From the IMG/VR virus record IMGVR_UViG_3300033134_000083, positions 1 to 63,998 of that record: a stretch of 63,998 nt of DNA; one strand, written 5' to 3'. This document shows positions 1 through 63,998 of this stretch, one piece after another. The translations under genes and the position numbers were made by a program. This DNA is from a virus (taxonomy: Duplodnaviria > Caudoviricetes). A model generated the notes under the pieces. It did not search any database and was not told the origin of the DNA. It worked only from the letters and a program-made list of their open reading frames with translations. Positions within the stretch are counted from its first letter, which is position 1, and the number at the start of each line of letters is the position of its first letter.

Positions 1-506
1 ACTACTACTAGTACCCCCTTATCTAGCAGCAGCTGCAAAGCCTTCCGGCTGACGACTACCTCATCGGGACGCTGGCGCTTACGTAGCCACGGGTTCTTCA
101 TGGCTCCGCCCTTCCGGTAACCGGGTCAACGCCTACAGCTTCGCACAGCTCCCGGTAAGCACCACTCCTGCGAAACACCACTAGCCGCTCAGGCGGACAC
201 TGAAGAGCGGCCATCAAGTGGAATCGATTCACGGTCACCAAGTCGTTCCCATTCAGTACCTGGCGGATGGCAGCCAGTTTCTCCGCTTGGTCTAGCGCTT
301 CGTGAAAAAGCGGGTCACTGCACTGGTGTCCCATCGTCAGCTGTTTCCCTTCTCAAGTCTTTCCACGACCATGTACCATCTAGTTCTTCGCTGTATACGT
401 CATCACAGCGACCACACCGGTACAGAATGTACGTAACCGGTGCACCGTTTACGGTTTGGTGCTGAACTTTGACCCGGACGTGTTTGCATTGACTCCAGCA
501 CGTCAT

Positions 507-1055
507 TTACCTTTCCCTCCCAAGCAACTTGATTAGCATAACAGCAGACCAAGAGACGCCAATAAGTCCAGCAATGAAAATAGCTGGTGCTATTGGCGCA
601 TACTGCTCACCAGAAAACAGTGCAACGGTGGTAACCACCGCTGCCAAAGACGCAGCCACCCCCAACATAGCCAAAGCAGCCTTACGGGCAACGTGAATGC
701 TAGTCATCTTTGTCGGCTGCTTAGGCGGCTCTGGTACACGTACGATGATTTCGCTGCCGTGCTTAGTCACGTCCCTAAGCAACCTGGCCAGTTCGTCTTC
801 GGTGATGCCCACCCGGTACGCTCGGTTACGCCGCTCGGTTACTTCGTTAGCGGTGAGCTGACCCTGGGCATACGCCTGGTTCAGCAACTCGACACAAGCA
901 TCCTTCTGCTTATCCGTAGCACGCATTCCCGTTTCCCTTTCCCTGACAAATCCTATCGCCCACCCACCCAGGCATGGGCCGCAAAGCTGAGCTACGTCAC
1001 TAACCGAACCCGGTTGAGCACGAATAGAACCGCCGCACAGCTTGCACGGCCTCAC
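507..1055 (-). CDS. DUF1707 (SHOCT-like) domain membrane protein
   Basis: MRATDKQKDACVELLNQAYAQGQLTANEVTER matches the DUF1707 pattern; two C-terminal hydrophobic helices; alternative start at 926. Confidence 0.7.
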   Translation of the reverse strand: MRPCKLCGGSIRAQPGSVSDVAQLCGPCLGGWAIGFVRERETGMRATDKQKDACVELLNQAYAQGQLTANEVTERRNRAYRVGITEDELARLLRDVTKHGSEIIVRVPEPPKQPTKMTSIHVARKAALAMLGVAASLAAVVTTVALFSGEQYAPIAPAIFIAGLIGVSWSAVMLIKLLGRER

Positions 1056-1264
1056 TCGCTGCTTCCTTCATTAGTTAGCTTACTATGCTGACTATTCGGC
1101 GTTTCCAGGATGCGGTCATAGTCGAAGTCGCAGTCAAGGCAGCAACACCAGCAGCTACACCGGTCATGCTCCGGGTCGCTAGCTTTGCGCTGGTCATGCA
1201 AAGCTTGAGCTTCGTTTTCGGTGTAGTAAGTTTTGATGGTCATAGCTTCACCCGATATCGATGC

Positions 1265-1555
1265 TTATGGTTTCCGTTTCCTGAACGTTTGCCTAGCTTC
1301 CAGTATGAGTGGTACTGTCAACAGCGCACCGGGGATGATAAGCAACGCAAACCACGGACGGTCATTGCCAAGCCACTGCGCAAGACCCTCGCCGATGAGC
1401 AACCCGGCAGGCAGGCTAGCCCACTGGGCCACACGCTGAGCGGACGGCAACTTGTAACGCCAGTAGTGACGCCACTGACTAGCTTCAATCCACACGAGTG
1501 CAGCTAGAGCGTGAACTTCGTGCAAGAATCTGCGTAGCCACCAATGACGTTTCAC
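1265..1555 (-). CDS. small membrane protein
   Basis: Two hydrophobic segments; ATGA overlap with the upstream gene. Confidence 0.5.
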   Translation of the reverse strand: MKRHWWLRRFLHEVHALAALVWIEASQWRHYWRYKLPSAQRVAQWASLPAGLLIGEGLAQWLGNDRPWFALLIIPGALLTVPLILEARQTFRKRKP

Positions 1556-2202
1556 GATCTGCTCCTCAGCAGTTCCTCCCGCGCGTTAGCCGCAGCTTCG
1601 CAAGCTGGGCATATCATGCCCTCGCAAGGCTCACCGCACGCACCGCATATCCCTGGCTGCAGGTGCGACGTGCCCAGAAAGTCAGCGTTGCTATGCCAGG
1701 CACCGTTATCCAACGTAATGCCAAGCTGCTCGTTGAGCACGGTAACGGGCTCTCTGGCTGGGTCGGTGCTCAGCACGATGGCTTTGTTTAAACCCATCCG
1801 CTGCTCCAGCTCAGCCCGTTCGGCAGGGTCCTTCAGATTCCACTTCGGCAGTATCTCCGTGGCGAACACCACTGCGTCGCTGCGTCCGTCATTCACGGGA
1901 AATAGGTAGCCGTTGTGCAGCATAACCGTCCTTGAGTCCAGCAAAACTGGGTGGTTAAACTCCAACCCTATAGGCATGCTGCCTGCGTGGCGGGAATGAA
2001 ACACAGCATGAAACAGCGGCCAGGTAAAGCGCGCTGACATGAACGAGTTGATGCAGTCAGCAGCGTCTATGCTGCGGCTAGTAATCAGCCGGTTTTCCTG
2101 CACCATAGCCCAGCCAAACCCATGCGGGTTCAGCCGGGCACCGTTCTCCAAGTGTTCCCGCTCAGGCATCACTCCTGGCGGAAGAAGCACCATGTGACAA
2201 AT
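1552..2202 (-). CDS. class II glutamine amidotransferase-like (Ntn hydrolase) protein
   Basis: N-terminal Cys, NPHGFG, FHSRHA, NHP and HNG motifs; an ATT start at 2202 puts Cys at position 2 (ORF track start is ATG 2211). Confidence 0.75.
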   Translation of the reverse strand: MCHMVLLPPGVMPEREHLENGARLNPHGFGWAMVQENRLITSRSIDAADCINSFMSARFTWPLFHAVFHSRHAGSMPIGLEFNHPVLLDSRTVMLHNGYLFPVNDGRSDAVVFATEILPKWNLKDPAERAELEQRMGLNKAIVLSTDPAREPVTVLNEQLGITLDNGAWHSNADFLGTSHLQPGICGACGEPCEGMICPACEAAANAREELLRSRS

Positions 2203-2348
2203 TGTAATCATTCCCTTCCTGGCGGTACAGGATAGGTTCTTGCGCTAGGGCCGTAAAGCTTCAGCGCTAGTGCGTTGCGTGCAGCCCGGCCGGTGCCATC
2301 GGTGACTTTCGAAGCGAGTAACTTCTTCCAGACCGTCAACTCATGTGT

Positions 2349-2639
2349 TCATTTCTTTTTTCTCCTCATCAGTACGATGTACTTGCCTTTGAGCTTCTTC
2401 GTCAAATGGTAACCATGGCACCCGTACGGGCACCGGTACACAGAGCGAACATCGTCAGTCAAATACGCTGCCGCGTCTTCGATGCTGGCATGCCAATGCT
2501 TACCACCACACGGACGTGCTTCCCGCTTACGGCGACGTTTACGTCCACGATGTGCAGCCCGGCGGTGAGCCAGACAGCAATACACCGCATCAGGGTTCTG
2601 CGGAAAAAACAACCGGCCACAATGCCCACATACCTTCAT
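2349..2639 (-). CDS. basic zinc-binding hypothetical protein
   Basis: CxxC, YCC and YRCPYGCHGYHLT motifs; Arg/Lys-rich. Confidence 0.55.
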   Translation of the reverse strand: MKVCGHCGRLFFPQNPDAVYCCLAHRRAAHRGRKRRRKREARPCGGKHWHASIEDAAAYLTDDVRSVYRCPYGCHGYHLTKKLKGKYIVLMRRKKK

Positions 2640-3788
2640 TCCCGTTCCTTTAGCTAAATAGTACCGTTACCGCAGCCACCACAACCAGCGTTTACGGAAA
2701 CGGCTACACCCACACAGGGCGCATTCCTCACCAACCCGGTAGTGGTAGTGAGCCATCCAGCTATGACCACACCGGCACATCATGACGTTGACCGAAGTTC
2801 CGCACCGTCCGCGAATAGCTCACTTACTGTGATATGGCGCAAAGCGTTTATCTCGCTTACTGTCACGTCGGGTATAACACGTCTGGCGTAAGCACGAGTA
2901 CGCTTTGTCAGCTTGTCCCACGGCAACGTTCCCTCGGTAGCTGAAGCAGTAAGAAGCATAGTAACCAAGAAGCGCTGACGCGCGATGCTTCCTTTTGCGT
3001 AGCTCATGGCTGGTCCTCCTCGTATGCCATGTTCAGCTGCTGGCGTACCAGCTCATCTTCCTTGGTCCACCCGTTCTGCCGCCACACGTACGGCTTGAAC
3101 GGCATCCCGTTCCTGAAACCGCGAACCACTGAATGTCCAGTGATTGGCAAGTGTTCGTCGCCCGTGTGGCGTGCCAAACCGTCACGAGCTTCCGGTTCGT
3201 AGATACGTACGTCAATCTGTGGTGGAAGCGTCAACGGCTTCCCGTCCACTTTCCGCCACCGGTAGTGGCGCCACTCTTCTCTCATTGTCGTTTCCTATTC
3301 CCTTGAGCTTCTGCTCCGCAGCCAGTGCGCGCTGCTTCCAGTATTCACGCTCTTCGCGTGCTTCGGCTAGTTTTGTAGTGAGTTCGTCGTACGTCATGGG
3401 CCGAAACGTCACTTTCGTTCCTCCAGTTCACTGAGCGAAAACCATTGCTCCAGCTCTGCTGGTGTCCTCACGTCAGCGGTGTGCCATCCGTACTCGGACA
3501 CTCGCAGCCAATCGCCGGACTCCAGCAGGTGGATAACCTCCACCTGCCAGCGTCCGTCCTTCGTCATGTAGCTCATCGGAGTTCCATGCGGCCGAATCCA
3601 TGGCCGGGAATGTTGCTGCACCGGGGCCAGTGGTAACACTGGCTAATACGGTCACCGTTGTGGCACTTCACGAACTGCCTATCCGGCTCACACTTGCTGC
3701 ACCCATCTTCTTTGCCGGGGTGCCAGAACCCGTTGCTAGCTATGTGGCCAGCAGCGGGAACACCAGGCATGACTAGCTGCGGCTTCAT

Positions 3789-4001
3789 TCAGACCTCCAC
3801 TCCCTTTACTGCTGGGCGGATGGCGCTGCGCTTGACGGTAAAGTACTTGTCTCGGTTGTCGTCGTAGATAAGGACCTGGTCCTCGATGTGGGGGTATACC
3901 TCCACGACCCGGTAGATGACCGGGTAAGCTTGCTTGTCGTTGCGCTTCACGACCCGGTTACCGGGCTGGTACGTTGCTGCGGTATCGTTCCTCATGTACA
4001 T
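3789..4001 (-). CDS. small SH3-like hypothetical protein
   Basis: YQPGNRVV pattern; directly downstream of a repeated promoter motif; possible leaderless start at 3995. Confidence 0.5.
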   Translation of the reverse strand: MYMRNDTAATYQPGNRVVKRNDKQAYPVIYRVVEVYPHIEDQVLIYDDNRDKYFTVKRSAIRPAVKGVEV

Positions 4002-4031
4002 GTAAACAAGTTCTGCCCCCTGGTTATTTCC
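4002..4031 (-). promoter_or_regulatory. GGAAATAA-N16-GTTTAC promoter-like motif, copy 1
   Basis: Exact motif and spacing shared by four sites. Confidence 0.7.
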
Positions 4032-4056
4032 CAGAGGGCAGAACTGCCGACGCTGG

Positions 4057-5340
4057 TTACTTGGCCAGCAGCATCAGCTTGGCGTGAGCCTTCGACTTCA
4101 CGTCGTCGCTGGCACCCTCCAGAATGGCCGTAGCTCTCGCCGCAGCCATCTTGTCGCCCTTCACCGCAGGCACCAAGTCCAGCCACGCCCCGCTGGTCCG
4201 CCGCGTCACCTGATGGTCCAGGTAGTCAGTCACGGCCCGCTCGGCAGCGTAAGCAGTCAAGCCAACCTGCTCCTTCTCCTTGGCGACCAGCTCCAGAATC
4301 TGCTCGCTGCGCTTGGCCGCCTTAGCGACCTTCATCTTGCCAGCGTCTTCCTCGACGGGCCACAGGCTAGCCAGCAGTTCCTGCACCTGGTCGATGGTGA
4401 TGTCGGTGCGAGCCAGCCGAGTCTCCTCCTCGGCGAACTTGTCGTAGTACTTGAGCGACAAGCCCATCGTTCGGCGAGCCTCAGCTATCCGCTGGGTTGC
4501 GGTCTTGCAGTGCCTTACGCTCCACTGCGCGTAAGCATCCCGCATCGCAAACCGCTCCGTGTTTCCGCAAGCTATCCGCCACGGTGTGGCCACACAGCGG
4601 AACGGGCTGATGCCGTCGTGGCTGTTGATGACTGCCACGTACTTGCGCACCTCATCGTTGATACCCTCGGCGTCGATGATGACCGATTCGGGTAGCTGCA
4701 TCGACACGAACACCCGACGACCACCGTATAGAGCACCAGCGGTCTCCCAGATGGCGTCGTTGCTTTCGGTGAGGTCCTGCAAGAACTGGAACCCTTCCCG
4801 GTTCTGCACCGGAGTGTAGACGTTGCCGACCACACCCAGCGGAGCCCACGTGTCGTCCCGGACGGTGACGAACTTGCCCGGCACGTCCCGTATCTCACCA
4901 TCAGCGTAGTAGTGCACTGGCCGGGTTTCGACACCCCAGTTGATGCCACCCAAGTTCAGCACTTCGTCGATGTCGCTGACGCCTTCGGGGACGACGTTAC
5001 CCAGCGCATGCCACTCCGGCTGCCGCGTGTACAGTGCCGCTGTACCGGTGGAGGTGTCCAGGTTGCTTTCCGGCAGAATCAGCGGTATCTCCGCTGGCCG
5101 GGTAGCCCGCTGAACACTGAAAATCTCGTTCCGGTCCCACCCTTCCAGCACCAGGTACCGGTTGCCGTCCAGCATGCGAATCTTGCCATCGGCGATGTCC
5201 TGGTCCAGCTTCATGTCGATTTCCGCTTGCGCGGCACCGGAGTCGTACCCGGCTATCGCCGCCTGGTTTCGCTCCACGATGGCTCTGAGCTGGGCTATCT
5301 GCCCTTCCTTCTCGGCCTTGAACTGCTCGTTGACGTCCAC
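4057..5340 (-). CDS. DUF932 family phage/plasmid protein
   Basis: PEWHALG, LGVVGNVYTPVQN, WETAGALYGGRRVF, NSHDG and RIACGN motifs. Confidence 0.85.
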   Translation of the reverse strand: MDVNEQFKAEKEGQIAQLRAIVERNQAAIAGYDSGAAQAEIDMKLDQDIADGKIRMLDGNRYLVLEGWDRNEIFSVQRATRPAEIPLILPESNLDTSTGTAALYTRQPEWHALGNVVPEGVSDIDEVLNLGGINWGVETRPVHYYADGEIRDVPGKFVTVRDDTWAPLGVVGNVYTPVQNREGFQFLQDLTESNDAIWETAGALYGGRRVFVSMQLPESVIIDAEGINDEVRKYVAVINSHDGISPFRCVATPWRIACGNTERFAMRDAYAQWSVRHCKTATQRIAEARRTMGLSLKYYDKFAEEETRLARTDITIDQVQELLASLWPVEEDAGKMKVAKAAKRSEQILELVAKEKEQVGLTAYAAERAVTDYLDHQVTRRTSGAWLDLVPAVKGDKMAAARATAILEGASDDVKSKAHAKLMLLAK

Positions 5341-5391
5341 GTACGTTCCCTTCGATTCCCTGTGGCTAGCCCGGCTGAGCTAGCCAACTAC

Positions 5392-5421
5392 GTAAACACC
5401 TTAGCTACGTGGTTTATTTCC
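5392..5421 (-). promoter_or_regulatory. GGAAATAA-N16-GTTTAC promoter-like motif, copy 2
   Basis: Upstream of the DUF932 gene; exact spacing. Confidence 0.7.
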
Positions 5422-5430
5422 AGCAAGCAG

Positions 5431-5460
5431 AAAGGCCCCCGACCGAAGCCGAGGGCCTTT
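5431..5460 (-). terminator. intrinsic terminator-like hairpin
   Basis: aaaggccc...gggccttt inverted repeat between genes. Confidence 0.55.
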
Positions 5461-5477
5461 GGGGCGTGAGATGAGGC

Positions 5478-5666
5478 TTAGCTCAAGCACATCTCGGTGA
5501 AGTGCCGAATCACTCGCTGACCGCTATCCAGCTTGACCTTAAAGTAGCCGTAGCCGCCGTCCTCGACCAGCTTGCCGGTGACGTTGGAGCCAGCAAGAGT
5601 GACCGAGTCGCCGACCTTTAGAGTGCACTGCTTGGCTTGCTCAGCCAGCCTGTCGATGAGTCCCAT
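5478..5666 (-). CDS. small SH3-like hypothetical protein
   Basis: LKVGDSVTL...GYFKVKLDSG; purine-rich RBS before ATG 5666. Confidence 0.55.
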   Translation of the reverse strand: MGLIDRLAEQAKQCTLKVGDSVTLAGSNVTGKLVEDGGYGYFKVKLDSGQRVIRHFTEMCLS

Positions 5667-5683
5667 GTTCCCTGTTCCTTCCC

Positions 5684-6310
5684 TCACGTACATGTAAACG
5701 TGTTGGGGTGCTGGTTTATTTCCCTCAGGAAGCCCATCAGCTGGCTGCCGATGTACTCGGTGAACGCAGGGGGGATGGCTTGGCGAGCTTCGGTGTTGGT
5801 CATCCAGGTGCAACCCATCGCATCAGCGAAGGCCCGTTCACCCTTGTGCATGAACGGAAGCAGCGACCGGTTGCCTGAGCACTGACACGGTTGTATCAGC
5901 TCGTAGGCAGTCCAGTTGCCTCGCTGGAAGTCACGGTGGCGCTTCACCTTCAAGCCAAACTGGGTGCCGCACAGCCGGTAGTCAGCGCGCAGCCCAGCTT
6001 CCGGCACGTTTTCCACTACCCACGGCACCGAAACTACTGATAGCCGCTTCAGCATGGGCGTCAGTAGGTCTGAGTGGTCGTCGCGTGACCCTCGCCACGC
6101 TGTTACCCTCGCAAACCGCTGACAAGGCGGCGAAGCATGGATGGCATCGAAGCTATCCAGCGGGTACGTCATAGCATCGGCTTGAATGAACTCAAACGGG
6201 AAGTGTGGCTGCGGTGCTATGTCCACACCGACAACGGTGAAGCCAGCTTGACTGTAGCCCATTGCTGCGCCACCAGAACCACAGAACAAGTCCAGCAGGA
6301 GAAAAGTCAT
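5684..6310 (-). CDS. DNA cytosine-C5 methyltransferase (short phage type)
   Basis: DLFCGSGG (motif I), ASPPCQ (IV), VENV (VI), QAIPPAF C-terminus. Confidence 0.85.
   Translation of the reverse strand: MTFLLLDLFCGSGGAAMGYSQAGFTVVGVDIAPQPHFPFEFIQADAMTYPLDSFDAIHASPPCQRFARVTAWRGSRDDHSDLLTPMLKRLSVVSVPWVVENVPEAGLRADYRLCGTQFGLKVKRHRDFQRGNWTAYELIQPCQCSGNRSLLPFMHKGERAFADAMGCTWMTNTEARQAIPPAFTEYIGSQLMGFLREINQHPNTFTCT
5694..5723 (-). promoter_or_regulatory. GGAAATAA-N16-GTTTAC promoter-like motif, copy 3
   Basis: Exact motif and spacing. Confidence 0.7.
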
Positions 6311-6663
6311 GCACTGTCTACTTCCACGCTAGTAAGTGGATGACCTTGCGCGTCGTGTACGCCAACCATATCCTCCGTGACCATGACGCCTGCTGGGACG
6401 AGGTACTTGACGGACTTGCGGCTGCCACGTTGCTTATGGTTACTGCCCGCTTCCCGTAGTAGTCGGCCAAAAGCGGTTCCAGGGAAATACAACGTCCCGT
6501 CATCGCGCCGGTAGGAGCTTTTCTCCGCCTGCTCTCGGGGAGTTCCGTACCCAGTCGTTATAGCGCGGGTTGGCGTTTCCACTTCGTTTTCCTCAGTAAA
6601 GCGATGCATTAGCAGAGGGGAAATACCCTCCACTACAGCAGTAAAGGTTTTGATGTCTACCAA
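6307..6663 (-). pseudogene. C-terminally truncated phage RAMP/Cas7-like (Vipr-like) protein
   Basis: GISPLLMH and LYFPGTAFGRLLREAG resemble the N-terminal RAMP motifs; the ORF stops at VEVDSA with no Gly-rich loop; GGAGG precedes TTG 6663. Confidence 0.55.
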
Positions 6664-6682
6664 ATTTTTCCCTCCAGAAATA

Positions 6683-6812
6683 GCTGAAGTCACCAAAGAC
6701 ATCTTCGGTGACTTCAGCGCCGTTCCCTTGGATTGCCTTGGCCAGCATCGCCTTGCCTGGCCATGCCGTGCCCGGCCCCGCCAAGCCGTGCCCAGCCTGG
6801 CACCGCCTAGCC
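6683..6812 (-). ncRNA. GGC-NN pentamer array (16 units, 6735-6812) plus 3' 12-bp hairpin (6683-6718); VIPR-like guide RNA candidate
   Basis: Strict 5-nt periodicity; TATACT -10 box at 6823-6828 on the minus strand just upstream. Confidence 0.65.
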
Positions 6813-6845
6813 TGAAAAAACTAGTATACCCTGCGGCGGTGCGCG

Positions 6846-9701
6846 ATGCCTAAGGGCGGAGCAGTTCTAGCTGGATTGAGAGCAGCCCAATCCACCGCTG
6901 TTAACCCAACCATTCAGCCGTTGGGCGGCAGCGTTTCTCCGTTGGCTGCGCAGTATTCACAGTGGACACTCGGTCGCACACAGCAATCGACCGCTCTCCC
7001 GAGAGACCCAATTGAATTTTTGACTGGTGCCTTCGGCCCCCTGAGCCCCATCCAGCCCGTTGGTATCGACACTCCACCACCCGATGCGGAACGACCCGAA
7101 CCACGGCGCTGGCAGTACCCCGTCGGGTGGAACATGCCGGTTGGCATGCCCGGCACCGAAGGACTCAAACTAGCTGACTTCCAAACCCTGCGCACCTACG
7201 CTGAGGTGTACTCCGTCGCTAGAGCATGCATCCAGCTACGCAAAGACGAAATGCTCGGCATCGGCTGGGACATCGGCCCCACCGCTGACGCAGCCAAAGC
7301 TATGCGAGGCAGCAGCAGCGCCATGGCCGACTTTGGCAAACGCCGCGACGAAGCACTCAAGTTCTTCACCCAACCCGACCCCAACTACAACGACTTCACC
7401 AGCTGGTTCTCCGCAGCCCTGGAAGACATGTTCGTCATCGACGCGTTGTCGGTGTATTTGCATCCCACCCGCATCCCCGGCAAGGGCCTGTTTGGCACTG
7501 ACTTGGGCGGGTTGGACATTATCGACGGCAGCTCCGTCCGTCCACTGCTGGACCTACGGGGTGGTTCACCTAGCCCACCCAACCCCGCATACCAGATATA
7601 CCAGTACGGCATTCCCCGCGTTGACTTGATGACCATGCTAGCCGAACAAGACATTAAAGACTTGGGTAAACCGGTTGCGCAATACCGGGGCGACCAGCTT
7701 CTTTATCTGCCCCGATACCCGAGAACGTGGACGCCGTACGGGCAAGCCCCGTTGGAACGCTGCATCATCCCCGTTATCACGGGGTTGCGTAAGCAGCAGT
7801 ACTCCATGGATTACTACCTGGAAGGTTCCATTCCCGGCGTCTACATTTCCCCTGGCGACCCGAACATGACGCCAAACCAAATCCGTGAAGTTCAAGACAG
7901 CCTGAACGCTATCGCTGGTGACGTGGCGTACAAGCACAAGGTGTTGATGCTGCCCGCTAATAGCAAAGTGGAGCCGCAAAAACCACCAGAACTAGCCGAC
8001 CAGTCCGACGAAATCATCATGACTCAAGTATGCATGGCATACAACGTCATGCCGATGGAGCTAGGCATTTCGCCGAGGGTGAGCGCTACCCAATCAACGG
8101 GTGCAGCTAACCAGATGGCTAAAGCCTCGCAGGACATTCAGGAACGCAAGTCGCTTGGTCCTGACTTGCTATGGCTAAAGGCTGCCTTGTTCGACCGCAT
8201 ATTGCAGGACTTTTGCGGGCAAATGGACATGGAATGGAAATGGGATGGTTTGGAGGAAGATGAGGACGAACAAACCCTAACCACACTCCTTGTAGCCCAA
8301 ATCGGCGCTGGCCTGTCCTCCATTGACGAAGCACGCATTGAACTAGGTCGCCAGCCATGGGGCCTACCCATTACTAGCGACCCAGGCTGGGCGGGACAGA
8401 TGGGCTTCACACCACTAGGCCAAATCAGCCTCACAGGTGCACCAGAACCCGGAGTCGCCCCACCCACTCTTCCGCAGCCCGGTCAAGGTGGCCAGCCCGG
8501 TACCCCATTCTCTCCTGGTGGCACCACCGCAGGCCCCCCCTCAGGTGCGTCCCCACAGTCTCCTATGGCGCGTATACCCGCTGCCGGTGCAGCACCCCAG
8601 CAAGCTAACGCTGGACCGGCTACAGCTAAACCTACGCCGTTCCCTGGTGGTACCCCAGCTCATGCTGCTGCTCAAGCAATAGCTTCAGCCGAGCATGCCC
8701 ATCCCATTCCTAAAATGGCAGGCGAGCTGGCCGCTTCCACTCTGGCTAACGCTGGGACGGTGGACCCGCCTACCAATGGTAAGTATAAAGCGACTCTAAG
8801 TGAGCTAGATGCTCTACGCCGCCATCTGCACAAAGGACGCCAAATCAGCACCTGGGAACGTCGCCACATCCCCGGCTCCACCCTCGCTAGCATCAGCGAA
8901 GACCTCGCTAAGGGTTTGAGCATCGACCAAGCAGTGGACGTAGCCGCAGCGCTGCTACCCAAAGTAATCGAAGGAACCATACTCAAGGTCGGTCCCGAAG
9001 GGTTCATTCACGGCTATGTATGCGTACGCCCACCCTGCGGCAAGATAGGTGACGCAGTAGACCACTCGGTCCACGGCCCCGGCGTCGTCACCCACGTAGA
9101 CGACAACGGCACCATGCACGCCCGGTTCGCTGATGGCACCGAAGGAAAACTAGGCAAACCAAAAACATCCATGGAATCGGCAGTACGCCAGCGCCGCATC
9201 GACGCTGCCGTTGCCCAAGCTATGCACCCTCAAGGCCGGGGAGACGAAGCAGTACTGCCCTGGACTAGAGGCGCTGACCCAGAAGAATCCGCTCAGCGTT
9301 TGCAAGAAGCGACCGCTAAAGCACCACACGAACTAACCGACGAAGATGTACAAGGACTCACCTACGAAGACAGCCTGAAACTGCTAACTCACGTAGCACA
9401 CGGCTCTCACGAATACAGCGAAGAACGAATTGACAAAGCAGTGAACGACCTTCAGCAGCAAATGCACGAACTTAAGGACATGGCTCAGCGAGAGATAAAA
9501 GACGAGCATGACATTGAGCTGCTGAAAGCCACCAAACAGAAATTCTTCTGGCACACCGGCATGGTCCTCGGCGGAATTGCCGTAGGGCTAGCATCCATTC
9601 CACTCGCAGGCCTTCCCGCTATCGTTGCTCTAGTAAGCGGCGCGCTAGGAGCATTCCCTGGCCTCGGCATGGAACTCGTTGACCTCATTCGAAAGTGGTA
9701 A
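6846..9701 (+). CDS. portal protein with long C-terminal extension
   Basis: First gene of the virion operon; YGQAPLE, YYLEGSIP and SIDEARIELG portal-like motifs; Pro/Gly linker, extra modules and a hydrophobic C-terminus. Confidence 0.85.
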   Translation: MPKGGAVLAGLRAAQSTAVNPTIQPLGGSVSPLAAQYSQWTLGRTQQSTALPRDPIEFLTGAFGPLSPIQPVGIDTPPPDAERPEPRRWQYPVGWNMPVGMPGTEGLKLADFQTLRTYAEVYSVARACIQLRKDEMLGIGWDIGPTADAAKAMRGSSSAMADFGKRRDEALKFFTQPDPNYNDFTSWFSAALEDMFVIDALSVYLHPTRIPGKGLFGTDLGGLDIIDGSSVRPLLDLRGGSPSPPNPAYQIYQYGIPRVDLMTMLAEQDIKDLGKPVAQYRGDQLLYLPRYPRTWTPYGQAPLERCIIPVITGLRKQQYSMDYYLEGSIPGVYISPGDPNMTPNQIREVQDSLNAIAGDVAYKHKVLMLPANSKVEPQKPPELADQSDEIIMTQVCMAYNVMPMELGISPRVSATQSTGAANQMAKASQDIQERKSLGPDLLWLKAALFDRILQDFCGQMDMEWKWDGLEEDEDEQTLTTLLVAQIGAGLSSIDEARIELGRQPWGLPITSDPGWAGQMGFTPLGQISLTGAPEPGVAPPTLPQPGQGGQPGTPFSPGGTTAGPPSGASPQSPMARIPAAGAAPQQANAGPATAKPTPFPGGTPAHAAAQAIASAEHAHPIPKMAGELAASTLANAGTVDPPTNGKYKATLSELDALRRHLHKGRQISTWERRHIPGSTLASISEDLAKGLSIDQAVDVAAALLPKVIEGTILKVGPEGFIHGYVCVRPPCGKIGDAVDHSVHGPGVVTHVDDNGTMHARFADGTEGKLGKPKTSMESAVRQRRIDAAVAQAMHPQGRGDEAVLPWTRGADPEESAQRLQEATAKAPHELTDEDVQGLTYEDSLKLLTHVAHGSHEYSEERIDKAVNDLQQQMHELKDMAQREIKDEHDIELLKATKQKFFWHTGMVLGGIAVGLASIPLAGLPAIVALVSGALGAFPGLGMELVDLIRKW

Positions 9702-9886
9702 CCATGGATAAACCCAACTCCGCCACTCTGCAACGAGCCGAGGAAATTCTCACTCAGGCACTGATGGACAACGGAGTCAGCGAACAAGACGCCCGCGCTG
9801 CTGCACAAAAACTCGTGACCATTCAGCAAAGTTTGCCGGAATGGCCGCCACCACCAAATGACCCGGGGCCAACCATATCCGAATAA
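9695..9886 (+). CDS. small hypothetical protein
   Basis: Overlaps the portal stop; likely ATG start at 9704. Confidence 0.5.
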   Translation: MVTMDKPNSATLQRAEEILTQALMDNGVSEQDARAAAQKLVTIQQSLPEWPPPPNDPGPTISE

Positions 9887-10020
9887 ACTACATTGCATGG
9901 ACTTGGACGACTCCTCGCCTCGCTGTGAATCATGCGGTCACGTACTTGAAGACGACGACTGCGGATGTACCTGCTGCTTTTATGAAGACGACGAACCCAT
10001 AGAGGAAGTTTTCGCTTTCT

Positions 10021-10863
10021 TTGACACTGGCGAAAAGGGCACAACCGCTCCCCCGGAGGCACCTGAGCACAGCCGATGACGTTAAACGTCAACTCAGCGC
10101 CGACTACCCCGAAAACACCCTCGGCTGGATAAGCAACCAAGACTGGAGCGGACCCAAAGAAATACCCCTTAGTAATGTCAACTTCACCAACCGCAAAAAA
10201 TGGAACGCCTGGCACGAACCGCAAAGGGTAGCTAAGTTCGCCCGGCGGATAGCTAAGCGCTCTAAACAAGGTCGCCGCATCAAACCCGTCGTTCTCGTTG
10301 ACACTCCCGACAGCGACAAAAACCGTGACCTGATGATAGTGGACGGTCATCACCGCTCCCTCGCTTACCAAAAGCTGAACAAGCCGGTCTGGGGATATGT
10401 TGGCCGGACCAGTAAAGTTGAGGGACCTTGGGATGAACTCCATGCAAAACAGCGCGCAGTAGAAGGCCGAACAACTACAGATGACGACTATGGGTACGAG
10501 CCAAAGGGTAAAGTAGCTACCACGATTGCTGCTATGGCCCATGGGACGAGCGATAGCCAGCGTGAAGACGGCCATAAGCAGCAATCGTGGCAAGCTTGGG
10601 AACTTGACCGAGACCACGCCAACCAGCTAGCCGAGAACTTGCAGCAAGCCCTAGCTAGCGCCGTAGACACCCACTCCATAGCTCAAGAATGGGCCGACAT
10701 TGTAGCCCGCCAAGCACTAGGTCCTGGTGCTGCGGAAAGCTACGTGATGGCGAGAGCACCACACATCCAGCAAGCCATAGAGAACGTGCTAGGCCCAGCA
10801 TGGGAACAGGCATGGCAGCTAGGTGAACAAGCAGCTCAGCATCAGCTAGCGGGAGGTACCTGA
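10021..10863 (+). CDS. ParB/Srx-like domain head-associated protein
   Basis: KPVVLV...IVDGHHRSLA motif; helical C-terminus. Confidence 0.7.
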   Translation: MTLAKRAQPLPRRHLSTADDVKRQLSADYPENTLGWISNQDWSGPKEIPLSNVNFTNRKKWNAWHEPQRVAKFARRIAKRSKQGRRIKPVVLVDTPDSDKNRDLMIVDGHHRSLAYQKLNKPVWGYVGRTSKVEGPWDELHAKQRAVEGRTTTDDDYGYEPKGKVATTIAAMAHGTSDSQREDGHKQQSWQAWELDRDHANQLAENLQQALASAVDTHSIAQEWADIVARQALGPGAAESYVMARAPHIQQAIENVLGPAWEQAWQLGEQAAQHQLAGGT

Positions 10864-13800
10864 CTACTCCCACTACTCAGCAGCAGTCACCTCCGCAGCC
10901 CAGCGCTCTTGATGACCTCATCGCCCTGCTCCTGCTCACCAGCCCTGCTCTAGCAGCCTGGATAGCTACCCGCCGCAGCAGCGTCCGGAGCATGACCAAC
11001 ACCCGTCTAGCTCAGCTAGCAGCCGTTCTACGTGGCTTCCAGCAGTCAGCACTAGCCGGTGAACCAACCAATCCAGATGACCTGGAACACCAACTCAACG
11101 CTGTCCTAGCCGGTCCCGCTGTCCTCCCAGCCGACCAGCTACCCGAGCCAGGTTCCACGGGAAACACCTACCGTGGCCAGCCAGCTACCGGCCCAGCGCA
11201 AAGCTCCGCTGCTAACGTCGGGCAGACGGAAGTATCCGCTGCTATTGGTGCTGCCGCACATAACGTATACCGCAGCGACCCGGACGTGGACTACTCCGAA
11301 TGGCTAACCGCCGAGGACGAAAAAGTCTGCCCTATCTGTGTAGCTAACCAGGAAGCAGGCCCGGTTCCTATTGGCGCACCGTTTCCATCAGGGGTGCCGT
11401 TTCCACCGGCGCATGTGAACTGCCTACCGGGGGATGCCCTTGTATCGGCCCGTAGCCGTATCACGGGTGCGACGTCTCGGATATACGACGGTGAGCTGGT
11501 CTGCATCCGCACTCTGGCTGACAAGCTCCTTTCCGTCACCCCCAATCATCCGGTACTGACGGACCATGGCTGGATTGCGGCTGGTCTCCTGAAGAAAGGA
11601 GAAAACGTAGTTAGCGCTAGCGAGAGTGAGCGGAAACCGGGAATTGACTACGATAACGAGAACATGCCAGCCCGCATTCAGCAAATAGCGGAAGCGTTCT
11701 TGTGCTCGCGCAACGTGACTACCGCTGAAGTGCCATTGACCGCCGAAGATTTCCACGGCGACGGAGCTGGTAGTGAAGTCAGCATTATAGGGACCTATCG
11801 CAGTTTGCGTCCCGTACTCAAGACCGAGAGAGTTCAAGTAGGTGGCAAACAGCCGTTCCAATGCGGACACATGTACATCGCTCGGCGCGGCTTCACGGGT
11901 TTGCGCTCTAGCGATTCGCCGTTCCAGCGAGTCGGTATTTCCACGCCGAGCCACGTTAGCAGCAATAGTAAGAGCGCTACGCTCTTCGGCAGTAGTTTGC
12001 GCCATGCGGACGTACATGCTTTCGCTACGCCCTCTGGGCTTGACGTCGTTTTGCAGCAGGATGCGGCGGATAACGTTACGACTGACGCCAAAAGATTCAG
12101 CAAGCGCTTTTTCGCTCTCACCCTTGGTGTAGCGGTCGAGCAGGTTGCTGAGGTCTGGCGGGTCCCATTTAGCGGGCATGTGTATAACCTTGAGACAGTT
12201 GATGGGTGGTACATCGCCAATGGCATTGTAACTCACAACTGCCGGTGCACGACTACTCCCAGTGACTATCGTGCGGTGCCTGCGTTTGAAGCTCAGCAGG
12301 AAGCAATGCCCATGCGCCGTTTCGGCCTGCCGCATACTTCAGCGAGCCGGGAACGTGAACTGCAGAACGTGCCCAGTGAAACAACCGTGCTTCATGTAAC
12401 AGCAGAGCTAGAAAAAGGCGCCCCTGAGGGGAACATTTCCGGTGTCACCTTCGGTCCGCTTGCTAAATGCGTCTCCTGTGGCTGCGGTCTACCCCATGAT
12501 GACCACGGAGACGCCCGTAACATTACCCAGGAAGACGTTGAAGCCGCAGGAGCCGCAGTGGGTATAGCACCCGGCCAAGCCGCATCCAACATTGCTGACG
12601 CTTGGCGTGCGATGATGGTAGACGAAGCTGGCGCCAGGCAAGCGGACCAGGCATCCAAAGGCTGGCACGACGCGTGGCTGCATGAACTACGCGGCGGCCA
12701 CGGCGAATGGATTGGCGTTGGTGGTGACGTACCACACTTCGCTCAGCATGGCTCCACCCACGTCGAAGTAAAACCCCTCGTTAACGGCGACCACGAAGAC
12801 ATCAAACAGCGAGTTGGTAACCAGCTAAACCACCAAGCACAATGGGTGCCTAACCTTGCAGTCAGCTACCACGCTCACGTAACACCCGACAACGAACCCG
12901 ACTCTGGGCACCACCAATGGGGTTCCATCGTCATCCGCCAGCATGAACTATCAGACGACCAGCTACCCCACACCGTAGCCCACCAAATGGGTCACGCCGT
13001 TCACGACGCATTCCAAGGCGGTGCCGCCACCCAATACAACTCCAAACTGGGCGACATAAATCTGTGGCGCAAACTTTCTGCGGCTCTCGGCGTCAAAGAC
13101 CCGCCATTCACTCCTCGTAGCCACGGACGTGGTTACGTAACTCCTATGGTGTCCACCGACTGGGTGCGCCGCAACCGGGCCGCTATCCGGGACCAAGTCT
13201 CTAACCAAGCCACCGCTAACGTGGACGAGTTCATCGCCGAACTATGGGACCAGTTCACCACATCACCTAACCCTAGCCCCGTCGCTCAAATATTCGGCGA
13301 CTACGTGATGCAAAATTTGCCGTCACGCACCCACAACCCCCTTCTCGGGGAACTAGCCATGGCCGGTGGCAGCGTCGGCGGCCGCCGCAAATCCATGCAA
13401 GACTACTGGATAGCTAAAGACCTCCGCACTGCCTGGGAACACGAACTACGAGACCGTCACGGCAAATGGGCTAAAGCCGTTACCGAAGCACTGAAAACCG
13501 CACCCGACGCTCATGTAGCATCGGCTGATCGCAACGCTGAACATGTCGTGTTCACTATCGGCGACCCCAAGACCGCTGACCACGTTGTCACTATCGTGCC
13601 CGGCATGAACCCGCACTGGGAACATTTGCCCGCCGAAACAAAAGCAGCTTCCCGGATGAAAGCAGCCGTCGAAGCCAGAACCGGTAAAAAAGTCGCTGCC
13701 ATTCTCTGGGCTGGCTACAAACCACCGCAAAACTTTGCTTCGGCTAGCGACAAACTAACCGCGCAACACGCAGCTAAAGACCTTATGCGCTTTCAACGCC

Positions 13801-15371
13801 AGCTACGCAAAGACAACCCCAACGCCCACCGCACCGTTATCGGTCACTCCTACGGCAGCGTCGTCTCCGGTGAAGCAGCCCGCCACCTACCCAACTTCGC
13901 CGACGACCTCGTGCTCATTGGCTCACCCGGCACCTCGGCACACAAAGCAACCGAGTTCAACGTCCCCGACGGTCACGTATGGGTAGGAGCCCACTCCAAA
14001 GACCCCGTAGCTGGCGTATCCCGAGAACTACGCTTCCACTACGGCGGCAGCCCAGCCCGGCCAGCCTTTGGCGCAAAGGTATTCAACTCCGAAGTGCCAG
14101 GGGCTCAGTTCAGCACTCCGCTGCACAGCAGCGTTGGAGTGCTCGGACGAATGTGGCCCCAGACCAGCGAAGCTGACCCCGTAGCCATGTCAGCAGGAGC
14201 GCACTCCAGCTACTGGCGGCCCAACTCCAACGCCTGGAACGCAATGACTGCGATAGCATCAGGCGACCCTATTATCGAAACACCCGGCATTCCCGGCCAG
14301 CCACTCGTCGTAAAAGGCTGGCACGACGCCTGGCTACATGAGTTCCGTGACCCACGTGGCCACTGGGTGCACGAAGGACCACCACCAGCAGTACAGGACA
14401 TGGTCAAACACGGGTGGACGTTCCACGGCACCCCCGGTTCCCACCAGCACGCTAGTTTCCTATCCTCTGCTGCTGACCTAATGCGAAGCCAGCCACAGCT
14501 ACGTCCCCTAGCTGAGACGCTGCGCCGAGCATCAGCGGAGATGAACAAAAAACACCCCGACGTAGCCCACCAAGTACTCCTAGGTGCAGCTAAGCAAACA
14601 CACTTCGCAGCCCTGAAAACCGGTGACGTTAACTTGCGTCACGCAGCATTCGCGTTGCATTACCACGGCGACCTCCTAGACGACTTGCACCTCACCGGTC
14701 GCAGTGACTTGCCGGAAACTCGTGAAGCTGCGGATGCACGCCGCTCCCTGGAAGCCGACCTGAAGTCCGGCCAGCACGACGTTCAATACCCTGGCCATGG
14801 ACAAATGGGCGAAACGTCGTTCGTCCGGTTCAATAACGGTTCCCGGTGGGTGCGTAAAGGTGACGCAGCTATCGACCAAGACCGCGAAATTCTCTCCAGT
14901 CGGGTAGCGGATGCCCTCGGCGCTCGGGCACCGGAAGTTATCCCCGACTCATCATGGAACCCTACCGACAAACACCCCGTTGTCTGGGAGCCCATGCTGC
15001 CGCACCCTACCGCTATCGACTTGGAACGCGGCAAAGACTACGATCCCGACAAAGTGTTCTCCGGCCCTGAAGGTCAGCGAATTGGCGTTCTTGACAAAAT
15101 CATATCCAACCAAGACCGCAACGACGGAAACTGGCTCGTAGACAGTAACGGACTTCCTGTTCCTATCGACCACGGCCAAGCTTACTTTGACAACGACTAC
15201 GCCCCATCCAGCGAGTTTTCCACCAAACTAGACCCGACATCCATTTCGCCTGCGCAATGGGATGAGTGGGCAGGAAAACTCGGCGCTCTCAGCCCAGAGT
15301 TCTCCGCGCTCAACCGAGGAGACTGGTTTCAATCAATGATGCAGTCATTCCAAAGTCTGAGGCCATCATGA
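10860..15371 (+). CDS. MuF (phage head morphogenesis) polyprotein containing an intein and several effector domains
   Basis: WLTAEDEKVCPIC...PPAHVN|CRC MuF motif split by an intein; zincin-like, alpha/beta hydrolase (GHSYGS) and kinase-like (DRNDGN...IDHG) domains; frame is open from CTG 10860 (ORF track start is ATG 10992). Confidence 0.85.
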   Translation: MTTPTTQQQSPPQPSALDDLIALLLLTSPALAAWIATRRSSVRSMTNTRLAQLAAVLRGFQQSALAGEPTNPDDLEHQLNAVLAGPAVLPADQLPEPGSTGNTYRGQPATGPAQSSAANVGQTEVSAAIGAAAHNVYRSDPDVDYSEWLTAEDEKVCPICVANQEAGPVPIGAPFPSGVPFPPAHVNCLPGDALVSARSRITGATSRIYDGELVCIRTLADKLLSVTPNHPVLTDHGWIAAGLLKKGENVVSASESERKPGIDYDNENMPARIQQIAEAFLCSRNVTTAEVPLTAEDFHGDGAGSEVSIIGTYRSLRPVLKTERVQVGGKQPFQCGHMYIARRGFTGLRSSDSPFQRVGISTPSHVSSNSKSATLFGSSLRHADVHAFATPSGLDVVLQQDAADNVTTDAKRFSKRFFALTLGVAVEQVAEVWRVPFSGHVYNLETVDGWYIANGIVTHNCRCTTTPSDYRAVPAFEAQQEAMPMRRFGLPHTSASRERELQNVPSETTVLHVTAELEKGAPEGNISGVTFGPLAKCVSCGCGLPHDDHGDARNITQEDVEAAGAAVGIAPGQAASNIADAWRAMMVDEAGARQADQASKGWHDAWLHELRGGHGEWIGVGGDVPHFAQHGSTHVEVKPLVNGDHEDIKQRVGNQLNHQAQWVPNLAVSYHAHVTPDNEPDSGHHQWGSIVIRQHELSDDQLPHTVAHQMGHAVHDAFQGGAATQYNSKLGDINLWRKLSAALGVKDPPFTPRSHGRGYVTPMVSTDWVRRNRAAIRDQVSNQATANVDEFIAELWDQFTTSPNPSPVAQIFGDYVMQNLPSRTHNPLLGELAMAGGSVGGRRKSMQDYWIAKDLRTAWEHELRDRHGKWAKAVTEALKTAPDAHVASADRNAEHVVFTIGDPKTADHVVTIVPGMNPHWEHLPAETKAASRMKAAVEARTGKKVAAILWAGYKPPQNFASASDKLTAQHAAKDLMRFQRQLRKDNPNAHRTVIGHSYGSVVSGEAARHLPNFADDLVLIGSPGTSAHKATEFNVPDGHVWVGAHSKDPVAGVSRELRFHYGGSPARPAFGAKVFNSEVPGAQFSTPLHSSVGVLGRMWPQTSEADPVAMSAGAHSSYWRPNSNAWNAMTAIASGDPIIETPGIPGQPLVVKGWHDAWLHEFRDPRGHWVHEGPPPAVQDMVKHGWTFHGTPGSHQHASFLSSAADLMRSQPQLRPLAETLRRASAEMNKKHPDVAHQVLLGAAKQTHFAALKTGDVNLRHAAFALHYHGDLLDDLHLTGRSDLPETREAADARRSLEADLKSGQHDVQYPGHGQMGETSFVRFNNGSRWVRKGDAAIDQDREILSSRVADALGARAPEVIPDSSWNPTDKHPVVWEPMLPHPTAIDLERGKDYDPDKVFSGPEGQRIGVLDKIISNQDRNDGNWLVDSNGLPVPIDHGQAYFDNDYAPSSEFSTKLDPTSISPAQWDEWAGKLGALSPEFSALNRGDWFQSMMQSFQSLRPS
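11421..12239 (+). mobile_element. intein 1 (273 aa) in MuF
   Basis: CLPGD block A, VTPNHP block B, SGHVYNLET block F, THN|C block G; removal restores PAHVNCRC. Confidence 0.92.
11424..12179 (-). CDS. antisense HTH + Vsr/DUF559-like PD-(D/E)xK endonuclease inside intein 1 (251 aa)
   Basis: HTH (SEKALAESFGVSRNVIRRIL); SALERLF...Q.AIGPYNADF...VAVEIFGGQWH...LLNAGWHVL. Confidence 0.85.
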   Translation of the reverse strand: MPAKWDPPDLSNLLDRYTKGESEKALAESFGVSRNVIRRILLQNDVKPRGRSESMYVRMAQTTAEERSALTIAANVARRGNTDSLERRIARAQTREAAPSDVHVSALERLFATYLNSLGLEYGTQTAIGPYNADFTTSSVAVEIFGGQWHFSGSHVARAQERFRYLLNAGWHVLVIVVNSRFPLTLASANYVFSFLQETSRNPAMVRQYRMIGGDGKELVSQSADADQLTVVYPRRRTRDTATGRYKGIPR

Positions 15372-17131
15372 TTACGGTTCACACTCAAGCAGGTAAACGC
15401 GGCACCATCCACATCGAAAACAACCGCCTCAAAGGGTCCACCCCTGCACTGCAACGCGTCGCTGACCAAGTACAAAGCCGCATCGGCAGTGCTCAGGACT
15501 CGTACCACTATCTGCTGCGCAGCTCCAATGGTTATGTCCAATACGCGGAAGCAGGCCACCAATCACCCGATTCAGCTAAGGTACAGCTACCCGACTCACA
15601 GGGACGCCCATCGGAGCTATGGATTGCTAAAGAAACTGTAGCCATGCTGGAAGACGTGGAAAAAAGAAAGTCTCCGCGAGGTAACGCTCAAACTTTGCGT
15701 GACTACTGGACCGGCCATGGTCACGGGGGACCCACCCACCACGCATTCGAGCGAGCCATTGCGTGGGGTACGCCCGGTGACTTCGACCGCTGTGTAGCCA
15801 TGGTCACTGAACACGCCAAAATGAGCCCGGAGCACGCCAAGGGCTACTGCGTTACCGAAGACGCTCGCGTGCTTTCGGCTGGAAGCTCACTCCGATTGCT
15901 GGGCAGCTTTGAACGGTATTACATCGGGGATGTCATCGCTATTACTACTTCCACCGGTAACCAGCTCACCGTTACCCCGAATCACCCGATAGCAACACGG
16001 AGCGGCTGGGTTCCGGCTGCGGAACTCCAGCCAGGAGACCACGTCCTGTGCAGCCTCAGCGCTGAACGCATGATACGCCAAGACGAAGATGACATCGTAC
16101 CCCGCATTAAGCAGGTAGCGCAGTCGCTGTCCTTGGCGTTCACCACGGTGACGCGGGCCGTAGATTTCCACGGCGATAGTACCGATGGCGAGGTCCACGT
16201 TGTACGGGCCAACAGCCTTTTGGTGGACGATGCCCTCAACGCCATGCTCGCTGAGCATGCGGGCGAACTGCTCCTCGTCGGAAGCGACCATGGGATTCGC
16301 CTGGCGCGTGCGGGCAGCCTTGAACCGGTTCTTAGCTCCAGTTCCGCCGGGAGTCCCGTAAACGCGGGGCAGGCTAGGGTCAGCTGGTATCCGATGGTCA
16401 GCGGGGATGTGGTTGCGTCGCAGAACGTTGTAGACGCTGCTGATCGAGCAGCCCAAAGCCGAAGCGACTACTTCGGCTTTATCTCCGGAAACGAAGCAGC
16501 TGATGATAGTCGCTTCATCCAGGTCGGCCTGGAACCCGTTATTCGCGTGCCTAATGGCAACGCAGTTTGCTCTCAACACGTCGCTGATGGTGTTCCGGCT
16601 AGCGCCAAGCCGTTGAGCAACGTCGCTAACCTGAAGTCCGGTTTTGTAGAGAGCAACTACCTCGGCGTCCGTGTAAGTCCGGTGACGAACGAAGCCAGCA
16701 GCACGGCGCGGACCACGCTGGACTTCAACGCCTCTCTCGCTGAGAAGCTTCTTTACGGTTCGATGGCTGACTCCGAGACTCGCCGCGATTTTCGTCAGTG
16801 GCTCTCCGTCGATGTAGCGTTGCGCGATGTTGTCTCCGTCGAGCGAAGGTCGTTCAGCGGTCATGTCTACGATCTTAGTACAGATACCGGAGTCTTTACA
16901 GCAGAGACTTTGGTATCTGGCCCGTGCAATCTTCGCCACCATGACGCGCTAGGCATCTGGCCCGCTACCCACGCTAAGGACATTAGGGAAGCAGAAGGCA
17001 AGGAGAAGGTTTCTGCAGCCAGTTTGGCGAAAGTCGGACCGCACGGCTGGGCACATGACTGGAAAGACGTAGACCCTGCGTTACTGGGTTTGGTCAGAAA
17101 AAGAGCAAGCCGACCAAGCGGCCCGGTATGA
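15368..17131 (+). CDS. head-associated protein containing intein 2
   Basis: ATGA overlap with the MuF stop; host reads LRDYWT...AWGTPGDFDRCV...AKGY|CNLRHHDALGIWP once the intein is removed. Confidence 0.75.
   Translation: MITVHTQAGKRGTIHIENNRLKGSTPALQRVADQVQSRIGSAQDSYHYLLRSSNGYVQYAEAGHQSPDSAKVQLPDSQGRPSELWIAKETVAMLEDVEKRKSPRGNAQTLRDYWTGHGHGGPTHHAFERAIAWGTPGDFDRCVAMVTEHAKMSPEHAKGYCVTEDARVLSAGSSLRLLGSFERYYIGDVIAITTSTGNQLTVTPNHPIATRSGWVPAAELQPGDHVLCSLSAERMIRQDEDDIVPRIKQVAQSLSLAFTTVTRAVDFHGDSTDGEVHVVRANSLLVDDALNAMLAEHAGELLLVGSDHGIRLARAGSLEPVLSSSSAGSPVNAGQARVSWYPMVSGDVVASQNVVDAADRAAQSRSDYFGFISGNEAADDSRFIQVGLEPVIRVPNGNAVCSQHVADGVPASAKPLSNVANLKSGFVESNYLGVRVSPVTNEASSTARTTLDFNASLAEKLLYGSMADSETRRDFRQWLSVDVALRDVVSVERRSFSGHVYDLSTDTGVFTAETLVSGPCNLRHHDALGIWPATHAKDIREAEGKEKVSAASLAKVGPHGWAHDWKDVDPALLGLVRKRASRPSGPV
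15848..16924 (+). mobile_element. intein 2 (359 aa), paralogue of intein 1, with a non-canonical C-terminus (VSGP|C)
   Basis: CVTED block A, VTPNHP block B, FSGHVYDLST block F; terminal Asn absent. Confidence 0.85.
15887..16864 (-). CDS. antisense 3xHTH + Vsr/DUF559-like endonuclease inside intein 2 (325 aa)
   Basis: Three HTH repeats (IAASLGVSHRTV, VAQRLGASRNTI, VASALGCSISSV); QKAVGPYNVDLAIGTIAVEIYG...LRYLLNAGYDVI. Confidence 0.85.
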   Translation of the reverse strand: MTAERPSLDGDNIAQRYIDGEPLTKIAASLGVSHRTVKKLLSERGVEVQRGPRRAAGFVRHRTYTDAEVVALYKTGLQVSDVAQRLGASRNTISDVLRANCVAIRHANNGFQADLDEATIISCFVSGDKAEVVASALGCSISSVYNVLRRNHIPADHRIPADPSLPRVYGTPGGTGAKNRFKAARTRQANPMVASDEEQFARMLSEHGVEGIVHQKAVGPYNVDLAIGTIAVEIYGPRHRGERQGQRLRYLLNAGYDVIFVLAYHAFSAEAAQDVVSWLEFRSRNPAAPCCYRVIRGNGELVTGGSSNSDDIPDVIPFKAAQQSE

Positions 17132-17292
17132 GGCTGCTGGCTACCGAGGAGACTTGTACCCCTGGGACGCGCTACGGCACGCCGAGGAAGGCAAGGAGAA
17201 GTAAGCCGTTCTCGGTAGCCAACTTGCTGAAGTTTCAAGTAGAGTTCATAATCATGTGACGGGCATAGCTATGCCCGAGCTACGGGAGGTTC

Positions 17293-20200
17293 CTGTCCGA
17301 GTTCCGTGACCCCGTGGCGCAGAAACTAGCTCAAGCTCTTAAGAGCTATAACCCGGACCAGCCTCGTGGCGCACACGGCGAGTTCGGTTCGGACGGTCAG
17401 TCGGCTCAATCAGCTGCTCAATCAGCGCAAAAAAAGTCGCTGCTGTCTCAAGCAAGCGACTTGGACCAAGAAGCAGCGGACATCCAGTCCACCATTAAGT
17501 CGCTGAAAAAAGAGCAAGCATCCTACCTAGCGCAAGCTAAAGCAGCTGAAGCGTCGTCTAGCTCCTCTAGTAGCTCAACTTCCTCTACGTCAACGTCACC
17601 AACGGTAACTGGAACAGCAGCCGGTTCCACTTCCGCTACATCTGCTGCCGCTTCCACGGCTACTACAGCAGCCCAGTACGAAGCTGACGCTGCTGCAGTA
17701 GGTAAGCAGATAACCACTCTGCAAATCAAAGTCAACTCGTTGCATGCTCAAGCTAACCAGCTACGCGCTCAAGCAGCAGGCATCAAGTCGGACGGGACAG
17801 ACAGCCGCCTACTATCTGGCATTCGCCAAGACCTTGGGCAGTCTGTCCCTAACCAGAATTATATACCCAAATCAACACGGAGGTCCGTGGCGGCCACTCT
17901 AACCGACCAGCAGGAAGCTAGCTTCAGCTTCCCGATATTGAAAACTGAGACGACCGCTGATGGCGACCTGCTGGTTTACGGTAAGGCCACCGATGGAACC
18001 GTGGACACGGACGACCAGATTGTTGACCCTGGCTGGTCCAGTAAGGCACTAACCGACTGGCTGTCCACTGGCGCTAACCTACGTGTTCAGCACAACCCGC
18101 ACCGTGACCCCGCCGGTATTGGACTCCAAATCGACGCTGACCGTGACGGCGACGGTAGCCACTACCTCAAGGCTCTGGTAGTAGAACCAACTGCTAAGAA
18201 GCTCGTCAGCAAGGGTGCGCTGCGCGCTTTCTCCGTTGGCATTATGCGGCCCCGCATTGTTACGGATATGAAAGCTCGCGGCGGGCGGATTGTTGACGGT
18301 GAACTGGGCGAAGTCAGCCTCGTGGATCGCCCTGCTAACCGCAACTGCACCTTCACTCTCGTCAAAGCCGACAAGAAGGGCCGTGCCGAGTGGTTGGGTG
18401 CCTTGAACAGCGACCCCGACTTCCTCGCTAAGTCACTTACCCCATCGCCTGCTGATGTAGCCCGCATGATTGGTAAGCGAGCAGTTGAACCGGGCCCCAG
18501 CCGCCCCAACGTCCAGCAGAGCGAGATTCCCACCTACTTCGCTGACCCGGTAGCTAACCGGCTCCAGGAAGCACTAAGACTGGAGAAGCGCGACCTGCCC
18601 GGCGGCGGCAACGTGGACTCTGGCGGGCAAGACCGCAGCGACATGCCACGTAAAGACTTCGCTGGTCCGAACGGCACGTTCCCCATCGAAAGCCAAGGCG
18701 ACGTAAGCGACGCCGCTAGCCTGGCGCACCATGCTGACAACCCGTCCGCTGTCCGTAGCCGCATTCGCTCCATTGCCCGCAGGAAGTGGCCGGACATGAA
18801 ACTGCCACCGTCTCTCGACGGCGACGGTGACGATAAAAGCGCCGAAGCTGACTTGGAAAAAGCAGGCATGAAAGCCTGCCCGAACTGCGGCAAAAATTAC
18901 CACGCCGACTCCAAGATGAGCAAATGCGAAAACTGTGGCCACAAACTTCCCGTGGTTAAAGCCGACAGTGAATGCTCCACTTGCCACGGCAGCGGCAAAA
19001 TCCGCGAAGGTCACATGAAGTGCCCGGACTGCGGCGGCAGTGGCGTTATGAAGGGCGTTTCGAACTTCGGAGACAAGAAAGCCCCCGCGTTTGGCTCCGA
19101 CGAAGACGAAGAAGACGACAACGAGAAGGTGGCTAAGGGTCACGACCAGGACATGGGTGACCGCATGCAGGAAGACGACGATAACTCCGGCGAAGGCGAC
19201 GGAGACAATGACGATGATGGCCAAGACACTTCTGACGACGATGGCGTAGGCGAAGAAGACAACATTAAGCAGGCCGTTCCCACTACTGGGAAACTGTTCT
19301 GCCCGTCCTGCGGCAGCAAAGTCAAAAAGTCCGGCAACTTCTGCCCTGGTTGTGGCGCGAAGCTAGCCATGCCCGACAAAACCAAACACGTCATTCCGCA
19401 TTCTCACCCCTCGCCTGGTGACAATGTACGGGGCAAGAAGACTAAGCCCGTTGCTCCACACCGGGAACCAGACGGTCCCCAGACCGAAGATTTCGAAGCA
19501 GATTCCGGCATGCAAGACGGGGATGCAAAGGGGGGTAAGCCACCAGAGCCGTCGCCCACGTGGACTAAGGCACGCGGTTCCACCGACCCGTCCACTGGTG
19601 TAGCGCACACTCCTGGCACTACCGAGGGTCCCAACCCTGGTAGCGAAGAAATGCGGCCTGAGGAAGAGTACGAAGTCGGCCACGGTGAGGAAGACAACCG
19701 TCCGTCTTCACCCGATGGGATGGCTCAGTACGCGAACATGAAGATGCGTGTTACCGAAGCGCCGTACACCATCATGCGGATGCACGACGCTCTATGTGCC
19801 GCCTACGACGGTTTCGACGTGCTAGCTGAATACCCCAGCCTGAAGACTTTCGCCGATGCAGTGGACGCTGAGAGCTGGCGGGAGCTAGCTAAGAACGTTG
19901 TGGCTGAAGGCAACCTGCACCTTGGGCAGAGTGCTCTAGCCGTTGCTAACGCAGCCGAAGCACTCAAAGCAATGGACCCTGCTGCGGTGGAAGACGGCCG
20001 GGCACTACTCCGCAAAGACTTCACCAGCATGTACCCCAACGTGCACTTGAGTCCGGGCCAGATTACTGCTCAGCAGTTCAACCGGCCCTACATCAGCGAA
20101 GGTCACGCACCGCTGTCGGCTGCACCCATGGGAAGCCAGCCATCGGCTCCTACCCCACCGGCCCCTCCGTCTGCTTCCCAGTTCACCCGAGGCCCACTCA

Positions 20201-20931
20201 CCGAAGGTCACGAGTCTCCTAGTCCCGGCAATGGCGGCAACCGCCCAGCAAGCTTCGCTCAGCCTTCCATGGGCAGCTTGAGCGCCCCTAAGGGCGACGC
20301 GTCTGCTGCCATTGCCGTCATCCACGACCACATTGTCAACGAATGGCCGGACCTGTGCACCATGAGCACCACCTACGTCCAGCCAGCAGCTAAGAACGGC
20401 ATCGACGCTACCAGCGGTGCTGGCAGCCAGATTGCTAACCAGATTCGCCGCCACCAGCAGCGTCAGCAAGCTCAAGCTGGTCCTCAGAACATCACCAAGG
20501 GTGAAGGTCTCGTGCCAGTCACTAAGAAGCAGATTGGCAAGGTCGCCGGTAGCGGCCTCACTGAGAAAGCACTCAAGAACGTTCTCGCAGCCGAGCTGAG
20601 CAAAGCTACAGCTACCCTGACCGATACCATCAACAACTACCGTGAGCAGAACGAAATGCTGGTTAAGCAAGTCGGTGACTTGCAGCACCAGGTTGACATT
20701 CTCGGCTCACAGCCCGACCCGAACCAAGCTCCAATTCGCAGCGTAACGGCCTATCCGCCCAATCTCGAAAGCGGTGCTGTCGCCCAGGACCGGCGGTCCT
20801 TGGTGGACGAGATGGGCGAGAAGATTCGCGCTGAAAAAATGCAGTTCCTTAAGTCGCTTGCTAACAGTGGCGACCCAGTAGTGCGTGAAGGCGCTCAAGC
20901 CCAGATTCAGAAATTGCTGATGGCGCCGTGA
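17293..20931 (+). CDS. prohead maturation protease / scaffold polyprotein
   Basis: VYGKAT...D.DDQIVD...NLRVQH...AFSVGI...EVSLVDRPAN protease core; DUF6582-like module, zinc ribbons, acidic tract, C-terminal coiled coil; second in-frame GTG start with RBS at 17887. Confidence 0.85.
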   Translation: MSEFRDPVAQKLAQALKSYNPDQPRGAHGEFGSDGQSAQSAAQSAQKKSLLSQASDLDQEAADIQSTIKSLKKEQASYLAQAKAAEASSSSSSSSTSSTSTSPTVTGTAAGSTSATSAAASTATTAAQYEADAAAVGKQITTLQIKVNSLHAQANQLRAQAAGIKSDGTDSRLLSGIRQDLGQSVPNQNYIPKSTRRSVAATLTDQQEASFSFPILKTETTADGDLLVYGKATDGTVDTDDQIVDPGWSSKALTDWLSTGANLRVQHNPHRDPAGIGLQIDADRDGDGSHYLKALVVEPTAKKLVSKGALRAFSVGIMRPRIVTDMKARGGRIVDGELGEVSLVDRPANRNCTFTLVKADKKGRAEWLGALNSDPDFLAKSLTPSPADVARMIGKRAVEPGPSRPNVQQSEIPTYFADPVANRLQEALRLEKRDLPGGGNVDSGGQDRSDMPRKDFAGPNGTFPIESQGDVSDAASLAHHADNPSAVRSRIRSIARRKWPDMKLPPSLDGDGDDKSAEADLEKAGMKACPNCGKNYHADSKMSKCENCGHKLPVVKADSECSTCHGSGKIREGHMKCPDCGGSGVMKGVSNFGDKKAPAFGSDEDEEDDNEKVAKGHDQDMGDRMQEDDDNSGEGDGDNDDDGQDTSDDDGVGEEDNIKQAVPTTGKLFCPSCGSKVKKSGNFCPGCGAKLAMPDKTKHVIPHSHPSPGDNVRGKKTKPVAPHREPDGPQTEDFEADSGMQDGDAKGGKPPEPSPTWTKARGSTDPSTGVAHTPGTTEGPNPGSEEMRPEEEYEVGHGEEDNRPSSPDGMAQYANMKMRVTEAPYTIMRMHDALCAAYDGFDVLAEYPSLKTFADAVDAESWRELAKNVVAEGNLHLGQSALAVANAAEALKAMDPAAVEDGRALLRKDFTSMYPNVHLSPGQITAQQFNRPYISEGHAPLSAAPMGSQPSAPTPPAPPSASQFTRGPLTEGHESPSPGNGGNRPASFAQPSMGSLSAPKGDASAAIAVIHDHIVNEWPDLCTMSTTYVQPAAKNGIDATSGAGSQIANQIRRHQQRQQAQAGPQNITKGEGLVPVTKKQIGKVAGSGLTEKALKNVLAAELSKATATLTDTINNYREQNEMLVKQVGDLQHQVDILGSQPDPNQAPIRSVTAYPPNLESGAVAQDRRSLVDEMGEKIRAEKMQFLKSLANSGDPVVREGAQAQIQKLLMAP

Positions 20932-21051
20932 AAAGAGGGAATCCCTACTTTTAGTTCCGCAACGGGTTTGGGCTTCGCACCCATCTTGGGAGCAAGGATT
21001 CCCCTTACACCAAAAAACTATACCGTAAGACAGCACCCGCGAAAGAGGTAC

Positions 21052-22923
21052 ATGGCTGACATTCTCACCACGTCCGACGTGGTACAGGAAGCCGCCACTG
21101 AGGCCAGTTGGTACGATACGCCAGTCGATATGCTCGCTGGCCGTATGCCTGAGGCAGTGAAGGGGGCGGGTTACGCTCGTCCAGGCGGCAATAAGGTCCT
21201 GGATAACCAGGACGAGATTTTCGACCGTTCCTTTAAGGCTACTAAAGCGCTTAGGGCGGCTACTTTCAAGGGCTATCACGAGCCGGAAACGGTCCGTAAG
21301 AGCCTTAACCCTAATTTCACCAGCCAGTTCGGCAACTTCCTTGCTGCCGGTACTCCTGGCTTTGGTAACCAGGGTCTTACCGAACTGGTTAACCAGATTA
21401 ACTCCGCTTTCTCGCAGACTGACGCGCTGAAAAATTTCACGCTGACTGCTCCGCTGGCGTCCGGCTTCGTGCCGTTCGACCTCGTAGCGCCGTCACGGCT
21501 TATCTACCCGGTCTACAGTCCGCTGAGGAACAAGATTCCTCGGACGCCTGGCCAGGGCACTAGCCGTAGGGTGAAGGTCGTCACTGGTGTTTCTGGTTCC
21601 CAGACTGGCAGCCAGGGTGTTATCGACATTTCCATCCCGGAACTAGTCGCTGGTAGCTCCATTTCGGGTACCTGGCCGCTTAACCTGCCCGCTTCGGGTA
21701 GTCAGACGGCTATTGACCTGAACGTTCCCTACCAGTTCTTCGGGCTGACGGAAGCGTTGTCGTGGCTGGCTCAGTTTGGTGGCCAAGGCTTCGAAGACAT
21801 TTCGGCTCTTGCGAACCTGATTCTCCTGCAAGAGTTCATGCTCGCCGAGGAGTACGCCATGCTGGCGGCTACGCCAGTTAACTTGGCTGTTCCCAGTGCG
21901 CCGACGTGCACCACCCGGCTGCCCGGCTCCAACGAGACGGCTATCACTGACTCGTCTGGTTACGTGTCGGTGTGCGTTACCGCCACCAACTTCTACGGCG
22001 AAACTATCGCTTCGTCAGTTACGTCCACTGCTGTTACTAACAACACCTACGTGCTGGACGTAACCATTTCTCCGGTAGCTGGTGCCCAGCAGTACAACAT
22101 TTACGTCTCCAACTCCCAGAACGCGCTTTCTACTGTCTGCTACCTTCAGGTCGGCACTAGTATTCAGGGCTCTACTACGTACACCGGGTACCAGACGGTT
22201 AATAGTGCCGGTGGCCACAAGTTCACCATTCAAGGCGTTCTGGCATCGTCTAGCAACGGCACCCCACCCACCGTCGACACTGGTACGGGTAAGTCCACCC
22301 GGATGGCTGGGATGATTCCTACTCTGTCCGGCCAGGCCGCTACCGCTGGCGTGTACCCAACTTCCCCTTCAGTATGGGAAGGCGGCTACGTCAACCAGTC
22401 GCTGGGTACGCACCTGTCCATCAGCGCTGTGAACACGGCACTCCAGTCGCTCTTCGACGGCGGTACTGGTACTTCTCCTGGCGCGTTCCGGGCCGACCCT
22501 GCCGAACTCATTGGTGAGGGCGGCGACATCATGCGCATGTCCAACGACATTGTGCAGTCCGGACAGGCCACTACTTACCAGCTTCTGGTCAACCAGAGCG
22601 AAGTTGACGGCATCACGTCCGGTGCTGCGGTCAGCCAGTTCCAGAACCCCATTACCCGGTCGAAGATTCAGCTTCTGGTGCACCCCTGGCTTACCCAGGG
22701 CACTGCGATGCTGATGTCCTACACCCTTCCCTTCACTTGGTCTAACGTGGCCAACTGTTGGGAAATGGTCATGGTGCAAGACTACTTGTCCATTTCCTGG
22801 CCCGTTATCGACGCTACGTTCCGTTACTCTCTGTTCCAGTATGGTGCGCTCGTCGCTCAGGCTCCCTATTACAGCGGCCTGCTTCAGGGCATCCAGGTAA
22901 GCGATACGACTCCCTATTCCTGA
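21052..22923 (+). CDS. major capsid protein with Ser/Thr-rich Ig/FN3-like insertion
   Basis: Follows the protease/scaffold; FDLVAPSRLIYPVYSPLRNKIPR and IQLLVHPWL motifs; RBS before ATG 21052; followed by a strong hairpin. Confidence 0.85.
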   Translation: MADILTTSDVVQEAATEASWYDTPVDMLAGRMPEAVKGAGYARPGGNKVLDNQDEIFDRSFKATKALRAATFKGYHEPETVRKSLNPNFTSQFGNFLAAGTPGFGNQGLTELVNQINSAFSQTDALKNFTLTAPLASGFVPFDLVAPSRLIYPVYSPLRNKIPRTPGQGTSRRVKVVTGVSGSQTGSQGVIDISIPELVAGSSISGTWPLNLPASGSQTAIDLNVPYQFFGLTEALSWLAQFGGQGFEDISALANLILLQEFMLAEEYAMLAATPVNLAVPSAPTCTTRLPGSNETAITDSSGYVSVCVTATNFYGETIASSVTSTAVTNNTYVLDVTISPVAGAQQYNIYVSNSQNALSTVCYLQVGTSIQGSTTYTGYQTVNSAGGHKFTIQGVLASSSNGTPPTVDTGTGKSTRMAGMIPTLSGQAATAGVYPTSPSVWEGGYVNQSLGTHLSISAVNTALQSLFDGGTGTSPGAFRADPAELIGEGGDIMRMSNDIVQSGQATTYQLLVNQSEVDGITSGAAVSQFQNPITRSKIQLLVHPWLTQGTAMLMSYTLPFTWSNVANCWEMVMVQDYLSISWPVIDATFRYSLFQYGALVAQAPYYSGLLQGIQVSDTTPYS

Positions 22924-22927
22924 TGCA

Positions 22928-22976
22928 CTAAAGGGAAGCCGAGCGCAACGGGGGGGAACGCTCGGCTTCCCTTTAG
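22928..22976. terminator. long hairpin after the capsid gene
   Basis: ctaaagggaagccgagcg / cgctcggcttccctttag, an 18-bp inverted repeat. Confidence 0.7.
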
Positions 22977-23005
22977 CTACCATAGCGCAACCTTAAGCGA
23001 GGAGC

Positions 23006-23284
23006 ATGGCATCTGTCCCAATTAGCATCAGCACAACTGCAACGCTAATCCACACCCCAAGTACCACCAGCAACGAAACCGTTTGGGTGCACGTTGACAC
23101 TGCCAGCCCCCTCGTGTACTTGGGTGGCGCGTCGGTCACGTCGTCTACGGGACTGCCATGCGGTCCTGGGAGTGACGTGTCGCTTTACAACTTGGGTGTA
23201 GCCACAGCAGCTCCAGCTATTTACGGAATCGTAGCTAGTGGCAGCGTTGCCGGTTCGGTAAAGCTGTCCACGAACACGTCGTAG
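23006..23284 (+). CDS. small Ser/Thr-rich virion (decoration-like) protein
   Basis: RBS gaggag; VYLGGASVTSSTG motif; position after the capsid gene. Confidence 0.65.
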   Translation: MASVPISISTTATLIHTPSTTSNETVWVHVDTASPLVYLGGASVTSSTGLPCGPGSDVSLYNLGVATAAPAIYGIVASGSVAGSVKLSTNTS

Positions 23285-23596
23285 AAGAGGAATATAACTA
23301 GCGTTGCCCAATTCCATGTCGCAATCAACGATTACCTGCGCTGCTCCTGCTGACGGGGTCAGGCTAGCTACAATGCTACGCCCGGCTTCAGCTTGGAAAA
23401 CCACGCCACCACCCGATGTGGTAGAAGGCAACGGCGGTTCCGTCACTTTGTACTGGTGGAAAGCTGTAGTTCCTTCATCTGCTGTAACTACTGCAGTGAG
23501 CACTAACCGCAGCAGCGTCAGCTCTGCTATCAGCGTTTCGCACTCCGTTGCGGGTGTGATTACTAACAGCAAGCTCTAGAGAACCTTGGGAGGTTC

Positions 23597-24232
23597 TTGC
23601 CCAGTTCAATCATTAACCCGCAAATCAACGAAACTCTCGCCCCGTACCAATTTGACGCTGCGGTAACCATTTCCGGTGCGAACGTCAACGGCGGCACGTC
23701 TGCCCTGTCCCCAGCCCTGTACGCTTTGAAGGGCTGGTCGTTCCCGCTGATCCTTGCCGGTGGCACCACCGCGGCTATCACCACTGGCTCGGTGTACTTG
23801 TCGCAGATTACGCTGCCGATTAACACCACCTTTGGTAGCGTGTACTTCTACAATCTGGGCACGGGGTCGTCCACGACAGCGTTCGCTGGGGTGTACTACG
23901 TAAACACGTCGTCCACCGCTACTCTAGTGGCTTCCACGAACAGTTTCACTACGCTCAGTTCGGCGGCGGCCTGGCGCACTGCTGCGCTTACTGCCCAATT
24001 CACGACCACCGCCACGGGCACCTATTACGCAGCGCTGCTGTGCACGGGCGGTACTGGTCCCACCATGCTTACTGCTGCCGCTAACCCGACCGCTACTGCG
24101 CTGGAAGGGCCCATCGCTACGGCGGGTTCTTACCCATTCGCCATCAACGGCACTGGTGCTTCCGCGCTGTCCACCCAGCTGACTTTGTCCAGCAACACTG
24201 GGGCTATTCCTCTGTGGATGGGGCTCGCCTAA
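23597..24232 (+). CDS. Ser/Thr/Ala-rich virion protein
   Basis: GGAGGTTC-TTG start; beta-rich composition. Confidence 0.65.
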   Translation: MPSSIINPQINETLAPYQFDAAVTISGANVNGGTSALSPALYALKGWSFPLILAGGTTAAITTGSVYLSQITLPINTTFGSVYFYNLGTGSSTTAFAGVYYVNTSSTATLVASTNSFTTLSSAAAWRTAALTAQFTTTATGTYYAALLCTGGTGPTMLTAAANPTATALEGPIATAGSYPFAINGTGASALSTQLTLSSNTGAIPLWMGLA

Positions 24233-24236
24233 GCGG

Positions 24237-24279
24237 CCGTGCCCCGCACCTTTAGGGGAAACAAAGGTGCGGGGCACGG
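24237..24279. terminator. hairpin
   Basis: ccgtgccccgcaccttt / aaaggtgcggggcacgg inverted repeat. Confidence 0.65.
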
Positions 24280-24307
24280 TTTCCAAATTTAAGGGAGGAT
24301 AAGGAAA

Positions 24308-25492
24308 ATTCGTATTCTCTGGTCGTCTAATGCGCCCTTCGCAGCGACGGGGTATGGAACCCAAACTGCTACCTGGCTACCGAGGATTAAATCGCTTGGC
24401 CATGAAGTAATAGCTGTTGCTCCGCCGTCATTTGCTGGGTCGCCGTTGAACTGGAACGGTATAACGGTTCTTCCTGGGTGGCGGGACGGAATCGGTAACG
24501 ACATTCTGCTAGACCATTACCGTCGCAGCGAAGCCGACGTGCTCATCACGTTGTGCGACGCGTACATGCTGGCACCCGAGATGCTCAGCGAAATGAACGT
24601 AGCCCACTGGCTGCCAGTTGATTGCTACCCTATGAACTTCCGCGACCAGGCCAGCATGAACCAGACCGGTGCGTTGCCGATAGCTATGAGTCAGTTCGGC
24701 CGGGACCAGCTAAAATCAGCCGGGTTTAGTCCGCGTTACATTCCGCACGCTATCGACATTACAACATTCTCACCACCCGCTAACCATAAGAAGCAGCGGG
24801 AAAGCATCGGACTGAGCGACAACACGTTTGTCGTTGGCTTGAACGCTTACAACAAAGACGTAATGCGAAAAGCGTTTGGGGAGCAGATGCTGGCGTTTGC
24901 GGCGTTCCGCAAACGCCACCCTGACTCAATGCTGCTGGTTCACTCCGCTGTGGCTGAACCTACTGCCGTGGACTTGCAAGCCCTAGCTCATGCCTGCGGG
25001 ATAGAAAAAGCTATCCTATTCCCCGACCAGTACAGCTATGCAGTTGGCACGATGACTGCTGAGAACATGGCTTCCTGGTATGGAGCGCTGGACGTTCTCA
25101 CTAACTGCTCCTACGGCGAGGGTTTCGGTCTGCCCATCCTCGAAGCCCAAGCTACCGGCACCCCGGTTGTCGTCACTGACGCTTCGTCCATGACGGAGCT
25201 GTGCGGTAGTGGATGGCTAGTTCCCGGTGATAAATTCTGGGTTCCGGCTCACCGGGGCTGGTGGATGCGACCGGACGTGTCATCCATGACTGCTGCGTAT
25301 GAGTCCGCATGGCAAGCACGCGAAAACGGTACCATGCCCGCGTTGCGGGAAAAGGCCCGCCAGTTCGCCCTCAAATACGACGCCGACGTAGTACTCAAGG
25401 AATGCTTCGCTCCGGTACTGGACGAAATCCAGGGAAACCTTCCAGTCAAAGAAGGTGTCAGCAGTGGCATTCTCCCTGAAACGGTACCATGA
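24308..25492 (+). CDS. GT-B (family 4-like) glycosyltransferase
   Basis: RILWSSNAPFAATGYGTQT N-terminus and EGFGLPILEAQATGTPV signature; requires an ATT/ATA start. Confidence 0.85.
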   Translation: MRILWSSNAPFAATGYGTQTATWLPRIKSLGHEVIAVAPPSFAGSPLNWNGITVLPGWRDGIGNDILLDHYRRSEADVLITLCDAYMLAPEMLSEMNVAHWLPVDCYPMNFRDQASMNQTGALPIAMSQFGRDQLKSAGFSPRYIPHAIDITTFSPPANHKKQRESIGLSDNTFVVGLNAYNKDVMRKAFGEQMLAFAAFRKRHPDSMLLVHSAVAEPTAVDLQALAHACGIEKAILFPDQYSYAVGTMTAENMASWYGALDVLTNCSYGEGFGLPILEAQATGTPVVVTDASSMTELCGSGWLVPGDKFWVPAHRGWWMRPDVSSMTAAYESAWQARENGTMPALREKARQFALKYDADVVLKECFAPVLDEIQGNLPVKEGVSSGILPETVP

Positions 25493-26132
25493 CTTTTACA
25501 ATACCCTCGGCTTTAACCAGTCAAGTGCGTTTATCCAATGGACTATCAAGGAACACGAAGCAGCTATCCTAAGCGAAAACTGCGTCGGTGCTAAATCAGT
25601 AGTCTCAGTGGGAACGTTCGGCGGTCTTTCGGTAGCAATAATCCTGGATGCTATGGCAGACGATGGGATACATTACGGCATCGACCCGTTTTTCCCCAAG
25701 TATTGCGCGCAGGACAATTACCGAGATGTATACGACGCTACTGTCGCTCACTTTCGCCGCCCCGGTCAGCAGACCGTAACCTTTCCTGGGTTTGCTTCCA
25801 TCCCCGGCGAGGAGCTATCCCAAAACGCCAGTGACGGGGAGCCTCCCATTGAGTGGCATCAGCTAAAGCGCGTACCACCCGGCGTGGACGTGTGTTTCAT
25901 CGACGGTGACCATCACGACCCAGTGCCCCTGAATGACTTCCAGGAAGTGTGGCCACTAATTAAGCCCGGAGGCCGCGTCCTCCACCACGACATTTCCAAC
26001 TCGACGTGGGGACCACACGCTGTTTCGCTGCTGAACTACATAAGGGAACTACCGGACGCAGACCTCTGGACTGATACGTCAGGTGAAGACGGAATCGCTG
26101 TAGTAACCAAAAAGGACGTGACCGCTACTTGA
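25455..26132 (+). CDS. class I SAM-dependent methyltransferase (Methyltransf_24-like)
   Basis: VGTFGGLS, GIDPF, FIDGDH and IKPGG..LHHD motifs. Confidence 0.75.
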   Translation: MSAVAFSLKRYHDFYNTLGFNQSSAFIQWTIKEHEAAILSENCVGAKSVVSVGTFGGLSVAIILDAMADDGIHYGIDPFFPKYCAQDNYRDVYDATVAHFRRPGQQTVTFPGFASIPGEELSQNASDGEPPIEWHQLKRVPPGVDVCFIDGDHHDPVPLNDFQEVWPLIKPGGRVLHHDISNSTWGPHAVSLLNYIRELPDADLWTDTSGEDGIAVVTKKDVTAT

Positions 26133-26821
26133 GCGTTGCCATTGTCAGCACCATCTACGACAACTATGACGCACCGTACATTCCACCCGAGCAAGACATC
26201 GAGTGCGAATGGGTCATGGTCACCGACCGGCCTCGTAGCTGCGCACCGTGGCGAGTGGTAACCGAACCAAGGCCGCATCTGCCTCCCCGGCTGGCGGGTA
26301 AAGTGCCCAAGACGCATTCCCGGCATTACACCGATGCTGACGTGGTTATCTGGACTGACGCTAACGTGGAAGTCACAGCTCCAGATTTCGCGTCATGGTG
26401 CGTAGCTCAACTCGGTGACAACCCGCTGAAAGCGTACGTTGACCCAGGTCGCGCTACTGTCCACGAAGAAGCTGCAGCTTCAGCAGTGTCGCCACGTTTC
26501 CACGGCCAGCCGTGCGTCGACCAAGCCGACTTTTATGTGAAGAACGGTTTTCCACCCGACTTTGGCACGTGGTGGACTGGGCTAGTGATTTACGGGCCCA
26601 ACTGCCCGTATTTCGGCGACGAATGGCTGAGTGAAATCACCCGCTGGTCGCTGCAAGACCAGATAGCTATCGGCTACATGTTTTGGCAGTACGGCATAGA
26701 CCCCAAACTAGTGTCTATCAAACCGGACTGGACCCGTCCCGACAACGGTTACGGAGGCTGGCACGGCCGAGACGGCGTGCACGACAAGTTCCGCATGCAT
26801 AACCACCGGCATGACCTATGA
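26129..26821 (+). CDS. DUF616-like GT-A glycosyltransferase
   Basis: STIYDNYD, IWTDAN and QDQI motifs. Confidence 0.65.
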   Translation: MSVAIVSTIYDNYDAPYIPPEQDIECEWVMVTDRPRSCAPWRVVTEPRPHLPPRLAGKVPKTHSRHYTDADVVIWTDANVEVTAPDFASWCVAQLGDNPLKAYVDPGRATVHEEAAASAVSPRFHGQPCVDQADFYVKNGFPPDFGTWWTGLVIYGPNCPYFGDEWLSEITRWSLQDQIAIGYMFWQYGIDPKLVSIKPDWTRPDNGYGGWHGRDGVHDKFRMHNHRHDL

Positions 26822-27705
26822 AAGCACTCGTCACTGGCGACAAGGGTTTCATCGGCAGCCACGTTGCCAGTGAACTAAAATCCCGTGGCTACGAAGTGCA
26901 CGGCTACGACCTAGTTGACGACCGGGATGTGCGTAACCTACGTGGCGGCAGCCGCTACGACCTGATTATTCACTGCGCTGCCGTAGTCGGCGGACGACGG
27001 GTCATGGACTGGACCCCGCTGGAGCACGCAGTCAACCTGGCCATTGACGCGGCGTTGTTCCAGTACGCCCACCGTATTCGCGCTGGCCGCGTGGTGTACT
27101 TCTCTAGTTCCTGCGCATACCCCGCCATCTTGGGGGCTATCAACGGCCGGAAACTAGCCGAAGGCGACATCAACCTGGCTCAGCCACGGTGGCCGGACCA
27201 GCTTTACGGCTGGACCAAACTCACCGGGGAGCTACTCGCCCAAACAGCACGCGAAGCTGGCGTGCCTGTAAGCGTGGTACGGCCGTTCTCGGTGTACGGC
27301 CCACGTATGCGTGAAGGCTTCGCTGTCCGAGGCTTCCTGGAGCAGGTACAGCGCCGTAAAGACCCCGTCTCAGTTTGGGGTAACGCCGACCAGGTTAGGG
27401 ACTACATCCACGTAGCCGATGTAGCTAAGGCTGTAGCCACAGTAGCCGAGCAGCACATCGACGGCCCGGTCAATTTGGGCACTGGCGTTGGCACATCCCT
27501 AGCCGAACTAGTAGCCATGATGAGTGAAGCAGCAGGCTACGCTCCGACTGTGGAAGTGAACCGTGACATGCCCGCTGGTTACCCGTACCTCGTTGCGGAC
27601 GCCAAACTGCTGCACACGTTCTGCCCGCCGAGAATGGCGCTGGAAACCTACCTAGCTGAGGTGCTGGATGCTCGTCATGGTGCCGTCCAGGGAACGTCCC
27701 CGTAA
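26818..27705 (+). CDS. NAD-dependent epimerase/dehydratase
   Basis: VTGDKGFIG, SSSCAY, YGWTK and RDYIHVAD motifs. Confidence 0.9.
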   Translation: MKALVTGDKGFIGSHVASELKSRGYEVHGYDLVDDRDVRNLRGGSRYDLIIHCAAVVGGRRVMDWTPLEHAVNLAIDAALFQYAHRIRAGRVVYFSSSCAYPAILGAINGRKLAEGDINLAQPRWPDQLYGWTKLTGELLAQTAREAGVPVSVVRPFSVYGPRMREGFAVRGFLEQVQRRKDPVSVWGNADQVRDYIHVADVAKAVATVAEQHIDGPVNLGTGVGTSLAELVAMMSEAAGYAPTVEVNRDMPAGYPYLVADAKLLHTFCPPRMALETYLAEVLDARHGAVQGTSP

Positions 27706-28330
27706 CGTAGCCCGGTTCGCTCAGGCAGCCCAGCAAACCGCTACCACGGCTGACGTTGTGTTCATCTTTGATGAAGACGACCCGCTCCTAGCCGAATCCA
27801 TCAAAGCAGCAGGACCGTGGCGTTACGTCACCCAGCCACGCATGATTACCGTGCCTAAGGTTAACCACTTTGCTATGGCTAACTTGGACTACCCAGTGCT
27901 CATGTTCGCTGGCGACGACTGCATACCCCAAACCAAAAGCTGGGATGAACAACTAGCCGACGCTGCCGCAACTGGTTACGCCTACCCCAACGGACTAGGC
28001 CGCACCGACATACCAGAACACGTAGCTATCCGCAGTGACATAGTCGAAGCCTTGGGCTGGTTCATGCTGCCTGTTTTGTCCCACTACTACACGGACAACG
28101 CCTGGGCTGACCTAGGCAACGGCGCCAAATGCATTACGTACCTGTCTGACGTGGTTTTGGAGCACCGTAACCCGCTGTACCGCAAAGGCCCCAAAGACCA
28201 CGTCCTCAGGATGGCTGAACTACGCGGCGACGCCGACCGAGCTGCATACCAGCAATGGCACGACGACGGCTTTGCTGATGATTTGAAAACAGTGCAGCAG
28301 GTTACTGCCGGATCAAAACTTCAAGGATAG
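27668..28330 (+). CDS. GT-A (family 2-like) glycosyltransferase
   Basis: VPSRERP, FAGDD and HYYTDN motifs. Confidence 0.75.
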   Translation: MLVMVPSRERPRNVARFAQAAQQTATTADVVFIFDEDDPLLAESIKAAGPWRYVTQPRMITVPKVNHFAMANLDYPVLMFAGDDCIPQTKSWDEQLADAAATGYAYPNGLGRTDIPEHVAIRSDIVEALGWFMLPVLSHYYTDNAWADLGNGAKCITYLSDVVLEHRNPLYRKGPKDHVLRMAELRGDADRAAYQQWHDDGFADDLKTVQQVTAGSKLQG

Positions 28331-28335
28331 CCCCC

Positions 28336-28605
28336 ATGCCCCGCATTTCGCTCCCTCCCGGCTGTTACGGAGCCAAACTCCCTACCCGTGAAGTAAACGA
28401 CAAACCCGGTGGTCACATCACCGTGACCGACCAGGAAGCACGCTGGATAGCTAACAGTAGTAATGGCCAGCTAGGCATCCTTTCCGCCACTCAAGCGCTT
28501 AGCTTCGGCACAAAGAAGAGCCGGTTGTGCCCTAGCTGTGCTCGGTTGTGGAATGCGTGGTCGGCTGAGTGCCCTCGTTGTGGGGCTGAGACTCAGGAAG
28601 CATAA
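28336..28605 (+). CDS. small zinc-ribbon protein
   Basis: CPSC...CPRCG. Confidence 0.6.
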   Translation: MPRISLPPGCYGAKLPTREVNDKPGGHITVTDQEARWIANSSNGQLGILSATQALSFGTKKSRLCPSCARLWNAWSAECPRCGAETQEA

Positions 28606-28726
28606 GCACTTCAACGCAATTGCCGTTTTCAGCGCTAAACGACGGCTTCTTCCATTCAGCTGGCGGTAGCACCTCAACGCAATTGCCGTTGAGGTTGCTC
28701 AAGGAAGATTTTCTCCAACTATTCAC
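28532..28726 (-). CDS. leaderless DUF397-like peptide with a tandem motif
   Basis: WRKSSLSNLNGNCVEV followed by WKKPSFSAENGNCVEV; TATAGT 7 nt before GTG. Confidence 0.7.
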   Translation of the reverse strand: MNSWRKSSLSNLNGNCVEVLPPAEWKKPSFSAENGNCVEVLMLPESQPHNEGTQPTTHSTTEHS

Positions 28727-28759
28727 ATTAGCAACTATACCACAAAAGGAAACCCCTGC

Positions 28760-29410
28760 ATGGCTGTTTATGCCCGCAGCGACGTAGCTTCCGTCGCTAT
28801 CCCTGTCAGCGACGGAGGTTGTGGTGACATCCACTTCCGACCCGTCGTCCAGGGCGCACCCGCTAAAGTATGGAAGCTAACTTGTGGCCCCTGCGAAACC
28901 TACCTCAAAAGGGACATCACTGCGTCCACTATCGAGTGGACTGACAAAGAACACGTCAAACACATTTACAACACGTCCACTTGGGGTGACGACCCCACCC
29001 GCATTCCGCTCACTCCCGACGAGGAACGCGTGTCGAACTCGATGGAGAAGCAAGGCAAGGCGGCCATGGCGTCCGTCTTCGAAGGAATGGCTAAAGGCTT
29101 TATCACCGAACAGCAGCGCGCCACAGCCGCCGACACGGAAGCCTCCATCTACGCTCAAGCGCAAACGCAGGCTGCGAAAGAAATCGAAGACCTAAAAGCC
29201 CAGATTGCTGCTCTCCAAGAAGCCTTCGGTACTAGTCAGCCGCTACGACGCGAGAAGAAAGGGACCATCGTTCCCGAGAGCCCGAACCTTCCCACCGGCC
29301 TAAAGGGCATCTGCCCAGAATGCGGTGGGCCACTCCGTAAACCGGGTCAGCGTGGCGCCACTCCGAAAGTGTGTACTAGCTGCAGAGCTAAAGCAAAGGT
29401 GTTAGCTTAG
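28760..29410 (+). CDS. zinc-finger/coiled-coil hypothetical protein
   Basis: GC.D.H, CGPC, coiled coil, CPEC...CTSC. Confidence 0.65.
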   Translation: MAVYARSDVASVAIPVSDGGCGDIHFRPVVQGAPAKVWKLTCGPCETYLKRDITASTIEWTDKEHVKHIYNTSTWGDDPTRIPLTPDEERVSNSMEKQGKAAMASVFEGMAKGFITEQQRATAADTEASIYAQAQTQAAKEIEDLKAQIAALQEAFGTSQPLRREKKGTIVPESPNLPTGLKGICPECGGPLRKPGQRGATPKVCTSCRAKAKVLA

Positions 29411-29411
29411 G

Positions 29412-29609
29412 TTGTCGTGGCGGCGGCGGGGCGCACCCAGTATGCACGGAAGCGAGTGCCAGCGTTGTGGCACGAGTGGGCGCGGGCGTACTGGACGGCG
29501 CTCTGCCATCGCCACCTGCCGTAGCTGCGGAAAGCAAATCTGCGAGAAGCATGCCACGTGGGATGGCGAAAATTATTTGTGCACATTCTGCAAAAGAAAC
29601 GGCCTTTAA
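29412..29609 (+). CDS. small Cys-rich zinc-finger protein
   Basis: CQRC, CRSC, CEKH, CTFC. Confidence 0.6.
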   Translation: MSWRRRGAPSMHGSECQRCGTSGRGRTGRRSAIATCRSCGKQICEKHATWDGENYLCTFCKRNGL

Positions 29610-29610
29610 C

Positions 29611-29903
29611 CGTATCTTCTCTGGCTACCGTCGGGACTGTGGCCCGCTTCTTGTCTGGCTTTCGTTTTCACCGTGAGCCTGCCTGGCGTTCGATAGGCTC
29701 TGGAAACTGCAAGCTTGATGGCTTTCGCAACATCTCTGGCTTTCGCACCCTTTCTGGGATGCTGCAACGACGATGGCTACCGTTCCACCCCTGAGCCGCC
29801 GGTTCGCTGGCTATCGCATCACCTTTGGGCGGTTACTTACCTTAGCTATCGCGCGAGCGCTGGCTAAGGACCGCGCTGTATCTGGCTATGGTTGCAATCA
29901 TGG
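29611..29903 (-). repeat. TIGR-like dual-repeat array A (about 17 CCA-N9-CG modules, partly degenerate)
   Basis: Alternating CG(at/aa/gt)agCCA and short CG/CA..CCA repeats separated by 9-nt unique spacers; TATAGT at 29917-29922. Confidence 0.75.
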
Positions 29904-29940
29904 GTTACATTTTTTAACTATACCCCTAGGACGGAGGTCC

Positions 29941-30873
29941 TTGGCCGTATATGGACCGGGCACTCCGTATCTGACCCCTCAGCTGCTGACGAATGCGCCG
30001 ACTGGAATAACGTGGAAATCAATTCCGAATCCACGGGCTACACCACCTGAGCAATATGCTGAGCAAATCAATATATGTGCCCGTGCTACCAGCATAGTTG
30101 ACACCGCGTGTAACCAAGTAATACGTGCCACCATTGACACGGAAACTCATTACGGCCCTGACTATTACGTCACTATCAATAGCCAGACTGGCGTTGGTCG
30201 CATCGAGTTGCAACGCTGGCCCATTGTTCAAGTACTTGGTGGGCAGTGGAACAGCGCTGCTACGTTCCCACCGGACTGGCAGCCCATCGCTGAGAACCAG
30301 TTCGCTATCGAACGTCCCATCATCGGTCTCTACGGCACGTCAGCACCGTCTGACGCTGGCGAAGGCGGCCAGGCTGTCCTGGTAGCACCCGGCTACCTAA
30401 CGTGGGCTTACGGACGCCGTGGTATACAGATCCAAGTTCAGTACGTCAACGGCTGGCCGCACACATCGCTGACGGTAGCTGCGACGGCTGGTAGTTCCGT
30501 AGTTCAAGTAGATGACTGCACCGGCTGGGCTCCCGTTACGTCCGGCGGCCAGGGCGCAACGGGAGTCCTTAAAGACTCATCCGACCAAGAACCCGTCACG
30601 GTAACAGCAGCCAGCACTACGGCCGGTCCCGGAACTTTGACGCTAGCGTCGCCGCTAGAGTTCGGTCACGGCGCTGGGGTACTGCTCACCACCATTCCAG
30701 AACAGCTTCAGCAAGCCACTATCCTGTTCGCTGCTGCTCAAGCACTTGTCCGGGGTGCGACCGCCACCACCATTCAAACCATTAGCGGCACCGGTCAGGC
30801 TACAGCCGCAGGAGCGGACGAGCTAAACCAGCAAGCCAGGGCTCTTTGCGTGCCATACAAGAGAGTTTGGTGA
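29941..30873 (+). CDS. head-to-tail adaptor-like protein
   Basis: PYLTP...ICARATSIVD...Y.NGWPH...IPEQLQQATIL...PYKRVW; GGAGGTCC-TTG start. Confidence 0.7.
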   Translation: MAVYGPGTPYLTPQLLTNAPTGITWKSIPNPRATPPEQYAEQINICARATSIVDTACNQVIRATIDTETHYGPDYYVTINSQTGVGRIELQRWPIVQVLGGQWNSAATFPPDWQPIAENQFAIERPIIGLYGTSAPSDAGEGGQAVLVAPGYLTWAYGRRGIQIQVQYVNGWPHTSLTVAATAGSSVVQVDDCTGWAPVTSGGQGATGVLKDSSDQEPVTVTAASTTAGPGTLTLASPLEFGHGAGVLLTTIPEQLQQATILFAAAQALVRGATATTIQTISGTGQATAAGADELNQQARALCVPYKRVW

Positions 30874-30999
30874 GCGTGCTATGAAACGGAAGTCAGCGGA
30901 GTATGCTGGCGGTACGGTCCCAGGAGAGCGGAGCCTGACCGCTAGCGGTTCCGAGGGCTATCGGGAGGGGATGCCGTTCGACTCGGCGTCCCGACTGTT

Positions 31000-31548
31000 T
31001 CAGGACTCCTGGGACCCTCGGCGGTACTCCCATAGCCGTCGAACGTTTTCGCTGTTAGTTACCGTTTCCATGTGCGCTGGGTTACAGCAAAGAATGTTTC
31101 GGCACAGATGGTCAATAGTTAGACCCGCTGGAATCGGTCCTACTATTAGTTCGTAAGCAAACCGATGAGCCCCAACTACTTCTTCGCTGGTAATTCCGAA
31201 GCGTCCGTACCCGTCGCTAGTCGTCCCTTCCAGCCACGGCCAGCACTCTTCCGCGTCGCAGCGCTGAACCTTTCCCCAGAAGCGCTCCTCCACCGGAAGC
31301 CCTTGAGGGCGCACCATAAGCAATGGATCACCATTGCGCTTCCAACGGTGATAATGAAGCGAACACCAGCCGCGCGCTAGTCGTACGCCTTCACATCCTT
31401 CTACAATGCAGCTTGTGTCTACTGGATGCCATCGCGATGGCTTAAGGATTGTCGCGTTTCCGTGCTTACGCCATCTTTGGTAGTGAAGCGTACACATATC
31501 CCGGCAGAAGGCAGGCCGCTCGCAGTCAACGATTGAGCAGTTTGTCAC
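31000..31548 (-). CDS. HNH homing endonuclease
   Basis: Two CxxxxC..C.LHY repeats; GYGRF, AHRFAY, IDHLCRNILCCNPAH...EN; TACGAT 6 nt before GTG. Confidence 0.9.
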   Translation of the reverse strand: MTNCSIVDCERPAFCRDMCTLHYQRWRKHGNATILKPSRWHPVDTSCIVEGCEGVRLARGWCSLHYHRWKRNGDPLLMVRPQGLPVEERFWGKVQRCDAEECWPWLEGTTSDGYGRFGITSEEVVGAHRFAYELIVGPIPAGLTIDHLCRNILCCNPAHMETVTNSENVRRLWEYRRGSQES

Positions 31549-31585
31549 CGCTCAATCGTACATTAAGGAGGGCCGAGCCTCGCCG

Positions 31586-32086
31586 GTGAATAGCTGCCAG
31601 CTCTACATCAAGAACATGATTAACGGGTTGACCGTACCGGGGAACGCTAACTCCCTCCTGGCGTACATCACCCCAGAAGACCCCTTTGACGACACTAACC
31701 CCGCTGCGTACATCTGGCCCAGTACCGGCAACGAGGACCGGCAAGCCGTTCCCCGGGTTGGCGCTGACATTTACAATCCTACTCAAGCGGGCTGGAAAAC
31801 TCTCACCCACGACCTGGACATTTACCTAACCTGGTTTAACGACGACAGCGACCCTAACGCTGACATCTCATTCCCAGCCGTCCTTGACGTCGTCATGTAC
31901 ACGTACCGGTCTAGCGCTAACCCAGCCGTTGTAGCTGACCCGCTAACCGGGCTGCAATCCCAGCTTATTGACGTGGGTGAACGCATGACGTACCGAATGG
32001 CTGGTATTCACGCTACAGCCGACCAGAGGTGGCTGAGGTACGACGCGCAGCTCACCTTGACTATCATTGAAGAGCTGCAAAGCTAG
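31586..32086 (+). CDS. tail completion/terminator-like protein
   Basis: Size and position directly before the tail tube gene. Confidence 0.5.
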   Translation: MNSCQLYIKNMINGLTVPGNANSLLAYITPEDPFDDTNPAAYIWPSTGNEDRQAVPRVGADIYNPTQAGWKTLTHDLDIYLTWFNDDSDPNADISFPAVLDVVMYTYRSSANPAVVADPLTGLQSQLIDVGERMTYRMAGIHATADQRWLRYDAQLTLTIIEELQS

Positions 32087-32097
32087 GTCGGCCAGCT

Positions 32098-32354
32098 CGC
32101 CGGATCTTTGGCTCACGTCTGTGGGGTGGAACCCGCAAGGTCTATGGCTATCGCATTGCTGTTGGGCCGCGGTGTCCCTGGCCTTCGTCCTCCCGCTGGA
32201 ACCTTAAAATCGCGGCCCTCATGGCTAACGTTGGCTGGCTGGCTGGGCAGAACCGCTACATCTGTGGCTATCGCGCCCGGCTTGGGCCGTGTGCCCCCTG
32301 GCTTTCGTCTTCCCCATGGGACCGCAGTATGTTTGGCTTTTGCGGTGATTATGG
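32098..32354 (-). repeat. TIGR-like dual-repeat array B (about 13 CCA-N9-CG modules)
   Basis: e.g. CCA aacatactg CG gtc CCA tggggaaga CG aaag CCA gggggcaca CG gc CCA agccgggcg CG atag CCA; TATACT at 32366-32371. Confidence 0.8.
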
Positions 32355-32389
32355 ACTTTAAAGCAAGTATACGCTAATACCGGAGGTAA

Positions 32390-33682
32390 ATGACTGCGAT
32401 AGTCATCGCAACGCCGCAGCCTGTTTTCCCAGTCTCTGAGCGTTTTGTCGGCATTGCCCGGGAAACTACCTACGGTACTGCGGTCAACCCTGCCTACACT
32501 ATACCTCTCACTTCGTTCACCCCGTCCGACAAACCCGTATGGGTTATGGACGAAGCATGGCGTGGTGCCATGGCGGGCGAGTACGACATGCTGCAGGGTC
32601 CCATCTGGGCTGAGACAGCGTTCGCTGGTCCGGTATACGGCGACACGGTTGGGCACCTGCTTTATAACATCTTGGGAGATTATACCCAGTCAGCTACCAG
32701 CACTACGCCCACTACGACGCTGTCGTCAGCAGTCGCGTATGGGGTGGGCACCATTCCCGTAGCTACCGGTACGTCATTCACCAACGGTATGTATGTGGAA
32801 GTGTTCCAGAGTGGGAGCACCGGCCCGGCTGAAATCTGCCAGGTATCCAGCTCCACGTCAACTACTATCGTGTTCTCGGCTGCTACACCCATTCGGTTTG
32901 CCCACTCGTCTGGTGCGACCGTCACAAACACGAACGTGTCGGCTGGCACCTACACCAACACGTTTACGTTGCTGAACGGAACTGTAGGCCAGGACGCTAT
33001 GGGCGCCGGTCAGCCACCAAGCCACACCTTCACCGACCGCACCCAAGTACCAGGGTCCGCAGGCAACCTCGCCGCTCAGTACGCGTTTGGGTGTTTGTCG
33101 CAGCTAACCCTAACGGGTAGCGCCCAGGGAATTTTTATGCACTCAGGGAACCTGACCAGCTTCTCCTACGCACAACCTAGCGCTGCGCCCACCGCTAACG
33201 TGTCCTCGGTGCGTGCTACGCCAAACTGGCGCTCCACCATCGGCGTCAACGGAACCGTGTCCGGCTCCCCCGTGGACGACATCACCGAATGGGAGTTCGC
33301 GCTGAACCGAGTCGTGGAACCCATCCCCACCACGGACGGTACGCAGTCGCCATACACCATAGCCCGAGGCAAGTTCACTGCTACCGCGAAGCTTACGTTC
33401 CAGCCTAGCGTTGACTTGTCTGCGCTGACTTACATGTTGAACAACACTCAGCCGCAGCTACAAATCATCTACTCAAACGGCCTATCGGGTACCAGTAACA
33501 TTACGTACACGATTAATGTTCAGCTAGGTGCGTTCGACACGGCTAACATCAACGAGTCTTCGGCACTGTTCGGGTACGACGTAACCGCTAAGCTGATTGC
33601 TAACACCACGAACGGCATTGGCTGGTCCGGTAGTTACTCACCAATCAGCATTGCTATAGCTAATTCGATTCCAGTTTACTGA
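32390..33682 (+). CDS. major tail tube protein with Ser/Thr-rich insertion
   Basis: VGIARETTYGTAV N-terminus; PPSHTFTD; position in the operon. Confidence 0.8.
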   Translation: MTAIVIATPQPVFPVSERFVGIARETTYGTAVNPAYTIPLTSFTPSDKPVWVMDEAWRGAMAGEYDMLQGPIWAETAFAGPVYGDTVGHLLYNILGDYTQSATSTTPTTTLSSAVAYGVGTIPVATGTSFTNGMYVEVFQSGSTGPAEICQVSSSTSTTIVFSAATPIRFAHSSGATVTNTNVSAGTYTNTFTLLNGTVGQDAMGAGQPPSHTFTDRTQVPGSAGNLAAQYAFGCLSQLTLTGSAQGIFMHSGNLTSFSYAQPSAAPTANVSSVRATPNWRSTIGVNGTVSGSPVDDITEWEFALNRVVEPIPTTDGTQSPYTIARGKFTATAKLTFQPSVDLSALTYMLNNTQPQLQIIYSNGLSGTSNITYTINVQLGAFDTANINESSALFGYDVTAKLIANTTNGIGWSGSYSPISIAIANSIPVY

Positions 33683-33684
33683 TG

Positions 33685-33714
33685 AAAAAGCCCGGACGGG
33701 CTTCCGTCCGGGCT
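33685..33714 (-). terminator. intrinsic terminator
   Basis: agcccggacgg / ccgtccgggct stem with an A-tract on its left. Confidence 0.7.
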
Positions 33715-33743
33715 CCTCCCAAGAAGCTTATCCGGTGAGTACC

Positions 33744-33890
33744 TCAATGAGAGCTCCTTTCCGGGTTCCGCTGGGTGCGCGCCGGGTTGTTCTTAGTCCG
33801 GCGATGCTCAGCCGCATACCGGGCACACTTAACCCGGTTACGCCCATGCTTGCGGTTCTTGTGTCCCTGCTTACGCGGGGCTCCTGCCAT
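33744..33890 (-). CDS. 48-aa highly basic peptide (not in the ORF track)
   Basis: GGGAGGTG RBS; MAGAPRKQGHKNRKHGRNRVKCARYAAEHRRTKNNPARTQRNPERSSH; followed by a terminator. Confidence 0.6.
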   Translation of the reverse strand: MAGAPRKQGHKNRKHGRNRVKCARYAAEHRRTKNNPARTQRNPERSSH

Positions 33891-34066
33891 TGTGGTTCAC
33901 CTCCCTTCGGCTGGCTAATGCCTGCCTGGGAGATGGCGCAGAACCATCGCGTATCCTCCTTCCTGTGAGCTTCGCTTCAGCTTTGGCTTCCGCTGCTTCC
34001 ATGGCAACGTATGCCCTCGCTCCTACTATGGAGCTAATACTTACTATAACCCGTGAAAGGGAGGCA

Positions 34067-34653
34067 ATGAAACTGGAATTGACTAGCGGTCAGTGGATTG
34101 AGCTGCGTGATGTTAACCAGCTCACCGCAGGTGACAAACTAGCGCTTCACGCATCCACCGAACTACCGATGCAAGGCAGCCAGATTGACGAGTTCGCCGA
34201 AGGCCGTGGTACGTTCACGTTCAGCCTGGGCACGGTCGATGAGCAGTTGTACGGCGTTCTAGCACGCATCATCCAAGCATGGAGCTACCCGTACTGCCTG
34301 CCTAAGGACGACATTTCCCGAGACTTGGACACGGGTAAGCGTACGTATGCGGATAGCTTGGCCCGGCTACCGCTCGATGACTGGAACGAACTAGAAGAAG
34401 CCACTGCCGAGCACATGAATAAGCTGCGGCAGTCCCCAAAAGGGCGCAAAACGACCTCTACTACCTCCGGGCGTTCCTCACGGGCAAAGGTCGAGAACTC
34501 CCGCCCGGCCTAGACCCGCTTACCCTTCGGCGTTGTCTTTACCTCATCAAGTTCCGGCTTACCCCCGAGGAAGCTGACGCGCTGCCGGTAGAGGTGGACC
34601 AGTGGCTGCTGCCAGTCTGGCTGACTATTCAGAAGATTGAGAACGGCCAATGA
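34067..34653 (+). CDS. tail assembly chaperone: short form ends 34513, long form by -1 frameshift at CCCAAAA (34435-34441)
   Basis: X XXY YYZ heptamer in frame; -1 frame reads ...FRLTPEEADALPVEVDQWLLP... and ends overlapping the next ATG. Confidence 0.8.
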
Positions 34654-35159
34654 CCCCAGACGAGCTACCCGCCTACATGGACGCATTGCTTAGCCGGGTC
34701 AACGAAGGAGGTCGCGCTGCATGCGACGGAATGGTCGCTGCTTTCGACAAAGGCATTAAAAGCGACGAGCTGATTCGCACTACCGGGCATCCGTCAGCAC
34801 CAGGTTCCCCGCCAGCGCTGGAAACAGGGCGGCTACGGGCTAGTTTCCGCATCAAGCACGCTGAAGAGATAGGCGCTTACCGGTGGCGTTCATCGGATGC
34901 ACCGAACACAGTTTACGCACACATCCAGGAATACGGCGGAGATATTTGGGCTAAACATACGTATGTGGACAAGCGCACTGGTGTGACCCGTCCCGGCTTC
35001 CTTCGATGGAAGGGTGGGGACGGGGGCTTTCATTTTGCCCGCCACGTTCACCTACCCAAACGCCCGTACATGCACCCGGCAGCTATCAGAATGAGTGGAG
35101 ACGGCACCCTGCGTAAAGGTGCCGTCTCCGGTTTCGAGCGCGAAATGGGCTGGGATTAA
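34650..35159 (+). CDS. HK97 gp10-like neck/tail completion protein
   Basis: SAPGSPPALETGRLRAS, YAHIQEYGG and PKRPYM.PA motifs. Confidence 0.75.
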   Translation: MTPDELPAYMDALLSRVNEGGRAACDGMVAAFDKGIKSDELIRTTGHPSAPGSPPALETGRLRASFRIKHAEEIGAYRWRSSDAPNTVYAHIQEYGGDIWAKHTYVDKRTGVTRPGFLRWKGGDGGFHFARHVHLPKRPYMHPAAIRMSGDGTLRKGAVSGFEREMGWD

Positions 35160-35243
35160 CGAATCCGGTACTTGCCCCGAACTGGTGGCTTCTCACCCGC
35201 CCGAACCTGTTCGTCGTAGGCGTTGGCGTATAACTGCTCCGCG

Positions 35244-35501
35244 TTAACGCGAGTGCCATGCGGAGCGTTCGTCGCAGCCAGCCGCTGAAGGCGAACAAAA
35301 GGTTGTTCCGCCGAAGCGTCCATCAGCTGTTTCGTACTGGACCGTCCTCAGTACGTCGCCCCTGAGGTCGCTCATAGCCCGTGCAACGCGGACAGCTTCA
35401 GCCAGAATTTCGTCCGGCGCAGCATCCTCGGAGACAACGGTACCGGTGCTCAGCTTACGTACAACTTCGAACTTGACGGTAACGTCCACTTGTTCGTTCA
35501 C
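35244..35501 (-). CDS. hypothetical protein (antisense insert)
   Basis: GTGA overlap with the upstream minus-strand gene. Confidence 0.45.
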   Translation of the reverse strand: MNEQVDVTVKFEVVRKLSTGTVVSEDAAPDEILAEAVRVARAMSDLRGDVLRTVQYETADGRFGGTTFCSPSAAGCDERSAWHSR

Positions 35502-35935
35502 CACCTTCCCGTTGCTGGAAAGTGCATCTCCAGCGTGTCGTCCACTTTGTGGTGCCGCCCCTGAGGCTGCGGCAGCGGCTTCGTATCCATTGCCCGGTGC
35601 CATGTAGCTACCAGAGGCGGTTGCGCCGCCTGCGTAGCCCTGGAGCTCGTACGGGTGACTATCCAAGCGACGCTGCGAACCACGACAGCAGTGATAGCTC
35701 CGAGGGTGGCGAGCACCCAAGCAGCGAACATGACCGTACGCCGGTCCATGAACACCCGCCGGAATATCAGCGCTGCGTCCCTGAGCATGATGAACGGCAA
35801 CGCTAGCCCCACGGTGGCGAACACCAGCGGCCACGGCATCCAAACCACCGTCTGCCTGCGGTAACGCCGCTTCGGTTGACGTGCGTACGAACCTCTCAGC
35901 AGCTCACTGCGCTGAGAGGTTGTGTTCCTTTCCAT
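35498..35935 (-). CDS. membrane protein (antisense insert)
   Basis: Two hydrophobic helices; lies downstream of promoter motif copy 4. Confidence 0.6.
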   Translation of the reverse strand: MERNTTSQRSELLRGSYARQPKRRYRRQTVVWMPWPLVFATVGLALPFIMLRDAALIFRRVFMDRRTVMFAAWVLATLGAITAVVVRSVAWIVTRTSSRATQAAQPPLVATWHRAMDTKPLPQPQGRHHKVDDTLEMHFPATGRW

Positions 35936-35960
35936 GATTCCCTCATTTCGTCTCGTACGT

Positions 35961-35990
35961 GTAAACACCTAGCGTACTCTGATTATTTCC
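35961..35990 (-). promoter_or_regulatory. GGAAATAA-N16-GTTTAC promoter-like motif, copy 4
   Basis: Exact motif and spacing. Confidence 0.7.
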
Positions 35991-36012
35991 CGTTTAGGGG
36001 GTGGTGACTGAG

Positions 36013-38659
36013 GTGCCGAGTCTGGAAGATGTGACTCAGCGCTTCTTAGGAAGCGTTCATCGCTGATGTTGCCGAGTATGTAGGCCCCCTGCGCGACGCT
36101 ATCGTCGCGGCGAAGGAGTTCGCTGACGCTAACCACCAAGACGATGATGCGCTGGAGGAGCTAAGAAGCGAACTAGACCGCACCCGTGAGTCCCTGGTTG
36201 ACGTACGCACTGCGCTAGATGAGACGCGGGACTCAATCAGCCACTTGGATAAGTCGGTTGAAACCCTGGCGCTAGCTATGGCGCATACTAGGGATGACAC
36301 CGAAGAAACCGCTGAAGCCATGGACCAGCTACGGGACCATGGCGAGGAAGCAGCCGAGTCACTCAAGCAAGTCCGTGACGCATCCATCGAAGACGACGTT
36401 GCGCTTGACGGGGTACGGGACCGAGCCGAAGAATCAGCCAGTGCTCTAAGCCGACTACGCGACAAAGCCATCGAAGCTGCTGGTGCGCTCACCGGGTTGG
36501 GAGCTGCTGCCGATGCCGCTAAGGGTGCGGATGCTGCAGGTGGCGGCGGTATGGGCGGCATGGTCTACCTCATCGGCGCTCTTGTCATTGCTATCGCTGG
36601 TGTGCTCCCCGCAGTAGCCGCTATGGGAGCATCCATTGGCGCTTTCGCTGGATTTGCTATCCCCACCTTTGAGAAAGTCTGGAAAGCAGCCTCTTCCGGC
36701 AAAGCAGCTATCGACGCGCTACCCGCACCGCTAAGGACAGCCGCCGAGGAACTAAAAGGTCTCGAAAACGAGTACCTCAGGTTTGCTAAAGCGTTCCAAA
36801 CTCCGGTAGCGCAAATCATGTCCCAAGCGCTGGGAATTGCTTCCGACATTTTGCCCAAGTTCATACCATTGGCAATGGCGGGCGCTAAAGCGGTCAGCGC
36901 ATTGCTAACTGTACTTGACCAGGGCCTGCGTTCCACCGGTTTCACTGATTTCCTGGCCCTTATGACTAAGATGGCCGTGCCCGCTACGATAGCGATTACG
37001 CACTTGCTTGGCGCCCTTATGGGATTCCTGGGAACGGTCATTCGGGAAGTAGCACCAGCGTCCATTCCGTTCACCAACTTCTTGACCACTATCGTCAAGG
37101 ACCTGACTGGGCCGCTGGCTGCTGCGCTAAAGCTAGGCGTGGAACTGCTCACCGGCTTGGGTAAAGCACTCGAACCGCTGCTGCCGATGCTGATGACGTT
37201 TGCGTCGGTACTGCTGAATGACGTGGGCAGCAGCTTCATGGAATTGGTGCCGCTGTTCAAAACGCTAGCCACTGATTTGGTACCAGCGTTGCACGCAGCG
37301 ATTAAAGGCATCGAGCCAGTTTTCGCTAACTTGCTGACACCCAACAGCCCACTCCTTTCGGCGTTCGCTGCGCTACTCAAAGTGCTGCCCGATGTGGTTA
37401 AAGCCTTTACCCAGTTGATGAACTTTATTGACACCCACCCATTTATGACCAGAATAGCAGTCGACATTCTATCCACTGTTGGCGCTATTTTTGCGTTCCA
37501 GAAAGTTATCGGGCTTGTCGCCGTTGCTCTAAAGCTCCTGCTAGCTCCCGTCATGGCCATTGTGGACGCCATGAAAGCACTGAACTTGGCGTTTGGTTTG
37601 TCCGACCCCGTACTAGCCCTCATCGTTATCGCCATCGCTGCGCTAGCTGTTGGGCTGTACGAACTGTACGAACACTCCAAACTAGTACGCGACATTGTTC
37701 ACGACGTAGCCCAAGCGTTGAAAACCGCTTGGGACACAGCTCTGCACGCAGCAGGCGACGTAGTGAGGTGGTTCATTTCCGGACCCCTGGCTGCCATTAA
37801 AAGTGCTATAGCTGATTTGGCTGCTTGGTGGAAAACTCACGGCCAAGCCATGGAAGAAGTGGCTAAAGTTATCTGGACAGCCATTTCCACTGACATTAAG
37901 GTAGCGTGGGACCTCATTGTTGCAGTCCTGAAGGTAGGGATGGCGGTTCTGCAAGCTGTCTGGGGTGTAGCGTGGGCCATCATAAAAGGCGTCGTTGAAA
38001 CCGTCTGGAACGTTATTAAGACTATTGTGGATGATACTTTCCACGAAATACTAGACATTGTTGGAATCATCCTAGACTTGCTGACTGGGCACTGGCACCA
38101 AGCCTGGGAAGACATGAAAGCTCTTGTCAGCACAGTCCTCAATGAAACTGTTGATGTTATTGGGGAAATTCTGCGTGGCTTGGTTAGTACCATGTACAAC
38201 GCAGGAGTGGCAGCTATCATGGGGTTGGTGCACGGTATCGAGTCCGTAGCTGGCGACGTAAAGTCAGCTATCGGCGGCATCGCTCACGATATTGCCGGAG
38301 CTATCGGGCTTTCCCCAGCCGAGTATGGGCCGCTGTCCGGTTCCGGTGCACCGGAAATCCGTGGTCGCCACTTCTCCGAAGCACTTGCCCAGGGCATCAT
38401 CTCAGGACGAGCAGCAGTGCAAGGAGCTATCCGCTCTCTATCCGGCACTATGGCCTACGGTGGCGTAGGCGGCTCCATGACGGGAGCTACAAGTGCTGGG
38501 GTACACGTCACTGTCCCGGTCACCATGGCCCCAGGAATGGGGGCTCTCACGTCACCCCAGTTCCTCCAAGGCATCCAGCCAGTTGTCCAGGAAGCCATCC
38601 TGAGGTATGTGCAACTCAACCAGAGCAGCGGCATAGCCGCTTACAACCGACGTTCCTAG
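36013..38659 (+). CDS. tape measure protein, with a frame discontinuity at 36046-36058
   Basis: Long Ala/Leu-rich helical protein with W-periodic repeats and SPAEYGPLSG; main frame is open from 36050 but has no canonical start until 36245. Confidence 0.85.
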
Positions 38660-38668
38660 CGGAGGTAC

Positions 38669-40618
38669 TTGGCCACTATCCCTCCCAACACCCGCGCTGT
38701 TGGCACTGTCAATCCCGCTGGCGACATGGACAACGTGGCCGACGTGCTATCAGTGCTGACTGGCACTACGCCCGGCGGTAGTGTTTCCACTGGCGTTGCC
38801 AGCATCTTCGCGGCCGGTTTGTACGACCCTCGTGCCTACGGAGCCGTAGGCAACGGCGTCACTCCCGACGACGCAGCTATCCTAGCTGCTATTACTGCTA
38901 TGCCACAGCCTGGCGGGTTCCTTAACTTGGGTGGTGCTCCCACTGCTTACACCATCACCCAGCCGATCGTCATCCCGTCCGGCTGTTCCGTCATCGGTTC
39001 CGCTGCCGCACCACCCGGTAAATACCGGGACGCTCCCATACCAACTCAACCTAACGTGGTAGTCAGTAGTGGCAGCGCTATTCCCTCTGTTATAGCTTCT
39101 CCCGCGTTTCTAGCTCCTGCCAACGCGTCGTATACAGCTACTGGGAACCCCAGCGTGTTTACCGTCAGTGGGGCGACTGTATGGGACGGTGCTCAAGTTA
39201 TCCTAGCGACCGGTACCCCACCCACGGGGCTTTCCAACAACACCATCTACTATGCAGTAAACGCCAGCGGCAGTACTACGTTCTCGCTAGCTACTAGCGT
39301 TGGCGGGTCAGCGCTTGGGTCAGGAAGTACGACAGGAACCATCTCCGGTGTTCCTACTCCCGACAGCGCTATCCTTATCAGTGGGCTAGTTGTAGACGGT
39401 AGCGGAATATCAGGAACCGGTAACGGCATTTCTCTGCTCGCTGGGGCTAGCTCCATTTGGGCTTGCGGAACACAAAACACCTCCGGTTACGGCATCCTAT
39501 GCACCAACACTACGTCGGCGGGTACAGCCACGCTCACCACAGCCGTCCAAGACGAAGACGGCGTTTACTTCTGCCGCGTTTACAAACCAGGTTCGCACGG
39601 GATTTTCATTCAGTACACCACCCCCGGCGGAACCATCACTGATGGTTACGTCATGTACAACATCGTTGACCAGGACTTCGACGGCACTGGGATTGCTATC
39701 TACTGCCAGAACATGGCGGACTGGCAAGTAATCGGAAACCACGTCTACGCCTGCCCAGTCGGCGCTTACCAGTTGTATAGCTGCAACGAAGCCACCATCG
39801 CCGACAATAGGGCGGACAACTGGGGTCAAAACTCGGTGTCAGCTACAACGTACGTCGGTTTCAACATTGAAGTTACTCCATTCGGGCGTACTACAATCCG
39901 GGGAAACCGCTGCTACACCAAAGAATCAGCTGGTGGCGGCGCCGGGAACTTCATCTACTACCAAATCGGCCCCGGTGGCACTAACCAAGCCAACGAAGTT
40001 GAGTTCCTCGACAATAGCTGCCGCCAAGTACTAGCTGGCACATCGGGTACATCCACCGGGTACTCGTTCAGTGCTACCGGCAGCGGGTCGCTAACCGTCA
40101 TCGGTGTCAACAGTCCCCTCACCGCCGAAGTTGGCACATCCGGCACCCTCATCTCCGCTATACCCACCGTTAGCGGTACAGTTACTTTCCCCGGTTACGA
40201 CGGTTCAGTGTTCCAATCCACACCGGCTAACCCGGCATCGACGACTTCCACAGCGCCCGTTATGGCCGGTCTAGCTGTGGAGCTACAACCCCAGGTAACC
40301 GGCAAGTACTGGGTTAGCGCCAGCGGCATGGCGGGTACGTCCACCACTACCGCCATCGTTACCATCACGGGCCGCTACGGCACTCCGTTCAGCAGCGCTC
40401 CCGCTCAGGGCGCTGCTTCAACTGGTACAACATTCGGCGTTCAGCAAACGCCTAAAGCAGCAGCGGCAGGCGGATTCGCAGCGTTCAACATTATGGGCAC
40501 CATTACGGGGTTGACTCCCGGCACCACATACTGGGCCGACTTTGCTTACCAGACCGCTAACGCTTCCGACCCGGCATTCATCGAAAACATTCAGTTCCTG
40601 TTCCAGGAATGCTCGTGA
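38669..40618 (+). CDS. beta-helix (pectate lyase-like) tailspike / receptor-binding protein
   Basis: DPRAYGAVGNGVTPDDAAI motif followed by parallel beta-helix repeats. Confidence 0.75.
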   Translation: MATIPPNTRAVGTVNPAGDMDNVADVLSVLTGTTPGGSVSTGVASIFAAGLYDPRAYGAVGNGVTPDDAAILAAITAMPQPGGFLNLGGAPTAYTITQPIVIPSGCSVIGSAAAPPGKYRDAPIPTQPNVVVSSGSAIPSVIASPAFLAPANASYTATGNPSVFTVSGATVWDGAQVILATGTPPTGLSNNTIYYAVNASGSTTFSLATSVGGSALGSGSTTGTISGVPTPDSAILISGLVVDGSGISGTGNGISLLAGASSIWACGTQNTSGYGILCTNTTSAGTATLTTAVQDEDGVYFCRVYKPGSHGIFIQYTTPGGTITDGYVMYNIVDQDFDGTGIAIYCQNMADWQVIGNHVYACPVGAYQLYSCNEATIADNRADNWGQNSVSATTYVGFNIEVTPFGRTTIRGNRCYTKESAGGGAGNFIYYQIGPGGTNQANEVEFLDNSCRQVLAGTSGTSTGYSFSATGSGSLTVIGVNSPLTAEVGTSGTLISAIPTVSGTVTFPGYDGSVFQSTPANPASTTSTAPVMAGLAVELQPQVTGKYWVSASGMAGTSTTTAIVTITGRYGTPFSSAPAQGAASTGTTFGVQQTPKAAAAGGFAAFNIMGTITGLTPGTTYWADFAYQTANASDPAFIENIQFLFQECS

Positions 40619-43600
40619 CTGTTTCGGTAACCGTAGCCGGTAGTGCCTCATATTCAGTGCCAGCCTCGGCTGGTGTTGTTCCACTGCCACCAGCTTGGCC
40701 GTTGCAAGTTTCCGTTGCTAACACTGCAGGCGACTGGATGATAGCGTGCATCACGTGGCGGCAAGTGAACGAACTATGGTCCTTCAACGTTTCCTTTGTG
40801 CCATCAGCCAATAACTTCTTTATTGTTACAGCCGCCCAGTCGGAGTCAATTGAAGTATCGCAAACTTTCACTGACACCCTTAATGCTGGTGTTACGTTCA
40901 CCGTCACTAATATTATCGGTGAAGGGGCGGATGCTTACGTTTACTTCACTCCTGACGCGACCACCGTCATGGCATACCCCGACGTAGTGTTCCAAACAGG
41001 CGTGACTATGTCCGTTGCCGACGACGTGCATAACTGGTGGTATCCCGTGGGTATACCCATGGGCACGTCCAGCAGTGCTGGCGTCACCCGATGCTCTATC
41101 TGGGCAGCGCCAGCAGCTAGAGCCGCTAACTATGTTAGCGTCGCTCCGACTGAAGGATACCTGGGCGTATCATGCCTAGTTTTCGACGTTGCTGGGCTCT
41201 CGCCCTGGTCAACGGTAGTTGATACTTCCACCACGTACCTTAACGACAACAGCGCTATAGGTCTGACTGCCAGCGCCGAAGGCCAGGAATGTATTGCACT
41301 AGCCGTAGCCGGTTCCGACAACGTAACGGCTGGCATTGCTCCCGAAGCAGGCGATGGCTGGGGAACCCAATACACAGTCAACTCAACTAACGGAGTCAAC
41401 ACCGAAGACGACATTGAATGCGACGCTACCTGGCAAATAAGCAGTGGCACTACTGAAATAGTTTGGACAGCAGATTTTAACGTCGACTTCTGCGCTATCA
41501 TCGCTACTATTACGGTAAGTGGCACGCCGCTCATCGCTGGGGTCTACGGTCCGGTTTACACCACGTACTATCCAGGTGGCGGCCAGTCTGCTAACTGGCC
41601 CTACACCATCGCTGAGATAGGGCTCGGGGCTGGGGCTGGCACCCCAGCCGACCAAATCAACTGGGTGTCGCTCAGTCAGCCTAGCTCTACCCGTAGCCGC
41701 ATGCTGGCCAGTCAGCTCACCCAAGGCCGCCAGTACACGCTAGACCAACTGCAAACCGGCCAAGGCACCATGGTGCTAGACGACCCAGACCAAGTGCTTA
41801 TCCCACCCGGCTCTGGTGCGTTCGCTAACGGCATTGACTCCGGTACACCGTTCCGTATCCGGCAAGCATGGACGGGTGGAAACTGGCAGGTACAGTTCTC
41901 CGGCAACGGGTCAACGTCCTCTCCCCAAATTGACACTGAAAGCATTTTCACTGTTTCGCCGGGGAGCACGTACTCGGCATCGGCGTGGCTAGGAACCTCG
42001 GTTGAATGGGCGGATGGGCTAACGGTTTCCATTCACTGGCATACGTCCGGGGGTAGTCTCATCTCCGTTACGTCGTCGTCCTCGGTTACGGGTCCCTCAG
42101 CTGAGCTAGCAGTAGCTAACGGCATCGCACCGGCCACTGCTGCTACAGCTAACGTTATTATCGCTGCTACCGGTACCCCTCCCGCATCCACTGTCTTCTA
42201 CGCCGCAGCAGCAGAACCAAGCACTGGGTGGCTTGTTATCCCGTCAACGATTACTTGGACTGCCGAGAACGGCGCTACATCAACTAGCCTAGGCACATGG
42301 TCGAGAGACCGTAACGGCCCGCCGAACATCACTCCGTGGTACATCAGTCAAGCTGGTTACTTTCAACGCTGGCCACCAAGCTGGTCAGCGGACACATATC
42401 GTGGCCAAGTCCAAGCCACTATTGCGGACTCGTGGGCGTACACGAACCGTCAGCTGAAAAGCTGCCTACGGCAGGAAGTGCTTGCCGATGGTCCATACGC
42501 GTACTGGCCGCTGAGCGACTCGGCCGGAGTACTGGCTGCCAGCAACATTGCTCCGGGGAACACGAACACGCTTAACGTAGTGCAATCCCGTGAAGGCGGT
42601 ACGTCGACTAACCAAGCGTTTGGGGCTAACTCGGCGGGGCTACCCGGTGACCAGGTAACGACCATCACTACGTCAAGCCGGTCGTCTTCTAGCCCCGGTA
42701 TGTGGCAGCAAGCGGGCAGCACTGGCAGTACCGGCTACACGCTGCAATGCCAAGACAGCCGTTACCCGCCGATTTCCAACGGTCTAACTGTAAGTATGTG
42801 GTTCCAGTCCACGTCGGCGGCACCACTTGATGCTGACGCTGCGCTCATTGACCTAAGCGGTACTCAGGAAATTCTTGGTTTGTCCCTCCTCAGCAGCACC
42901 GGTGACCTGACTTTTAGTTACTACACTGCTGCTGGTGTGCACGAAGTTGTTGGCAGCCTAACGGGTAACGTGTCCACCGTGGCTGCCATGCAACTAGTAA
43001 CCGCTACGTTTAACCAGTCTTCATACAGCATTTTCTACAACGGTAGCCTCGCTACGTCGGGCGCTTTCGCCGCTGATATTGTCAGCCAGTTCTCCACTGT
43101 GTGTTTTAACGGCCGGGTGAACCGTGTAGAAACCGACGCTTTCTACAACGGCTACGTGGCCCATTGCAGCATTCACCCATACCAGGTGACACCCTCTCGG
43201 ATAGCAGCCTGGTATGCAGCCGGATACTACTGCTACGCTCCCATTCTAAATAGCGAACCTGAAGGTGAACTATCCACAGCGCGAGTCCAGCGCCTGCTGG
43301 GCTACTCCGGGATTAGCGGCCCCCGTAGCATTCAAACCGGCCCAAGCGTAGACGCTCCCTCGTCGGCTATTCAGCAACCGCAGATGGTTTCCATGCAAGA
43401 CATTGGCGGTCAGCCAGCAGCTACATCGCTCACCAATATCGCTGCGTCCACGGTGCCGTCACTGATGTACGTCGCTCCCACGGGTGACGTGGTGTATACC
43501 AGCAAAGAGCTGGTATACAACGATGCGGTTAAGTGGGTGCTTGGTGACGATATAGCAGCCGGTGAAATACCAATTCAAGGCAGCTACGCACCAGATTACG

Positions 43601-44121
43601 ACCCAGCCCGTACCGTCAACGACATTCAGCTTACTCAGCTAGACGACCAGTCCGTTACTGTACCCCAAGACTCGGTGCTGGAAATTAACAGCATCAACAG
43701 ATACGGTGACCAGTCCTACCAAGAAACCGGGTACGTTCAACCTGACTTGCTCACCCCTCCCCCGTATGGCGGCCCCAGCGAGCAAACCCTAGCCGACTGG
43801 ATAGCCGAAACTAACGCCTCCCCGAAGCTCAGGGTTGCCCAGGTGACCGTAGACGCCGCTAGCCACCCCGCAGCATGGCCGTTCGTGCTTCAAGCCGCTG
43901 TAGGCGATGTGGTGACCGTCAACGTGCGTCAGGTTACAGCGATGAGCCAGCTCGTCTCCATTACGGGACGCATCACGCAAACTCAGCGCACACTGTCGTT
44001 CGGCCCGCAAGTAGTGGGCTCAATCATGTGCATCCTGGACATCGCCCCAGATACAGCCGCCCTAACCTGCGACTCACCAACTCTAGGTCAGCTAAACGGC
44101 CAAAACGTGATGGTTTGGTGA
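40609..44121 (+). CDS. minor tail protein with LamG/concanavalin-like domain
   Basis: DGPYAYWPLSD, TVSMWF, QGRQYTLDQLQTG; position after the tape measure gene. Confidence 0.75.
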   Translation: MLVTVSVTVAGSASYSVPASAGVVPLPPAWPLQVSVANTAGDWMIACITWRQVNELWSFNVSFVPSANNFFIVTAAQSESIEVSQTFTDTLNAGVTFTVTNIIGEGADAYVYFTPDATTVMAYPDVVFQTGVTMSVADDVHNWWYPVGIPMGTSSSAGVTRCSIWAAPAARAANYVSVAPTEGYLGVSCLVFDVAGLSPWSTVVDTSTTYLNDNSAIGLTASAEGQECIALAVAGSDNVTAGIAPEAGDGWGTQYTVNSTNGVNTEDDIECDATWQISSGTTEIVWTADFNVDFCAIIATITVSGTPLIAGVYGPVYTTYYPGGGQSANWPYTIAEIGLGAGAGTPADQINWVSLSQPSSTRSRMLASQLTQGRQYTLDQLQTGQGTMVLDDPDQVLIPPGSGAFANGIDSGTPFRIRQAWTGGNWQVQFSGNGSTSSPQIDTESIFTVSPGSTYSASAWLGTSVEWADGLTVSIHWHTSGGSLISVTSSSSVTGPSAELAVANGIAPATAATANVIIAATGTPPASTVFYAAAAEPSTGWLVIPSTITWTAENGATSTSLGTWSRDRNGPPNITPWYISQAGYFQRWPPSWSADTYRGQVQATIADSWAYTNRQLKSCLRQEVLADGPYAYWPLSDSAGVLAASNIAPGNTNTLNVVQSREGGTSTNQAFGANSAGLPGDQVTTITTSSRSSSSPGMWQQAGSTGSTGYTLQCQDSRYPPISNGLTVSMWFQSTSAAPLDADAALIDLSGTQEILGLSLLSSTGDLTFSYYTAAGVHEVVGSLTGNVSTVAAMQLVTATFNQSSYSIFYNGSLATSGAFAADIVSQFSTVCFNGRVNRVETDAFYNGYVAHCSIHPYQVTPSRIAAWYAAGYYCYAPILNSEPEGELSTARVQRLLGYSGISGPRSIQTGPSVDAPSSAIQQPQMVSMQDIGGQPAATSLTNIAASTVPSLMYVAPTGDVVYTSKELVYNDAVKWVLGDDIAAGEIPIQGSYAPDYDPARTVNDIQLTQLDDQSVTVPQDSVLEINSINRYGDQSYQETGYVQPDLLTPPPYGGPSEQTLADWIAETNASPKLRVAQVTVDAASHPAAWPFVLQAAVGDVVTVNVRQVTAMSQLVSITGRITQTQRTLSFGPQVVGSIMCILDIAPDTAALTCDSPTLGQLNGQNVMVW

Positions 44122-44122
44122 C

Positions 44123-45235
44123 ATGAGCTTCCCGCCGATTCCCGTTCCGTCCACATGGAACGAAGGGGAAATAGTCCCCGCCGAAATACTGCGAGACGAC
44201 GTTTCCAGCACTGTTCAGTTCCTCGCCAACCGCCCCACGTTCGTTGGTAACGACCCCACCGGTCCCTCCGTTAGCGGCACCGAACCCATGCCCGTGGAAG
44301 AACTAAACGACACGTGGAACGGGCACGCTGACGGTACCGACCCCAGCCAGTACTTCTGCCAAGCCCCCGGCTGGTACCTATGTCAAGCCGACATCCCATT
44401 CGACTACACCACAGCCACCGAAGTTCAGTTCGCTGCCGGATTTGCCGGGCTAAGCAGCGGAGTTGCATTCGGCCCCAACTGGGGTCCCCTTACTGAAAAC
44501 GGTTCCGGTTGGGTGCCCGTAGCTCGCTCATGCGACCTCATCATCATGCACGGTCAAGGAGCTATCGGTGGTGCTGGCGACTACGTCGAGTTTTACCTAT
44601 TCGCTGGGACGGGGACCACGCTGGTTACCAGCACCACCCAGCTACCCACCGTTTCAGTTCGGTGGGTAGCTAAAGTCAGCGGCGTCACCGGACTCCCCGT
44701 GCCCACTAACCCGGCGTGGCCTGTACCACCCGATTACATCACGTCAGCGGATATGAACGCCAACGTGCGTGATACGGTACGGTTTCTAGCCTTCCCACCC
44801 ATCTGCAAGGCCGTGTACACGCCGGGGACAACAACATTGCCGTCGCAAACGTTCCCTGCTGGCACTGTCGTAGCCTTCGGAGTGGACGACGCCGTTGTTG
44901 ATAACTATGACGGTTTTACAGGGGGGACGGGGAGTAATTACACTGCGGCGGTAGCAGGGAACTACTTCTGCTATGGGCAGATAAACCTGAACAGCAGCGC
45001 TAACGACGCTATTTACTGCGCTGGTTTCAGCGTCAACAGTGGCACTACGCAATGGGGTGACTCCGTCAAAATGGTAGCCACCGCAGCCGGTGGTGCTTCC
45101 GTAACTAAACGGCTGCGTTTGGACGAAGGCGACGTACTCCAATTCGTCGCCTCGCAGGACAGCGGGGCCAGCATCGAATACAACACGACCGGAGCAAACC
45201 AAACTAGGTTCATTGTCGTGTGGGAGGGCGCTTGA
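44123..45235 (+). CDS. minor tail protein with internal duplication
   Basis: Two W...I.A..L/M...V...V.FLA..P modules. Confidence 0.65.
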   Translation: MSFPPIPVPSTWNEGEIVPAEILRDDVSSTVQFLANRPTFVGNDPTGPSVSGTEPMPVEELNDTWNGHADGTDPSQYFCQAPGWYLCQADIPFDYTTATEVQFAAGFAGLSSGVAFGPNWGPLTENGSGWVPVARSCDLIIMHGQGAIGGAGDYVEFYLFAGTGTTLVTSTTQLPTVSVRWVAKVSGVTGLPVPTNPAWPVPPDYITSADMNANVRDTVRFLAFPPICKAVYTPGTTTLPSQTFPAGTVVAFGVDDAVVDNYDGFTGGTGSNYTAAVAGNYFCYGQINLNSSANDAIYCAGFSVNSGTTQWGDSVKMVATAAGGASVTKRLRLDEGDVLQFVASQDSGASIEYNTTGANQTRFIVVWEGA

Positions 45236-45765
45236 GTGCCGGTCCCGACCCTGTAGTTCCGCGCTTTCCCGCTGGAAAAGCGCCGCTACCATCGGATTTC
45301 AACACTTGGATTCAAGCACCGTTCACCTTCTTGACCACTAAGGTAATGTTTCGGGCCCAATACGAGGGAACGCTGTCGTTGACAGGAGACGCTTTTACGA
45401 AAATACCGTACGACACCATCCTGGAAGACCCATACGACGGCTGGGACGCCACGAACCACACATGGATGGCACCTACGGGATGCACCGGCTGGTACGAAGT
45501 AACCATGACAGCGTTTGCCGACGAGTTCGGCACTGACCACGACACTATTCAAGCAGTGCTTTACCTCGACGGTGCCCTGTACGCTCAGCCGTCCGGAATT
45601 TGGGGTGCCGAAGGTCACTCAACGGGTTGCTGCGCTCAAGTAGATTTGCCGATGACTGGCGGCTTCGACTACATCTCTGGCTACATTTTCGTCAGCACCA
45701 CCGTGGACACTACCGGCGAAACGGGACAATACCCTACCATCGAGGTAGTGTGGATATCGCTATAA
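45232..45765 (+). CDS. minor tail protein
   Basis: Similar module to the upstream gene (DPYDGW...GWY); TTGA overlap. Confidence 0.6.
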   Translation: MSAGPDPVVPRFPAGKAPLPSDFNTWIQAPFTFLTTKVMFRAQYEGTLSLTGDAFTKIPYDTILEDPYDGWDATNHTWMAPTGCTGWYEVTMTAFADEFGTDHDTIQAVLYLDGALYAQPSGIWGAEGHSTGCCAQVDLPMTGGFDYISGYIFVSTTVDTTGETGQYPTIEVVWISL

Positions 45766-45795
45766 CTAACCGAGTCCAGGGAATCCCCTGGCTAG

Positions 45796-46233
45796 ATGGG
45801 GGAGGACGTGGACCCGGCATGGATTACTGCAGCGCTAGCGCTTCTCGCAGCAGTTTTCACGTGTTTCATTACGCTTGGCCGAGTAATCTGGCGAATATGC
45901 AAGGGGCTGCTCCAATTTCTGGGTGACCTGAACGGCACACCCGCTCGTCCTGGCGTGCCCGCAGTCCCCGGAGTTATGGAGCGTCTTAGCTCAGTAGAGC
46001 GCCAGCTAACAGCAGTAGCTGTTGAAACAAAACCCAACGGTGGCACGTCCATGCGTGACATTGTGCACCAAACTGCGGTCGATGTTGCTGAAATGAAAGC
46101 AGCCATGCATCGCATTAACGGAAAAGTTAACACGAATACTGAGTCGCTTAACCATTTGTCTAAACGAGTAGAGCAGTTTGAGGCAGAACGCCAAAAACGA
46201 GAAAGCAACGAAGAAACCGAGGTTACTAAGTGA
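45796..46233 (+). CDS. lysis-region membrane protein
   Basis: N-terminal TM helix, KPNGGTSMRD motif, coiled coil. Confidence 0.65.
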   Translation: MGEDVDPAWITAALALLAAVFTCFITLGRVIWRICKGLLQFLGDLNGTPARPGVPAVPGVMERLSSVERQLTAVAVETKPNGGTSMRDIVHQTAVDVAEMKAAMHRINGKVNTNTESLNHLSKRVEQFEAERQKRESNEETEVTK

Positions 46234-46469
46234 ATACCCGGGTTACAATCTTCATTCTCGTATGTGTTCTCGTAATGGGCGTAGCCGACCTAGCTGCTTC
46301 CTGGGTTATCACTAATGCCAGCCAGCATCGTTGGTGCTCCACCTTGATAACACTAGACAACGCTGACCAATCTGCAGAAAAAGCTCCAGCGTCAGAAAAG
46401 CCAAAGGGTGCGTACTCGTTTGCGCTTATTAGAGATTTCCACAACCTGAGAGACGAGTTTTGCGGCTAG
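46230..46469 (+). CDS. small membrane-anchored protein
   Basis: N-terminal TM helix, terminal Cys; GTGA overlap. Confidence 0.55.
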   Translation: MNTRVTIFILVCVLVMGVADLAASWVITNASQHRWCSTLITLDNADQSAEKAPASEKPKGAYSFALIRDFHNLRDEFCG

Positions 46470-46633
46470 TCCTTCGGTTTAATGATTGACCGTAACCCGA
46501 ATACGCCCCTGCGCTTAGCCCGGTCCTTCCTGGCCGAATGAAAAGTCTTCATGGGCTTACCGGTTCGGCGGTTGATACACCGCTCACCGGAGCGGCACCA
46601 GCACTGCCCACAGGGCACATCCCTAGTACTCAT
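46466..46633 (-). CDS. 55-aa C3H zinc-finger peptide (not in the ORF track)
   Basis: VPCGQCWCRSGERCINRRTGKPMKTFHSAR. Confidence 0.55.
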   Translation of the reverse strand: MSTRDVPCGQCWCRSGERCINRRTGKPMKTFHSARKDRAKRRGVFGLRSIIKPKD

Positions 46634-46787
46634 CCTGCTTTAGTCCTGCTGCTTTAGCCAGCTCCTGAGCATGCCGCCTCAGCCTTTCCAATCGGAGCCT
46701 AAGAATATCGACCCGGTTCATCAGATCAGCATATGCAGCAGCTACGTCGTCATCCAAAACAGGCCATTCTTCACTTCCCGGTTTCAT
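46623..46787 (-). CDS. 54-aa leaderless coiled-coil peptide (not in the ORF track)
   Basis: TAGGGT 6 nt before ATG; MKPGSEEWPVLDDDVAAAYADLMNRVDILRLRLERLRR. Confidence 0.5.
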   Translation of the reverse strand: MKPGSEEWPVLDDDVAAAYADLMNRVDILRLRLERLRRHAQELAKAAGLKQDEY

Positions 46788-46813
46788 ACTGCTACCCTAC
46801 TACACGGAGGGGC

Positions 46814-47287
46814 ATGGCGGAATTTTATGATGCAGTTACTCCCAGCAACATTCCAAATGGCAGCTACGCTGTCCTGTATGCTGACGGCCTCTACAAGGCC
46901 ACCAGCGAGCAAGCGTCTCGGTTCCGGGGGGTACTGTGGAACACCGTCTACGGCGGTAAGGCCGCAGCCAGTTACTCCGCGTGCATCGACTATGAACAAG
47001 GCAACCCTTCATTCGAAGGCAACGCTCTGTACGAATGGGCGGCCGAACGTAAAGCAATGAATGCACACGGCCGCGTTTACTGCGACCTAAGTAATTACCC
47101 GCGTGCTAAGGCAGCAGTCGCCGGGCTAGGGAACATCGTCTGGTGGCTCGCCACGCTAGACGGCAACAAGCTAAACCCCTACTACGTTCCAGACCTATGG
47201 GCGGTGCAATACCAGGGCGGCATGGACGCCGAATACGACGTCAGCTGGCTGTACGGCCCGTGGATATACCCCCCGTTGAAGCCATGA
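46814..47287 (+). CDS. putative endolysin catalytic domain (GH25-like, no cell-wall binding domain)
   Basis: DYEQGN, VYC, WWLA, AVQY and YDVS motifs; adjacent to the holin; GGAGG RBS. Confidence 0.6.
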   Translation: MAEFYDAVTPSNIPNGSYAVLYADGLYKATSEQASRFRGVLWNTVYGGKAAASYSACIDYEQGNPSFEGNALYEWAAERKAMNAHGRVYCDLSNYPRAKAAVAGLGNIVWWLATLDGNKLNPYYVPDLWAVQYQGGMDAEYDVSWLYGPWIYPPLKP

Positions 47288-47514
47288 GTAGCGTCGAAGC
47301 CAAGGTGGCAGCCAGCAGTTCCACGTCCATCCTCACCGGAGTCATCACCTGGATACTGGTCACGTACGTGCCTGTGTTCCACTCCGGCCTACCGGGCCCG
47401 CTAGCCACATTCCTGCCCTGGATGGTCTCTGCGGTACTTGGAGCTACGGCTGGGTACTTTGCCCCGCACACCAACGCTCCGGCTGCTCCCTCATCGTCTC
47501 AAACAGGTAGCTAG
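47284..47514 (+). CDS. holin
   Basis: VEAKVAA, two TM helices, AGYFAPHT; ATGA overlap. Confidence 0.7.
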   Translation: MSSVEAKVAASSSTSILTGVITWILVTYVPVFHSGLPGPLATFLPWMVSAVLGATAGYFAPHTNAPAAPSSSQTGS

Positions 47515-47953
47515 CTAGGGACGTGCTGTACTCAAGCATGTCGCTCAACGGCAACTCGTTCTCACTGTGCCAGCTAAGCGGTAGTTCCGGGTCGGCCACA
47601 GTGTTGCCCTTAGCAACAGCTACGTAAACGTGGTCAAGGTGGTAGTGATACTCATTAAGTCCGTTGTCGCGGGGCATTTCTACTTGTACCAGCCACCATG
47701 GTAGTGGACGGTGCCGTTCCGGCTTATGGCGAGCCGGTGGATGCGGCATAACTAGCTCCGCTACTATGCCTGCTTCCTCCTCAATTTCCCTCAGCGCAGC
47801 CTCGTGTGGTTGTTCACCGCTTTCCACGTGACCACCTGGAGTCATGAGCTTGCCCCAGATGGGGTGCCGTATAAGCCCTAGCTGCCACCCGCTGCTATCC
47901 TGACGAAACAGGAACGTGCTAGCAGTGGCATGCGTAGCTACGTACGCTGCCAC
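47444..47953 (-). CDS. NUDIX hydrolase
   Basis: GGHVESGEQPHEAALREIEEEAG Nudix box. Confidence 0.9.
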   Translation of the reverse strand: MAAYVATHATASTFLFRQDSSGWQLGLIRHPIWGKLMTPGGHVESGEQPHEAALREIEEEAGIVAELVMPHPPARHKPERHRPLPWWLVQVEMPRDNGLNEYHYHLDHVYVAVAKGNTVADPELPLSWHSENELPLSDMLEYSTSLASYLFETMREQPERWCAGQSTQP

Positions 47954-48195
47954 TTGTTAACCGGACCCGTCGAAGCAGTTGTAGCGTTCAGGTCACGTTT
48001 GTTGCTAGGACGACACCGGTCACATGACGCAGCACCGGGGAAATGTGCGTGGGACTTGCTGCGCTCCTTCTTTCGTAGCCGCTTCCGCTGCTTCGGAGTC
48101 AGAACATGGTCTTCCGGTACTGGCAGCTTCCAGCCCCCTTTCTGCACCCGGTAATTCTGATCCCGCTCCTCAGCTAGCATTTTCCGTTCCTTCCA

Positions 48196-48223
48196 AAGCC
48201 CCCGCCTAGGCGGGGGCTTTTTT
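48196..48223. terminator. bidirectional intrinsic terminator
   Basis: aaagcccccgcc ta ggcgggggcttttt. Confidence 0.75.
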
Positions 48224-48403
48224 GCGTTACTTTGTACAGTTCATATGGCAACCACTTCCGTGGCAACCGCTGCCGTGGTCACCGTGGCAGCAGCCATGAC
48301 ATGAACAGCTACAGGTACTAGCATCCGGGCAGCCTTTCATGACCGACCGTAACAGCACGAGCAGTAACCGCAGTGCCGCCCTTCCTTACACCGGTCGCAT
48401 TGC

Positions 48404-48763
48404 CTACGCATCGGCTAGCACCATCAGGTCGCTCATGCCCATGACAGTATGCTTAGCTATCAGGCGTACGTCTTCCTCGCTGCGTAGGTCGTCGTTAAAC
48501 CCCTCTGGCGAGTACCAGTCCTGGTTGAACAAGGTCTGACATGCGCGCTTAAACGACTGAGTGAAAGCCCAGTCCAGCGTCAAGTCAACGTTAGTACAGC
48601 CGCTGCCGTCCATTTGGCCCGTAGCGCGATACCAGCAGCCGCGTAGACAGTACCCTTGGTCGTCGTTTCCCAGCTCACCCTGGAGCCACCCGTACTTGTC
48701 CCAAACGGTTTGCATAGCTTCGGCTACGGCACTCAAGTACTGTTCCGCCTCGGCCCGGTTCAC
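48404..48763 (-). CDS. DUF6197-like hypothetical protein
   Basis: YGWLQG...YCLRG...FNDD.R...V pattern. Confidence 0.55.
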   Translation of the reverse strand: MNRAEAEQYLSAVAEAMQTVWDKYGWLQGELGNDDQGYCLRGCWYRATGQMDGSGCTNVDLTLDWAFTQSFKRACQTLFNQDWYSPEGFNDDLRSEEDVRLIAKHTVMGMSDLMVLADA

Positions 48764-48774
48764 CTTTCCCCTTT

Positions 48775-49215
48775 CTAGTCCCAGCAGCTTGGGAAGTGCT
48801 CGGCCAACAGTCGCAGTGCTTGCTGGGCTTCCTCGATGTAACGGTTGTCGTAGTCATCCCAGTGTTTATGGTAAGCCAGTAGCGGCTCCGATATGCGAGT
48901 TAGCACATCATCCCACTGCTCTAACGTAATGTCACTGGGGTAACCGTGCCCGTGGTTGCGCAAAGAAGCTATAGAGCTACCAATTAGCTTAGCTAGGTAA
49001 CTATCGAGACTCCAAACGTCACGGTCGGCCCAGCCACGCTTGGAGCGCTGGTAACGCCAGCGTAGCCTAACCCACGGTTGTGGGCGAGCTAGTTTTCCAA
49101 GGTTACGCCGCAGGTACCAATACGTCCGTCTCGGCGCTGACCTGAATGGGTGAGCAGCCTCCCACGCTTTGCGTGCTTCCCACTCGGCTATGTAGTCTCG
49201 CCACTTAGTGGCCAC
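48775..49215 (-). CDS. conserved phage hypothetical protein
   Basis: RGWADRDVWSLDSYLA...GYP...W...L...HFPSCWD. Confidence 0.6.
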   Translation of the reverse strand: MATKWRDYIAEWEARKAWEAAHPFRSAPRRTYWYLRRNLGKLARPQPWVRLRWRYQRSKRGWADRDVWSLDSYLAKLIGSSIASLRNHGHGYPSDITLEQWDDVLTRISEPLLAYHKHWDDYDNRYIEEAQQALRLLAEHFPSCWD

Positions 49216-49239
49216 TTATGCACCCTCCGCCCAACTCAG

Positions 49240-49311
49240 CGGCCCTGGAGGGAATCGAACCCCCATTTACGGTTCCGTAGACCGCAGCTCTATCCGTTGA
49301 GCTACAGGACC
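49240..49311 (-). tRNA. tRNA-Arg(ACG)
   Basis: 72-nt cloverleaf; GGTCCTG/CAGGGCC acceptor stem, CT-ACG-GA loop, GTTCGATTC T-arm. Confidence 0.9.
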
Positions 49312-49320
49312 CGCCACTAC

Positions 49321-49890
49321 CTAGCTTCGCTCCGGTTTAACTAGCTCCACAGGAGCTAGGGATTGCTGAATTTCCTCCAAGGTAACTACGGCCGCTTGTA
49401 TAGCGCCAAATCCAAGTCTGTAACCGGGCATCACGACGCGTGGCAAACAGTTAACGCACCAGCCGCACACATGCCCACCGTACACAGCGTAGCCCCTGAG
49501 AGGCGTACCACAACCACTCAAGCACATAGTAGGCGGAGTAACGTCGATGACGCGCTGTTTCTGCGCTCGCCACCCGTCGCGGTGTTCGATAACCCGACCA
49601 TACAACTCGGCAGTCATAACCCAGCTTTGTCGGTGTCTATCGGCAACTTTCATGGCATGAAACCCGCACCGGCATCCAGCCGGGTCCGGCACTGGATGCG
49701 ATAGGCCCGCTCCGCACTGGGCTACATCCACCGCTTCGTAACATATATTCACACCAGCGCCAGTAAAGGCTGCCCGTGTGCCGTTCCAGCGAATACGGCA
49801 TAGTTTAGTTACCCGAATGGGTTCCGCATGCGGAGAAGGCACCGTAGGAACGGTCTCAGTCGCAGGAGCTGGTATAACCGGCCAGTTCAT
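49321..49890 (-). CDS. conserved actinophage hypothetical protein
   Basis: C...H.VP...C.CGFHA...V.LYGRVIEH..GWRAQ motif. Confidence 0.6.
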   Translation of the reverse strand: MNWPVIPAPATETVPTVPSPHAEPIRVTKLCRIRWNGTRAAFTGAGVNICYEAVDVAQCGAGLSHPVPDPAGCRCGFHAMKVADRHRQSWVMTAELYGRVIEHRDGWRAQKQRVIDVTPPTMCLSGCGTPLRGYAVYGGHVCGWCVNCLPRVVMPGYRLGFGAIQAAVVTLEEIQQSLAPVELVKPERS

Positions 49891-50067
49891 TCCTCCCATC
49901 GTCCCGTGCCACTTATGATGGGACGACATCAGGTACCAGCTCAGGCTCGGCCGGTGCTTCCTCCGGGATAAAGTCCGGCACCTCGGCTGGGTCGGGAACT
50001 TCGTACTGCTTTTCCTGCTCACCGATTTCCACCACGCACCTCTTCCCTAAACGTTTTTTCCTTGCCC

Positions 50068-50400
50068 CTACAACCAGTTTGCTAGCTTCCTAGCCAACCG
50101 GCCCATAGTATTGTCCTGAAAACGCTTATGGTGCACAACGGCAGCTCGTGCACGGTCTAGCTCCTGCTGCCGCCCCTTCATAATTGCTGGCGGCCGTCCC
50201 TGCCTTTCAGCTTTCTGCAACCTCCGCTCGGCAGCCACGACTCGCCGTTCAAGCCTTTGCTTTGTTTCGGCTCCCTGACTTTCGGCAGCAAATACAGCGT
50301 TTCGAGCATCAATTGTACGCTGAGCGTTTAGTTTAGCGTCAGCTCGTTCCCGCCACTGCGCATACTCAGCAGCTTGTTTGGCGTCGCGTCTAGCACCCAT
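50068..50400 (-). CDS. coiled-coil hypothetical protein
   Basis: Purine-rich RBS; helical and basic. Confidence 0.5.
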   Translation of the reverse strand: MGARRDAKQAAEYAQWRERADAKLNAQRTIDARNAVFAAESQGAETKQRLERRVVAAERRLQKAERQGRPPAIMKGRQQELDRARAAVVHHKRFQDNTMGRLARKLANWL

Positions 50401-50418
50401 TCCCTATCCCATTTTCCC

Positions 50419-50456
50419 TGAGCCCCAGCGAGCTACCGAACTGCTCCACCCCCGCG
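50419..50456 (-). pseudogene. 5' half of an initiator tRNA-fMet
   Basis: CGCGGGGGTGGAGCAGTTCGGTAGCTCGCTGGGGCTCA, ending inside the anticodon; no 3' half follows. Confidence 0.7.
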
Positions 50457-50475
50457 TTGCTTGAACAACTTAATG

Positions 50476-51033
50476 CTACCCGCTTTGCTGAGTCTGCGCT
50501 AGCGTTTTGAGTGCCATAACCATCTCAGCTAGTGCCTGGGGAACCCTTCCCTGCGGGTCCAAGTCCTCGGCCTCAACTGTACCCTCGCCCCGGTTTTGAC
50601 GTACCCAGTACAGTTCCCCACTAGTGCTACAGGCCAACATCTGACGCTGTTCGATGCGTTCTGGCTGGAGATGAATTTCATGCTCAGCCGAAGCCCGGTT
50701 TAGCCGCTCCGCCTTTTCGGTACCAAAGTCGGCTTGGTCTAGGACAACGCCCCATGCCTCGAAGCGGAACGCTACGCCAGCTAGCCCGGCAGGTACTGGT
50801 GGAGCAGGTGGCTTGTCTGGAGGCAACGTGTCGTAGTTCAGCAAGCCGTTAGCTAGCCGAGATACCACCTCGGGCGGGTCTACTAGCTTCCAAAAAATCT
50901 CGTTCAATTCAAAGCTAAGCAACTCCAGCTCACTGTGGCAATCAGTCACAAAGTAAAGCTCGGGGCACTCGTCCCATTCGGTGCGTTCGCTTAGTGCCGC
51001 TGTAAGCAACCGGATAAAGCGTTTGTCTCTCAT
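50476..51033 (-). CDS. hypothetical protein
   Basis: GVAFRFEAW...H.QPERIE.R motif. Confidence 0.55.
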   Translation of the reverse strand: MRDKRFIRLLTAALSERTEWDECPELYFVTDCHSELELLSFELNEIFWKLVDPPEVVSRLANGLLNYDTLPPDKPPAPPVPAGLAGVAFRFEAWGVVLDQADFGTEKAERLNRASAEHEIHLQPERIEQRQMLACSTSGELYWVRQNRGEGTVEAEDLDPQGRVPQALAEMVMALKTLAQTQQSG

Positions 51034-51105
51034 CTATTCCCCTAAGGGGGTAAAGGCAGCGCCTCCGGTCGGCCGGAACTCTCCGGAGGCGCTGCCAGGT
51101 TTTGC

Positions 51106-52650
51106 TCAGCTAGACCCGTTGCGTGTGTCGACCGGCTTGACTTCGAACGCCATGCCGTCGAACTGCGTGCGCTTGAGCACGCTCTCAGCAGCCTTAACCA
51201 CGACCCGCTGCACAGCACCATCCACCGTGTCCAAGTCGGCAGCTTCGTCCGCTGCTTCCATCATCTCTAGCTGACGCCTCAGCCCGTTAGCCGCAGCCAC
51301 CAAATCCTCAGTGGTGATAACCGAAGGGTGACCGTTGTTACGGGCAATGGAGTAGCGCACTGCTCGCTGAGCGGCTTCCACTGCGTAGGCGGGTACGTAA
51401 CCCTTGAACGCCTCGGTTACAGCTTCGTAGTCGATGTCCTTGAGCAAATGCGCAGGCAACGTCACCTTGATGAGCTGTTCGGTGGCTTCCCGCTCCAGCG
51501 GACCCAGATGAATCACCGAGTCGATACGCCCTGGCCGCAGCATGCCCTTTTCAATCAGGTCAGGGTAGTTGGTGGTGAACCCGACCATGATTTCCGCGTT
51601 CTTACCCGCGACGTTGTCCATCGCGTCCAGAACTTTCCCTATCTGCGCACGGGACGCGTTCTTGTTGGCCACGTTGTCCACGTCCTCGACCCACACCACA
51701 GCCGGAGAGTAAAGCTGAGCGGTGCGCAGAGCCACCAGCGGGTCGTCTTCCGGGCGGACCAGAATGAACGTCCAGCCGTGCTGGGTAGCGTGCTGAGCGG
51801 TCAGTGCCCCTGCCAGGGTCTTACCGACTCCAAACGTGCCTTCCAGCAGGAACGCGCGCTTGAGCGGAATGTTGTGCTTACGCAGTTCCTCGGCATGGTC
51901 GGTGATAGTCCACACGTTGGCCTGAAGCTGTTCAAGCTCCCCGGCGTTGTAAACAACCGACCGGGGGTCCACTGCGTGTTCCTTGAAGAACCCAGGTATG
52001 TCGGCGCCGTTGATAGCCTTGCCCCGGTAGATGGAACGTTCCCGTAGTTCGTCTTCCACGACGGCGAAGAAGCCTTCGATGATGGTCCGGTACTTGTGTG
52101 GTGCCACCACCGAAATGCACGACAGGATGCCCTTCACGGGGTCGCGCACAGCGCCCACGTCAAACACGGCGTCAAGGATAGAGAACTTAATCTCATTCCA
52201 CGGCACCTGTATCGACTTCCCCGCTGCCACCTCGATGGAAATGAGCTTCGGGTGGTGTTCCTGGCCGAACATGTCATACCAGGACTTACCGATGCCAGCG
52301 GTGCCGAACAGTTTCACCATCGCCCGGTTAAACGCCGCCGCACCATCATAATGACGGTAAGGAAACGTCTTAGCGAACTCGAACTTCTTCTCCTGCTGCT
52401 GCTCGGCTTCCCGTAGGAGCTGACGAGCCCGCTTGAACCCTTCCGGCCCAGCTAGACTCGCTGGGAGCACAATCGCTGTGCCCTCGAACTTGATGTCGTC
52501 ATCACCAACTGCACCGGAGCCAAGCTGCGACAGCACCTCCATCAGCCGCTGCCGGTCCGTCTCCTCCTGCGAGACGACTTTCCCCTGTACCGGTTCGTCC
52601 TTACGAGGGGAAAGCATCTTCATGATTTCCGCCGTACTCATCTCAGCCAT
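51106..52650 (-). CDS. AAA+ ATPase
   Basis: GTFGVGKT Walker A, VVWVEDVD Walker B, TTNYP...LRPGRID second region of homology. Confidence 0.9.
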   Translation of the reverse strand: MAEMSTAEIMKMLSPRKDEPVQGKVVSQEETDRQRLMEVLSQLGSGAVGDDDIKFEGTAIVLPASLAGPEGFKRARQLLREAEQQQEKKFEFAKTFPYRHYDGAAAFNRAMVKLFGTAGIGKSWYDMFGQEHHPKLISIEVAAGKSIQVPWNEIKFSILDAVFDVGAVRDPVKGILSCISVVAPHKYRTIIEGFFAVVEDELRERSIYRGKAINGADIPGFFKEHAVDPRSVVYNAGELEQLQANVWTITDHAEELRKHNIPLKRAFLLEGTFGVGKTLAGALTAQHATQHGWTFILVRPEDDPLVALRTAQLYSPAVVWVEDVDNVANKNASRAQIGKVLDAMDNVAGKNAEIMVGFTTNYPDLIEKGMLRPGRIDSVIHLGPLEREATEQLIKVTLPAHLLKDIDYEAVTEAFKGYVPAYAVEAAQRAVRYSIARNNGHPSVITTEDLVAAANGLRRQLEMMEAADEAADLDTVDGAVQRVVVKAAESVLKRTQFDGMAFEVKPVDTRNGSS

Positions 52651-53332
52651 TCCGTTCCCCTTTTCCTACTTGGTAGCAATCTGGTGCCAATGCGAAAGGA
52701 TGTAGAAAATAGTGTCTATAGCTGGCGCAATAAGCCCCCAGATAATAGCGTGAAGTACGGTAACAAGAACTGGGCCACCAAGCAGCAAAGCTATCTTAAC
52801 CCCAATGCCAGCAGTTACGATGCGCTTTAGTTTCTCGTACCAGTCCCGTAGCATCGTTTCCCTTTCCCTAAAGGTTAGCTTAGCCCATTGCCGCCAGCGG
52901 CGCCGTCTTTTTCGCCAGCCCAGCGTGCGGCTTCTTGCACAGCAATCATAGTTTCGATGACGTGTTCGCGTAGCTCCGGGTCATCAAGTCCGCATGGAAC
53001 ACAGATGAGGAACTCGGTAAGCCCAGGATACGGGTTTGGCTGAGCCGAATCGCGGTAGACCGGCTGCTGGCAACGGCTGCATGCGTCCACAACAGCAGTA
53101 GCTACAGGTTTGCCGTTCATTTCCGCTACCCGTGGGCATATGCGAGCTACAACATCCTGTTCCGCGTCCACACTGTTCCCTTTCGAAAGCTTTAAGGCAA
53201 GGAGAGACCCCCTGAGCCGCACTACTAAGATGTTCAGTCCTTTCGCCAAGGCTTGCGTGCCCTGCCGGGCACACGTACGTCTCTCCCTGCAGGTGGCACA
53301 CTACTTAATCTTCGCCGTGTGCTAGGGCGGCG

Positions 53333-53404
53333 TCGGGATGGGCTGGATTGAACAGCCGACCTCTCGGTCCCAGGCCGAGTGCTCTACTACTGAGCTACAT
53401 CCCG
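53333..53404 (-). tRNA. tRNA-Pro(TGG)
   Basis: 72-nt cloverleaf; CGGGATG/CATCCCG acceptor stem, CC-TGG-GA loop (C at position 33). Confidence 0.8.
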
Positions 53405-53475
53405 TTACCGGGAATGGCAGGGCGGAGCTTGGGGCCTAGCCATCCCCGGCGTATGAGCGTTTACAAAACGCTACT

Positions 53476-53841
53476 TTACCCTATATCTGGTGTCGTGGGT
53501 GCGGCATTATCCCACCAACGCCGCCCGGCCTGCCACTCGGCCCGGTGCTGGTCACACAAGGTCTTTATCCAAAAAGCTGACGCTTCACCGCAGGTGCCAG
53601 GTTCGCCGCACCATTCGCAAATAGTGACAGACTTTGCGGTGGCTACGCCTACTGCCTGCATTAGCGGCAACTGCCGGTTATCCATGCTCAGGTAGACGCG
53701 TAGCTCACCGAACTTTTCCTTAACCTGTGCCACCTGATAGTCCGGGTTAACCGCGAGCAGTTCCTCGTGTAGCTGCTGCACCAGCGGCACCCACCCTGGT
53801 CCTACCGAGTCGTCTACTAGCCACTCCGGTAGCTGGTTCAT
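53476..53841 (-). CDS. conserved phage protein (QVKEKFG family)
   Basis: GW..LV..L...VAQVKEKFGELRVY...ICEWCG...WIKTLC. Confidence 0.7.
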   Translation of the reverse strand: MNQLPEWLVDDSVGPGWVPLVQQLHEELLAVNPDYQVAQVKEKFGELRVYLSMDNRQLPLMQAVGVATAKSVTICEWCGEPGTCGEASAFWIKTLCDQHRAEWQAGRRWWDNAAPTTPDIG

Positions 53842-54620
53842 GTCGTTTCCCATTCCATAGTGCGAACATTCAAAATAGCCCAGTTGTTGTCCATGCCGTC
53901 GCAAGCCAACCCAGTTACTTTTACTACGCCGTGGTTCATCTGCACTGGCTTGGAGTATGCCATGTGGTAGTGGCCGTGAATCAAGTAACTTGGTTGAACT
54001 ACGTTTACTACGTTCTGCAGCAGTTCGCGGTGAGCTTCTGCTGCTGGAATCTGCGGTAGCCACTCCCGTGGTGGTGGCGGTAGCGTTAGCGTTACCCCAG
54101 CCGGGCAGTCATGGGTAAGCATCACGTCAGCTTGCCCTACTTGGGACACTGATGCTGCCTGCCCAGGAGTGATTGCTTCTTCCGGGAACCAGTCCTCGCC
54201 TTCGGTGAGCAGGTCCTTATCGACGCTTACAGCACCGCCCAGGGCTAGCCATTCCCGGCTATGCCATAGCCACCGGGACCCACGAGGTAGCCACCGAACC
54301 CTAGGTCCAGCTACAGCCACCGACCGCGAGTCTTGCGGAACGTTCCAGTCGCCTCGGTACGATGCGAGCGCTGGGTGGTCCTCATGGTTTCCGTCGAGAA
54401 ACATGAACGTCATATTCAAACGCTCCAGCCACTCAGCTACCGAGTACAAGTAATAAAGACCCCCCGCAGCGCCTGGCCAGAACCCGAAGTCGCCTACCTG
54501 AACGGCGAGCTTAACCGACTCGCCGCTAAGGCGTGCTGCTATTTCGGGCAAGATAAAAGAACTCCACCTAGTGTTAGCGTGCAAGTCTCCCACTACTGCT
54601 ATGCGCTCTGGTTTACTCAT
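53838..54620 (-). CDS. calcineurin-like metallophosphoesterase
   Basis: GDLH, VGDFG, DGNHE, THDCP and HGHYH motifs. Confidence 0.9.
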   Translation of the reverse strand: MSKPERIAVVGDLHANTRWSSFILPEIAARLSGESVKLAVQVGDFGFWPGAAGGLYYLYSVAEWLERLNMTFMFLDGNHEDHPALASYRGDWNVPQDSRSVAVAGPRVRWLPRGSRWLWHSREWLALGGAVSVDKDLLTEGEDWFPEEAITPGQAASVSQVGQADVMLTHDCPAGVTLTLPPPPREWLPQIPAAEAHRELLQNVVNVVQPSYLIHGHYHMAYSKPVQMNHGVVKVTGLACDGMDNNWAILNVRTMEWETT

Positions 54621-54997
54621 CGTGTTCCCTGTGGTACCGGTCGTAGCACTGGGCGGGTGGGACGCTCGGCTATTTTGCGCCGCATCTTGGCAATAATAGC
54701 CTTAGTTTTGCTACCTAGAGCTAGCTTCTTACGGTCCTTACGGCGCTTCTTCCATTCCATCCACGCACAGTACGAGTACAAGGCAATAGCAGCAGCGCTG
54801 AAAAAGATTACTGGCCCGTTCTCGACGCAGACTCCACCAGCTAGTATCACGAAAGCGCAAATGTCAGCGATGACCCAGTATGCAAGTCTGCTGAATACAG
54901 AACGCCGTAGAAAACGGTAGCTTACTAGTTCGGTAAAGATAAGCGTTGCGGTAACAGTAAAGCCAGCTTCTAGTAGCATCAAGCCGATGTTTTTCAT
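54617..54997 (-). CDS. membrane protein
   Basis: Three hydrophobic helices and a basic tail. Confidence 0.55.
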   Translation of the reverse strand: MKNIGLMLLEAGFTVTATLIFTELVSYRFLRRSVFSRLAYWVIADICAFVILAGGVCVENGPVIFFSAAAIALYSYCAWMEWKKRRKDRKKLALGSKTKAIIAKMRRKIAERPTRPVLRPVPQGTR

Positions 54998-55254
54998 GTT
55001 CCTTTCCCTTTTCCAACCGGTCGCCCTCCCTGTGACGGCCGGTAATGCAGATACCACGTGTATATGTCTCGCAAAGCGAACAGGTATCGCTTCTCTCCTT
55101 CGATAGTTATTTCATACCGCTCTGGAAAGCCGTTGTTTTTGCGTCGCGAATACCACACCCATACTTGCTGGCGAGTATGCGGTTTGCCGTCCAGACGGGG
55201 AGCGCGTTCATCCAGCATCCGGGCAGCATCCGTGAATCCGCCATAGTGCTCCAC
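54994..55254 (-). CDS. AlpA/excisionase-like DNA-binding protein
   Basis: G...AARML...TRQQV..W..R...FPE...LF...DI..W. Confidence 0.55.
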   Translation of the reverse strand: MEHYGGFTDAARMLDERAPRLDGKPHTRQQVWVWYSRRKNNGFPERYEITIEGEKRYLFALRDIYTWYLHYRPSQGGRPVGKGKGT

Positions 55255-55989
55255 CTATTTGCTCCGCTGGCCCGGAAGCAAGTGCTCTGGGAAGTTAAGC
55301 TTGGTGTCACTGCCGAAGCGTAGCTTTGCGGCAGTGTCGTAGGCTTGTGCAGCTTCTAGCTCGGTATCAAAGCTGCCGATGTAACGGTTCGGCGCTGTGC
55401 TCCCGAACCTAGCCATCCACTTACTGTGGCTCGGGTAAACGCCACGGTATTCGGAATGCGAAACCCGTGGAAGCGGAAGTTGCACAGATTCCAAGTTCGG
55501 AAAGTTAAGCCACGCAAATTCGCCAAAGTATTCGCGCGCTGCTGAGTCATAAACACGCGCAGCATCGACTTCCGATTCGTACTGACCGAGCCACAACATG
55601 TGGTTTCCCACATTAATGCCAGCTCGCCATTTGCCGGTGTCCCGGCGGTAGAACACACCCTTGAACTGGGACGAGCTGTTACGGCTGCCACGCTGATTTC
55701 GCACGTTCTGCTGCTGGGTGGCAGGACGCAAGTTCCACCGCTGGTTGTTCAATCCGTTCCCGTCTTTGTGGTCTACGCCCTTCAACCCCATAATCAGGGT
55801 GTGCATAAAGAGCGTACGCTTTTCTCCGTTCATGCGCGCATTTGTAATAGCGTAGGGACCGTAATGGCGGCCGTGCCAAACATAGTCGCGAACGTTCCAC
55901 CGATGCTGCGTAACGAGGCGGTAGTCACCTTCGTCCACAAGAGCAACTCTGCCAGCAGCTTTCTTGCCGTACAGAAAGACTTCTTTCAT
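55255..55989 (-). CDS. HNH endonuclease with two AP2 domains
   Basis: VDHKDGNGLNNQRWNLR; SQFKGV...W.A.I...LG.Y..E..AA..YD twice. Confidence 0.9.
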   Translation of the reverse strand: MKEVFLYGKKAAGRVALVDEGDYRLVTQHRWNVRDYVWHGRHYGPYAITNARMNGEKRTLFMHTLIMGLKGVDHKDGNGLNNQRWNLRPATQQQNVRNQRGSRNSSSQFKGVFYRRDTGKWRAGINVGNHMLWLGQYESEVDAARVYDSAAREYFGEFAWLNFPNLESVQLPLPRVSHSEYRGVYPSHSKWMARFGSTAPNRYIGSFDTELEAAQAYDTAAKLRFGSDTKLNFPEHLLPGQRSK

Positions 55990-56338
55990 TTACCGCTTCC
56001 CCTCATTCCTGGCAGTAGATAGTCCTCATCCGTAACCTGGGGATAAGTTCCCGGTAGCTCCGGAGCAATAATGTTCAGCATCTGAGCCAAGTATGCTACG
56101 TCGCGGCGGTGGTTACGGTGGCGGCAATCCAAGCCACGGCAATGATGCTGGTTACACATGCGCCGAGTGCGGACGGCAGCCATGCGCATGTTGGACCAGT
56201 CACCTTCGTCCAGCATCGACCCAGCTAGCAGATGGGTTTCTACTAGGTAGCCTGGCTGAGGTGAACGTCCCGGTGGCGGTGTATCAGCCCGGTTTAGCCG
56301 TGACTCAGTCACTTCGCTAGGGCTGGGACGGTAAGTCA

Positions 56339-57628
56339 CTATTCCTCCCGCTGACGGCGCAGCCGGGCAGTTAGCTGCTGGATTTCCGTAGCTAGCCTGC
56401 CGTTCTGTTCCCGCAACCGCCGATTCTCGGCCAGGATGCCACTCAGGTAGTCAGCTACCTGGTCGGGTGTAATACGCTCGGCAGCTTCTACAACTTCTAC
56501 GACGGGCGTGGTCGGCGCTGGGACCGGCGTGGGGGCGGGCTTGACCCGTGTTGCATGCTTGGCTGCGGCCTCGGTGTGCAGCGCCTCGGCAGCGCTCAGC
56601 GCTGCTTCGTACGCTTCGGTGCCGAAGGTAAGCGCATGCGACTTAGTCAGGTGCAGCCGCATGGGTTCCGCAGCAGCTTTGTCGCCACTGTAGAGCTTGC
56701 GGGGGCAAAACGGGCACGGCCAGTCCCGGTACGAACTGTACGGGTGCGCCGCGTCTTCGTGGCGTGACCGAAGGTAAAAGTGGCTGAACGGCTTTCCGCA
56801 TTCCGGTTCCCGGCAAGTGCACTCCTCCTCCGCGCTGCTAACCGCGGGCGCTTTTACCTCCGCTGCTGGTGCCGGACCCAAATGGTAAAGCCCACTCCAG
56901 TGGTAAATTAGGTTACCGTCTACCATGTTCTGCAGATAATGCATCGTGTTCTGGTAGCTGGCCGGGTAACTATCAGCAACTATGTAGTCGTGGAGCTGCT
57001 GGCCAGTGGCTGAACCCAGCGCTTCTAGCGCTTTGGTAATCCAGTCTTCGGCGCTGCGGTGCACTAGGAACACATGGCGAGAACGCCACCGGGAGCTTTC
57101 CATCTCCTGACCGCATATGCCACCGTCCACCGGGTAAGTGCATATTAGCTTGTACTGCACTGGTTCCGGAACGCGGTCTTCGCCAGCTTCGGCAGCAGTA
57201 ACCTTAACCGTAGTGGCAGGTGGTTCGGCTGGTTTCAAAGTGGGCTTAACTTCGCTGAACTCGCCTCGCACCCACCACAGCGACGGTACGCTACGGTTGC
57301 CCTGAGTGATGCAAATCAAGTTTCCGCTGGTGCGCAGGTAGCGGTTCAGGTCACGCTTGGCATGCTTGACTGCCTGGTCGTCGTTGTTAGCCATCCACGC
57401 CCAGATGTCTTCGATGATGGGGTTGACCCAGCCACGCCAATGCCAGCCAGGGATGCCGTCATGTTCGGCAGGCTGCGGATTCTTATCTACTGCTGCCCGC
57501 TGTAGCACAGCACGGTGCACAGCGTACGCAGCTAGCGTCATGCTCTCTGGCTTAGACAGGTCCGGTACGTCGTCGCTGGCTATTTCGGTAAGGTCGCGTC
57601 CCCCTACCTTTACTCGCATGTCGGCCAT
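56339..57628 (-). CDS. multi-C2H2 zinc finger / wHTH protein
   Basis: Three CxnC...HxxxxH motifs; C-terminal coiled coil. Confidence 0.65.
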   Translation of the reverse strand: MADMRVKVGGRDLTEIASDDVPDLSKPESMTLAAYAVHRAVLQRAAVDKNPQPAEHDGIPGWHWRGWVNPIIEDIWAWMANNDDQAVKHAKRDLNRYLRTSGNLICITQGNRSVPSLWWVRGEFSEVKPTLKPAEPPATTVKVTAAEAGEDRVPEPVQYKLICTYPVDGGICGQEMESSRWRSRHVFLVHRSAEDWITKALEALGSATGQQLHDYIVADSYPASYQNTMHYLQNMVDGNLIYHWSGLYHLGPAPAAEVKAPAVSSAEEECTCREPECGKPFSHFYLRSRHEDAAHPYSSYRDWPCPFCPRKLYSGDKAAAEPMRLHLTKSHALTFGTEAYEAALSAAEALHTEAAAKHATRVKPAPTPVPAPTTPVVEVVEAAERITPDQVADYLSGILAENRRLREQNGRLATEIQQLTARLRRQREE

Positions 57629-57677
57629 GCTGCCTGCTTTCCCTAGTTCCCGTTACTTGTTTACCCAATATACACGC

Positions 57678-58235
57678 CTAAAGCCACTGAACCGCGTTAA
57701 TCGCCGCAGCGATGGGTTCGTCTTTGGCCGCAGCTAGCTGAAGCAGTGTTTGAGCTGGTGCCGACAGCCCGTCTAGACCGCTGCCCGCTGGCGACTTGGG
57801 GTCGTGCAGCCGTTCCACTAGCTCGTCAGTAGTAGCGCACTGGTGCACCGTGAAACGGTCCTTCTCGGTGTCTACTATTTCCTCCGGCTCCAAGTCGTCC
57901 AAGTCACCCGGTTTACACGCTGCGCACGGTTCCGCATCGTCATCTAGGGTGGCATTATGCACGGGAATCAAGCCGTTGTGGCAGCGACTTTCGTGTTTGT
58001 GATACACCACCGAGCGTCCCACCACTTGCAGTACGTAACCCCGTGGCCCAACCGGCACCAGCGGTGACGTTGCTTCCCCCGCGTCGTCCCGCTTCACTTC
58101 CCAGTCCCGGTAAACAGTCATTTCAATCCACCGGGGCCGGTATGGTGTTTCAGTGCTATGCTCAGCAAGCAAAACACCATAAAAGCCCCGCCGCCCTAGT
58201 GCGCCACGGATGAGGTGTTCACGAACATCATTCAC
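57678..58235 (-). CDS. conserved actinophage hypothetical protein
   Basis: RW.E...Y...GYVL..VGRSVVYH...PC..C.P. Confidence 0.55.
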   Translation of the reverse strand: MNDVREHLIRGALGRRGFYGVLLAEHSTETPYRPRWIEMTVYRDWEVKRDDAGEATSPLVPVGPRGYVLQVVGRSVVYHKHESRCHNGLIPVHNATLDDDAEPCAACKPGDLDDLEPEEIVDTEKDRFTVHQCATTDELVERLHDPKSPAGSGLDGLSAPAQTLLQLAAAKDEPIAAAINAVQWL

Positions 58236-58365
58236 TTCGTCCCCTTCCCAACTGCTCGCTTCCCTGGCGCTACGTTAAGCTTACCCGCTTCTTCGAGTAG
58301 CCCAAGGTGCACGCGATAGCCAGTAATGAGGCGGCTGCCCGGAAAAAGGCGGGTAAACTTAGTAC

Positions 58366-59061
58366 ATGGATAACACGAATGGAAACGCAAAAATTTCCCG
58401 TAGTCACCTTGAGAAAGCGCTATGGGAAATGACTGGCTGGCAGGGCGACCAGGTAGTTATTGACGGTATTCTGCTAATTCACGACGCTATCGTCGCTTCG
58501 GACGCTGAGAGCTTGGCTAAGTCCCCGGAGTCGTTCCGCGAAGGCTACTACCACTCGCTGGTCACCATGGCCGAAGCTGTGCTGGACACGGGTGGACGAA
58601 TGCGGCTGGTGCCACCGGAAGCAGAACCAGTGCTGAGGGCTGGCGACGTGGACGCTTTGGCTGCCGCCATCCTAGCTAAACTTCCGGTAGCGGCCGAGCG
58701 GGCCGACGATGAGCGGTTGCTCGCCAACCCGGACTTGCTGGAAAGCCTGGAGCAGATGCACCAGGCCGACGTGGGACCGGAGGTGATTCCGGCCCGCGAG
58801 GAAGTAGAAGTAGAAGTAGTAGCCCCTCCTGCTGCTGACGCAGTTGTCCCTGGGTTGAGTGAAGCCGAAGTAGCGAAGTTCATGGCTACGCTAACCGAAC
58901 AGGACGAGTTCACCGGCGATATCAAGTGCACTACCTGCAGCGCTCGTGAAGGGCATGATGTATACAAGCCATACACAGACTTCTACCGCGACAGCAAGGG
59001 GGCGCACGGCAGAAAATCGCGCTGCAAGACCTGCGAACAGAAGCGCAAGCGTGGAGAGTAA
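58366..59061 (+). CDS. hypothetical protein with C-terminal zinc finger
   Basis: KCTTC...KPYTDFYRD...SRCKTC; TAAACT 6 nt before ATG. Confidence 0.6.
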   Translation: MDNTNGNAKISRSHLEKALWEMTGWQGDQVVIDGILLIHDAIVASDAESLAKSPESFREGYYHSLVTMAEAVLDTGGRMRLVPPEAEPVLRAGDVDALAAAILAKLPVAAERADDERLLANPDLLESLEQMHQADVGPEVIPAREEVEVEVVAPPAADAVVPGLSEAEVAKFMATLTEQDEFTGDIKCTTCSAREGHDVYKPYTDFYRDSKGAHGRKSRCKTCEQKRKRGE

Positions 59062-59146
59062 TTAAAAAGCTAGCCAGGGGCCCAGAGGGTTAGCGGAAGT
59101 CAATGAACTCGGCGGCCCCTGGCTACACCAAAAAGGGGAAACACAA

Positions 59147-59689
59147 ATGGGAATATCTCAAGCTCAACTCGGCTGGATGGCTGCTGTTCTCGACCTTAAA
59201 GGAATGTGTATAAGAAAGAGAAACAAAACCCGAGCCACTCCGCAACTCGTCCTCGTTGTCGAATCACGCGAGCATGCAGTTATCCGTAAGCTAGCTGAAA
59301 TGACCGGCAGCAATCCGGAAGCTAAACGCCCCGCTGATATAAAGGAATGGATGCGGCGTGGTTGCGTGGAGCACTGCCCGCAACCCCACCAACATGTCCA
59401 CGACGAAAAGTGGAGTATGCCGCTCACGTCCCGGTGGACAGTAACCGGTGTAGTCGCTGGCATTGTGCTTTACAACTTGGCACCATACTTTGTCAGCGAC
59501 AAGCCTTACGCAGCTTTCGCCGAGGAGGCGCTGCGTAACGCGGTGCTGACCGGTCAAGGTTCCGGTGCCAGCAAAGCGGCGATAGCCCGGCTGGTTACAC
59601 TGGGCTGGGATTTGCCGCCGGAGCTAGCCAGCGACTTGCTAGAGCTAGCTGCACTAGCTGCTGGCGTGGAAAAAGCCAAAAGCGCATAA
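59147..59689 (+). CDS. degenerate LAGLIDADG-like protein
   Basis: QLGWMAAVLDLKG followed by beta strands and a RW.V.G motif. Confidence 0.45.
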   Translation: MGISQAQLGWMAAVLDLKGMCIRKRNKTRATPQLVLVVESREHAVIRKLAEMTGSNPEAKRPADIKEWMRRGCVEHCPQPHQHVHDEKWSMPLTSRWTVTGVVAGIVLYNLAPYFVSDKPYAAFAEEALRNAVLTGQGSGASKAAIARLVTLGWDLPPELASDLLELAALAAGVEKAKSA

Positions 59690-59697
59690 GTAGCGGC

Positions 59698-59773
59698 GGG
59701 GTGTTAGCACAATGGTTAATGCAGCGTCCTTTTAAGTCGTGGATTCCGGGTTCGAATCCCGGGCACCCCACCA
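59698..59773 (+). tRNA. tRNA-Lys(TTT)
   Basis: 76 nt with encoded CCA; CT-TTT-AA loop; GGTTCGAATCC. Confidence 0.9.
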
Positions 59774-60320
59774 AAAGGAGTGACCGTGCCTTCCGATGAA
59801 ACTAACGACCGGGGCGAGCTAACGTTCGCGGAGCAAACCCGGTTGCTGAACACACTACCCGGCAGTGAGCACCTAGAACCCGAAGTGCACCAGTACTGCT
59901 CCGAGCATGACCAGCCGCTGGATTGGTGTTTTCACCGGGCCACACCGCACGACGACCCGTGGTATGACGCACCTCCCGGCCCTCCGGTGCTTCCGGAGAT
60001 TATGGCAGCGTGGGCTCAGCGTAAGAAGCGGATGAAGGAGCCTTTGGAATGAAGCCCGAGGACATTCATCCCGAGCTGAAGGAGATTCTGGACCGCCGAG
60101 CCGGAAAGGTGCATTCGTCCACGGGTTCAGTTATGTCAACGTTGGCTGAAATACTTACCCGATACGAAGAGCTGCGGCAAAAGCCGCGCCCACGTCGGTT
60201 CTGCCCTCGCTGCGGAGTCACGCGCGCTATCGGGGACGAGCATGCGTGTAAGCCTGAGGCTGTTGCTTCCTGGCAGCAGCGGCTCGCAGAATGGGCGGAG
60301 CTAGAACGAAGGGAACTGAA

Positions 60321-61076
60321 GTGAACGACGAAGCGGTTCGTAAGCACGTAGCTGCCCAGAACCCTGACGAAAGCCAAAAGCAAAGCGGCAGTAAGCCAAC
60401 CGTGGTCGAAGCTCTGAACAGCGTCAAGAGTGCTATAGGGGCGGTCGGAAAGTCGGAACGTAACGCGCAGCAAGGGTATAACTTCCGTGGTGTGGACGCG
60501 GTGGTGAACGCCGCAGCACCGCTGCTGAACAAGCACGGCATCGTCATCATGCCGATGCTCAAGCAGGTGCACTACGACACGGTAGCGGTGGGCAGGAACC
60601 AGACCCCGATGGCTCATGCCCGAGTGCAGGTGGTGTACCGGTTCTACGGTCCGGGCGGTGACTGGATTGACGCCGAGGTGCCGGGCGAGTCCATGGATAG
60701 CGGCGACAAAGCCACACCCAAAGCTATGAGCGTGGCGTACCGAATAGCACTACTGCAAGCCTTGAACCTACCCACCGATGAACGCGACCCCGACGAGGAC
60801 AGCTATGAACGCTCAGCGGAGCCGGAAGTGGTGCTGGCGTCACGGGAGCAACTCGTGGAGTTGCGTACGCTGCTAACTGGCTTGGGTCACACCGACCGGG
60901 CTGAATGCCTGGACATAGCGGAACAGCTAGTCGGCCACAAGCTGGCTGACAACCCAGGGAACCTTACTGCCGATGAGATAGGCGGCATCAACGCTGCGCT
61001 CAAGCGCCTTAACGGCGAGTCGGAGAAGCTGGATGAACTACTGGGTGTGGAATCTGGCGGCGTCGGTTATGAGTAA
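60321..61076 (+). CDS. ERF family ssDNA-annealing protein
   Basis: VGKSERN.QQGYNFRGVD, GESMDSGDKATPKAMS.AYR, DPD. Confidence 0.85.
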   Translation: MNDEAVRKHVAAQNPDESQKQSGSKPTVVEALNSVKSAIGAVGKSERNAQQGYNFRGVDAVVNAAAPLLNKHGIVIMPMLKQVHYDTVAVGRNQTPMAHARVQVVYRFYGPGGDWIDAEVPGESMDSGDKATPKAMSVAYRIALLQALNLPTDERDPDEDSYERSAEPEVVLASREQLVELRTLLTGLGHTDRAECLDIAEQLVGHKLADNPGNLTADEIGGINAALKRLNGESEKLDELLGVESGGVGYE

Positions 61077-61363
61077 CTTGTATGACCGTGGTTTCCGGCT
61101 CACTATGGTGTGTCTCGTAGCGTATTTCGTATTGGTGGCCAATTTTCTTAGCTCAGAAACTCCATGGGCGCTGCAAGCACTAGTTATGCTCGGCGCGTGC
61201 AACATTTACTGGATGGGTATGCGGATAACCCTGTGCTGGGTGCTGCTTAATGAGCAAAACTGGCCAGCAGCACCAGCTCGGGAACGTATACTATAACTAA
61301 GACGGCCCCAACCCGGAGTCATGGAAACAAAAGAGGAGACATGGCTATTCCGAAAGGAAAGCT

Positions 61364-61789
61364 ATGTCGACTACGAGGTCGCCACGTTCACCCCGTTGGG
61401 ATCTGCTGGGGCACTATCAGGTCCGCATCAACGATGAGCTGTTTATCAACCGCTGGCGCTTTTTGCAGAACCCGCTATTCGCAGTTCTGCTAACGCGCAT
61501 ACACGGAAAGGATACTGAAAGGGACCCTCATAACCATTCCCGGCCGTTCGTTACTATCGCGCTTACGGGCGCTTATGCCGAGCGTGTATGGCCGAACCCA
61601 CGTAACCGGGAACACAGTTACCTGCGGAAGCATTACCGGTTCGTGCCGGTGCTAGTACGCCAGAACGAAGCACACCAGATAGTTCACATCGTGGGCAAGC
61701 TACGTACTTTGGTATTGGCGGGGCGCCACCACGGAACGTTTTACTTCTGGACTTTGCAGGGACCGGTAGACATGAGGGACTACCACTAG
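61364..61789 (+). CDS. cupin-like phage protein
   Basis: D.ERDPHNHS...L.GAY.E...H.I. Confidence 0.6.
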   Translation: MSTTRSPRSPRWDLLGHYQVRINDELFINRWRFLQNPLFAVLLTRIHGKDTERDPHNHSRPFVTIALTGAYAERVWPNPRNREHSYLRKHYRFVPVLVRQNEAHQIVHIVGKLRTLVLAGRHHGTFYFWTLQGPVDMRDYH

Positions 61790-61799
61790 GGAAGCAATT

Positions 61800-61835
61800 A
61801 GCAGGGCCCCGGAACCCAGAGTTCCGGGGCCTGCT
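61800..61835. terminator. hairpin between convergent genes
   Basis: ggccccggaac / gttccggggcc inverted repeat. Confidence 0.7.
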
Positions 61836-61837
61836 GC

Positions 61838-62503
61838 TTACGGGGTGTTTTTCAGCCGGAGACGTTCTCTGGCTACAGCAACAGCAGCAGCTAGTCTCAT
61901 GCTGGCGTCATCCAGCCCAAGCTGGATGCCAATCTGCCGCTGAGTGTAACCTTCCTCCAGCATCTTCATGGTCCTGGTGATGAGGTCTTCCAGCGCGGCG
62001 TCGTTGCTGAACCGCATGTCGTCCCGCCCGGCTACTGTCGTAGCCATCTGAGCGCGATGCTGGTCGTTCTCCAGAATCATCCTTAGCTGCTCACCAACTG
62101 CTATTAGCTGGCCAGCCAGGCTACGTGCTTCTGTTATCCAGGCCCGTGCGTTTGTGTTCCTGGCTTCATCTACCGCATGCGCAAAAGCGTTACGGTAGTT
62201 AACTCCTTTCATTTCCGCCAGGAACGATTTGATACTGCGGGTGACTGTTTCACCTAGGTTTTCCAGTACTGGGTCGGTACGCCAGTCGATGGGTTCGGGC
62301 TCCGGCTTAAGGCTAAGTTTCCCAACCACCCGCTTGGGGCGGTTGGGAAACACCACGTCCAAGTCCTTGCTGACAGTGCCGTTGTCAGTATCCAAAGCCC
62401 TGACAATCTGCATGACGCTGTAGCCGTTTTTGTATAGCTTGAGCGCCGCATCTCTACGCCGGGCTATCTGTTCCGGCGTAGCACGTGGTCGGCGCTGGTT
62501 CAC
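61838..62503 (-). CDS. HTH DNA-binding protein
   Basis: GYSVMQIVRAL...TVSKDL and GYTQRQIGIQLG. Confidence 0.7.
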   Translation of the reverse strand: MNQRRPRATPEQIARRRDAALKLYKNGYSVMQIVRALDTDNGTVSKDLDVVFPNRPKRVVGKLSLKPEPEPIDWRTDPVLENLGETVTRSIKSFLAEMKGVNYRNAFAHAVDEARNTNARAWITEARSLAGQLIAVGEQLRMILENDQHRAQMATTVAGRDDMRFSNDAALEDLITRTMKMLEEGYTQRQIGIQLGLDDASMRLAAAVAVARERLRLKNTP

Positions 62504-63315
62504 TGCAACTTGCCGGACTTCATGGCGCGGTTGTAGTCGTACAGAACCATGTCCCGGATGCCCCGCCACGACGGGCTGGTGGACGCCTTGTACGCCAGCC
62601 ACTGCGCTGCCGTCTTCTGGCTCAGCTTCTCCTTGAGCCGCTGCATGTTCAGCTGCGGATAGGTGGCCACGAGGTCACCGATAGCCCGCAGAATAGCAGC
62701 GTCAAAGCGCCGCCCTGCCATGTTGGACTCCTCCGGGATGGCGTAGGTGATTGAGTCCAGCGTTTTCCGCAGAAGCTCAGCACCAGCCTGCGGGCTAAGC
62801 GGCTTAGCCTGCGTGCCGTGAATGAGCCGCATCACGGTGCCTGCCGCCTTGATACCTCTGGCTGACTGGGCATCGGTGATGATGAGCCCCAGGGACTCGA
62901 TGACTCTCTCGGCTTCGACTTCGTGTGCGTCACCAGCGAGGACCCGCATACGCCATTCCTGCACCCGGTTGTGTGGGCGGCGCCCCTTGGCGATGCCAAG
63001 AGCGACCGCTGCTTCGTCACCCAGACCGTCCACGTCGGGCAGTAGTACTGCCCAGATTTCAGAGTCCGGGTCCCGCTGTTCCAGGCCCAGCTTGCGGTGC
63101 TGGCCTTCGGTAGCGACCAGTTTCCCGTCCGAGCGCTGCACCAGTGTAAGCACTTCGGCCAGCGCCCAATCCCACCGGGTAGCAATCCGGTCGACCTTAC
63201 TGGGGTCGATGGACCGCTGTACCCGCTGGTCCACGACAATGTCGCCGACTCTTACCAGCCCGATTGACCGTGGGTCGCTGGCCCCTCCTGGACCTTTTAT
63301 CCAGTCTGTTGCCAT
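62500..63315 (-). CDS. ParB-like (DUF6551/DGQHR) protein
   Basis: VDQRVQR...EGQHR motif. Confidence 0.7.
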   Translation of the reverse strand: MATDWIKGPGGASDPRSIGLVRVGDIVVDQRVQRSIDPSKVDRIATRWDWALAEVLTLVQRSDGKLVATEGQHRKLGLEQRDPDSEIWAVLLPDVDGLGDEAAVALGIAKGRRPHNRVQEWRMRVLAGDAHEVEAERVIESLGLIITDAQSARGIKAAGTVMRLIHGTQAKPLSPQAGAELLRKTLDSITYAIPEESNMAGRRFDAAILRAIGDLVATYPQLNMQRLKEKLSQKTAAQWLAYKASTSPSWRGIRDMVLYDYNRAMKSGKLQ

Positions 63316-63998
63316 AGCAGTTTGCTTCCCTTCCCTTGGCAGTGAAACTGCTTTTGGATTCATACTATACAACGCGGATGCACCGAAACGCGCTTAGCCG
63401 CCAAAACGCTGAGGCGGACTAGTTCTTCCCTGGTAAACAAGTAAGCTTACTACCATGCTAACCACTATGCTTTGTCACGTTTTGAGCGCAGGTAAGTCAC
63501 ACGACCCTCAGTTGCCCAAGTACCCACGCTGGCTACGGCACCGACTAGCCACCCGTCCCTGGGTACTCAACCGGGTTGAGTACAACGGCGAGTGGGCCAT
63601 CTGGGAGCCCCGCAGGCGGCCCTGAGTTCGCTCCTGAGCCCTCGGCGCTACGTAGCCCGGCTAGCTCCTAGGGCAACACTTCCTGAGCGCTCCTAGCGCT
63701 GCCAGAATCCCTTAGGGGATGCTGGCCAAGACGTGTCCTCCCGGTGGGTCGCAAGTTAAGGTTGGTTCCACACTCGGCGCGGTTCAGCGCCAGCCTTCGC
63801 GTGAGGGAGGTCGATGAGCACTGCCGGTACTCACGCGGTTGGCTACCAGCGGTTATGGGCTGGGCCAGGCTAGACGACGGCTTCTACGACCATCCTAAGG
63901 TCATTAGTCTTGTTCGCTTGGGTAAACTAGGTTGGTCGGCTCTAGGGCTCTGGACAGCTTGCCTCAGCTGGTCGTGCGTTCACCCAAGCCGACCCCTA

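Follow-up and report, generated by a model that had tools for sequence, protein, structure and literature searches.

A VIPR-derived locus with a truncated effector gene and a guide matching the portal gene of a sister phage

What is encoded by a short tract of pentamer repeats that lies head-to-head with the portal gene of a tailed phage, and is it still in use? The tract lies in the record of an uncultivated wetland tailed phage, which is linear, 63,998 nt long and 77% complete by CheckV; the window here means this whole stretch of DNA. A preliminary description of the window had pointed to phage systems of the type now named VIPR (Viral Interference Programmable Repeat). Three bioRxiv preprints from 2026 describe such systems (10.64898/2026.04.26.720920; 10.64898/2026.04.26.720927; 10.64898/2026.10.15.759431), which are compared here as far as the available text of these sources goes. 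The putative cassette would consist of a promoter, a vrRNA gene with 12 guide units, 6 degenerate units and a hairpin tail, and a vipr gene, all on the same strand and within a 3-kb accessory island. The features are collected in Table 1, where the truncated vipr gene is called vipr′.

Table 1. Positions of the VIPR-like locus and its surroundings in the window
Feature	Coordinates	Strand	Details
Accessory island, 3.06 kb	3789..6845		Comparison with sister contig L099
C5 cytosine DNA methyltransferase gene	5684..6310	-	208 aa; PF00145 E 5.9e-7; phrog_363 E 3.9e-34
vipr′ (5′ 60% of a Vipr/RAMP gene)	6307..6663	-	118 aa; ends ..EVDS-A-stop
3′ tail hairpin	6683..6718	-	16-bp stem, 4-nt loop, then UAUUUCU
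Six further pentamers, partly degenerate	6726..6755	-	Outside the guide; mismatch to L099 beyond unit 12
vrRNA guide region	6756..6815	-	12 YNNGG units; sequence, statistics, L099 match
Promoter-like site of the vrRNA	6823..6852	-	TAGGCA, 18 nt, TATACT; sigma-70-like scan
Portal gene	6846..9701	+	951 aa; PF04860; phrog_2662 E 1.4e-46
Own-portal site homologous to the vrRNA target	6951..6985	+	Codons 36-47, QYSQWTLGRTQQ; 19/24 NN positions

It was found that 18 in-phase pentamers run along the minus strand from 6815 to 6726, starting 7 nt (AGTTTTT) past a TATACT (6828..6823). The first unit is 30 nt from the portal start, which agrees with the head-to-head arrangement noticed earlier. Units 1 to 12 read TCAGG CTAGG CGGTG CCAGG CTGGG CACGG CTTGG CGGGG CCGGG CACGG CATGG CCAGG, and units 13 to 18 read CAAGG CGATG CTGGC CAAGG CAATC CAAGG. 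The preliminary description had read a GGC-NN array here. The sequence is identical and the array is real, with YNNGG simply being another register; the units listed then are all present, but the list was short by one unit at the 5′ end and by two at the 3′ end. YNNGG fits 14 of the 18 units, and the best run has 11 of 12 consecutive units, guide unit 3 carrying TG where GG is expected. The array is unique within the window and far beyond chance expectation. First-order Markov simulations of the window (n=100, both strands) never gave more than 6 YNNGG units in 12, and the next-best run in the window (33071..33012) is the sole other place to reach 6 of 12. A vrRNA gene has 9-16 YNNGG units beside vipr, the GGY being conserved and the NN variable; here 18 units are in phase, 12 of which make up the guide. 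Their NN code is CA TA GG CA TG AC TT GG CG AC AT CA. Units 13-18 lie outside the guide and are probably part of the constant 3′ region: none of their 12 NN positions matches the target in the sister phage contig L099 described below, and arrays of homologous loci likewise finish, at the 3′ end, with AA-rich units (..GGCAAGGCAAGG).

Across both strands of 6200..7000, the promoter-like site is the sole sigma-70-like one (9 of 12 matches; mean of 0.2 in shuffles). The divergent portal gene has its first codons inside this site. The predicted start of the vrRNA was placed from the position of the site. The sequence was looked for in RNA runs, and none was listed as containing it. A hairpin does follow the array, as had been noticed, but its stem has 16 bp and a 4-nt loop rather than 12 bp. 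Together with the UAUUUCU behind it, the hairpin looks like an intrinsic terminator. When the vrRNA is modelled as a transcript of 162 nt, its folding z-score is -7.3, and none of 200 shuffles was equally stable. No similar tail was found in 80 homologous viral loci, none of them close relatives. Rfam gave nothing meaningful over 6200..7000, and a hammerhead ribozyme is absent there.

Is the ORF behind the array a vipr gene? The ORF with the GISPLLMH and LYFPG motifs is present as described, encodes 118 aa, and starts with a TTG (6663) 6 nt behind a GGAGGG (6675..6670). On its own, it matches nothing in Pfam, only phrog_4652 (unknown function) in PHROGs (E 5e-4, profile positions 3-101 of 194), and nothing by tblastn in 50,697 phage records. 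However, 117 homologues were collected, and nearly all are 183-226 aa long, with a span of ~186-226 aa for the full-length ones. A family profile of 44 members, the ORF of the window included, matched the 'SUSP1 Vipr protein' of the PDB (36pp_D) with an E-value of 2.7e-13, aligning profile positions 1-188 to chain residues 1-190. An AF2 model of the full-length homologue P0002 (pLDDT 87.3) had type VII Cas7 and Csm3 as its top Foldseek matches (E 4e-7 to 1e-5, TM ~0.5). The idea of a RAMP/Cas7-like protein is thus supported by both the profile match and the model. Pentamer tracts beside homologues of about 200 aa had been named as a check, and they are present: same-strand YNNGG arrays adjoin the vipr homologue in 75 of the 80 IMG/VR loci, lying only upstream in 15, only downstream in 39 and on both sides in 21. 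These loci contain 81 vipr ORFs, with two in a single locus. A conserved accessory (vap) gene was not found among them; the commonest neighbouring ORF family occurs in 16 of the 80 loci when antisense ORF artefacts overlapping vipr itself are left out. In the available text of 10.64898/2026.04.26.720920, a vap gene is stated for VIPR types II-VII, and its absence here fits the stand-alone vipr genes that are named in the methods of the same preprint.

The vipr′ ORF is truncated, as had been suspected. It is 45-61% identical to family members across its whole length, but its counterpart in homologues of ~190 aa is residues 1-114 only, and it breaks off inside the first thumb strand. Likewise, tblastn of six full-length homologues against the window covered only their residues 1-114/118, at 6654..6313, and gave no other match with E<0.02. 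A match of P0004 at 53034..53171 (E 0.022) was not supported by the record-wide profile search. That search found neither a second vipr gene nor a C-terminal half in the 63,998-b record; the only copy is partial (positions 2-118 of 195). Read-through of the TGA was also considered, and the frame shows no Vipr-like continuation. Because vipr′ ends at residue 114 of ~190, neither the RHRPR thumb motif nor the GDYRPEKGGPFGRF glycine-rich loop is present. By alignment, the missing part includes ..RPVVIPATKGRIMRHRPR.. and ..GDYRPEKGGPFGRF.. of the homologues, which align to R138 (thumb) and to D177, W178 and R179 (G-loop) of SUSP1 Vipr, respectively. According to the available text of 10.64898/2026.04.26.720927, the R138A or D177A mutation of SUSP1 Vipr abolished silencing. 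Since these essential residues fall in the missing part, I infer that the carrier's own effector is dead; the protein of the window is very probably non-functional as a Vipr on its own. Without the full RAMP architecture of its vipr gene, the locus is VIPR-derived but not a complete VIPR system.

The truncated ORF shows no sign of decay: of the 32 family columns with a conservation of 90% or more, it keeps 30, with a root-to-tip distance of 1.17 (median 1.02). The truncation could be very recent, or the fragment itself could be under selection. A 111-aa homologue (P0048) is not a second natural truncation but a fragment of a 193-aa protein. Close relatives were sought in IMG/VR with the vipr′ fragment, and none of 14 pattern matches was confirmed.

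The methyltransferase gene begins at the vipr break and stands in place of the missing 3′ part, the last 40% of vipr. The overlap between the end of the ORF and the methyltransferase start was seen correctly, as TGA and ATG are shared in an ATGA at 6310..6307. Short stretches of this gene match methyltransferase genes from phages of Mycobacterium, Streptomyces and Gordonia at 71-84% nt identity. Apart from the methyltransferase gene, vipr′ and the gene of the vrRNA, the island contains a 70-aa ORF, a DUF932 gene (4057..5340) and a small ORF. In the syntenic contig of a sister phage, L099, the sequences flanking the island are collinear with the window on either side, and only 122 nt stand in place of the island. 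Thus, the island is dispensable.

What would the guide recognize? A search with the gapped pattern, which had been proposed as a check, led to the portal gene of the sister phage. In metagenomes, the pattern of units 2-10 (18 fixed bases) was found at 7 loci. [quoted passage not shown] Shuffled guides reached at most 17/24 on L099 in 500 trials, and skips of 0, 2 or 3 nt reached at most 15. This target is known from one 3-kb contig, whose portal N-terminus shares 139 of 153 aa with that of the window. The other six 18-base matches (L097, L098 and L100-L103) have no matching reading frame, and their wobble frame contains stop codons. Two of them extend to 22/24 (L101) and 21/24 (L100). All six were treated as chance extensions, with a probability of ~0.03 per match for at least 5 of 8 extra bases. 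The ORFs surrounding L100 look spurious. No further target of the L099 type was found in IMG/VR with the pattern of units 3-12. The patterns of units 2-11 and of units 1-10 each gave 0 matches in 185,579 species genomes, and thus no host or prophage clue.

The carrier has a homologous site in its own portal gene. It is the best 1-nt-skip match within the window, its skipped bases also lie on wobble positions, and 1 of 300 shuffled guides reached the same score in the window. Has this site escaped from the guide? Codon positions 1 and 2 have diverged at 5 of 24 positions in the target and at 29 of 282 in the rest of the portal N-terminus (Fisher p = 0.11). The difference is not significant, and so the statistics give no hint of escape.

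By identity and anatomy, the vrRNA locus and vipr′ are almost certainly VIPR. The VIPR-type reading of the preliminary description is borne out by the Vipr profile match, the Cas7/Csm3-like model, the arrays beside the homologues and the gapped target. The best overall explanation, which I regard as probable, is a VIPR cassette with a truncated effector and a guide built against a rival sister phage. Such a cassette would have acted during co-infection or superinfection, silencing transcription of the portal and late genes in the rival. If the carrier's effector is dead, the locus would count as a 'solo vrRNA'; this assignment is based on the 64 kb of the record (completeness 77%), where the truncated vipr is the only one. 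The guide, if still acting, would have to load onto the Vipr of another element, such as the rival phage or a prophage, or onto a copy encoded in genome sequence that the record lacks. The chance that a Vipr in trans still makes use of it appears to be slightly short of even. Donors were sought, and vipr or arrays were found in none of 15 portal-related loci and in none of 5 whole related contigs.

It is nearly as likely that the locus is a fresh relic, in which the methyltransferase gene has recently replaced the 3′ end of vipr and the fragment and the vrRNA are idle but undecayed. The conserved columns and the lack of excess divergence are what is expected soon after such a break. No source of Vipr was seen in the record or in related phages, and the absence of the island from L099 points the same way. 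However, solo vrRNAs are reported to be maintained and active in other phages and in satellites in the available text of 10.64898/2026.10.15.759431, which counts satellites and 346 vipr-null phages among their carriers. The perfect match of the guide to an extant target also speaks against a relic, as do the intact promoter-like site, the GG pairs kept in 11 of 12 guide units and the intact tail hairpin. If the truncation is very recent, though, an intact guide is uninformative on present function. A guide in use in trans could go further. A guide-only phage might turn the Vipr of a rival or of a prophage on the rival's portal gene, while 5 mismatches in 24 spare its own portal. The stub may then be kept and poison rival filaments or drive translation of the methyltransferase. 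I consider this scenario rather unlikely. A second, full-length vipr gene in the missing ~23% of the genome might instead serve the vrRNA and make the system complete, as the record is linear and incomplete and one homologous locus does have two vipr ORFs. Such second copies are rare, arrays directly adjoin their vipr gene in nearly all of the homologous loci, and the C-terminal half has no match across 64 kb, which makes a complete system improbable.

Could the vrRNA be aimed at the carrier's own portal and late operon, 136 nt away, and time late expression? The best match within the window is indeed to its own portal gene in the wobble register, at a level that shuffled guides rarely reach. 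But homology to the true target in L099 accounts for this match, and 19/24 (79%) is below the 80% cut-off of 10.64898/2026.04.26.720920, where the available text reports no self-targeting matches. With a truncated effector in addition, autoregulation is very improbable. I give equally little credence to a function of the 118-aa fragment itself, which might cap a rival's Vipr filament as a dominant negative or might, as a leader ORF, drive translation of the methyltransferase through the ATGA. The ORF has stayed open over 118 codons with its family-conserved residues, its stop overlaps the methyltransferase start, and it retains the equivalent of SUSP1 H17 as well as two regions in contact with RNA and DNA, those of helix 1 and the bundle. 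On the other hand, it ends in the first thumb strand, and three core strands, helix 2 and the G-loop are missing from its RRM fold, which casts doubt on stable folding; a further natural truncation was not found in the family. Lastly, the junction of vipr and the methyltransferase gene might be a metagenomic misjoin, with the natural vipr being intact. Among the contigs listed for the wetland DNA runs X1-X3, none covers 6180..6467. Nevertheless, the identical 118-aa ORF with the same stop context occurs in a second, separate assembly (P0119, a 14.8-kb contig), and the junction gives a clean ATGA gene overlap, so a chimera is scarcely credible.

The first descriptions of VIPR date from 2026 and draw mainly on enterobacterial and Pseudomonas elements from NCBI isolates. 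The locus extends the same architecture and the 1-nt-skip code to a distant Vipr clade and to an uncultivated wetland phage, and leaves the picture of how VIPR works unchanged. The predicted target, a structural gene of a sister phage, appears to be new, as it was not found in the available text of the VIPR preprints. The effector was lost by partial gene replacement and not by clean deletion. A 24/24 guide-target pair with a near-self control of 19/24, both in homologous portal genes, constitutes a natural test of mismatch tolerance. If the guide-only scenario, in which another element's Vipr is turned on the rival, were true, it would be a natural case that shows what number of NN mismatches is enough for discrimination between self and non-self, and a guide-only strategy outside the SUSP1 family.

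How does the locus compare with known systems? The fold of the full-length Vipr family resembles that of the Cas7/Csm3 backbone of class 1 systems, in which an RRM core, a thumb and a G-loop bind the guide RNA as a filament. The locus is outside CRISPR-Cas systems, however. It has no CRISPR array, no spacer-repeat structure and no other cas genes; the sole repeat is the pentamer array, its neighbours are the methyltransferase, DUF932 and portal genes, and the guide is read discontinuously. Virus-borne mini-CRISPR arrays reportedly act in interviral conflict as guides without an effector, aimed at close relatives. The likeness is one of analogy only, as the guide chemistry and the effector family differ.

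The VIPR of Escherichia phage SUSP1 (type II) is likewise phage-borne, with a small RAMP family protein and tandem YNNGG repeats of variable NN. In VIPRs the repeats are followed by a structured, invariable 3′ tail, in whose place the window has the putative tail hairpin. The vrRNA in its cryo-EM sample has 12 guide units, the same number as here, according to the available text of 10.64898/2026.04.26.720927. The rule seen in the accessible parts of the VIPR preprints, a rival phage as the target of a 1-nt-skip match with the skips on wobble positions, is shared as well. In contrast to SUSP1, vipr is cut here after ~60% of its length and belongs to a distant clade with similarity at the profile level only. 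Unlike other VIPRs, the locus has no conserved vap gene, its tail is read as a simple hairpin, and its target is a portal gene; the word 'portal' is absent from the main text of 10.64898/2026.04.26.720920. The phages with solo vrRNAs, as presented in the available text of 10.64898/2026.10.15.759431, resemble the carrier in that the vrRNA is kept, a working vipr of their own is lost, the predicted target is a rival mobile element, and the self-match is below the non-self match. These SUSP1-like phages of Enterobacteriaceae arose by a clean deletion of vipr and vap1 (the same 1.1-1.4-kb segment), whereas the 3′ 40% of vipr was replaced here, in an uncultivated wetland virus with a Vipr of another clade. 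Their vrRNAs target vipr genes, other vrRNAs, satellites and REP decoys, whereas the guide described here matches a structural gene, the portal gene, of a sister phage.

The minus strand beside the portal gene carries a compact locus, whose parts are listed in the table below. As the preliminary description had it, a pentamer array with a promoter-like site and a 3′ hairpin lies ahead of a short ORF, here called vipr′. The YNNGG pattern fits 14 of the 18 pentamers, and the best consecutive run is 11/12, against a maximum of 6/12 in Markov simulations of the window (n=100). The tract is real but three units longer than listed at first, and the hairpin stem, given as 12 bp, measures 16 bp. A 162-nt transcript model folds far above shuffles (z = -7.3). 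No second pentamer array was found within the 64-kb window. The ATG of the methyltransferase gene overlaps with the TGA of the vipr′ ORF.

Features of the vipr′ locus and the island that contains it
Feature	Position	Strand	Basis or remark
Sigma-70-like site, TAGGCA-18 nt-TATACT	6852..6823	minus	sole such site on both strands of 6200..7000
Spacer AGTTTTT, 7 nt	between TATACT and pentamer 1	minus	sequence
18 in-phase pentamers	6815..6726	minus	sequence
Linker, 7 nt	between pentamers and hairpin	minus	sequence
Hairpin, 16-bp stem and 4-nt loop, then TATTTCT	6718..6683	minus	sequence/folding
vipr′ ORF, 118 codons, TTG start, 6 nt after GGAGGG	6663..6307	minus	sequence
C5 DNA methyltransferase gene, 208 aa	6310..5684	minus	PF00145 and phrog_363
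Portal gene, 951 aa	start 6846	plus (opposite strand)	
Island: 70-aa ORF, DUF932 gene, second small ORF, methyltransferase gene, vipr′, vrRNA gene	3789..6845		

What does the short ORF encode? A Pfam search of it gave no match, and PHROGs matched it only weakly, over the leading half of a family of 194 positions that carries no name. Among 5.8 billion proteins, 117 homologues turned up (37-61% identity), in which the similarity covers the span of vipr′ only. Setting aside the entry of the window itself and four shorter ones (103-135 aa), they are 176-226 aa in length; of the four, P0048 (111 aa) falls into a cluster with a 193-aa protein and is therefore a fragment. I aligned 44 family members (alignment A1). 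The family is conserved, and its C-terminal half holds EVDSRPVVIPATKGRIMRHRPR and GDYRPEKGGPFGRF. The A1 profile matched one solved structure over its full length, 36pp 'SUSP1 Vipr protein' (E 2.7e-13). When the AlphaFold model of a homologue, P0002 (pLDDT 87.3, pTM 0.81), was searched with Foldseek, the leading matches were chains of type VII Cas7 and of Csm3 (E 4e-7 to 1e-5, TM ~0.5). Thus, the RAMP/Cas7-like protein proposed earlier belongs to the Vipr family, the RAMP protein of VIPR. This RNA-guided silencing system, whose guide (vrRNA) is built of YNNGG pentamers, is described in bioRxiv 10.64898/2026.04.26.720920, 10.64898/2026.04.26.720927 and 10.64898/2026.10.15.759431.

Whether full-length homologues have adjacent pentamer tracts as well had been proposed as a check. 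An IMG/VR scan confirmed 197 loci, and the best 80 were examined for an adjacent array, that is, at least 6/8 consecutive YNNGG units on the same strand within 400 nt of the gene. It was found in 75 of these best 80 (upstream only in 15, downstream only in 39, on both sides in 21) and was absent in five, one of which ends at the gene. The window's array is placed upstream, like those of the 15. Since no neighbour protein family is common to more than 16 of these best 80 loci, vipr of the window's clade looks to be a stand-alone gene, accompanied by arrays and by no conserved vap gene. One 8.5-kb locus (L073, IMGVR_UViG_3300012971_000018; vipr homologue at 4001..4537) has 13 separate YNNGG arrays, several of them kilobases from the vipr homologue. 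In two other loci (L021 and L023), an array upstream of vipr is followed by a conserved hairpin and a possible second pairing (..GGTGCAG..hairpin..TGCACC..), which suggests clade-specific tail structures, unlike the simple hairpin of the window.

The window's vipr gene is truncated, as the preliminary description had also proposed. When six full-length homologues were compared by tblastn, only their residues 1-114/118 aligned (window 6654..6313), with no other match in the window at E<0.02. When the whole record (an IMG/VR virus contig of 63,998 b, linear and an estimated 77% complete) was searched with the profile, a single partial copy came up, covering profile positions 2-118 of 195. The Vipr homology stops at ..EVDS, and the stop codon, shared with the methyltransferase start, lies two codons on. 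Placed on the P0002 model, the breakpoint cuts through strand 1 of the thumb hairpin, and thumb strand 2, another core strand, helix 2, the glycine-rich loop and the final strand have been lost. By profile alignment, SUSP1 R138 (thumb) and D177/W178/R179 (G-loop) correspond to positions in the lost part; the H17 equivalent is kept, as are the helix-1 region and the bundle region. R138A or D177A in SUSP1 Vipr is reported to abolish silencing (10.64898/2026.04.26.720927). The window phage's own effector presumably cannot form the RNA-binding pocket. The retained fragment shows no decay; it keeps 30/32 columns conserved at 90% or more, the junction residue being one of the two exceptions, and its root-to-tip distance is 1.17 (median 1.02). 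The vipr′-methyltransferase junction might be suspected to be an assembly artefact, and it is not spanned by any contig listed for three wetland DNA runs; however, a 14.8-kb contig from a separate assembly has the identical 118-aa ORF, which argues against this.

The NN dinucleotides were turned into the published 1-nt-skip pattern for target searches. Within the window, the pattern fits best in the phage's own portal gene at 6951..6985 (codons 36-47; 19/24 over units 1-12), where each skipped base is a wobble position. With shuffled unit order, 1/300 guides attained 19 anywhere in the window. Units 2-10 (18 fixed bases) were scanned against the metagenome collection; of the seven loci found, six were rejected as targets for lack of a sensible reading frame. 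The gapped-pattern search that had been suggested thus led to L099, a 3,087-b metagenome contig of a syntenic sister phage, which matches at 24/24 over units 1-12 and at 0/12 over units 13-18. The match is in frame in the portal N-terminus (AAQYGQWTLGRTIQSTALPRDP in L099 versus AAQYSQWTLGRTQQSTALPRDP in the window). Control scores on L099 were at most 15 for skips of 0, 2 or 3, 14 for the reversed guide and at most 17 for 500 shuffled guides. Because the match covers units 1-12 and none of 13-18, the guide is 12 units long, and the last six, partly degenerate units are probably a piece of the constant 3′ region. The SUSP1 vrRNA used for cryo-EM likewise has 12 guide units (10.64898/2026.04.26.720927). 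At the window's own site, 5/24 codon positions 1+2 differ from L099 versus 29/282 elsewhere, which is not significant (p = 0.11). Two soil-metagenome contigs, L101 (1116..) and L100 (..571), match the 12-unit guide at 22/24 and 21/24 outside any matching frame. Both were put down to chance extension of the 18-base pattern used in the search; a non-coding target there is, strictly, still conceivable.

On either flank, L099 and the window are collinear, and the portal N-termini share 78% nucleotide identity and 139/153 amino acids. The window has an accessory island of 3.06 kb that separates the portal gene from a leftward operon and whose right edge coincides with the portal start codon; L099 has 122 nt there (2507..2628). 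Neither vipr nor arrays were found in 15 portal-related IMG/VR loci (31-61% portal identity, 3-kb flanks) or in five whole related contigs. Because of these absences and the 122-nt counterpart, the cassette is regarded as an acquired accessory of the window phage, aimed at a close relative without the cassette at that position. Upstream of the portal ATG in the window, neither an obvious ribosome-binding site nor a plus-strand promoter-like site was found; all that precedes it is the vrRNA gene in antisense. The L099 portal starts with TTG after GGAGG. The portal-domain match of the portal protein (6846..9701) reaches only residue ~507, and a very large head-associated ORF (10992..15371, 1,459 aa) has a head-protein match in residues 70-375 only; the remainder is a Pro/Ala/Gly-rich extension. 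A sugar-modifying gene run at 24446..28330, within the structural region, comprises two glycosyltransferase-like genes (phrog_2170, phrog_14945) and a nucleotide-sugar epimerase-like gene (phrog_540). At the DNA level, the methyltransferase gene comes closest to its counterparts in Mycobacterium, Streptomyces and Gordonia phages, over short stretches (71-84% identity), a weak hint that the host may be actinobacterial. The G+C content of the window is 57%.

How might the cassette have worked? In its ancestral form, the vrRNA would start at or just before unit 1, given that 7 nt separate unit 1 from the end of the -10 box. Coated by twelve Vipr protomers, the RNA would pair as a filament with the template strand at codons 36-47 of the rival's portal gene and block transcription of the rival's late operon. 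The carrier's own portal gene, differing at 5/24 coded positions, would be the near-self counterpart. At present, the guide may be either idle or loaded onto Vipr from another element. I give its use as a solo vrRNA with a foreign Vipr nearly an even chance; published precedents (10.64898/2026.10.15.759431) are experimental for satellite solo vrRNAs and genomic for the solo vrRNAs of vipr-null phages. That the locus is a fresh relic is also a serious possibility, somewhat short of even, and the undecayed stub fits a recent event.

The published account lists 667 VIPR systems of seven types. The window locus shares with them the mechanism and the protein family but lacks the intact RAMP protein that defines a complete system, and is best filed as VIPR-derived in the solo-vrRNA state. 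Its main value lies in a natural guide/target/near-self triplet for testing mismatch tolerance. The word 'portal' is absent from the main text of the discovery preprint (10.64898/2026.04.26.720920). In contrast to the published solo-vrRNA phages, the window phage has lost vipr only partially, via gene replacement, belongs to another Vipr clade, without a conserved vap gene, and to another habitat, and the gene predicted as its target encodes a structural protein of a sister phage.

Follow-up and report, generated by a model that had tools for sequence, protein, structure and literature searches.

Antisense LAGLIDADG nucleases in inteins date to Gorbalenya 1998, according to Gosselin, Arsenault & Gogarten (bioRxiv 10.1101/2025.01.02.630785), and LAGLIDADG inteins with an antisense or out-of-frame nuclease include those of cyanobacterial dnaX (Gorbalenya 1998; Gogarten 2002; Phillips et al, bioRxiv 10.64898/2026.09.14.751524). 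In fractured genes (Dassa et al, 2009, PMC2677866), the intein is split and a free-standing gene for a Vsr-like or GIY-YIG nuclease stands between its halves; small coding overlaps with the intein parts are seen there as well. I-Bth0305I, of the EDxHD family (Taylor et al, 2011, PMC3239194; structure 3r3p), joins an N-terminal HTH/NUMOD DNA-binding region to a C-terminal Vsr-like nuclease. Closest to the locus studied here are the antisense VSR-like nucleases that Gosselin et al described in full inteins of actinophage minor capsid proteins.

Our locus lies in a 63,998-nt stretch of viral DNA (IMG/VR record IMGVR_UViG_3300033134_000083; hereafter the window). As the class of inteins with an antisense VSR-like nuclease is set out in that preprint, the window is a member of it, including the type of host protein. 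The two have in common a contiguous intein with an antisense nuclease ORF where the endonuclease usually lies, a predicted VSR-like fold linked to 3R3P (there by HHpred), a helical N-terminal extension, a minor capsid (MuF) host and a sense-frame centre without recognisable structure. Unlike the PhagesDB phages of the preprint, the window comes from an uncultivated wetland virus. The novelty implied by an earlier reading of this DNA, made from the sequence only, therefore does not hold, and since the architecture is already in the 2025 preprint, the main value of our analysis is confirmation and extension. The preprint's main text makes no mention of ribosome binding, start codon, promoter, Salmonella or synonymous changes. 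What goes beyond that main text is the occurrence far outside actinophages and the embedded start codon and ribosome-binding site, both derived from block-F codons; the strand switch in selection was likewise not found there. In the literature searched, in which subscription journals are thinly covered, we found no description of an antisense nuclease in inteins of Jersey-like or other proteobacterial phages, and the passages of PMC8425127 concerned mention the Jerseyvirus intein only as an intein.

In the window, as in the fractured genes, the intein goes with a Vsr-like nuclease gene that is translated on its own and lies where inteins canonically hold their endonuclease; here, however, the intein is unbroken and overlaps, on the opposite strand, the whole of the nuclease gene. 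With the LAGLIDADG inteins it shares a nuclease frame that differs from the intein frame and, as described by Phillips et al, selection that acts more strongly on the nuclease frame than on the intein frame it overlaps. The dnaX inteins differ in nuclease family and in their cellular hosts, and the nuclease of Phillips et al lies in the +2 frame on the same strand, unlike the antisense nuclease of the window. I-Bth0305I is the best structural match of the window nuclease, with the same domain order and with E, D, E and H active-site positions that align; however, it is encoded on the sense strand in a group I intron rather than antisense in an intein, the similarity is weak (19% identity in the structural alignment) and the last Asp of the motif is missing in the window.

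Table 1. Features of the locus, in positions of the window; residues are those of the intein (+) or the nuclease (-), and the arrow marks the splice junction.
Feature	Position	Strand	Remarks
Host ORF, 1459 aa	10992..15371	+	N-terminal MuF-type head-morphogenesis domain split by the intein, then a long C-terminal extension
Intein, 819 nt, 273 aa, class-1 signature	11421..12239	+	In MuF motif PAHVN↓CRC
N-terminal splicing (HINT) part, residues 1-67	11421..11621	+	Confidently folded in the sense frame (AlphaFold)
Sense-frame linker, about residues 126-221	11796..12083	+	Open frame, shadow of the nuclease gene
C-terminal splicing part, residues 237-273, blocks F and G	12129..12239	+	pLDDT 86-95
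Nuclease gene, 251 codons and TAG stop	11424..12179	-	HTH and Vsr/EDxHD-like nuclease, putative homing endonuclease
Helix-turn-helix module, residues about 10-43	12051..12152	-	Pfam HTH_58 (residues 12-51), HTH_7 and HTH_23, all sub-threshold
Vsr-like catalytic core, residues about 106-201	11577..11864	-	Conserved E, D, E, H
Active-site codons E108; D134; E143; H150	11856-11858; 11778-11780; 11751-11753; 11730-11732	-	Codons checked on the sequence
Nuclease C-terminal tail, residues 202-251	11427..11576	-	Opposite intein blocks A and B
Shine-Dalgarno-like AAGG	12188..12191	-	8 nt upstream of the nuclease ATG

The sequence-only reading had placed a 273-aa intein with C1, TPNH and HN↓C in the MuF motif, and its coordinates were verified on the sequence (Table 1). 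Across the intein, the host ORF reads ...PAHVN↓CLPGD...TPNHP...SGHVYNLE...IVTHN↓CRC... Among 18 aligned inteins, Cys1 (11421-11423) and H43 of block B (TPNH, residues 40-43) are invariant and T40 is at least 90% conserved; block F is GHVYNLE, and the C-terminus (VTHN↓CRC at 12234-12242) has the terminal HN followed by a +1 extein Cys. With 22.5 bits (1.1e-4), the intein's match to Pfam Intein_splicing falls short of the 35.8-bit cut-off, which 5 of 10 related host ORFs exceed. The Phage_Mu_F match of the host ORF is weak (Pfam, 0.077) because the intein splits the domain; the ORF also matches PHROG head-protein families (phrog_15127, 6e-39; phrog_2662, 3.9e-9), and its C-terminal extension matches Abhydrolase_8 (Pfam, 1.2e-35) and, weakly, a PI3/PI4-kinase-like family. 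The insertion is in-frame at a conserved extein site that also occurs uninterrupted (in the bacterial-genome locus L049 and in Jersey-like phages, see below), and the junction type H-x-N↓C-R/E/K-C is common to most relatives.

In the sense-frame model (AlphaFold), the two HINT parts (residues 1-67 and 237-273) are beta-rich with pLDDT above 80. Block values over residues 1-70 (alignment A2) were 89, 81, 92, 93, 92, 94 and 77, further strands were predicted at moderate confidence over residues 81-125 (to 11795; pLDDT 56-76 over 81-120), and residues 126-221 were unstructured (pLDDT 30-37). We found no Pfam or PHROG domain in the linker (11796..12083), in agreement with the earlier statement that the sense-frame centre has no recognisable nuclease. 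A nuclease hidden in the sense frame, on the conserved sense motif D-F-H-G-D...E-V-E-I-V, was considered and rejected, as this motif mirrors the nuclease's Y-N-x-D-F...V-A-V-E-V. It is further opposed by the fixed E143 of the nuclease, opposite which the sense-frame residue varies between Phe and Leu, and by the sense model of that stretch, which is of only moderate to low confidence.

The reverse frame is codon-aligned to the intein and open from 12335. Read on the reverse strand, the block-F His codon CAT becomes the nuclease ATG (12179-12177) and intein codon 2, CTA, the TAG (11426-11424), and the gene lies entirely inside the intein, N-terminal splicing domain included; these claims of the sequence-only reading were all borne out by the coordinates. 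The antisense protein was modelled by AlphaFold with a pLDDT of 88.6 and a pTM of 0.67. The top Foldseek match of this model was 3r3p (I-Bth0305I; 3r3p_B; E 5.6e-4, TM on target 0.64-0.65), and Vsr structures were matched as well (1cw0_A, 1.2e-3; 1vsr, 2.6e-3). A profile of 21 relatives, compared with solved structures, matched 3hrl (2e-7), 3r3p (7e-3) and 1cw0 (0.046), and also the tandem-HTH structure 2lvs (2.3e-4). In Pfam, the window's antisense protein matched HTH_58 (4.4e-4), MTES_1575 (1.5e-3; 19.0 bits versus a cut-off of 38.2) and DUF559 (0.061; 13.6 versus 20.6), all below the cut-offs. As its scores fall below the gathering cut-offs, we regard the protein as a relative, not a member, of DUF559 and MTES_1575. 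The HTH and Vsr fold proposed earlier is thus supported by AlphaFold, Foldseek and profiles; profiles and structure prediction on both frames put a nuclease fold in the reverse frame opposite an unstructured sense centre.

The helices of the HTH module (residues 10-18, 23-30 and 34-43) were predicted at pLDDT about 94 (AlphaFold), and longer relatives have one or two extra copies of the module, 2-3 in all. E108, D134 and E143 do not vary across 21 sequences, at least 90% of which also keep H150; these four residues align with E, D196, E and H213 of I-Bth0305I (residue numbers from PMC3239194), of which D196 and H213 are Ala in the crystal. The last Asp of the EDxHD motif is not conserved, the aligned residue of the window being Gln160, with E161 beside it. 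In the C-terminal tail, a beta-hairpin is predicted with confidence at residues 208-223 and confidence is low for the last ~20 residues (pLDDT 96, 96 and 92 over residues 201-230, then 65, 60 and 47), although, over a stretch that codes on both strands, conservation owed to the opposite strand could inflate the AlphaFold values.

We then considered how often such a reverse frame would be open by chance. In the extein of the host ORF, CTA is the commonest Leu codon (28/77) and TCA accounts for 15/82 Ser codons, whereas none of the 19 Leu and 25 Ser codons of intein residues 3-253 is CTA, TTA or TCA. Given the intein protein and the extein codon usage, the probability of an open reverse frame is 1.2e-6, so the openness is more than chance; the flanking host ORF has 27 reverse-frame stops per 647 codons. 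The corresponding P was 7.7e-10 to 1.4e-3 for 11 of 15 relatives tested, and the open frame alone was not significant in the high-GC relatives L018, L002, L003 and L008 (P 0.03-0.15).

The two frames also differ in what they conserve. Over 34 distinct sequences, the centre (nuclease residues 1-150) has an amino-acid identity of 0.28-0.39 when read in the nuclease frame but 0.17-0.28 when read in the sense frame, and wobble falls at nuclease position 3. The N-terminal splicing part shows the reverse (0.35 in the sense frame versus 0.23 in the nuclease frame), as do blocks F/G (0.51-0.53 versus 0.32-0.34), and the switch does not depend on which frame was used to guide the alignment. Over 8 pairs that share sequences, counts of codon differences silent in the nuclease frame only, against those silent in the sense frame only, were 266:66 in the centre, 2:41 in blocks F/G and 37:72 in blocks A/B; as the compared sequences are related by descent, these counts are not independent events. 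Between the window and its closest relative, L018, the same counts are 31:10 (centre), 0:7 (F/G) and 6:13 (A/B). In these comparisons, the selected frame switches strand, from the nuclease frame in the centre to the intein frame at the ends.

The start of the nuclease gene coincides with block F. The window's AAGG is the reverse complement of the block-F Asn-Leu codons (AAC CTT), and GGAGG, GAGG, GGAG or AAGG stands at this place in 58 of 75 regions of relatives. Over the 75 regions, the start codon that lines up with the block-F His is ATG (42), GTG (11) or TTG (1). The block-F Leu codon is CTC or CTT in 56/63 relatives versus 39% in flanking host ORFs, and the His codon is CAT in 41/48 versus 42%. 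Block F of the relatives thus favours codons that yield ATG and GAGG/AAGG on the opposite strand.

Of 44 phage and IMG/VR loci, 43 keep both frames open, as do 39 of 40 loci from bacterial genomes, at GC contents of 0.40-0.69; the bacterial-genome scan used a 6-sequence alignment and one peptide pattern only, and samples the family rather than giving a census. The nuclease ORF is exactly nested in the intein in 82/84 loci, most at the same MuF junction, and reverse-frame stops occur in one locus of the 84, an unverified Salmonella record (L015) with stops in both frames. With some 80 relatives open in both frames, the nuclease fold, the profile matches and the strand-switching selection, the earlier proposal of splicing on one strand and an HTH and Vsr-type nuclease on the other is strongly supported. 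In all 14 annotated GenBank phages, the match lies opposite an annotated head gene, and in 12 of these nothing is annotated on the nuclease strand under it. In the other two, gene 43 of vB_StyS-sam covers only locus positions 2230-2631 of the nuclease ORF (2001-2750), and the Klebsiella phage gene RCIP0061_00006 enters the opposite-strand open frame by a few bases at its 3' end. Megablast of window positions 10000-14000 against GenBank phages gave no match, so the window phage has no close cultured relative in that set.

Several relatives depart from this arrangement. In L049, the one bacterial-genome locus of the 40 in which the two frames are not both open, a free-standing nuclease homologue is convergent to, and just downstream of, an intein-less MuF gene with an uninterrupted site (SHPQ↓CRC). 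This protein is 43% identical to the window nuclease (E 2e-63), has the same N-terminus, aligns through residue 236 and scores 27.3 bits against Pfam MTES_1575 (cut-off 38.2). Jersey-like phages have the homologous intein in 58 of 351 records; among the matches listed, 39 of 60 are two-piece, spanning 1135-1200 bp instead of 2016. The absence of the intein is precise (816 bp); intein and nuclease are gained or lost as one unit. A homologous intein with nuclease lies upstream of an uninterrupted PAHPN-CRS motif in Escherichia phage fEg-Eco06 and in a protease-annotated ORF in Mycobacterium phage Sejanus, and the copy in Rhodococcus phage REQ3 lacks the N-terminal module and start and looks decayed.

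Considering these results, the reverse-strand ORF is a real gene. An open frame arising from composition, with the shadow conservation of the intein frame on top, would be a most improbable account and is already contradicted by the tests run: besides the P value in the window and the wobble and silent changes that follow the reverse frame in the centre, the frame is open in low-GC relatives (GC 0.40-0.48) whose other reverse frames hold up to 31 stops, length varies by whole HTH modules in the reverse frame, the fold is confident with a conserved active site, and in L049, where the sense frame is broken, the free-standing nuclease ORF is still intact. These points outweigh the facts that codon-aligned reverse frames are often open in GC-rich DNA, that the open frame alone is not significant in the four GC-rich relatives and that similarity in one frame yields similarity in the antiparallel one. 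A real gene could also be a fixed relic in the window phage, in which the intein still splices and the nuclease is no longer active or expressed, surviving for want of decay time. The window ORF, however, is full length with its ATG and E108, D134, E143 and H150 intact, the intein codons opposite it avoid CTA, TTA and TCA entirely although CTA is the extein's commonest Leu codon, and the differences from L018 in the centre favour silence in the nuclease frame (31:10). We therefore consider a relic improbable, even with no intein-less close relative found by Megablast among GenBank phages, the weaker AAGG as the window's Shine-Dalgarno-like motif and relatives that look decayed (REQ3 and the unverified Salmonella record).

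A real nuclease gene that is not the intein's homing enzyme would be somewhat easier to accept, though still unlikely. It could be a selfish gene of free-standing type that uses the intein as a safe harbour and cuts another site ('intronless homing', marker exclusion against competing phages), or a DNA-binding regulator. The L049 homologue is free-standing outside any intein, the last EDxHD Asp is missing, and homologous units occupy other sites in fEg-Eco06 and Sejanus, so nuclease and site are not rigidly tied. But the exact nesting, mostly at the same MuF junction, is nearly universal among the loci, the free-standing copy of L049 adjoins the same target gene with its site empty, and the 816-bp element of Jersey-like phages comes and goes with intein and nuclease together. 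Family resemblance and the presence/absence polymorphism of the homologous intein in Jersey-like phages instead suggest that the nuclease is the intein's homing enzyme.

The locus is thus probably a composite selfish element, comprising a class-1 intein in a MuF gene and a separate, antiparallel homing nuclease gene of 251 codons. In this composite element, the intein would be translated within the host protein, in the conserved H-x-N↓C-R-C motif, and then remove itself by protein splicing. Its homing nuclease would come not from an in-frame domain but from a separate gene, which runs antiparallel to the intein codon for codon. This gene has a start codon and a putative ribosome-binding site of its own, and reverse-complemented block-F codons provide both (CAT to ATG; AAC-CTT to AAGG). 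In mixed infections, the nuclease would cut intein-less MuF alleles at or near the insertion site, and repair would copy the whole element. The sense read-through of the nuclease gene would be no more than a tolerated, disordered stretch that links the halves of the splicing domain. A likely origin is a free-standing, reverse-oriented nuclease gene beside MuF that was later nested in a mini-intein.

A wider reading, in which we place about even confidence, is that this is no peculiarity of actinophages but an old two-strand mobile element, very widespread in the MuF genes of tailed phages and present in phages and prophages of more than a dozen bacterial phyla. The overlap would then be functional on both strands, with the nuclease start and ribosome-binding site hard-wired in the block-F codons and with ~45 codons (nuclease ~187-230, intein ~24-67) coding confidently folded parts of both proteins, and the element would descend from the reverse-oriented free-standing gene beside MuF, a state still present in L049.

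With 251 codons that are each the reverse complement of an intein codon, the locus is among the clearest natural cases of long antiparallel dual coding. It indicates that an intein can gain a homing enzyme without being fused to it in frame, a point of relevance to the 'splicing first, nuclease later' model for the origin of inteins. Genome annotation misses such antisense nuclease genes, and the compact HTH and Vsr-like enzymes are candidate new site-specific nucleases.

The sequence-only reading further proposed that the reverse orientation would let the nuclease be expressed independently of, and earlier than, the late host gene. For 10900-12700, a search for sequencing runs gave three wetland DNA runs and no RNA run. 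A scan of 10800-13000 for sigma-70-like promoters, which the host may not use, found none on either strand; a terminator-like site lies upstream of the nuclease ATG on the minus strand (12435-12419). The same genome has a paralogous intein of the same architecture 4 kb downstream. In Pfam, the antisense ORF of that intein scores above the cut-offs of HTH families, HTH_23 (60.3 bits) among them.

The window covers one complete IMG/VR virus record (63,998 bp), which derives from a wetland metagenome. The coordinates that the sequence-only reading had given for intein 1 and for the reverse ORF all proved right when rechecked on the sequence. The host ORF has a MuF-type start (PHROG head families, best 6e-39), and the intein interrupting it shows Cys1, TPNH (residues 40-43), GHVYNLE near the end and a terminal HN followed by Cys, with extein flanks PAHVN/CRC (slash, junction). 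In the reverse ORF, the ATG pairs as reverse complement with the His codon of block F, and the TAG likewise with intein codon 2. The post-intein part of the host protein contains an Abhydrolase_8 domain (1.2e-35), with a weak PI3/PI4-kinase-like match near the C-terminus (2.7e-5, under the cut-off); in this protein a MuF is thus joined to cargo domains that resemble enzymes.

Features of the window and of related loci (coordinates of related loci are their own)
Feature	Coordinates	Strand	Remarks
Host ORF	10992-15371	+	1459 aa; N-terminal MuF-type head-morphogenesis domain
Host extein	10992-11420 and 12240-15368	+	
Intein 1	11421-12239	+	273 residues; class-1 marks; interrupts host ORF
Reverse ORF	ATG 12179-12177, TAG 11426-11424	-	251 aa; codon-aligned to intein 1
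SD-like motif	12191-12188	-	AAGG, 8 nt from ATG
Host protein after intein 1	12240-15371	+	~1040 residues
Second intein gene	15266-17131	+	next gene, 621 aa; extein without Pfam family
Second antisense ORF	15887-16942	-	same reverse-strand architecture as intein 1
L049 (Thermoleophilia genome bin), nuclease	1480-2193	+	convergent with MuF, 3' ends overlapping by a few bases
L049, MuF	2183-3280	-	
L001 (Salmonella phage vB_StyS-sam), gene 43	2230-2631	+	hypothetical protein
L010 (Klebsiella phage RCIP0061), RCIP0061_00006	1305-1502	+	
L074 (Scytonema genome bin), MuF host ORF	127-2916	-	

The sequence-only reading had seen an HTH plus Vsr-type nuclease on the antisense strand and no recognisable nuclease in the sense centre. 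Profile searches and structure prediction on both frames supported this, with a nuclease fold predicted in reverse and confident structure in sense at the splicing parts alone. Pfam matches were all sub-threshold (sense frame, Intein_splicing alone, 22.5 bits; reverse frame, HTH_58, MTES_1575 and DUF559). A profile of the window protein and 20 relatives (19 from IMG/VR plus the window's own paralogue) matched an endonuclease-like protein (3hrl, 2e-7), a tandem-HTH protein (2lvs, 2.3e-4), the homing endonuclease I-Bth0305I (3r3p, 7e-3) and Vsr (1cw0, 0.046). On the same alignment, AlphaFold modelled the nuclease (pLDDT 88.6; at least 90 at 164/251 residues) as three short HTH helices, a helical linker, an alpha/beta core and a C-terminal hairpin, for which Foldseek placed I-Bth0305I at the top (E 5.6e-4, TM on target 0.64-0.65) and Vsr next. 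Across the 21 aligned sequences E108, D134 and E143 are invariant and H150 nearly so, and in alignment they fall on E, D196, the acidic position and H213 of I-Bth0305I; the final Asp of EDxHD is not conserved among them. The sense-frame model, built with 18 aligned inteins, reaches confidence only in the splicing domain (residues 1-67 and 237-273); over residues 126-221 its pLDDT is 30-37.

Searching GenBank phages by tblastn with the reverse-frame protein gave 119 records (102 at 80% coverage or more), with hosts including Gordonia, Mycobacterium, Rhodococcus, Salmonella, Escherichia, Pantoea, Pseudomonas, Klebsiella, Edwardsiella, Vibrio, Aggregatibacter and an Idiomarinaceae bacterium. Fifteen of these records were taken; the match lies opposite an annotated MuF or head gene in all 14 annotated loci, the fifteenth being an unannotated, unverified record. 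IMG/VR supplied 29 more loci (closest, 54% identity), and one pattern scan of species-representative genomes yielded 40 bacterial loci, from Alpha- and Gammaproteobacteria, Actinomycetota, Chloroflexota, Gemmatimonadota, Bacteroidota, Armatimonadota, Cyanobacteria, Firmicutes, candidate phyla and others. Of the host ORFs in these 40, ten hand-picked for taxonomic spread all matched Intein_splicing (5 above cut-off), with Phage_Mu_F in 7 and Phage_min_cap2 in 1. As for antisense stops in homologous inteins, which had been named as telling against a nuclease gene, the two frames run open through the match in 43/44 phage and virome loci (the lone exception, an unverified record, has stops in both frames) and in 39/40 genome loci. 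Of the three reverse frames in 15 inteins (GC 0.42-0.65), the codon-aligned one has 1-3 stops, confined to its ends, and the other two have 2-31.

Codon usage served to compare the open reverse frame with chance. In the host extein, CTA makes up 28/77 Leu codons and TCA 15/82 Ser codons, each of them a stop when read on the opposite strand; intein residues 3-253 include 19 Leu and 25 Ser, with CTA, TTA and TCA all unused. With the intein protein and the extein's codon usage taken as fixed, the window's reverse frame would be open with a probability of 1.2e-6. The same calculation for 15 relatives yielded values from 7.7e-10 to 1.4e-3 in eleven, most with low or medium GC (exception: L044, 0.0069); in four GC-rich relatives the values were only 0.03-0.15. 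Stops in the reverse frame number 27 in 647 codons of the host ORF flanking the window's intein, and 351 in 14,678 codons across all loci. Leu in the extein is most often CTA and never TTA, an unusual codon preference.

Reverse complementing a codon leaves position 2 in place and exchanges positions 1 and 3; the position conserved least therefore identifies the constrained frame. Amino-acid identities were compared in 34 distinct sequences, with the same outcome whichever frame guided the alignment. Silent changes were counted in eight closer pairs, which have sequences in common and hence are not independent. Both comparisons point to the nuclease frame in the centre and to the sense frame in blocks A/B and F/G. 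Length variation among relatives consists of whole additional HTH modules in the reverse frame.

Conservation of the two frames by region (ratios, codon differences silent only in the nuclease frame to those silent only in the sense frame; L018, the window's closest relative)
Region	Identity, nuclease frame	Identity, sense frame	Least conserved	Ratio, eight pairs	Ratio, window vs L018
Nuclease residues 1-150	0.28-0.39	0.17-0.28	nuclease position 3		
Centre				266:66	31:10
Nuclease residues 151-200	0.24	0.21-0.22	positions even	70:34	14:8
Blocks A/B (N-terminal splicing motifs)	0.22-0.23	about 0.35	sense position 3	37:72	6:13
Blocks F/G (C-terminal splicing motifs)	0.32-0.34	0.51-0.53	sense position 3	2:41	0:7

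The nuclease ORF extends past the linker edge, with residues ~184-233 opposite intein residues 21-70. In this overlap, block pLDDT is 92-97 for the nuclease and 77-94 for the intein, and the models suggest about 45 codons in true double use; AlphaFold confidence here may be borrowed from conservation imposed by the other strand. The nuclease's C-terminal portion opposite the splicing domain is kept in the free-standing L049 protein.

Translation signals were compared in 75 aligned regions (a few duplicate at intein level; loci L015, L030, L049, L078 and L084 left out). Opposite the block-F His stands ATG in 42 regions, GTG in 11 and TTG in 1, and GGAGG, GAGG, GGAG or AAGG lies 5-20 nt upstream of the start in 58/75. 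In 71 distinct contexts set against flanking host ORFs, the His codon is CAT in 41/48 (background 42%) and the Leu four codons further on is CTC or CTT in 56/63 (background 39%). This skew argues that block F also serves as the nuclease gene's putative ribosome-binding site and start.

L049 holds an intact 231-aa nuclease homologue (43% identity, E 2e-63), which begins with residues identical to those of the window nuclease and thus supports the assigned start. The frame opposite has three stops and no intein blocks. The gene lies tail-to-tail just downstream of an intein-less MuF (uninterrupted motif SHPQCRC), ahead of the scaffold gene. On sequence grounds, this copy shows the putative nuclease to be a gene in its own right, and its arrangement suggests a possible origin of the nested form. 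A 2016-bp query across the homologous intein of Jersey-like phages matched 351 records, only 58 of which cover 80% or more of the query; among 60 matches taken for spread, 39 fell in two pieces spanning 1135-1200 bp, a clean 816-bp absence with flanks 86-95% identical. Such presence and absence is the pattern expected of a homing element, and concerns relatives rather than the window's phage. Escherichia phage fEg-Eco06 carries a homologous intein with antisense nuclease at ...RTSTT/C, upstream of an uninterrupted PAHPN-CRS motif in the same MuF, and Mycobacterium phage Sejanus carries the unit at ...QKVWV/C in an ORF annotated as capsid maturation protease; these other sites suggest site switching.

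The dual-strand reading, with splicing encoded on one strand and the nuclease on the other, is well supported; that the nuclease acts in homing, and that its reverse orientation allows earlier expression, we infer. Novelty is modest because the architecture was published, for actinophage inteins, in a 2025 preprint (bioRxiv 10.1101/2025.01.02.630785), and a 2026 preprint shows frame-specific selection for an out-of-frame nuclease in a cyanobacterial dnaX intein (bioRxiv 10.64898/2026.09.14.751524). With antisense and out-of-frame intein nucleases thus on record, the window's element adds a member to a known kind. A word search of the 2025 preprint's main text turned up none of ribosom-, start codon, promoter, Salmonella or synonymous. 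The literature searched, which covered few subscription journals, did not yield the occurrence in phages from many further phyla, the start and SD embedded in block F, strand-switch statistics for the antisense VSR-like intein family or the free-standing copy beside an empty MuF site.

Some relatives differ in annotation or layout. L001 is the one of the 14 annotated GenBank loci with a CDS annotated inside the antisense nuclease ORF, which gene 43 covers in part; in L010, the 3' end of RCIP0061_00006 barely touches the opposite-strand open frame. The annotation of Escherichia phage Snoke has the 273-residue intein and lacks the nuclease. Rhodococcus phage REQ3 has a shorter intein (225 aa) starting with Ala, not Cys, and its antisense frame is without the HTH module and without a start opposite block F, which has Trp at that place; this variant is perhaps decaying or of another class. 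In the L074 host ORF, residues 65-195 match PT-HINT/Hint_2 and residues 230-554 are the nuclease-bearing intein; these two HINT-type regions may be side-by-side inteins, one a mini-intein.

The window's second intein is paralogous to intein 1 (35% identical over the N-domain), and its antisense ORF has three HTH modules (HTH_23, 60.3 bits, above cut-off) and a Vsr-like core. Its C-terminal junction, ...TAETLVSGP/CNL, has no terminal Asn where intein 1 has THN, and looks non-canonical.

Follow-up and report, generated by a model that had tools for sequence, protein, structure and literature searches.

A phage intein whose reverse strand carries a codon-aligned gene for a putative Vsr-like homing endonuclease

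We describe here a region in a head-module gene of a tailed phage (Duplodnaviria; Caudoviricetes; IMG/VR record IMGVR_UViG_3300033134_000083; the whole stretch analysed, positions 1 to 63,998, is referred to below as 'the window') that we interpret, with a probability of roughly 0.8, as a 'two-strand' mobile element: its plus strand reads as a class-1-type Hint intein, and its minus strand as a codon-aligned HTH/nuclease gene, nearly co-extensive with the intein, that would serve to spread it. The two frames are in exact register, such that intein residue i faces nuclease residue 340-i, and the features of both are collected in Table 1. A preliminary description, made from the letters of the window, had already recognised a 359-aa intein with a codon-aligned 325-aa antisense ORF starting at the block-F His codon; the ORFs and the empty alleles both agree with it.

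Table 1. Features of the intein region and of its paralogue, in window coordinates.
Feature	Position	Strand	Basis
Host gene, head-module, phrog_6439-like N-part	15368..17131	+	ORF calls, profile matches, intein-less homologues
Intein, 359 aa, Cys1...Gly-Pro, then +1 Cys at 16925	15848..16924	+	Intein_splicing match, intein-less alleles
Hint N-terminal part, residues 1-75, blocks A and B; from 15890 also nuclease tail	15848..16072	+	domain match, invariant C1, T43, H46
Block B motif TVTPNHP; mirror is 'YRVIRGNG' of the antisense protein	15968..15988	+	read from sequence
Intein centre, residues 76-327; mirror of nuclease core, linker and HTH modules	16073..16828	+	no sense domain match; selection pattern in relatives
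Sense DFHGD, mirror of nuclease I-A-V-E-I (residues 230-234, invariant Glu233)	16163..16177	+	read from sequence; alignments
Hint C-terminal part, blocks F and G, ends ...TLVSGP	16829..16924	+	sequence; terminus comparison
Antisense homing-endonuclease-like gene, 325 aa, stop 15887-15889	15887..16864	-	ORF calls, HTH and family profile matches
Start codon ATG, mirror of the block-F His codon in 'SGHVY'	16862..16864	-	read from sequence
HTH module 1, nuclease residues 8-47	16724..16843	-	Pfam, own HMM
HTH module 2, residues 64-106	16547..16675	-	Pfam, own HMM
HTH module 3, divergent, residues about 116-160; aligns with the paralogue's single HTH	16385..16519	-	Pfam, paralogue alignment
Vsr/DUF559-like PD-(D/E)XK nuclease core, residues 190-264 (E197, D224, E233, H239, R247)	16073..16297	-	family profile and alignment
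C-terminal tail of nuclease ORF, residues 265-325, over Hint-N; dual constraint in relatives	15890..16072	-	selection counts, stop positions
Paralogous intein 1, 273 aa, in MuF-like gene; antisense ORF 12179-11424 (-)	11421..12239	+	ORF and domain comparison

The longest ORF of the host gene (15266..17131, plus strand, 621 aa) opens at GTG 15266; the likely start is ATG 15368, in an ATGA overlap with the stop of the upstream gene. The intein sits in frame between ...AKGY and CNLRHH..., with Cys (16925) as the +1 residue, and is missing from homologues ('...AKGYCNLRHH'). One intein-less homologue, reading '...EQAKGYCNLRHH' at the junction, fixes the intein boundaries; a second, from another phage contig, has the same junction ('...EQAKGYCNLRHH'), and metagenome contigs representing empty alleles fuse '...AKGY' straight to position 16925. 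The ...TLVSGP junction was also seen in a contig of a second metagenome run. The Pfam Intein_splicing model scores this intein just below its cut-off (E 1.1e-8; 35.5 bits against 35.8), and TIGR01445 also scores it below its own (20.9 bits; cut-off 24.5), with relatives reaching 37-40 bits; Cys1 is present, and T43 and H46, the Thr-x-x-His of block B, are invariant in a 53-row alignment.

Counted from its first ATG, the minus-strand ORF would span 351 aa (15887..16942); from the ATG at 16864-16862 it encodes 325 aa. The motifs VGPYNVDL, IAVEIYG, LRYLLNAGY and RNPA..YRVIRGNGELV are all found in it, in agreement with the earlier view that it shares them with the antisense protein of the paralogous intein, to which it is 29% identical over 229 residues (E 1e-22). 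Three HTH modules had been described, against one in the paralogue, and Pfam agrees for both proteins (here at residues 12-42, 67-99 and about 130-157, with HTH_23 at E 1e-16 and many other HTH families matching), our own single-module HMM detecting two of the three. The tail RNPA...YR.I.G.G.ELV, previously taken for a nuclease motif, calls for a different reading: YRVIRGNG is what Hint block B (TVTPNHPI) spells on the opposite strand, its conservation is therefore sense-driven, and it should not be counted among the nuclease motifs.

The Vsr-like nuclease domain is assigned by sequence profile only. This protein (P0001) joins the nuclease family via an E 7.3e-20 match to the window paralogue, and among solved structures the family profile finds 3hrl_A, a DUF559-type 'endonuclease-like protein' (E 1.1e-6), along with the HTH pair 2lvs_A (E 7.7e-8), 3r3p not being retrieved at E <= 1. 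Pfam MTES_1575 is matched by 48/61 family members and DUF559 by 11/61; E197, D224, E233 and R247 are invariant in all 61, and the His is present in 53, the next invariant residue being R247. The family alignment showed no conserved Asp where the EDxHD motif ends.

Codon-aligned antisense frames are easily open in GC-rich DNA, and others of 233-262 codons, without domain match, occur in the window, so that the length of the antisense ORF is weak evidence; the case for a gene rests on homology and conservation. In a tblastn search of GenBank phages, 109 records match, with the match lying antisense to an annotated head-morphogenesis CDS in all seven of the records inspected, and IMG/VR holds 263 relatives. 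Because nuclease motifs and tblastn served to gather the loci, an intact nuclease ORF is in part to be expected from the way they were chosen; an open host frame played no part in that choice. The nuclease ORF is intact, covered by an opposite ORF and codon-aligned in 85/85 phage loci, and in bacterial genomes 30/30 loci are codon-aligned and 29/30 covered by an opposite ORF. TTA, CTA and TCA codons number zero in either overlap frame across 66 loci, where extein codon usage predicts 310 and 367, and the antisense frame is open even in phages of 43-47% GC, for which one would expect 10-20 stop-mirroring codons. At the block-F His codon, 66/71 loci have ATG, GTG or TTG as the antisense start, with a Shine-Dalgarno-like motif upstream in 59/61; the stop falls at intein codons 2-16 in 61/65, and the ORF spans Hint blocks A and B. 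Taken with the strong HTH and nuclease-profile matches, the conserved start signals and the third-position-dominated divergence described below, these observations make a chance mirror ORF exceedingly improbable, and we consider that explanation refuted as far as the sequence data go. The preliminary description had argued for a family as opposed to a chance overlap, and had proposed conservation of the antisense ORF as a check; conserved it is, and antisense-nuclease inteins form a large and widespread family. A sense-frame intein profile matches 4,743 representative proteins at E <= 1e-30. Among 5.8 billion sequences, the antisense nuclease appears as a called protein only about 20 times, and almost all of these cases come from contigs too short to include the host gene.

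To ask which frame is under selection, we sorted the changed codons of relatives by the frame, nuclease or host, in which the change is synonymous. In Hint-C the counts were 3 (nuclease) versus 35 (host); over the HTH region 235 versus 91, the linker 111 versus 15 and the nuclease core 65 versus 37; and in the tail over Hint-N 70 versus 84. Four cultured Jerseyviruses show the same pattern (centre, 16 nuclease versus 3 host; N-extein, 15 versus 117). Divergence in relatives is dominated by third positions in the antisense frame. Within the relatives, then, the frame under purifying selection switches inside the intein, from that of the host in the Hint ends to that of the nuclease in the centre, as had been surmised for the centre from the two window copies. 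For the copy at 15848-16924, a single-protein locus scan found no close relatives, and phage sequences yielded none either when searched with the gene by megablast or with the N-extein by tblastn; a search with the C-extein gave one weak match. The sole near variant found, a 151-nt contig from metagenome run X2, has 10 changed codons, 4 of them silent for the nuclease and 5 for the host protein, and is uninformative on the selected frame.

The same data bear on the idea that the intein is a canonical one, with a real and novel endonuclease domain in its sense-frame centre. DFHGD..GEV.V is indeed a conserved sense motif, but DFHGD is, as previously noted, the exact mirror of the active-site strand of the nuclease; the sense translation of the centre matches nothing in Pfam or NCBIfam, the two window inteins defy sense-frame alignment between residues 120 and 318, and in relatives the first positions of sense codons are those that change most. 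The examples given in a recent preprint (10.1101/2025.01.02.630785) likewise show no recognisable structure for this part, and we can attach hardly any credence to a sense-strand domain.

The two window copies are independent acquisitions, falling in different nuclease clades in a quick tree, in keeping with the two independent insertions originally postulated. That intein length tracks HTH number also held, mean nuclease length being 271, 297 and 335 aa with one, two and three modules. The further suggestion, that HTH number may retarget specificity, did not: the MuF 'HxN|CRC' site class is served by one-module and by two-module nucleases alike.

Evidence for mobility comes from the wider family. 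The intein-bearing form occurs in 58/450 related Jerseyvirus/Kagunavirus records, ER2 carrying a precise empty allele, and between the Salmonella Jerseyviruses PK1 and NCTh5 the intein is 98.3% identical and the N-exteins 69.5%; a near-identical intein in divergent N-exteins, along with precise empty alleles, fits homing. Sporadic presence and divergent flanks are thus features of the family; at the site of the 15848-16924 copy itself, the other alleles found were all empty. We propose that the nuclease would be made from its own antisense message, block F of the intein supplying both the ribosome-binding site and the start codon; that, in phages infecting the same cell, it would cut host-gene alleles that lack the intein; and that recombinational repair would then copy the whole insert. 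Opposite the nuclease gene the plus strand would meanwhile remain open, and the resulting 'nonsense' centre of ~250 aa would be spliced out by the Hint ends; in this proposal, it is the open plus strand and the removal of the centre that rescue the host protein.

The antisense protein might instead be real and serve some purpose other than homing, as a phage regulator, or as a nuclease directed at competitors or serving in defence, lodged in the intein. Its HTH modules do resemble those of regulators and transposases, and at the DNA level the empty AKGY/CNL site was not found to resemble those of the nearest nuclease clade (6-9/30 bases identical versus a mean of 10). Against this, the gene was met only inside inteins, in all 85 phage and all 30 bacterial-genome loci, and family-motif scans revealed no free-standing relatives (the protein searches giving no genomic context); nuclease clades follow insertion-site classes, with 11 label changes versus 31.3 in shuffles (in a quick tree, where kin share labels); and intein and gene travel together between divergent exteins. 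We therefore regard a non-homing role as very unlikely, and favour the homing element.

Whether the copy at 15848-16924 is itself still active is a separate matter. Class-1 inteins end in Asn (rarely Gln or Asp), usually with a His before it. Terminal variants with Gln and Asp are documented (PMC549080), and this intein has Gly-Pro in place of His-Asn, without penultimate His or terminal Asn. The preliminary description had overlooked this. A terminal Asn is found in 65/65 other loci and in 175/175 termini from the best 150 database representatives, leaving the Gly-Pro end unique against those 240 termini; because of it, splicing of this copy is doubtful. The copy may, then, be a stranded relic, which jumped to a new gene, does not splice, and persists as an inert, tolerated insertion with a drifting nuclease. 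Besides its terminus, several features point that way: it is the sole copy at the AKGY/CNL site among 66 loci, homologue and metagenome-contig searches finding no second occupied allele; its nuclease branch is very long (1.75, quick tree) and the motif around the His altered, with GP where the family has GG and the conserved Trp before the His missing; and its Shine-Dalgarno-like stretch is weak (TAAGAT at about 16870-16880). And yet both ORFs are fully open, where 9.2 and 14.0 stop-mirroring codons would be expected from extein codon usage; the copy keeps all four residues that are invariant in the nuclease family, its three HTH modules and Hint blocks A, B and F; and three metagenome runs contain the phage with the same junction, so that the arrangement is viable. 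We take this possibility seriously, whilst holding it to be somewhat unlikely. Rather improbable, in our view, is a more ambitious scenario of one ancient two-strand lineage spanning many bacterial phyla, in which intein and nuclease gene would be co-extensive on opposite strands, block F would double as ribosome-binding site and start, the tail would be dual-coded with blocks A and B, and the second window copy would represent a jump from MuF/minor-capsid genes to an unrelated gene, freeing its host protein by non-Asn splicing or cleavage.

The novelty implied by the preliminary description does not extend to the architecture, which is already known: full inteins with an 'anti-sense VSR-like HEN' have been described in actinobacteriophages (Gosselin, Arsenault, Gogarten, bioRxiv 10.1101/2025.01.02.630785), and the window copy adds a further case. 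The inteins described there share with those of the window an unsplit intein, an antisense endonuclease ORF, a Vsr-like core following a helical region and a fold-less sense centre (in the window, as judged by sequence), and one example has an HHpred match to 3R3P. Their hosts are minor capsid (MuF-type) proteins, whereas the present copy lies in a different host gene and, unlike the inteins described in the preprint, has three HTH modules and no terminal Asn. Such ORFs are, in the preprint's account, typically outside the splicing domain; in the present family they start in block F and run through Hint blocks A and B. Finally, the preprint's inteins come from actinophages, and the present family reaches far beyond these. 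Our literature search found no antisense VSR-like architecture outside actinophages; the preprint's supplementary lists of phages and clusters with VSR-like HENs may already name the Gordonia relatives that we found.

Other systems are related in part. In 'fractured genes' (Dassa et al. 2009, PMC2677866), an intein in phage-like DNA is likewise accompanied by a Vsr-like putative homing endonuclease, with overlapping coding regions, but the intein is split, with a free-standing endonuclease gene between the halves of the host gene and overlaps of only 6-69 bp; in the window, the nuclease gene lies over its entire length antisense to an unbroken intein. The group I intron-encoded EDxHD homing endonuclease I-Bth0305I (Taylor et al. 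2011, PMC3239194) also combines N-terminal DNA-binding modules, including a putative HTH, with a C-terminal Vsr-like nuclease; its motif is E, D, x, H, D, as against E..D..E..H..R in the present family, for which the best solved match is the DUF559-type 3hrl. LAGLIDADG endonuclease ORFs on the antisense strand of inteins have also been reported (Gorbalenya 1998; Gogarten et al. 2002, as cited in 10.1101/2025.01.02.630785), and belong to a different nuclease family.

The intein in a Mu F-like head protein of a Methylococcus capsulatus prophage was described as closest to archaeal IF-2 inteins, and was taken at the time to lack an endonuclease and to be probably immobile (Ward et al. 2004, PMC517821); its MuF head-assembly host recalls the family described here, and the sense frame of the present intein also matches an IF-2 intein model. 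Inteins of MuF and minor-capsid genes, once read in that way, now appear to be self-mobile. Since the nuclease is almost never called as a protein, a real gene is being overlooked by annotation pipelines in many phage genomes. We suggest that these inteins, in which selection passes from one frame to the other over a few hundred bases, are a clean example from nature of complete dual coding in antisense, and may be of use in testing methods that detect overlapping genes. The Gly-Pro copy may in turn amount to a natural experiment on splicing, as an element in a new gene without a splicing-competent end.

A few minor observations concern expression signals. No sigma-70-like promoter for the antisense gene was found in the window or in PK1, and the terminator-like hairpin after the nuclease stop in the window was not above chance. 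In Aaphi23, one good promoter match lies inside the intein, 29 nt before the nuclease start, in a region where hit counts do not exceed chance. A 5' hairpin that pairs the nuclease start codon was also noted, with a z of -2.8.

On sequence grounds, the antisense nuclease-like ORF of intein 2 is a real and striking feature with a well-supported anatomy (its surroundings are listed in the table below), and its architecture belongs to a kind first described only recently rather than to a novel one. In the preprint by Gosselin, Arsenault and Gogarten (bioRxiv 10.1101/2025.01.02.630785, version 2025-10-20), full inteins with an ‘anti-sense VSR-like HEN’ are described in actinophage proteins (minor capsid proteins included), under-annotation of such elements is predicted, and work of 1998 and 2002 on antisense LAGLIDADG inteins is cited; Dassa et al. 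2009 (PMC2677866) report Vsr-like endonuclease genes between split-intein halves, Taylor et al. 2011 (PMC3239194) characterise I-Bth0305I, and a 2004 paper (PMC517821) interprets a MuF intein as endonuclease-less. With the preprint's supplements set aside, our literature search found no report of the architecture outside actinophages, of a frame-switch in selection or of start signals embedded in block F.

Features in and around the intein-bearing head module of the 64-kb IMG/VR phage record (estimated completeness 77%)
Feature	Position	Strand	Remarks
Portal	6846-9701		Head module
MuF-like head protein	10992-15371	+	Head module, just before the intein-2 host gene; carries intein 1
Host gene of intein 2	ORF 15266..17131	+	Start probably the ATG at 15368, overlapping the upstream stop
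Intein 2, 359 aa	15848-16924	+	Insert in host ORF; Cys first; block B TVTPNHP
Antisense nuclease-like ORF, 325 aa	ATG at 16864 to stop 15887-15889	-	

The frames of intein 2 and its antisense ORF are codon-aligned: their second codon positions lie opposite each other, and residue i of the intein faces nuclease residue 340-i. Length by itself is weak evidence for an antisense gene, because other codon-aligned antisense frames of 233-262 codons, without domain match, are open in the window; it is the sequence content that shows a gene. HTH families match the antisense protein strongly (HTH_23, E 1e-16; stretches 12-42, 67-99 and ~130-157), a domain search with the sense-frame centre gave no match, and homology links its C-terminal half with the corresponding ORF opposite intein 1, the paralogous copy in the MuF-like gene (E 1e-22, with 229 residues aligned at 29% identity; E 7.3e-20 in another search). 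A profile built from 61 antisense sequences matched the solved structures 3hrl_A (a DUF559-type ‘endonuclease-like protein’, E 1.1e-6) and 2lvs_A (an HTH pair, E 7.7e-8), with Vsr itself (1cw0) weak at E 0.58 and 3r3p absent among the structure matches; MTES_1575 was found in 48/61 members and DUF559 in 11/61. E197, D224, E233 and R247 are invariant across this family, and its motif AVE(I/V)xGGxWH reads AVEIYGPRH in copy 2. Elsewhere in the window, a 377-codon open frame (36568-37698, -), not codon-aligned, lies antisense within an 869-codon frame (36050-38656, +); neither has a Pfam match.

Pfam Intein_splicing gives intein 2 a split match over residues 27-347 (E 1.1e-8; its 35.5 bits fall short of the 35.8 cut-off). 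The boundaries of intein 2 are exact: intein-less homologues read ‘...EQAKGYCNLRHHDALGYW’ and, on another phage contig, ‘...DQAKGYCNLRHHEALGYY’, and in short contigs of wetland metagenome runs ‘...AKGY’ runs straight into position 16925. Empty host-gene alleles ‘...QAKGYCN...’ and ‘...QAKGYCAERH...’ (contigs at 16925-16983 of the window, from metagenome runs X1 and X3) occur in the same wetland metagenomes as the intein-bearing phage. Of the flanking genes, the MuF-like one encodes 1459 aa with Abhydrolase_8 at the C-terminus (E 1.2e-35) plus a weak PI3/PI4-kinase-like match, and appears to be a fusion of a MuF protein with additional enzyme domains; the downstream one (17314-20931, +; 1205 aa) has zinc-ribbon motifs mid-protein and long acidic and Ser-rich tracts.

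The preliminary description had proposed a family rather than a chance overlap, and this is upheld. By tblastn, the antisense protein matched 109 GenBank phage records (Salmonella 61, Pseudomonas 14, Gordonia 11, the rest Escherichia, Burkholderia, Vibrio, Haemophilus/Aggregatibacter and others), antisense to an annotated head-morphogenesis/MuF-like CDS in 7/7 inspected; the antisense ORF was annotated in only one of these (PK1), as hypothetical. An IMG/VR motif scan found 263 relatives, from which 80 loci were retained; with three from GenBank and the window's two, all 85 have an intact nuclease ORF and an opposite-strand ORF that spans the entire match, both codon-aligned, although nuclease intactness is partly a selection effect (loci were picked by nuclease similarity; host-frame openness was no criterion). 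Bacterial and MAG genomes of many phyla gave codon alignment at 30/30 loci and coverage at 29/30. At two genome-contig loci (L101 and L113) the host ORF is still open, and the nuclease ORF is either cut short at 143 aa or broken into two pieces; these are candidate decaying copies. TTA, CTA and TCA codons are absent from the overlap in either frame across 66 loci, against 310 in the nuclease frame and 367 in the host frame expected from the codon usage of the exteins; for copy 2 the expectation is 9.2 and 14.0, respectively. With a sense-intein profile, 11,882 representative proteins are matched at E <= 1e-3; tightening the threshold to E <= 1e-30 leaves 4,743. Among 5.8 billion sequences, protein calls of the nuclease number just 23 with a single query and 19 with a profile, and almost every one sits on a contig no longer than 2.6 kb. 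Two or three family inteins per protein occur in 24 of the best 150 representatives.

Divergence between relatives by codon position (nuclease frame; differences per codon; ten disjoint pairs with amino-acid identities of 61-96%)
Region	Position 1	Position 2	Position 3
Hint C-part, upstream of nuclease start	0.277	0.040	0.040
HTH region	0.232	0.160	0.360
Linker	0.207	0.185	0.449
Nuclease core	0.114	0.034	0.162
Tail over Hint-N	~0.19	~0.04-0.05	~0.18

The Hint C-part shows the host-frame pattern, and HTH region and linker pooled have ~580 differences at position 3 versus ~340 at position 1 (binomial p 2e-15). Changed codons in eight of these pairs, classed as synonymous in the nuclease versus the host frame, number 3 versus 35 in Hint-C, 235 versus 91 in the HTH region, 111 versus 15 in the linker, 65 versus 37 in the nuclease core and 70 versus 84 in the tail; for these relatives the suggestion that the intein centre evolves under antisense-frame selection is borne out. 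Four cultured Jerseyviruses give 16 versus 3 in the centre, 15 versus 117 in the N-extein and 1 versus 5 in Hint-C, and the window's two inteins align in the sense frame at residues 1-119 and 319-357 only. Together, these comparisons show a change of the frame under selection within the intein: the host frame at its ends, the nuclease frame in its centre, and the two jointly where core and tail of the nuclease lie over Hint-N. Sense DFHGD is indeed the mirror of the active-site strand IAVEI; the supposed nuclease ‘tail motif’ YRVIRGNG instead mirrors Hint block B (TVTPNHPI).

HTH modules, counted with our own HMM, number one in 21 members, two in 38 and three in 2, with mean nuclease lengths of 271, 297 and 335 aa, so that length tracks module number as first proposed. 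The further idea that module number may retarget specificity is not supported: one- and two-module nucleases alike serve the MuF site class, and number is thus not tied to target site.

Host proteins of the family are Phage_Mu_F, Phage_min_cap2 and VG15, with nearly all insertions at the conserved motif ‘H-x-N|C-x-C/H’ and a second site at ‘C-x-L|CRPWEG’; two loci (L008, L028) use yet other MuF-gene sites. Clades of the nuclease correspond to classes of insertion site (11 label changes versus 31.3 in shuffles, on a quick tree in which kin share labels), the window's two nucleases falling in different clades. The clade closest to the second (L006-L010, L014, L028) has ~60-70 extra residues between Hint-N blocks A and B, and a further locus (L044, ~2417-3427, -) reads ‘...PRGK AEIPGN...’ where Cys1 is expected, which suggests an intein without N-terminal Cys and with a putative boundary. 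At least 80% of the PK1 head-morphogenesis gene is covered in just 58/450 matching Jerseyvirus/Kagunavirus records; in phage ER2 precisely the 272 codons of the intein are missing, and PK1 and NCTh5 share 98.3% identity in the intein and 69.5% in the N-exteins. Such patchy presence, an empty allele and near-identical inteins in divergent N-exteins are what homing should produce.

Copy 2, at AKGY|CNLRHH, is the sole one of 66 in another gene, and ends ...TLVSGP|C where every other locus has xN|C (HNC 44, SNC 18, KNC 2, RNC 1) and 175/175 termini in the best 150 database representatives end in Asn; the Gly-Pro junction is not a single-assembly artefact, because a contig from a second run is identical. 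Its nuclease sits on a long branch (1.75), the loop ahead of the His is altered, our searches found no further occupied allele of the site, and the empty site has no DNA likeness to those of the nearest nuclease clade. Given these oddities, we put at about one in three the chance that copy 2 is a stranded relic that has lost splicing.

Across 71 non-identical loci the aligned start column holds a start codon in 66 (ATG 46, GTG 16, TTG 4), facing a host His codon (Gln in the TTG cases). In 59/61 loci this start is preceded, 6-16 nt upstream, by a Shine-Dalgarno-like motif that mirrors ‘YNLE’ of block F; copy 2 has only TAAGAT there. The nuclease starts 20 codons ahead of the intein end, and its stop mirrors intein codons 2-16, each in 61/65 loci; the gene is therefore carried almost wholly inside the mobile unit. 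No convincing promoter for it was found in the window, PK1 or Aaphi23. Inside the Aaphi23 intein, 29 nt ahead of the nuclease start, sits a promoter-like CTTACA-16-TATAAT with upstream TG (L003, 2406-2433, +; 10/12); being AT-rich, the region yields no more such hits than chance would. At the 5' end of the window's antisense message (16850-16950, -), the start codon is base-paired in a hairpin (-34.9 kcal/mol, z -2.8), its partner being the region of an in-frame AUG further upstream.

Follow-up and report, generated by a model that had tools for sequence, protein, structure and literature searches.

The locus considered here raises two questions. In a viral genome (Duplodnaviria; Caudoviricetes), a run of short CCA-containing modules lies antisense between a 166-aa gene and a 430-aa tail gene (32390–33682, plus strand, phrog_290), and its layout recalls the arrays of the TIGR-Tas systems, which were first described in 2025 (Faure et al., 2025; PMC12045711). 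Is the run a guide-RNA array, and where is its partner protein encoded? The DNA analysed, called the window throughout, is the whole of IMG/VR virus record IMGVR_UViG_3300033134_000083, which is linear, 63 998 nucleotides long and 77% complete according to CheckV. A first-pass annotation had read the run, here called array B, as an orphan TIGR-like dual-spacer array in which box UG is replaced by CG.

Anatomy and setting of array B

Array B occupies 32098–32354 on the minus strand and consists of seven dual-spacer units, or 14 modules (13 CCA-N9-CG and one CCA-N9-CA). On that strand the units lie at 32323–32354, 32288–32319, 32254–32285, 32211–32242, 32168–32199, 32134–32165 and 32098–32129. 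A 4-nt NNAG loop (in order aaag, aaag, atag, ttag, aagg, atag and tgag) alternates with a variable short linker, the edge (gtc, gc, gttctgcccag, attttaaggtt, gc and ggtt), across all seven. A unit of about 34 nt is made up of a short edge (CG-g(n)c-CCA), spacer A, a CG-NNAG-CCA loop and spacer B. CCA (box C) ends both repeats in 14 of 14 modules. The UG of box D is absent, its place being taken by CG in 13 modules and by CA in one, and edge and loop share the CG. Compared with each other, the two halves of array B have the same boxes and different spacers. All of the modules that had been listed previously were found on the minus strand where they had been placed, and the statement that every unit contains two purine-ended 9-mers is true of all 14 spacers, each of which is 9 nt long. 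One unit had been passed over (32211–32242, minus strand), in which the spacers gccagccaa and tgagggccg lie on either side of the loop ttag.

The density of the pattern is far from that of the surrounding DNA. The background frequency of CCA-N9-CG on the minus strand is 0.63 per 300 nt; the array B site, with 13, is the maximum of the window, and the next-highest count is nine, at 29589–29889 on the same strand. The complete 32-nt unit pattern CCA-N9-CG-NNAG-CCA-N9-CG has 13 matches in the window, whereas 100 shuffles gave 0.02 on average and never more than one, and the reversed pattern, used as a control, has none. The box positions are near-invariant and the spacers vary, with no spacer pair within five mismatches of another between genomes. 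A tandem-repeat finder detected just a TGGC run in this region. Contigs from three wetland DNA runs have a TGGC insertion in the (GCCA)n stretch of unit 4 (32232–32246); no RNA run was found to contain the DNA of the window.

Repeats of this kind could also be the trace of a small protein gene on the plus strand (ORF 32108–32377) or a series of protein-binding sites in the DNA; one plus-strand frame is indeed open for 89 codons and the repeat spacing is regular. However, the ORF matches nothing in Pfam or PHROG, the other two plus-strand frames contain stops, the module period of 16–18 nt is not divisible by 3 and the gene pair that flanks array B is only ~82 nt apart in the relative G002. The coding reading, which the first-pass annotation had named as one that would count against a guide array, was rejected on these grounds. 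Since the repeats are also tied to a Tas-fold protein elsewhere (see below), we regard both of these readings as scarcely credible. Array B was likewise ruled out as a structured RNA: the region 32087–32389 folds no better than its shuffles (z of −0.19 for the minus strand and +0.16 for the plus strand) and, at Rfam gathering thresholds, the window contains three tRNAs and nothing else.

The plus strand of the window carries a structural module with the portal gene at 6846, large head proteins, a glycosyltransferase cluster, the tail gene 32390–33682 and the tape-measure gene at 36245, which is downstream of array B and the tail gene. The cluster, at 24446–28330 (plus strand), comprises glycosyltransferase, methyltransferase and nucleotide-sugar epimerase genes within the structural module. 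Neither a large terminase nor replication enzymes could be identified in the window, the right end of which reaches into a replication-initiator gene; a substantial part of the genome is therefore missing. An exact 34-mer from the right end had no match among viral contigs, no near-identical phage records were found and the portal protein is at most 32% identical to those of named phages.

A Tas-fold protein family beside the same code

Viral contigs were scanned for three consecutive modules, which identified contig G001. It contains two long and very regular arrays, in which CG-gc-CCA alternates with CG-NNAG-CCA around 9-nt spacers; between the portal and terminase genes of this contig, a 288-aa ORF has one of the arrays on either side, both on the strand of the ORF. 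The 288-aa protein has no Pfam match (Pfam Nop included) and no sequence match in the PDB. Its family has 42 relatives in a 90%-clustered collection and 651 representative clusters at E ≤ 0.001. An AlphaFold model of the family (mean pLDDT of 87) was compared with the PDB using Foldseek; TasH or TasR chains took all of the first ten places and IS110-family recombinases came next. Using VIA-align, the model gave Z scores of 16.0 against TasR (9mty_B, chain residues 109–301), 14.7–15.7 against TasH chains (residues 63–284), about 12 against IS110 recombinases and 5.3 against Nop5p, with unrelated chains reaching up to 8.2. The alignments to TasR and TasH span model residues 4–287, and the N-terminal nuclease domains of these proteins lie outside the aligned part, which indicates a solo Nop-type Tas resembling TasA. 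According to the predicted structure, the 288-aa family is thus a nuclease-less Tas with a Nop-type fold. The matches to IS110 recombinases and Nop5p also bring IS110 bridge RNAs and archaeal box C/D sRNAs into the comparison; unlike these, the units of the window have no K-turns, methylation machinery or recombinase domain, and they are far shorter and arrayed.

Arrays or exact units lie beside the gene or in the same record at eight of the 14 viral loci of the family that were examined (either was counted), and the loci without units mostly belong to its most distant members. Some of these arrays, such as that of L036, have palindromic edges like those of the published stem-loop type. An accessory gene of 168–175 aa adjoins Tas in three contigs: G016 (locus L060, 9451–9957, minus strand), G001 (locus L020, 4498–5025, minus strand) and L066 (3364–4122, plus strand). 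It has no Pfam match; its product may be a processing or loading factor.

The TIGR-like reading of the first-pass annotation therefore holds, in that a CG...CCA code with 9-nt spacers flanks genes for Tas (Nop)-fold proteins in other viral contigs, two relatives of the window included. The replacement of UG by CG in box D was borne out in the same way, as the CG code also surrounds Tas genes in these contigs. We identify array B as a guide-RNA array of the TIGR type, belonging to a TasA-like clade, with CG as box D and a very short edge. The identification is well supported by the link of the code to a Tas-fold protein, both in other phages and among relatives.

As described in the main text of Faure et al. 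(2025; PMC12045711), each TIGR repeat opens with box D (UG) and closes with box C (CCA), and the spacers are 9 nt long; the loop repeat resembles an A-rich tetraloop, a terminator stands at the end of the array, the boxes can diverge provided that edge and loop stay alike, and arrays lie upstream or downstream of the Nop protein gene. With the dual-repeat arrays of that account, array B has in common two alternating repeats, two 9-nt spacers per unit, CCA ends, an A-rich loop and variable spacers. It differs from them in having CG rather than UG as box D and a unit of ~34 nt rather than 36 nt, the latter because the edge repeat is only 7–8 nt long. A further difference from the published dual-repeat arrays (PMC12045711, main text) is one of layout: no tas gene was detected beside the arrays or elsewhere in the contig, and the arrays are split over several sites, antisense to structural genes.

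Dispersed units and the partner gene

Array A, the second array of the window (29611–29903, minus strand), has 11 CCA-N9-C(G/A) modules with the loops aaag, atag and gtag, and is more degenerate than array B, several of its modules having decayed (CTA, CCG, TCA). A 59-nt contig from the wetland DNA runs skips 92 nt inside it (29709–29800); both this skip and the TGGC insertion of array B may reflect polymorphism in array length or may have arisen in assembly. Beside the two arrays, the window contains at least six solitary units spread over both strands. Five of these are exact. The first (8732–8763, minus strand) is antisense in the 3' part of the portal gene; its flanks pair in part and a TATACT lies 24 nt upstream. 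The second (10539–10570, plus strand) has a stem of ~19 bp and is in frame and sense in the ParB-like gene 10021–10860; it is missing from the G016 ortholog. The third (33973–34004, minus strand) lies downstream of the tail gene, at a position equivalent to that of an eight-module array in the relative G003. The remaining two are intergenic, with the pairing flanks ttacccgc and gcgggtaa (58302–58333, plus strand), and at the 5' end of an ERF-like gene, with a short flank pairing of ctgc and gcag (60356–60387, plus strand). One-mismatch units are found at 17806–17837 (minus strand; loop aatg), with a 12-bp stem and a TATAAT 26 nt upstream, and possibly at 15223–15254 (plus strand; loop acat), where 9-bp pairing flanks are set apart. 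Most solitary units are closed by complementary flanks of this type.

About 500 nt into the head gene 17314–20931, the unit at 17806–17837 is inserted in frame and antisense into a Ser/Thr/Ala-rich linker. Like 10520–10590 (plus strand), the stretch 17794–17850 (minus strand) is an in-frame linker insertion that is missing from the orthologs in G016 and the metagenome contig L066, and these units therefore look like small insertions that are spreading within the genome. The ParB-like gene was itself considered as a candidate Tas because it contains a unit; judged by sequence comparison, it was discarded, since an ortholog without the unit exists and it has no Tas profile match. Near-complete genomes that bear Tas have single units 37–46 kb from the tas gene (G017, 50680; G021, 106654; G020, 98614), so distant solitary units are not peculiar to the window.

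The solitary units resemble the stem-loop TIGR units that accompany TasA (PlTasA, Faure et al., 2025; BlTasA and CsTasR, bioRxiv 10.64898/2026.09.09.750476), as given in the main texts, in being closed by palindromic stems. Further likenesses are that the units can sit in frame in coding linkers and that the partner family, like TasA, is nuclease-less. The published intragenic units, to the extent of these texts, lie inside tas, whereas those of the window lie in ParB-like, head, portal and ERF-like genes, many kilobases from any tas. Array B, in contrast to the stem-loop arrays of those texts, has no stems.

The first-pass annotation had called array B an orphan with no visible Nop-domain Tas. 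The second part of this description stands: sequence-profile searches detected no tas gene next to array B or anywhere else in the 64-kb window. Pfam Nop had no match in the six frames of the window, nor did the profile of the 288-aa family. With a wider profile of 186 Tas sequences the best E value in the window was 0.04, and the controls G016 and G001 were recovered at ~1e-94 to 1e-99; the best hhalign probability for any window ORF of at least 120 aa was 20%. The first part was not established, as the contig is just 77% complete and the arrays are accordingly not proven to be orphan. The HNH gene 31000–31548 was considered as a TasH and dismissed, since it encodes a small HNH_3 homing-type enzyme without a Nop part and is on the other strand in G003.

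Two relatives with long syntenic tracts were compared with the window. G003, the tail protein of which is 84% identical, is syntenic with the window at 24–44 kb and has arrays of the same kind opposite the structural-gene strand, at other intergenic sites than in the window. G016 is syntenic at ~8–25 kb, its capsid-like protein being 84% identical and its ParB-like and head proteins ~55% identical, and it encodes a 318-aa Tas together with a 168-aa accessory protein homologous to that beside the G001 Tas. This cassette is antisense and lies between homologs of the window genes 10992–15371 and 17314–20931; the units of G016 are on the strand of the cassette, 0.06 to 4.4 kb away from it and antisense to head genes. 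L066 has a Tas and accessory cassette in the same slot. The question of whether related genomes encode a Nop-domain partner thus has a positive answer, as a Tas-fold partner occurs with CG...CCA units in both G016 and L066. In the window the slot consists of the end of gene 15266–17131 and a 183-nt spacer, without Tas, and the nearest element is the unit at 17806, in the head gene that borders the slot. G016 and G003 were also considered as pieces of one genome; this was not borne out, no DNA overlap being found where one was expected. A head-module polyprotein, represented by 15266–17131 (plus strand) in the window and by 3347–7243 in L060, has an intein-like (Hint) segment; the match of the window gene to the G016 protein falls into two separate parts of the latter, on either side of the insert.

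The empty slot suggests a reading in which the lineage has lost the Tas and accessory cassette from between the two head genes, leaving arrays and units as non-functional leftovers that have not yet decayed. That the cassette is present at this place in G016 and L066, that a solitary unit lies close to the slot and that array A is partly degenerate, with possible length variants in both arrays (the 92-nt skip and the TGGC insertion), would all fit such a loss; yet all but one of the 14 array B modules are exact, the solitary units have intact long stems, a rare TATANT box has been kept upstream of each minus-strand array and, the genome being incomplete, the loss itself is not established. We consider it rather unlikely that the arrays are relics.

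A broader screen covered 30 relatives, ten identified via the portal (33–61% identity, up to 135 kb, one complete) and 20 via the capsid-like protein (48–77% identity, four at least 93% complete), with two records in both sets. The portal set contained no Tas and one stray unit match in total; the capsid-like set contained no real Tas and two stray unit matches. A single weak Tas match of 32 residues was obtained in G035 (E value of 4e-4). As the Tas-less relatives are nearly free of units, units and Tas appear to co-occur in a small subclade, to which the window, and possibly G003, form an exception in having units without a Tas in view. The first-pass annotation had also proposed a search for Tas partners in the rest of the genome and in the host. 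The window was negative, as described above, and species-representative cellular genomes contained only one locus of the Tas family, in an Acidimicrobiaceae MAG and at 30% identity, so a host-encoded partner looks unlikely.

If the arrays were truly orphan, they might work without a Tas of their own, either by borrowing the Tas of co-infecting relatives and redirecting it or as decoys, in the manner of phage-borne CRISPR mini-arrays and repeat-mimic RNAs. Such a role could be reconciled with the failure to find Tas in 64 kb, with the unit code shared by Tas-bearing relatives and with the promoter-like boxes that the arrays appear to own. The missing 23% of the genome is nevertheless a simpler explanation, and elsewhere units and Tas are either both present or both absent; orphan function in this sense is highly improbable. 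Orphan CRISPR arrays and phage mini-arrays are similarly guide arrays without an effector gene in their genome, but they represent another RNA family with another effector and the likeness is functional only. We also entertain, as distinctly unlikely, the conjecture that the phage is truly Tas-less and that its promoter-equipped arrays and stem-closed units exploit or neutralise the TasA of related phages in the same hosts, with the single units behaving like small mobile insertions that enter linkers of unrelated genes in frame. Mobile single units, if real, would point to a route by which TIGR units spread.

Putative expression signals and predicted mode of action

The TATACT that had been noted ahead of array B is present on the minus strand at 32371–32366, 17 nt upstream of the first CCA, and is a −10-like hexamer. 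A similar hexamer, TATAGT (29917–29922, minus strand), lies 19 nt upstream of array A. The motif TATANT occurs only 18 times in the window on both strands together, and five of the 18 lie 17–44 nt upstream of minus-strand arrays or units, where ~0.04 would be expected. The elements preceded by it are array B, array A and the units at 8763, 17837 and 34004, that is, five of the five on the minus strand. Upstream of the arrays of G003 and G016 no −10-like boxes were found (0 of 8), and a general sigma-70 scan of the array region gave nothing above chance. A terminator-like hairpin followed by TTCTTTT (29599–29613, minus strand) immediately follows the final unit of array A; terminator-like sites in the region are no more numerous than in shuffles, and at array A just the position is suggestive. 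If this hairpin acts as a terminator, array A would share a further feature with the dual-repeat arrays in the main text of Faure et al. (2025; PMC12045711). No clear terminator was found after array B.

From these signals, array B would be transcribed from the minus strand, starting at TATACT and divergently from the tail gene. The precursor would then be cut within the edges to yield tigRNAs of ~34 nt, each of which may load onto a dimer of a TasA-like protein, so that its two spacers could pair with opposite strands of an 18-bp site. As the partner family lacks a nuclease domain, DNA binding or repression would be a likelier outcome than cleavage. The partner is most likely encoded in the part of the genome that is not sequenced; otherwise, loss of the cassette may be recent and the protein could come from a related co-infecting phage. 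Taken as a whole, this account (a TIGR guide array that is transcribed, processed and loaded onto a TasA-like protein encoded outside the 64 kb) is the best explanation of the locus, and we think it probably correct.

The spacers of each pair were joined into composite target sites, in either order and with a gap of 0–2. Allowing up to three mismatches, the window and its relatives contained 15 matches, compared with 11.5 in shuffles. The own units of two near-complete Tas-bearing genomes gave two matches at up to two mismatches, compared with 0.4 in shuffles, which was judged not to exceed the shuffled level. The search of composite spacer sites against phage DNA that the first-pass annotation had put forward therefore returned no target beyond shuffles in the window and relatives, and self-regulation is not indicated.

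The layout of the window, with several arrays and single units on both strands and many kilobases from any tas, is unusual. The TIGRFinder preprint, as regards its main text, surveys arrays only around tas loci. Orphan or Tas-distant TIGR units are undescribed in the main texts of the TIGR reports searched, the supplements of which may list loci of this Tas clade. Should tas be found in the missing part of the genome, the locus would belong to an ordinary, though unusually dispersed, phage TIGR-TasA system. A completed genome without tas would make it the first TIGR equivalent of the orphan CRISPR arrays and would then raise the questions whether phages share guides or use them as decoys against one another, and how the units multiply.

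Two further gene families vary in position among these genomes. A 219-aa protein (phrog_25883) is encoded at quite different places in the window (1552–2211, minus strand) and in G003 (13058–13747, minus strand), the G003 copy being closely followed, on its own strand, by a solitary unit. The window also has two genes for HNH homing-type endonucleases, 31000–31548 and 55258–55989 (both minus strand), the second with AP2 domains; in G003, L001, L004 and L066 the HNH genes occupy differing intergenic sites, often at the array positions of the window.
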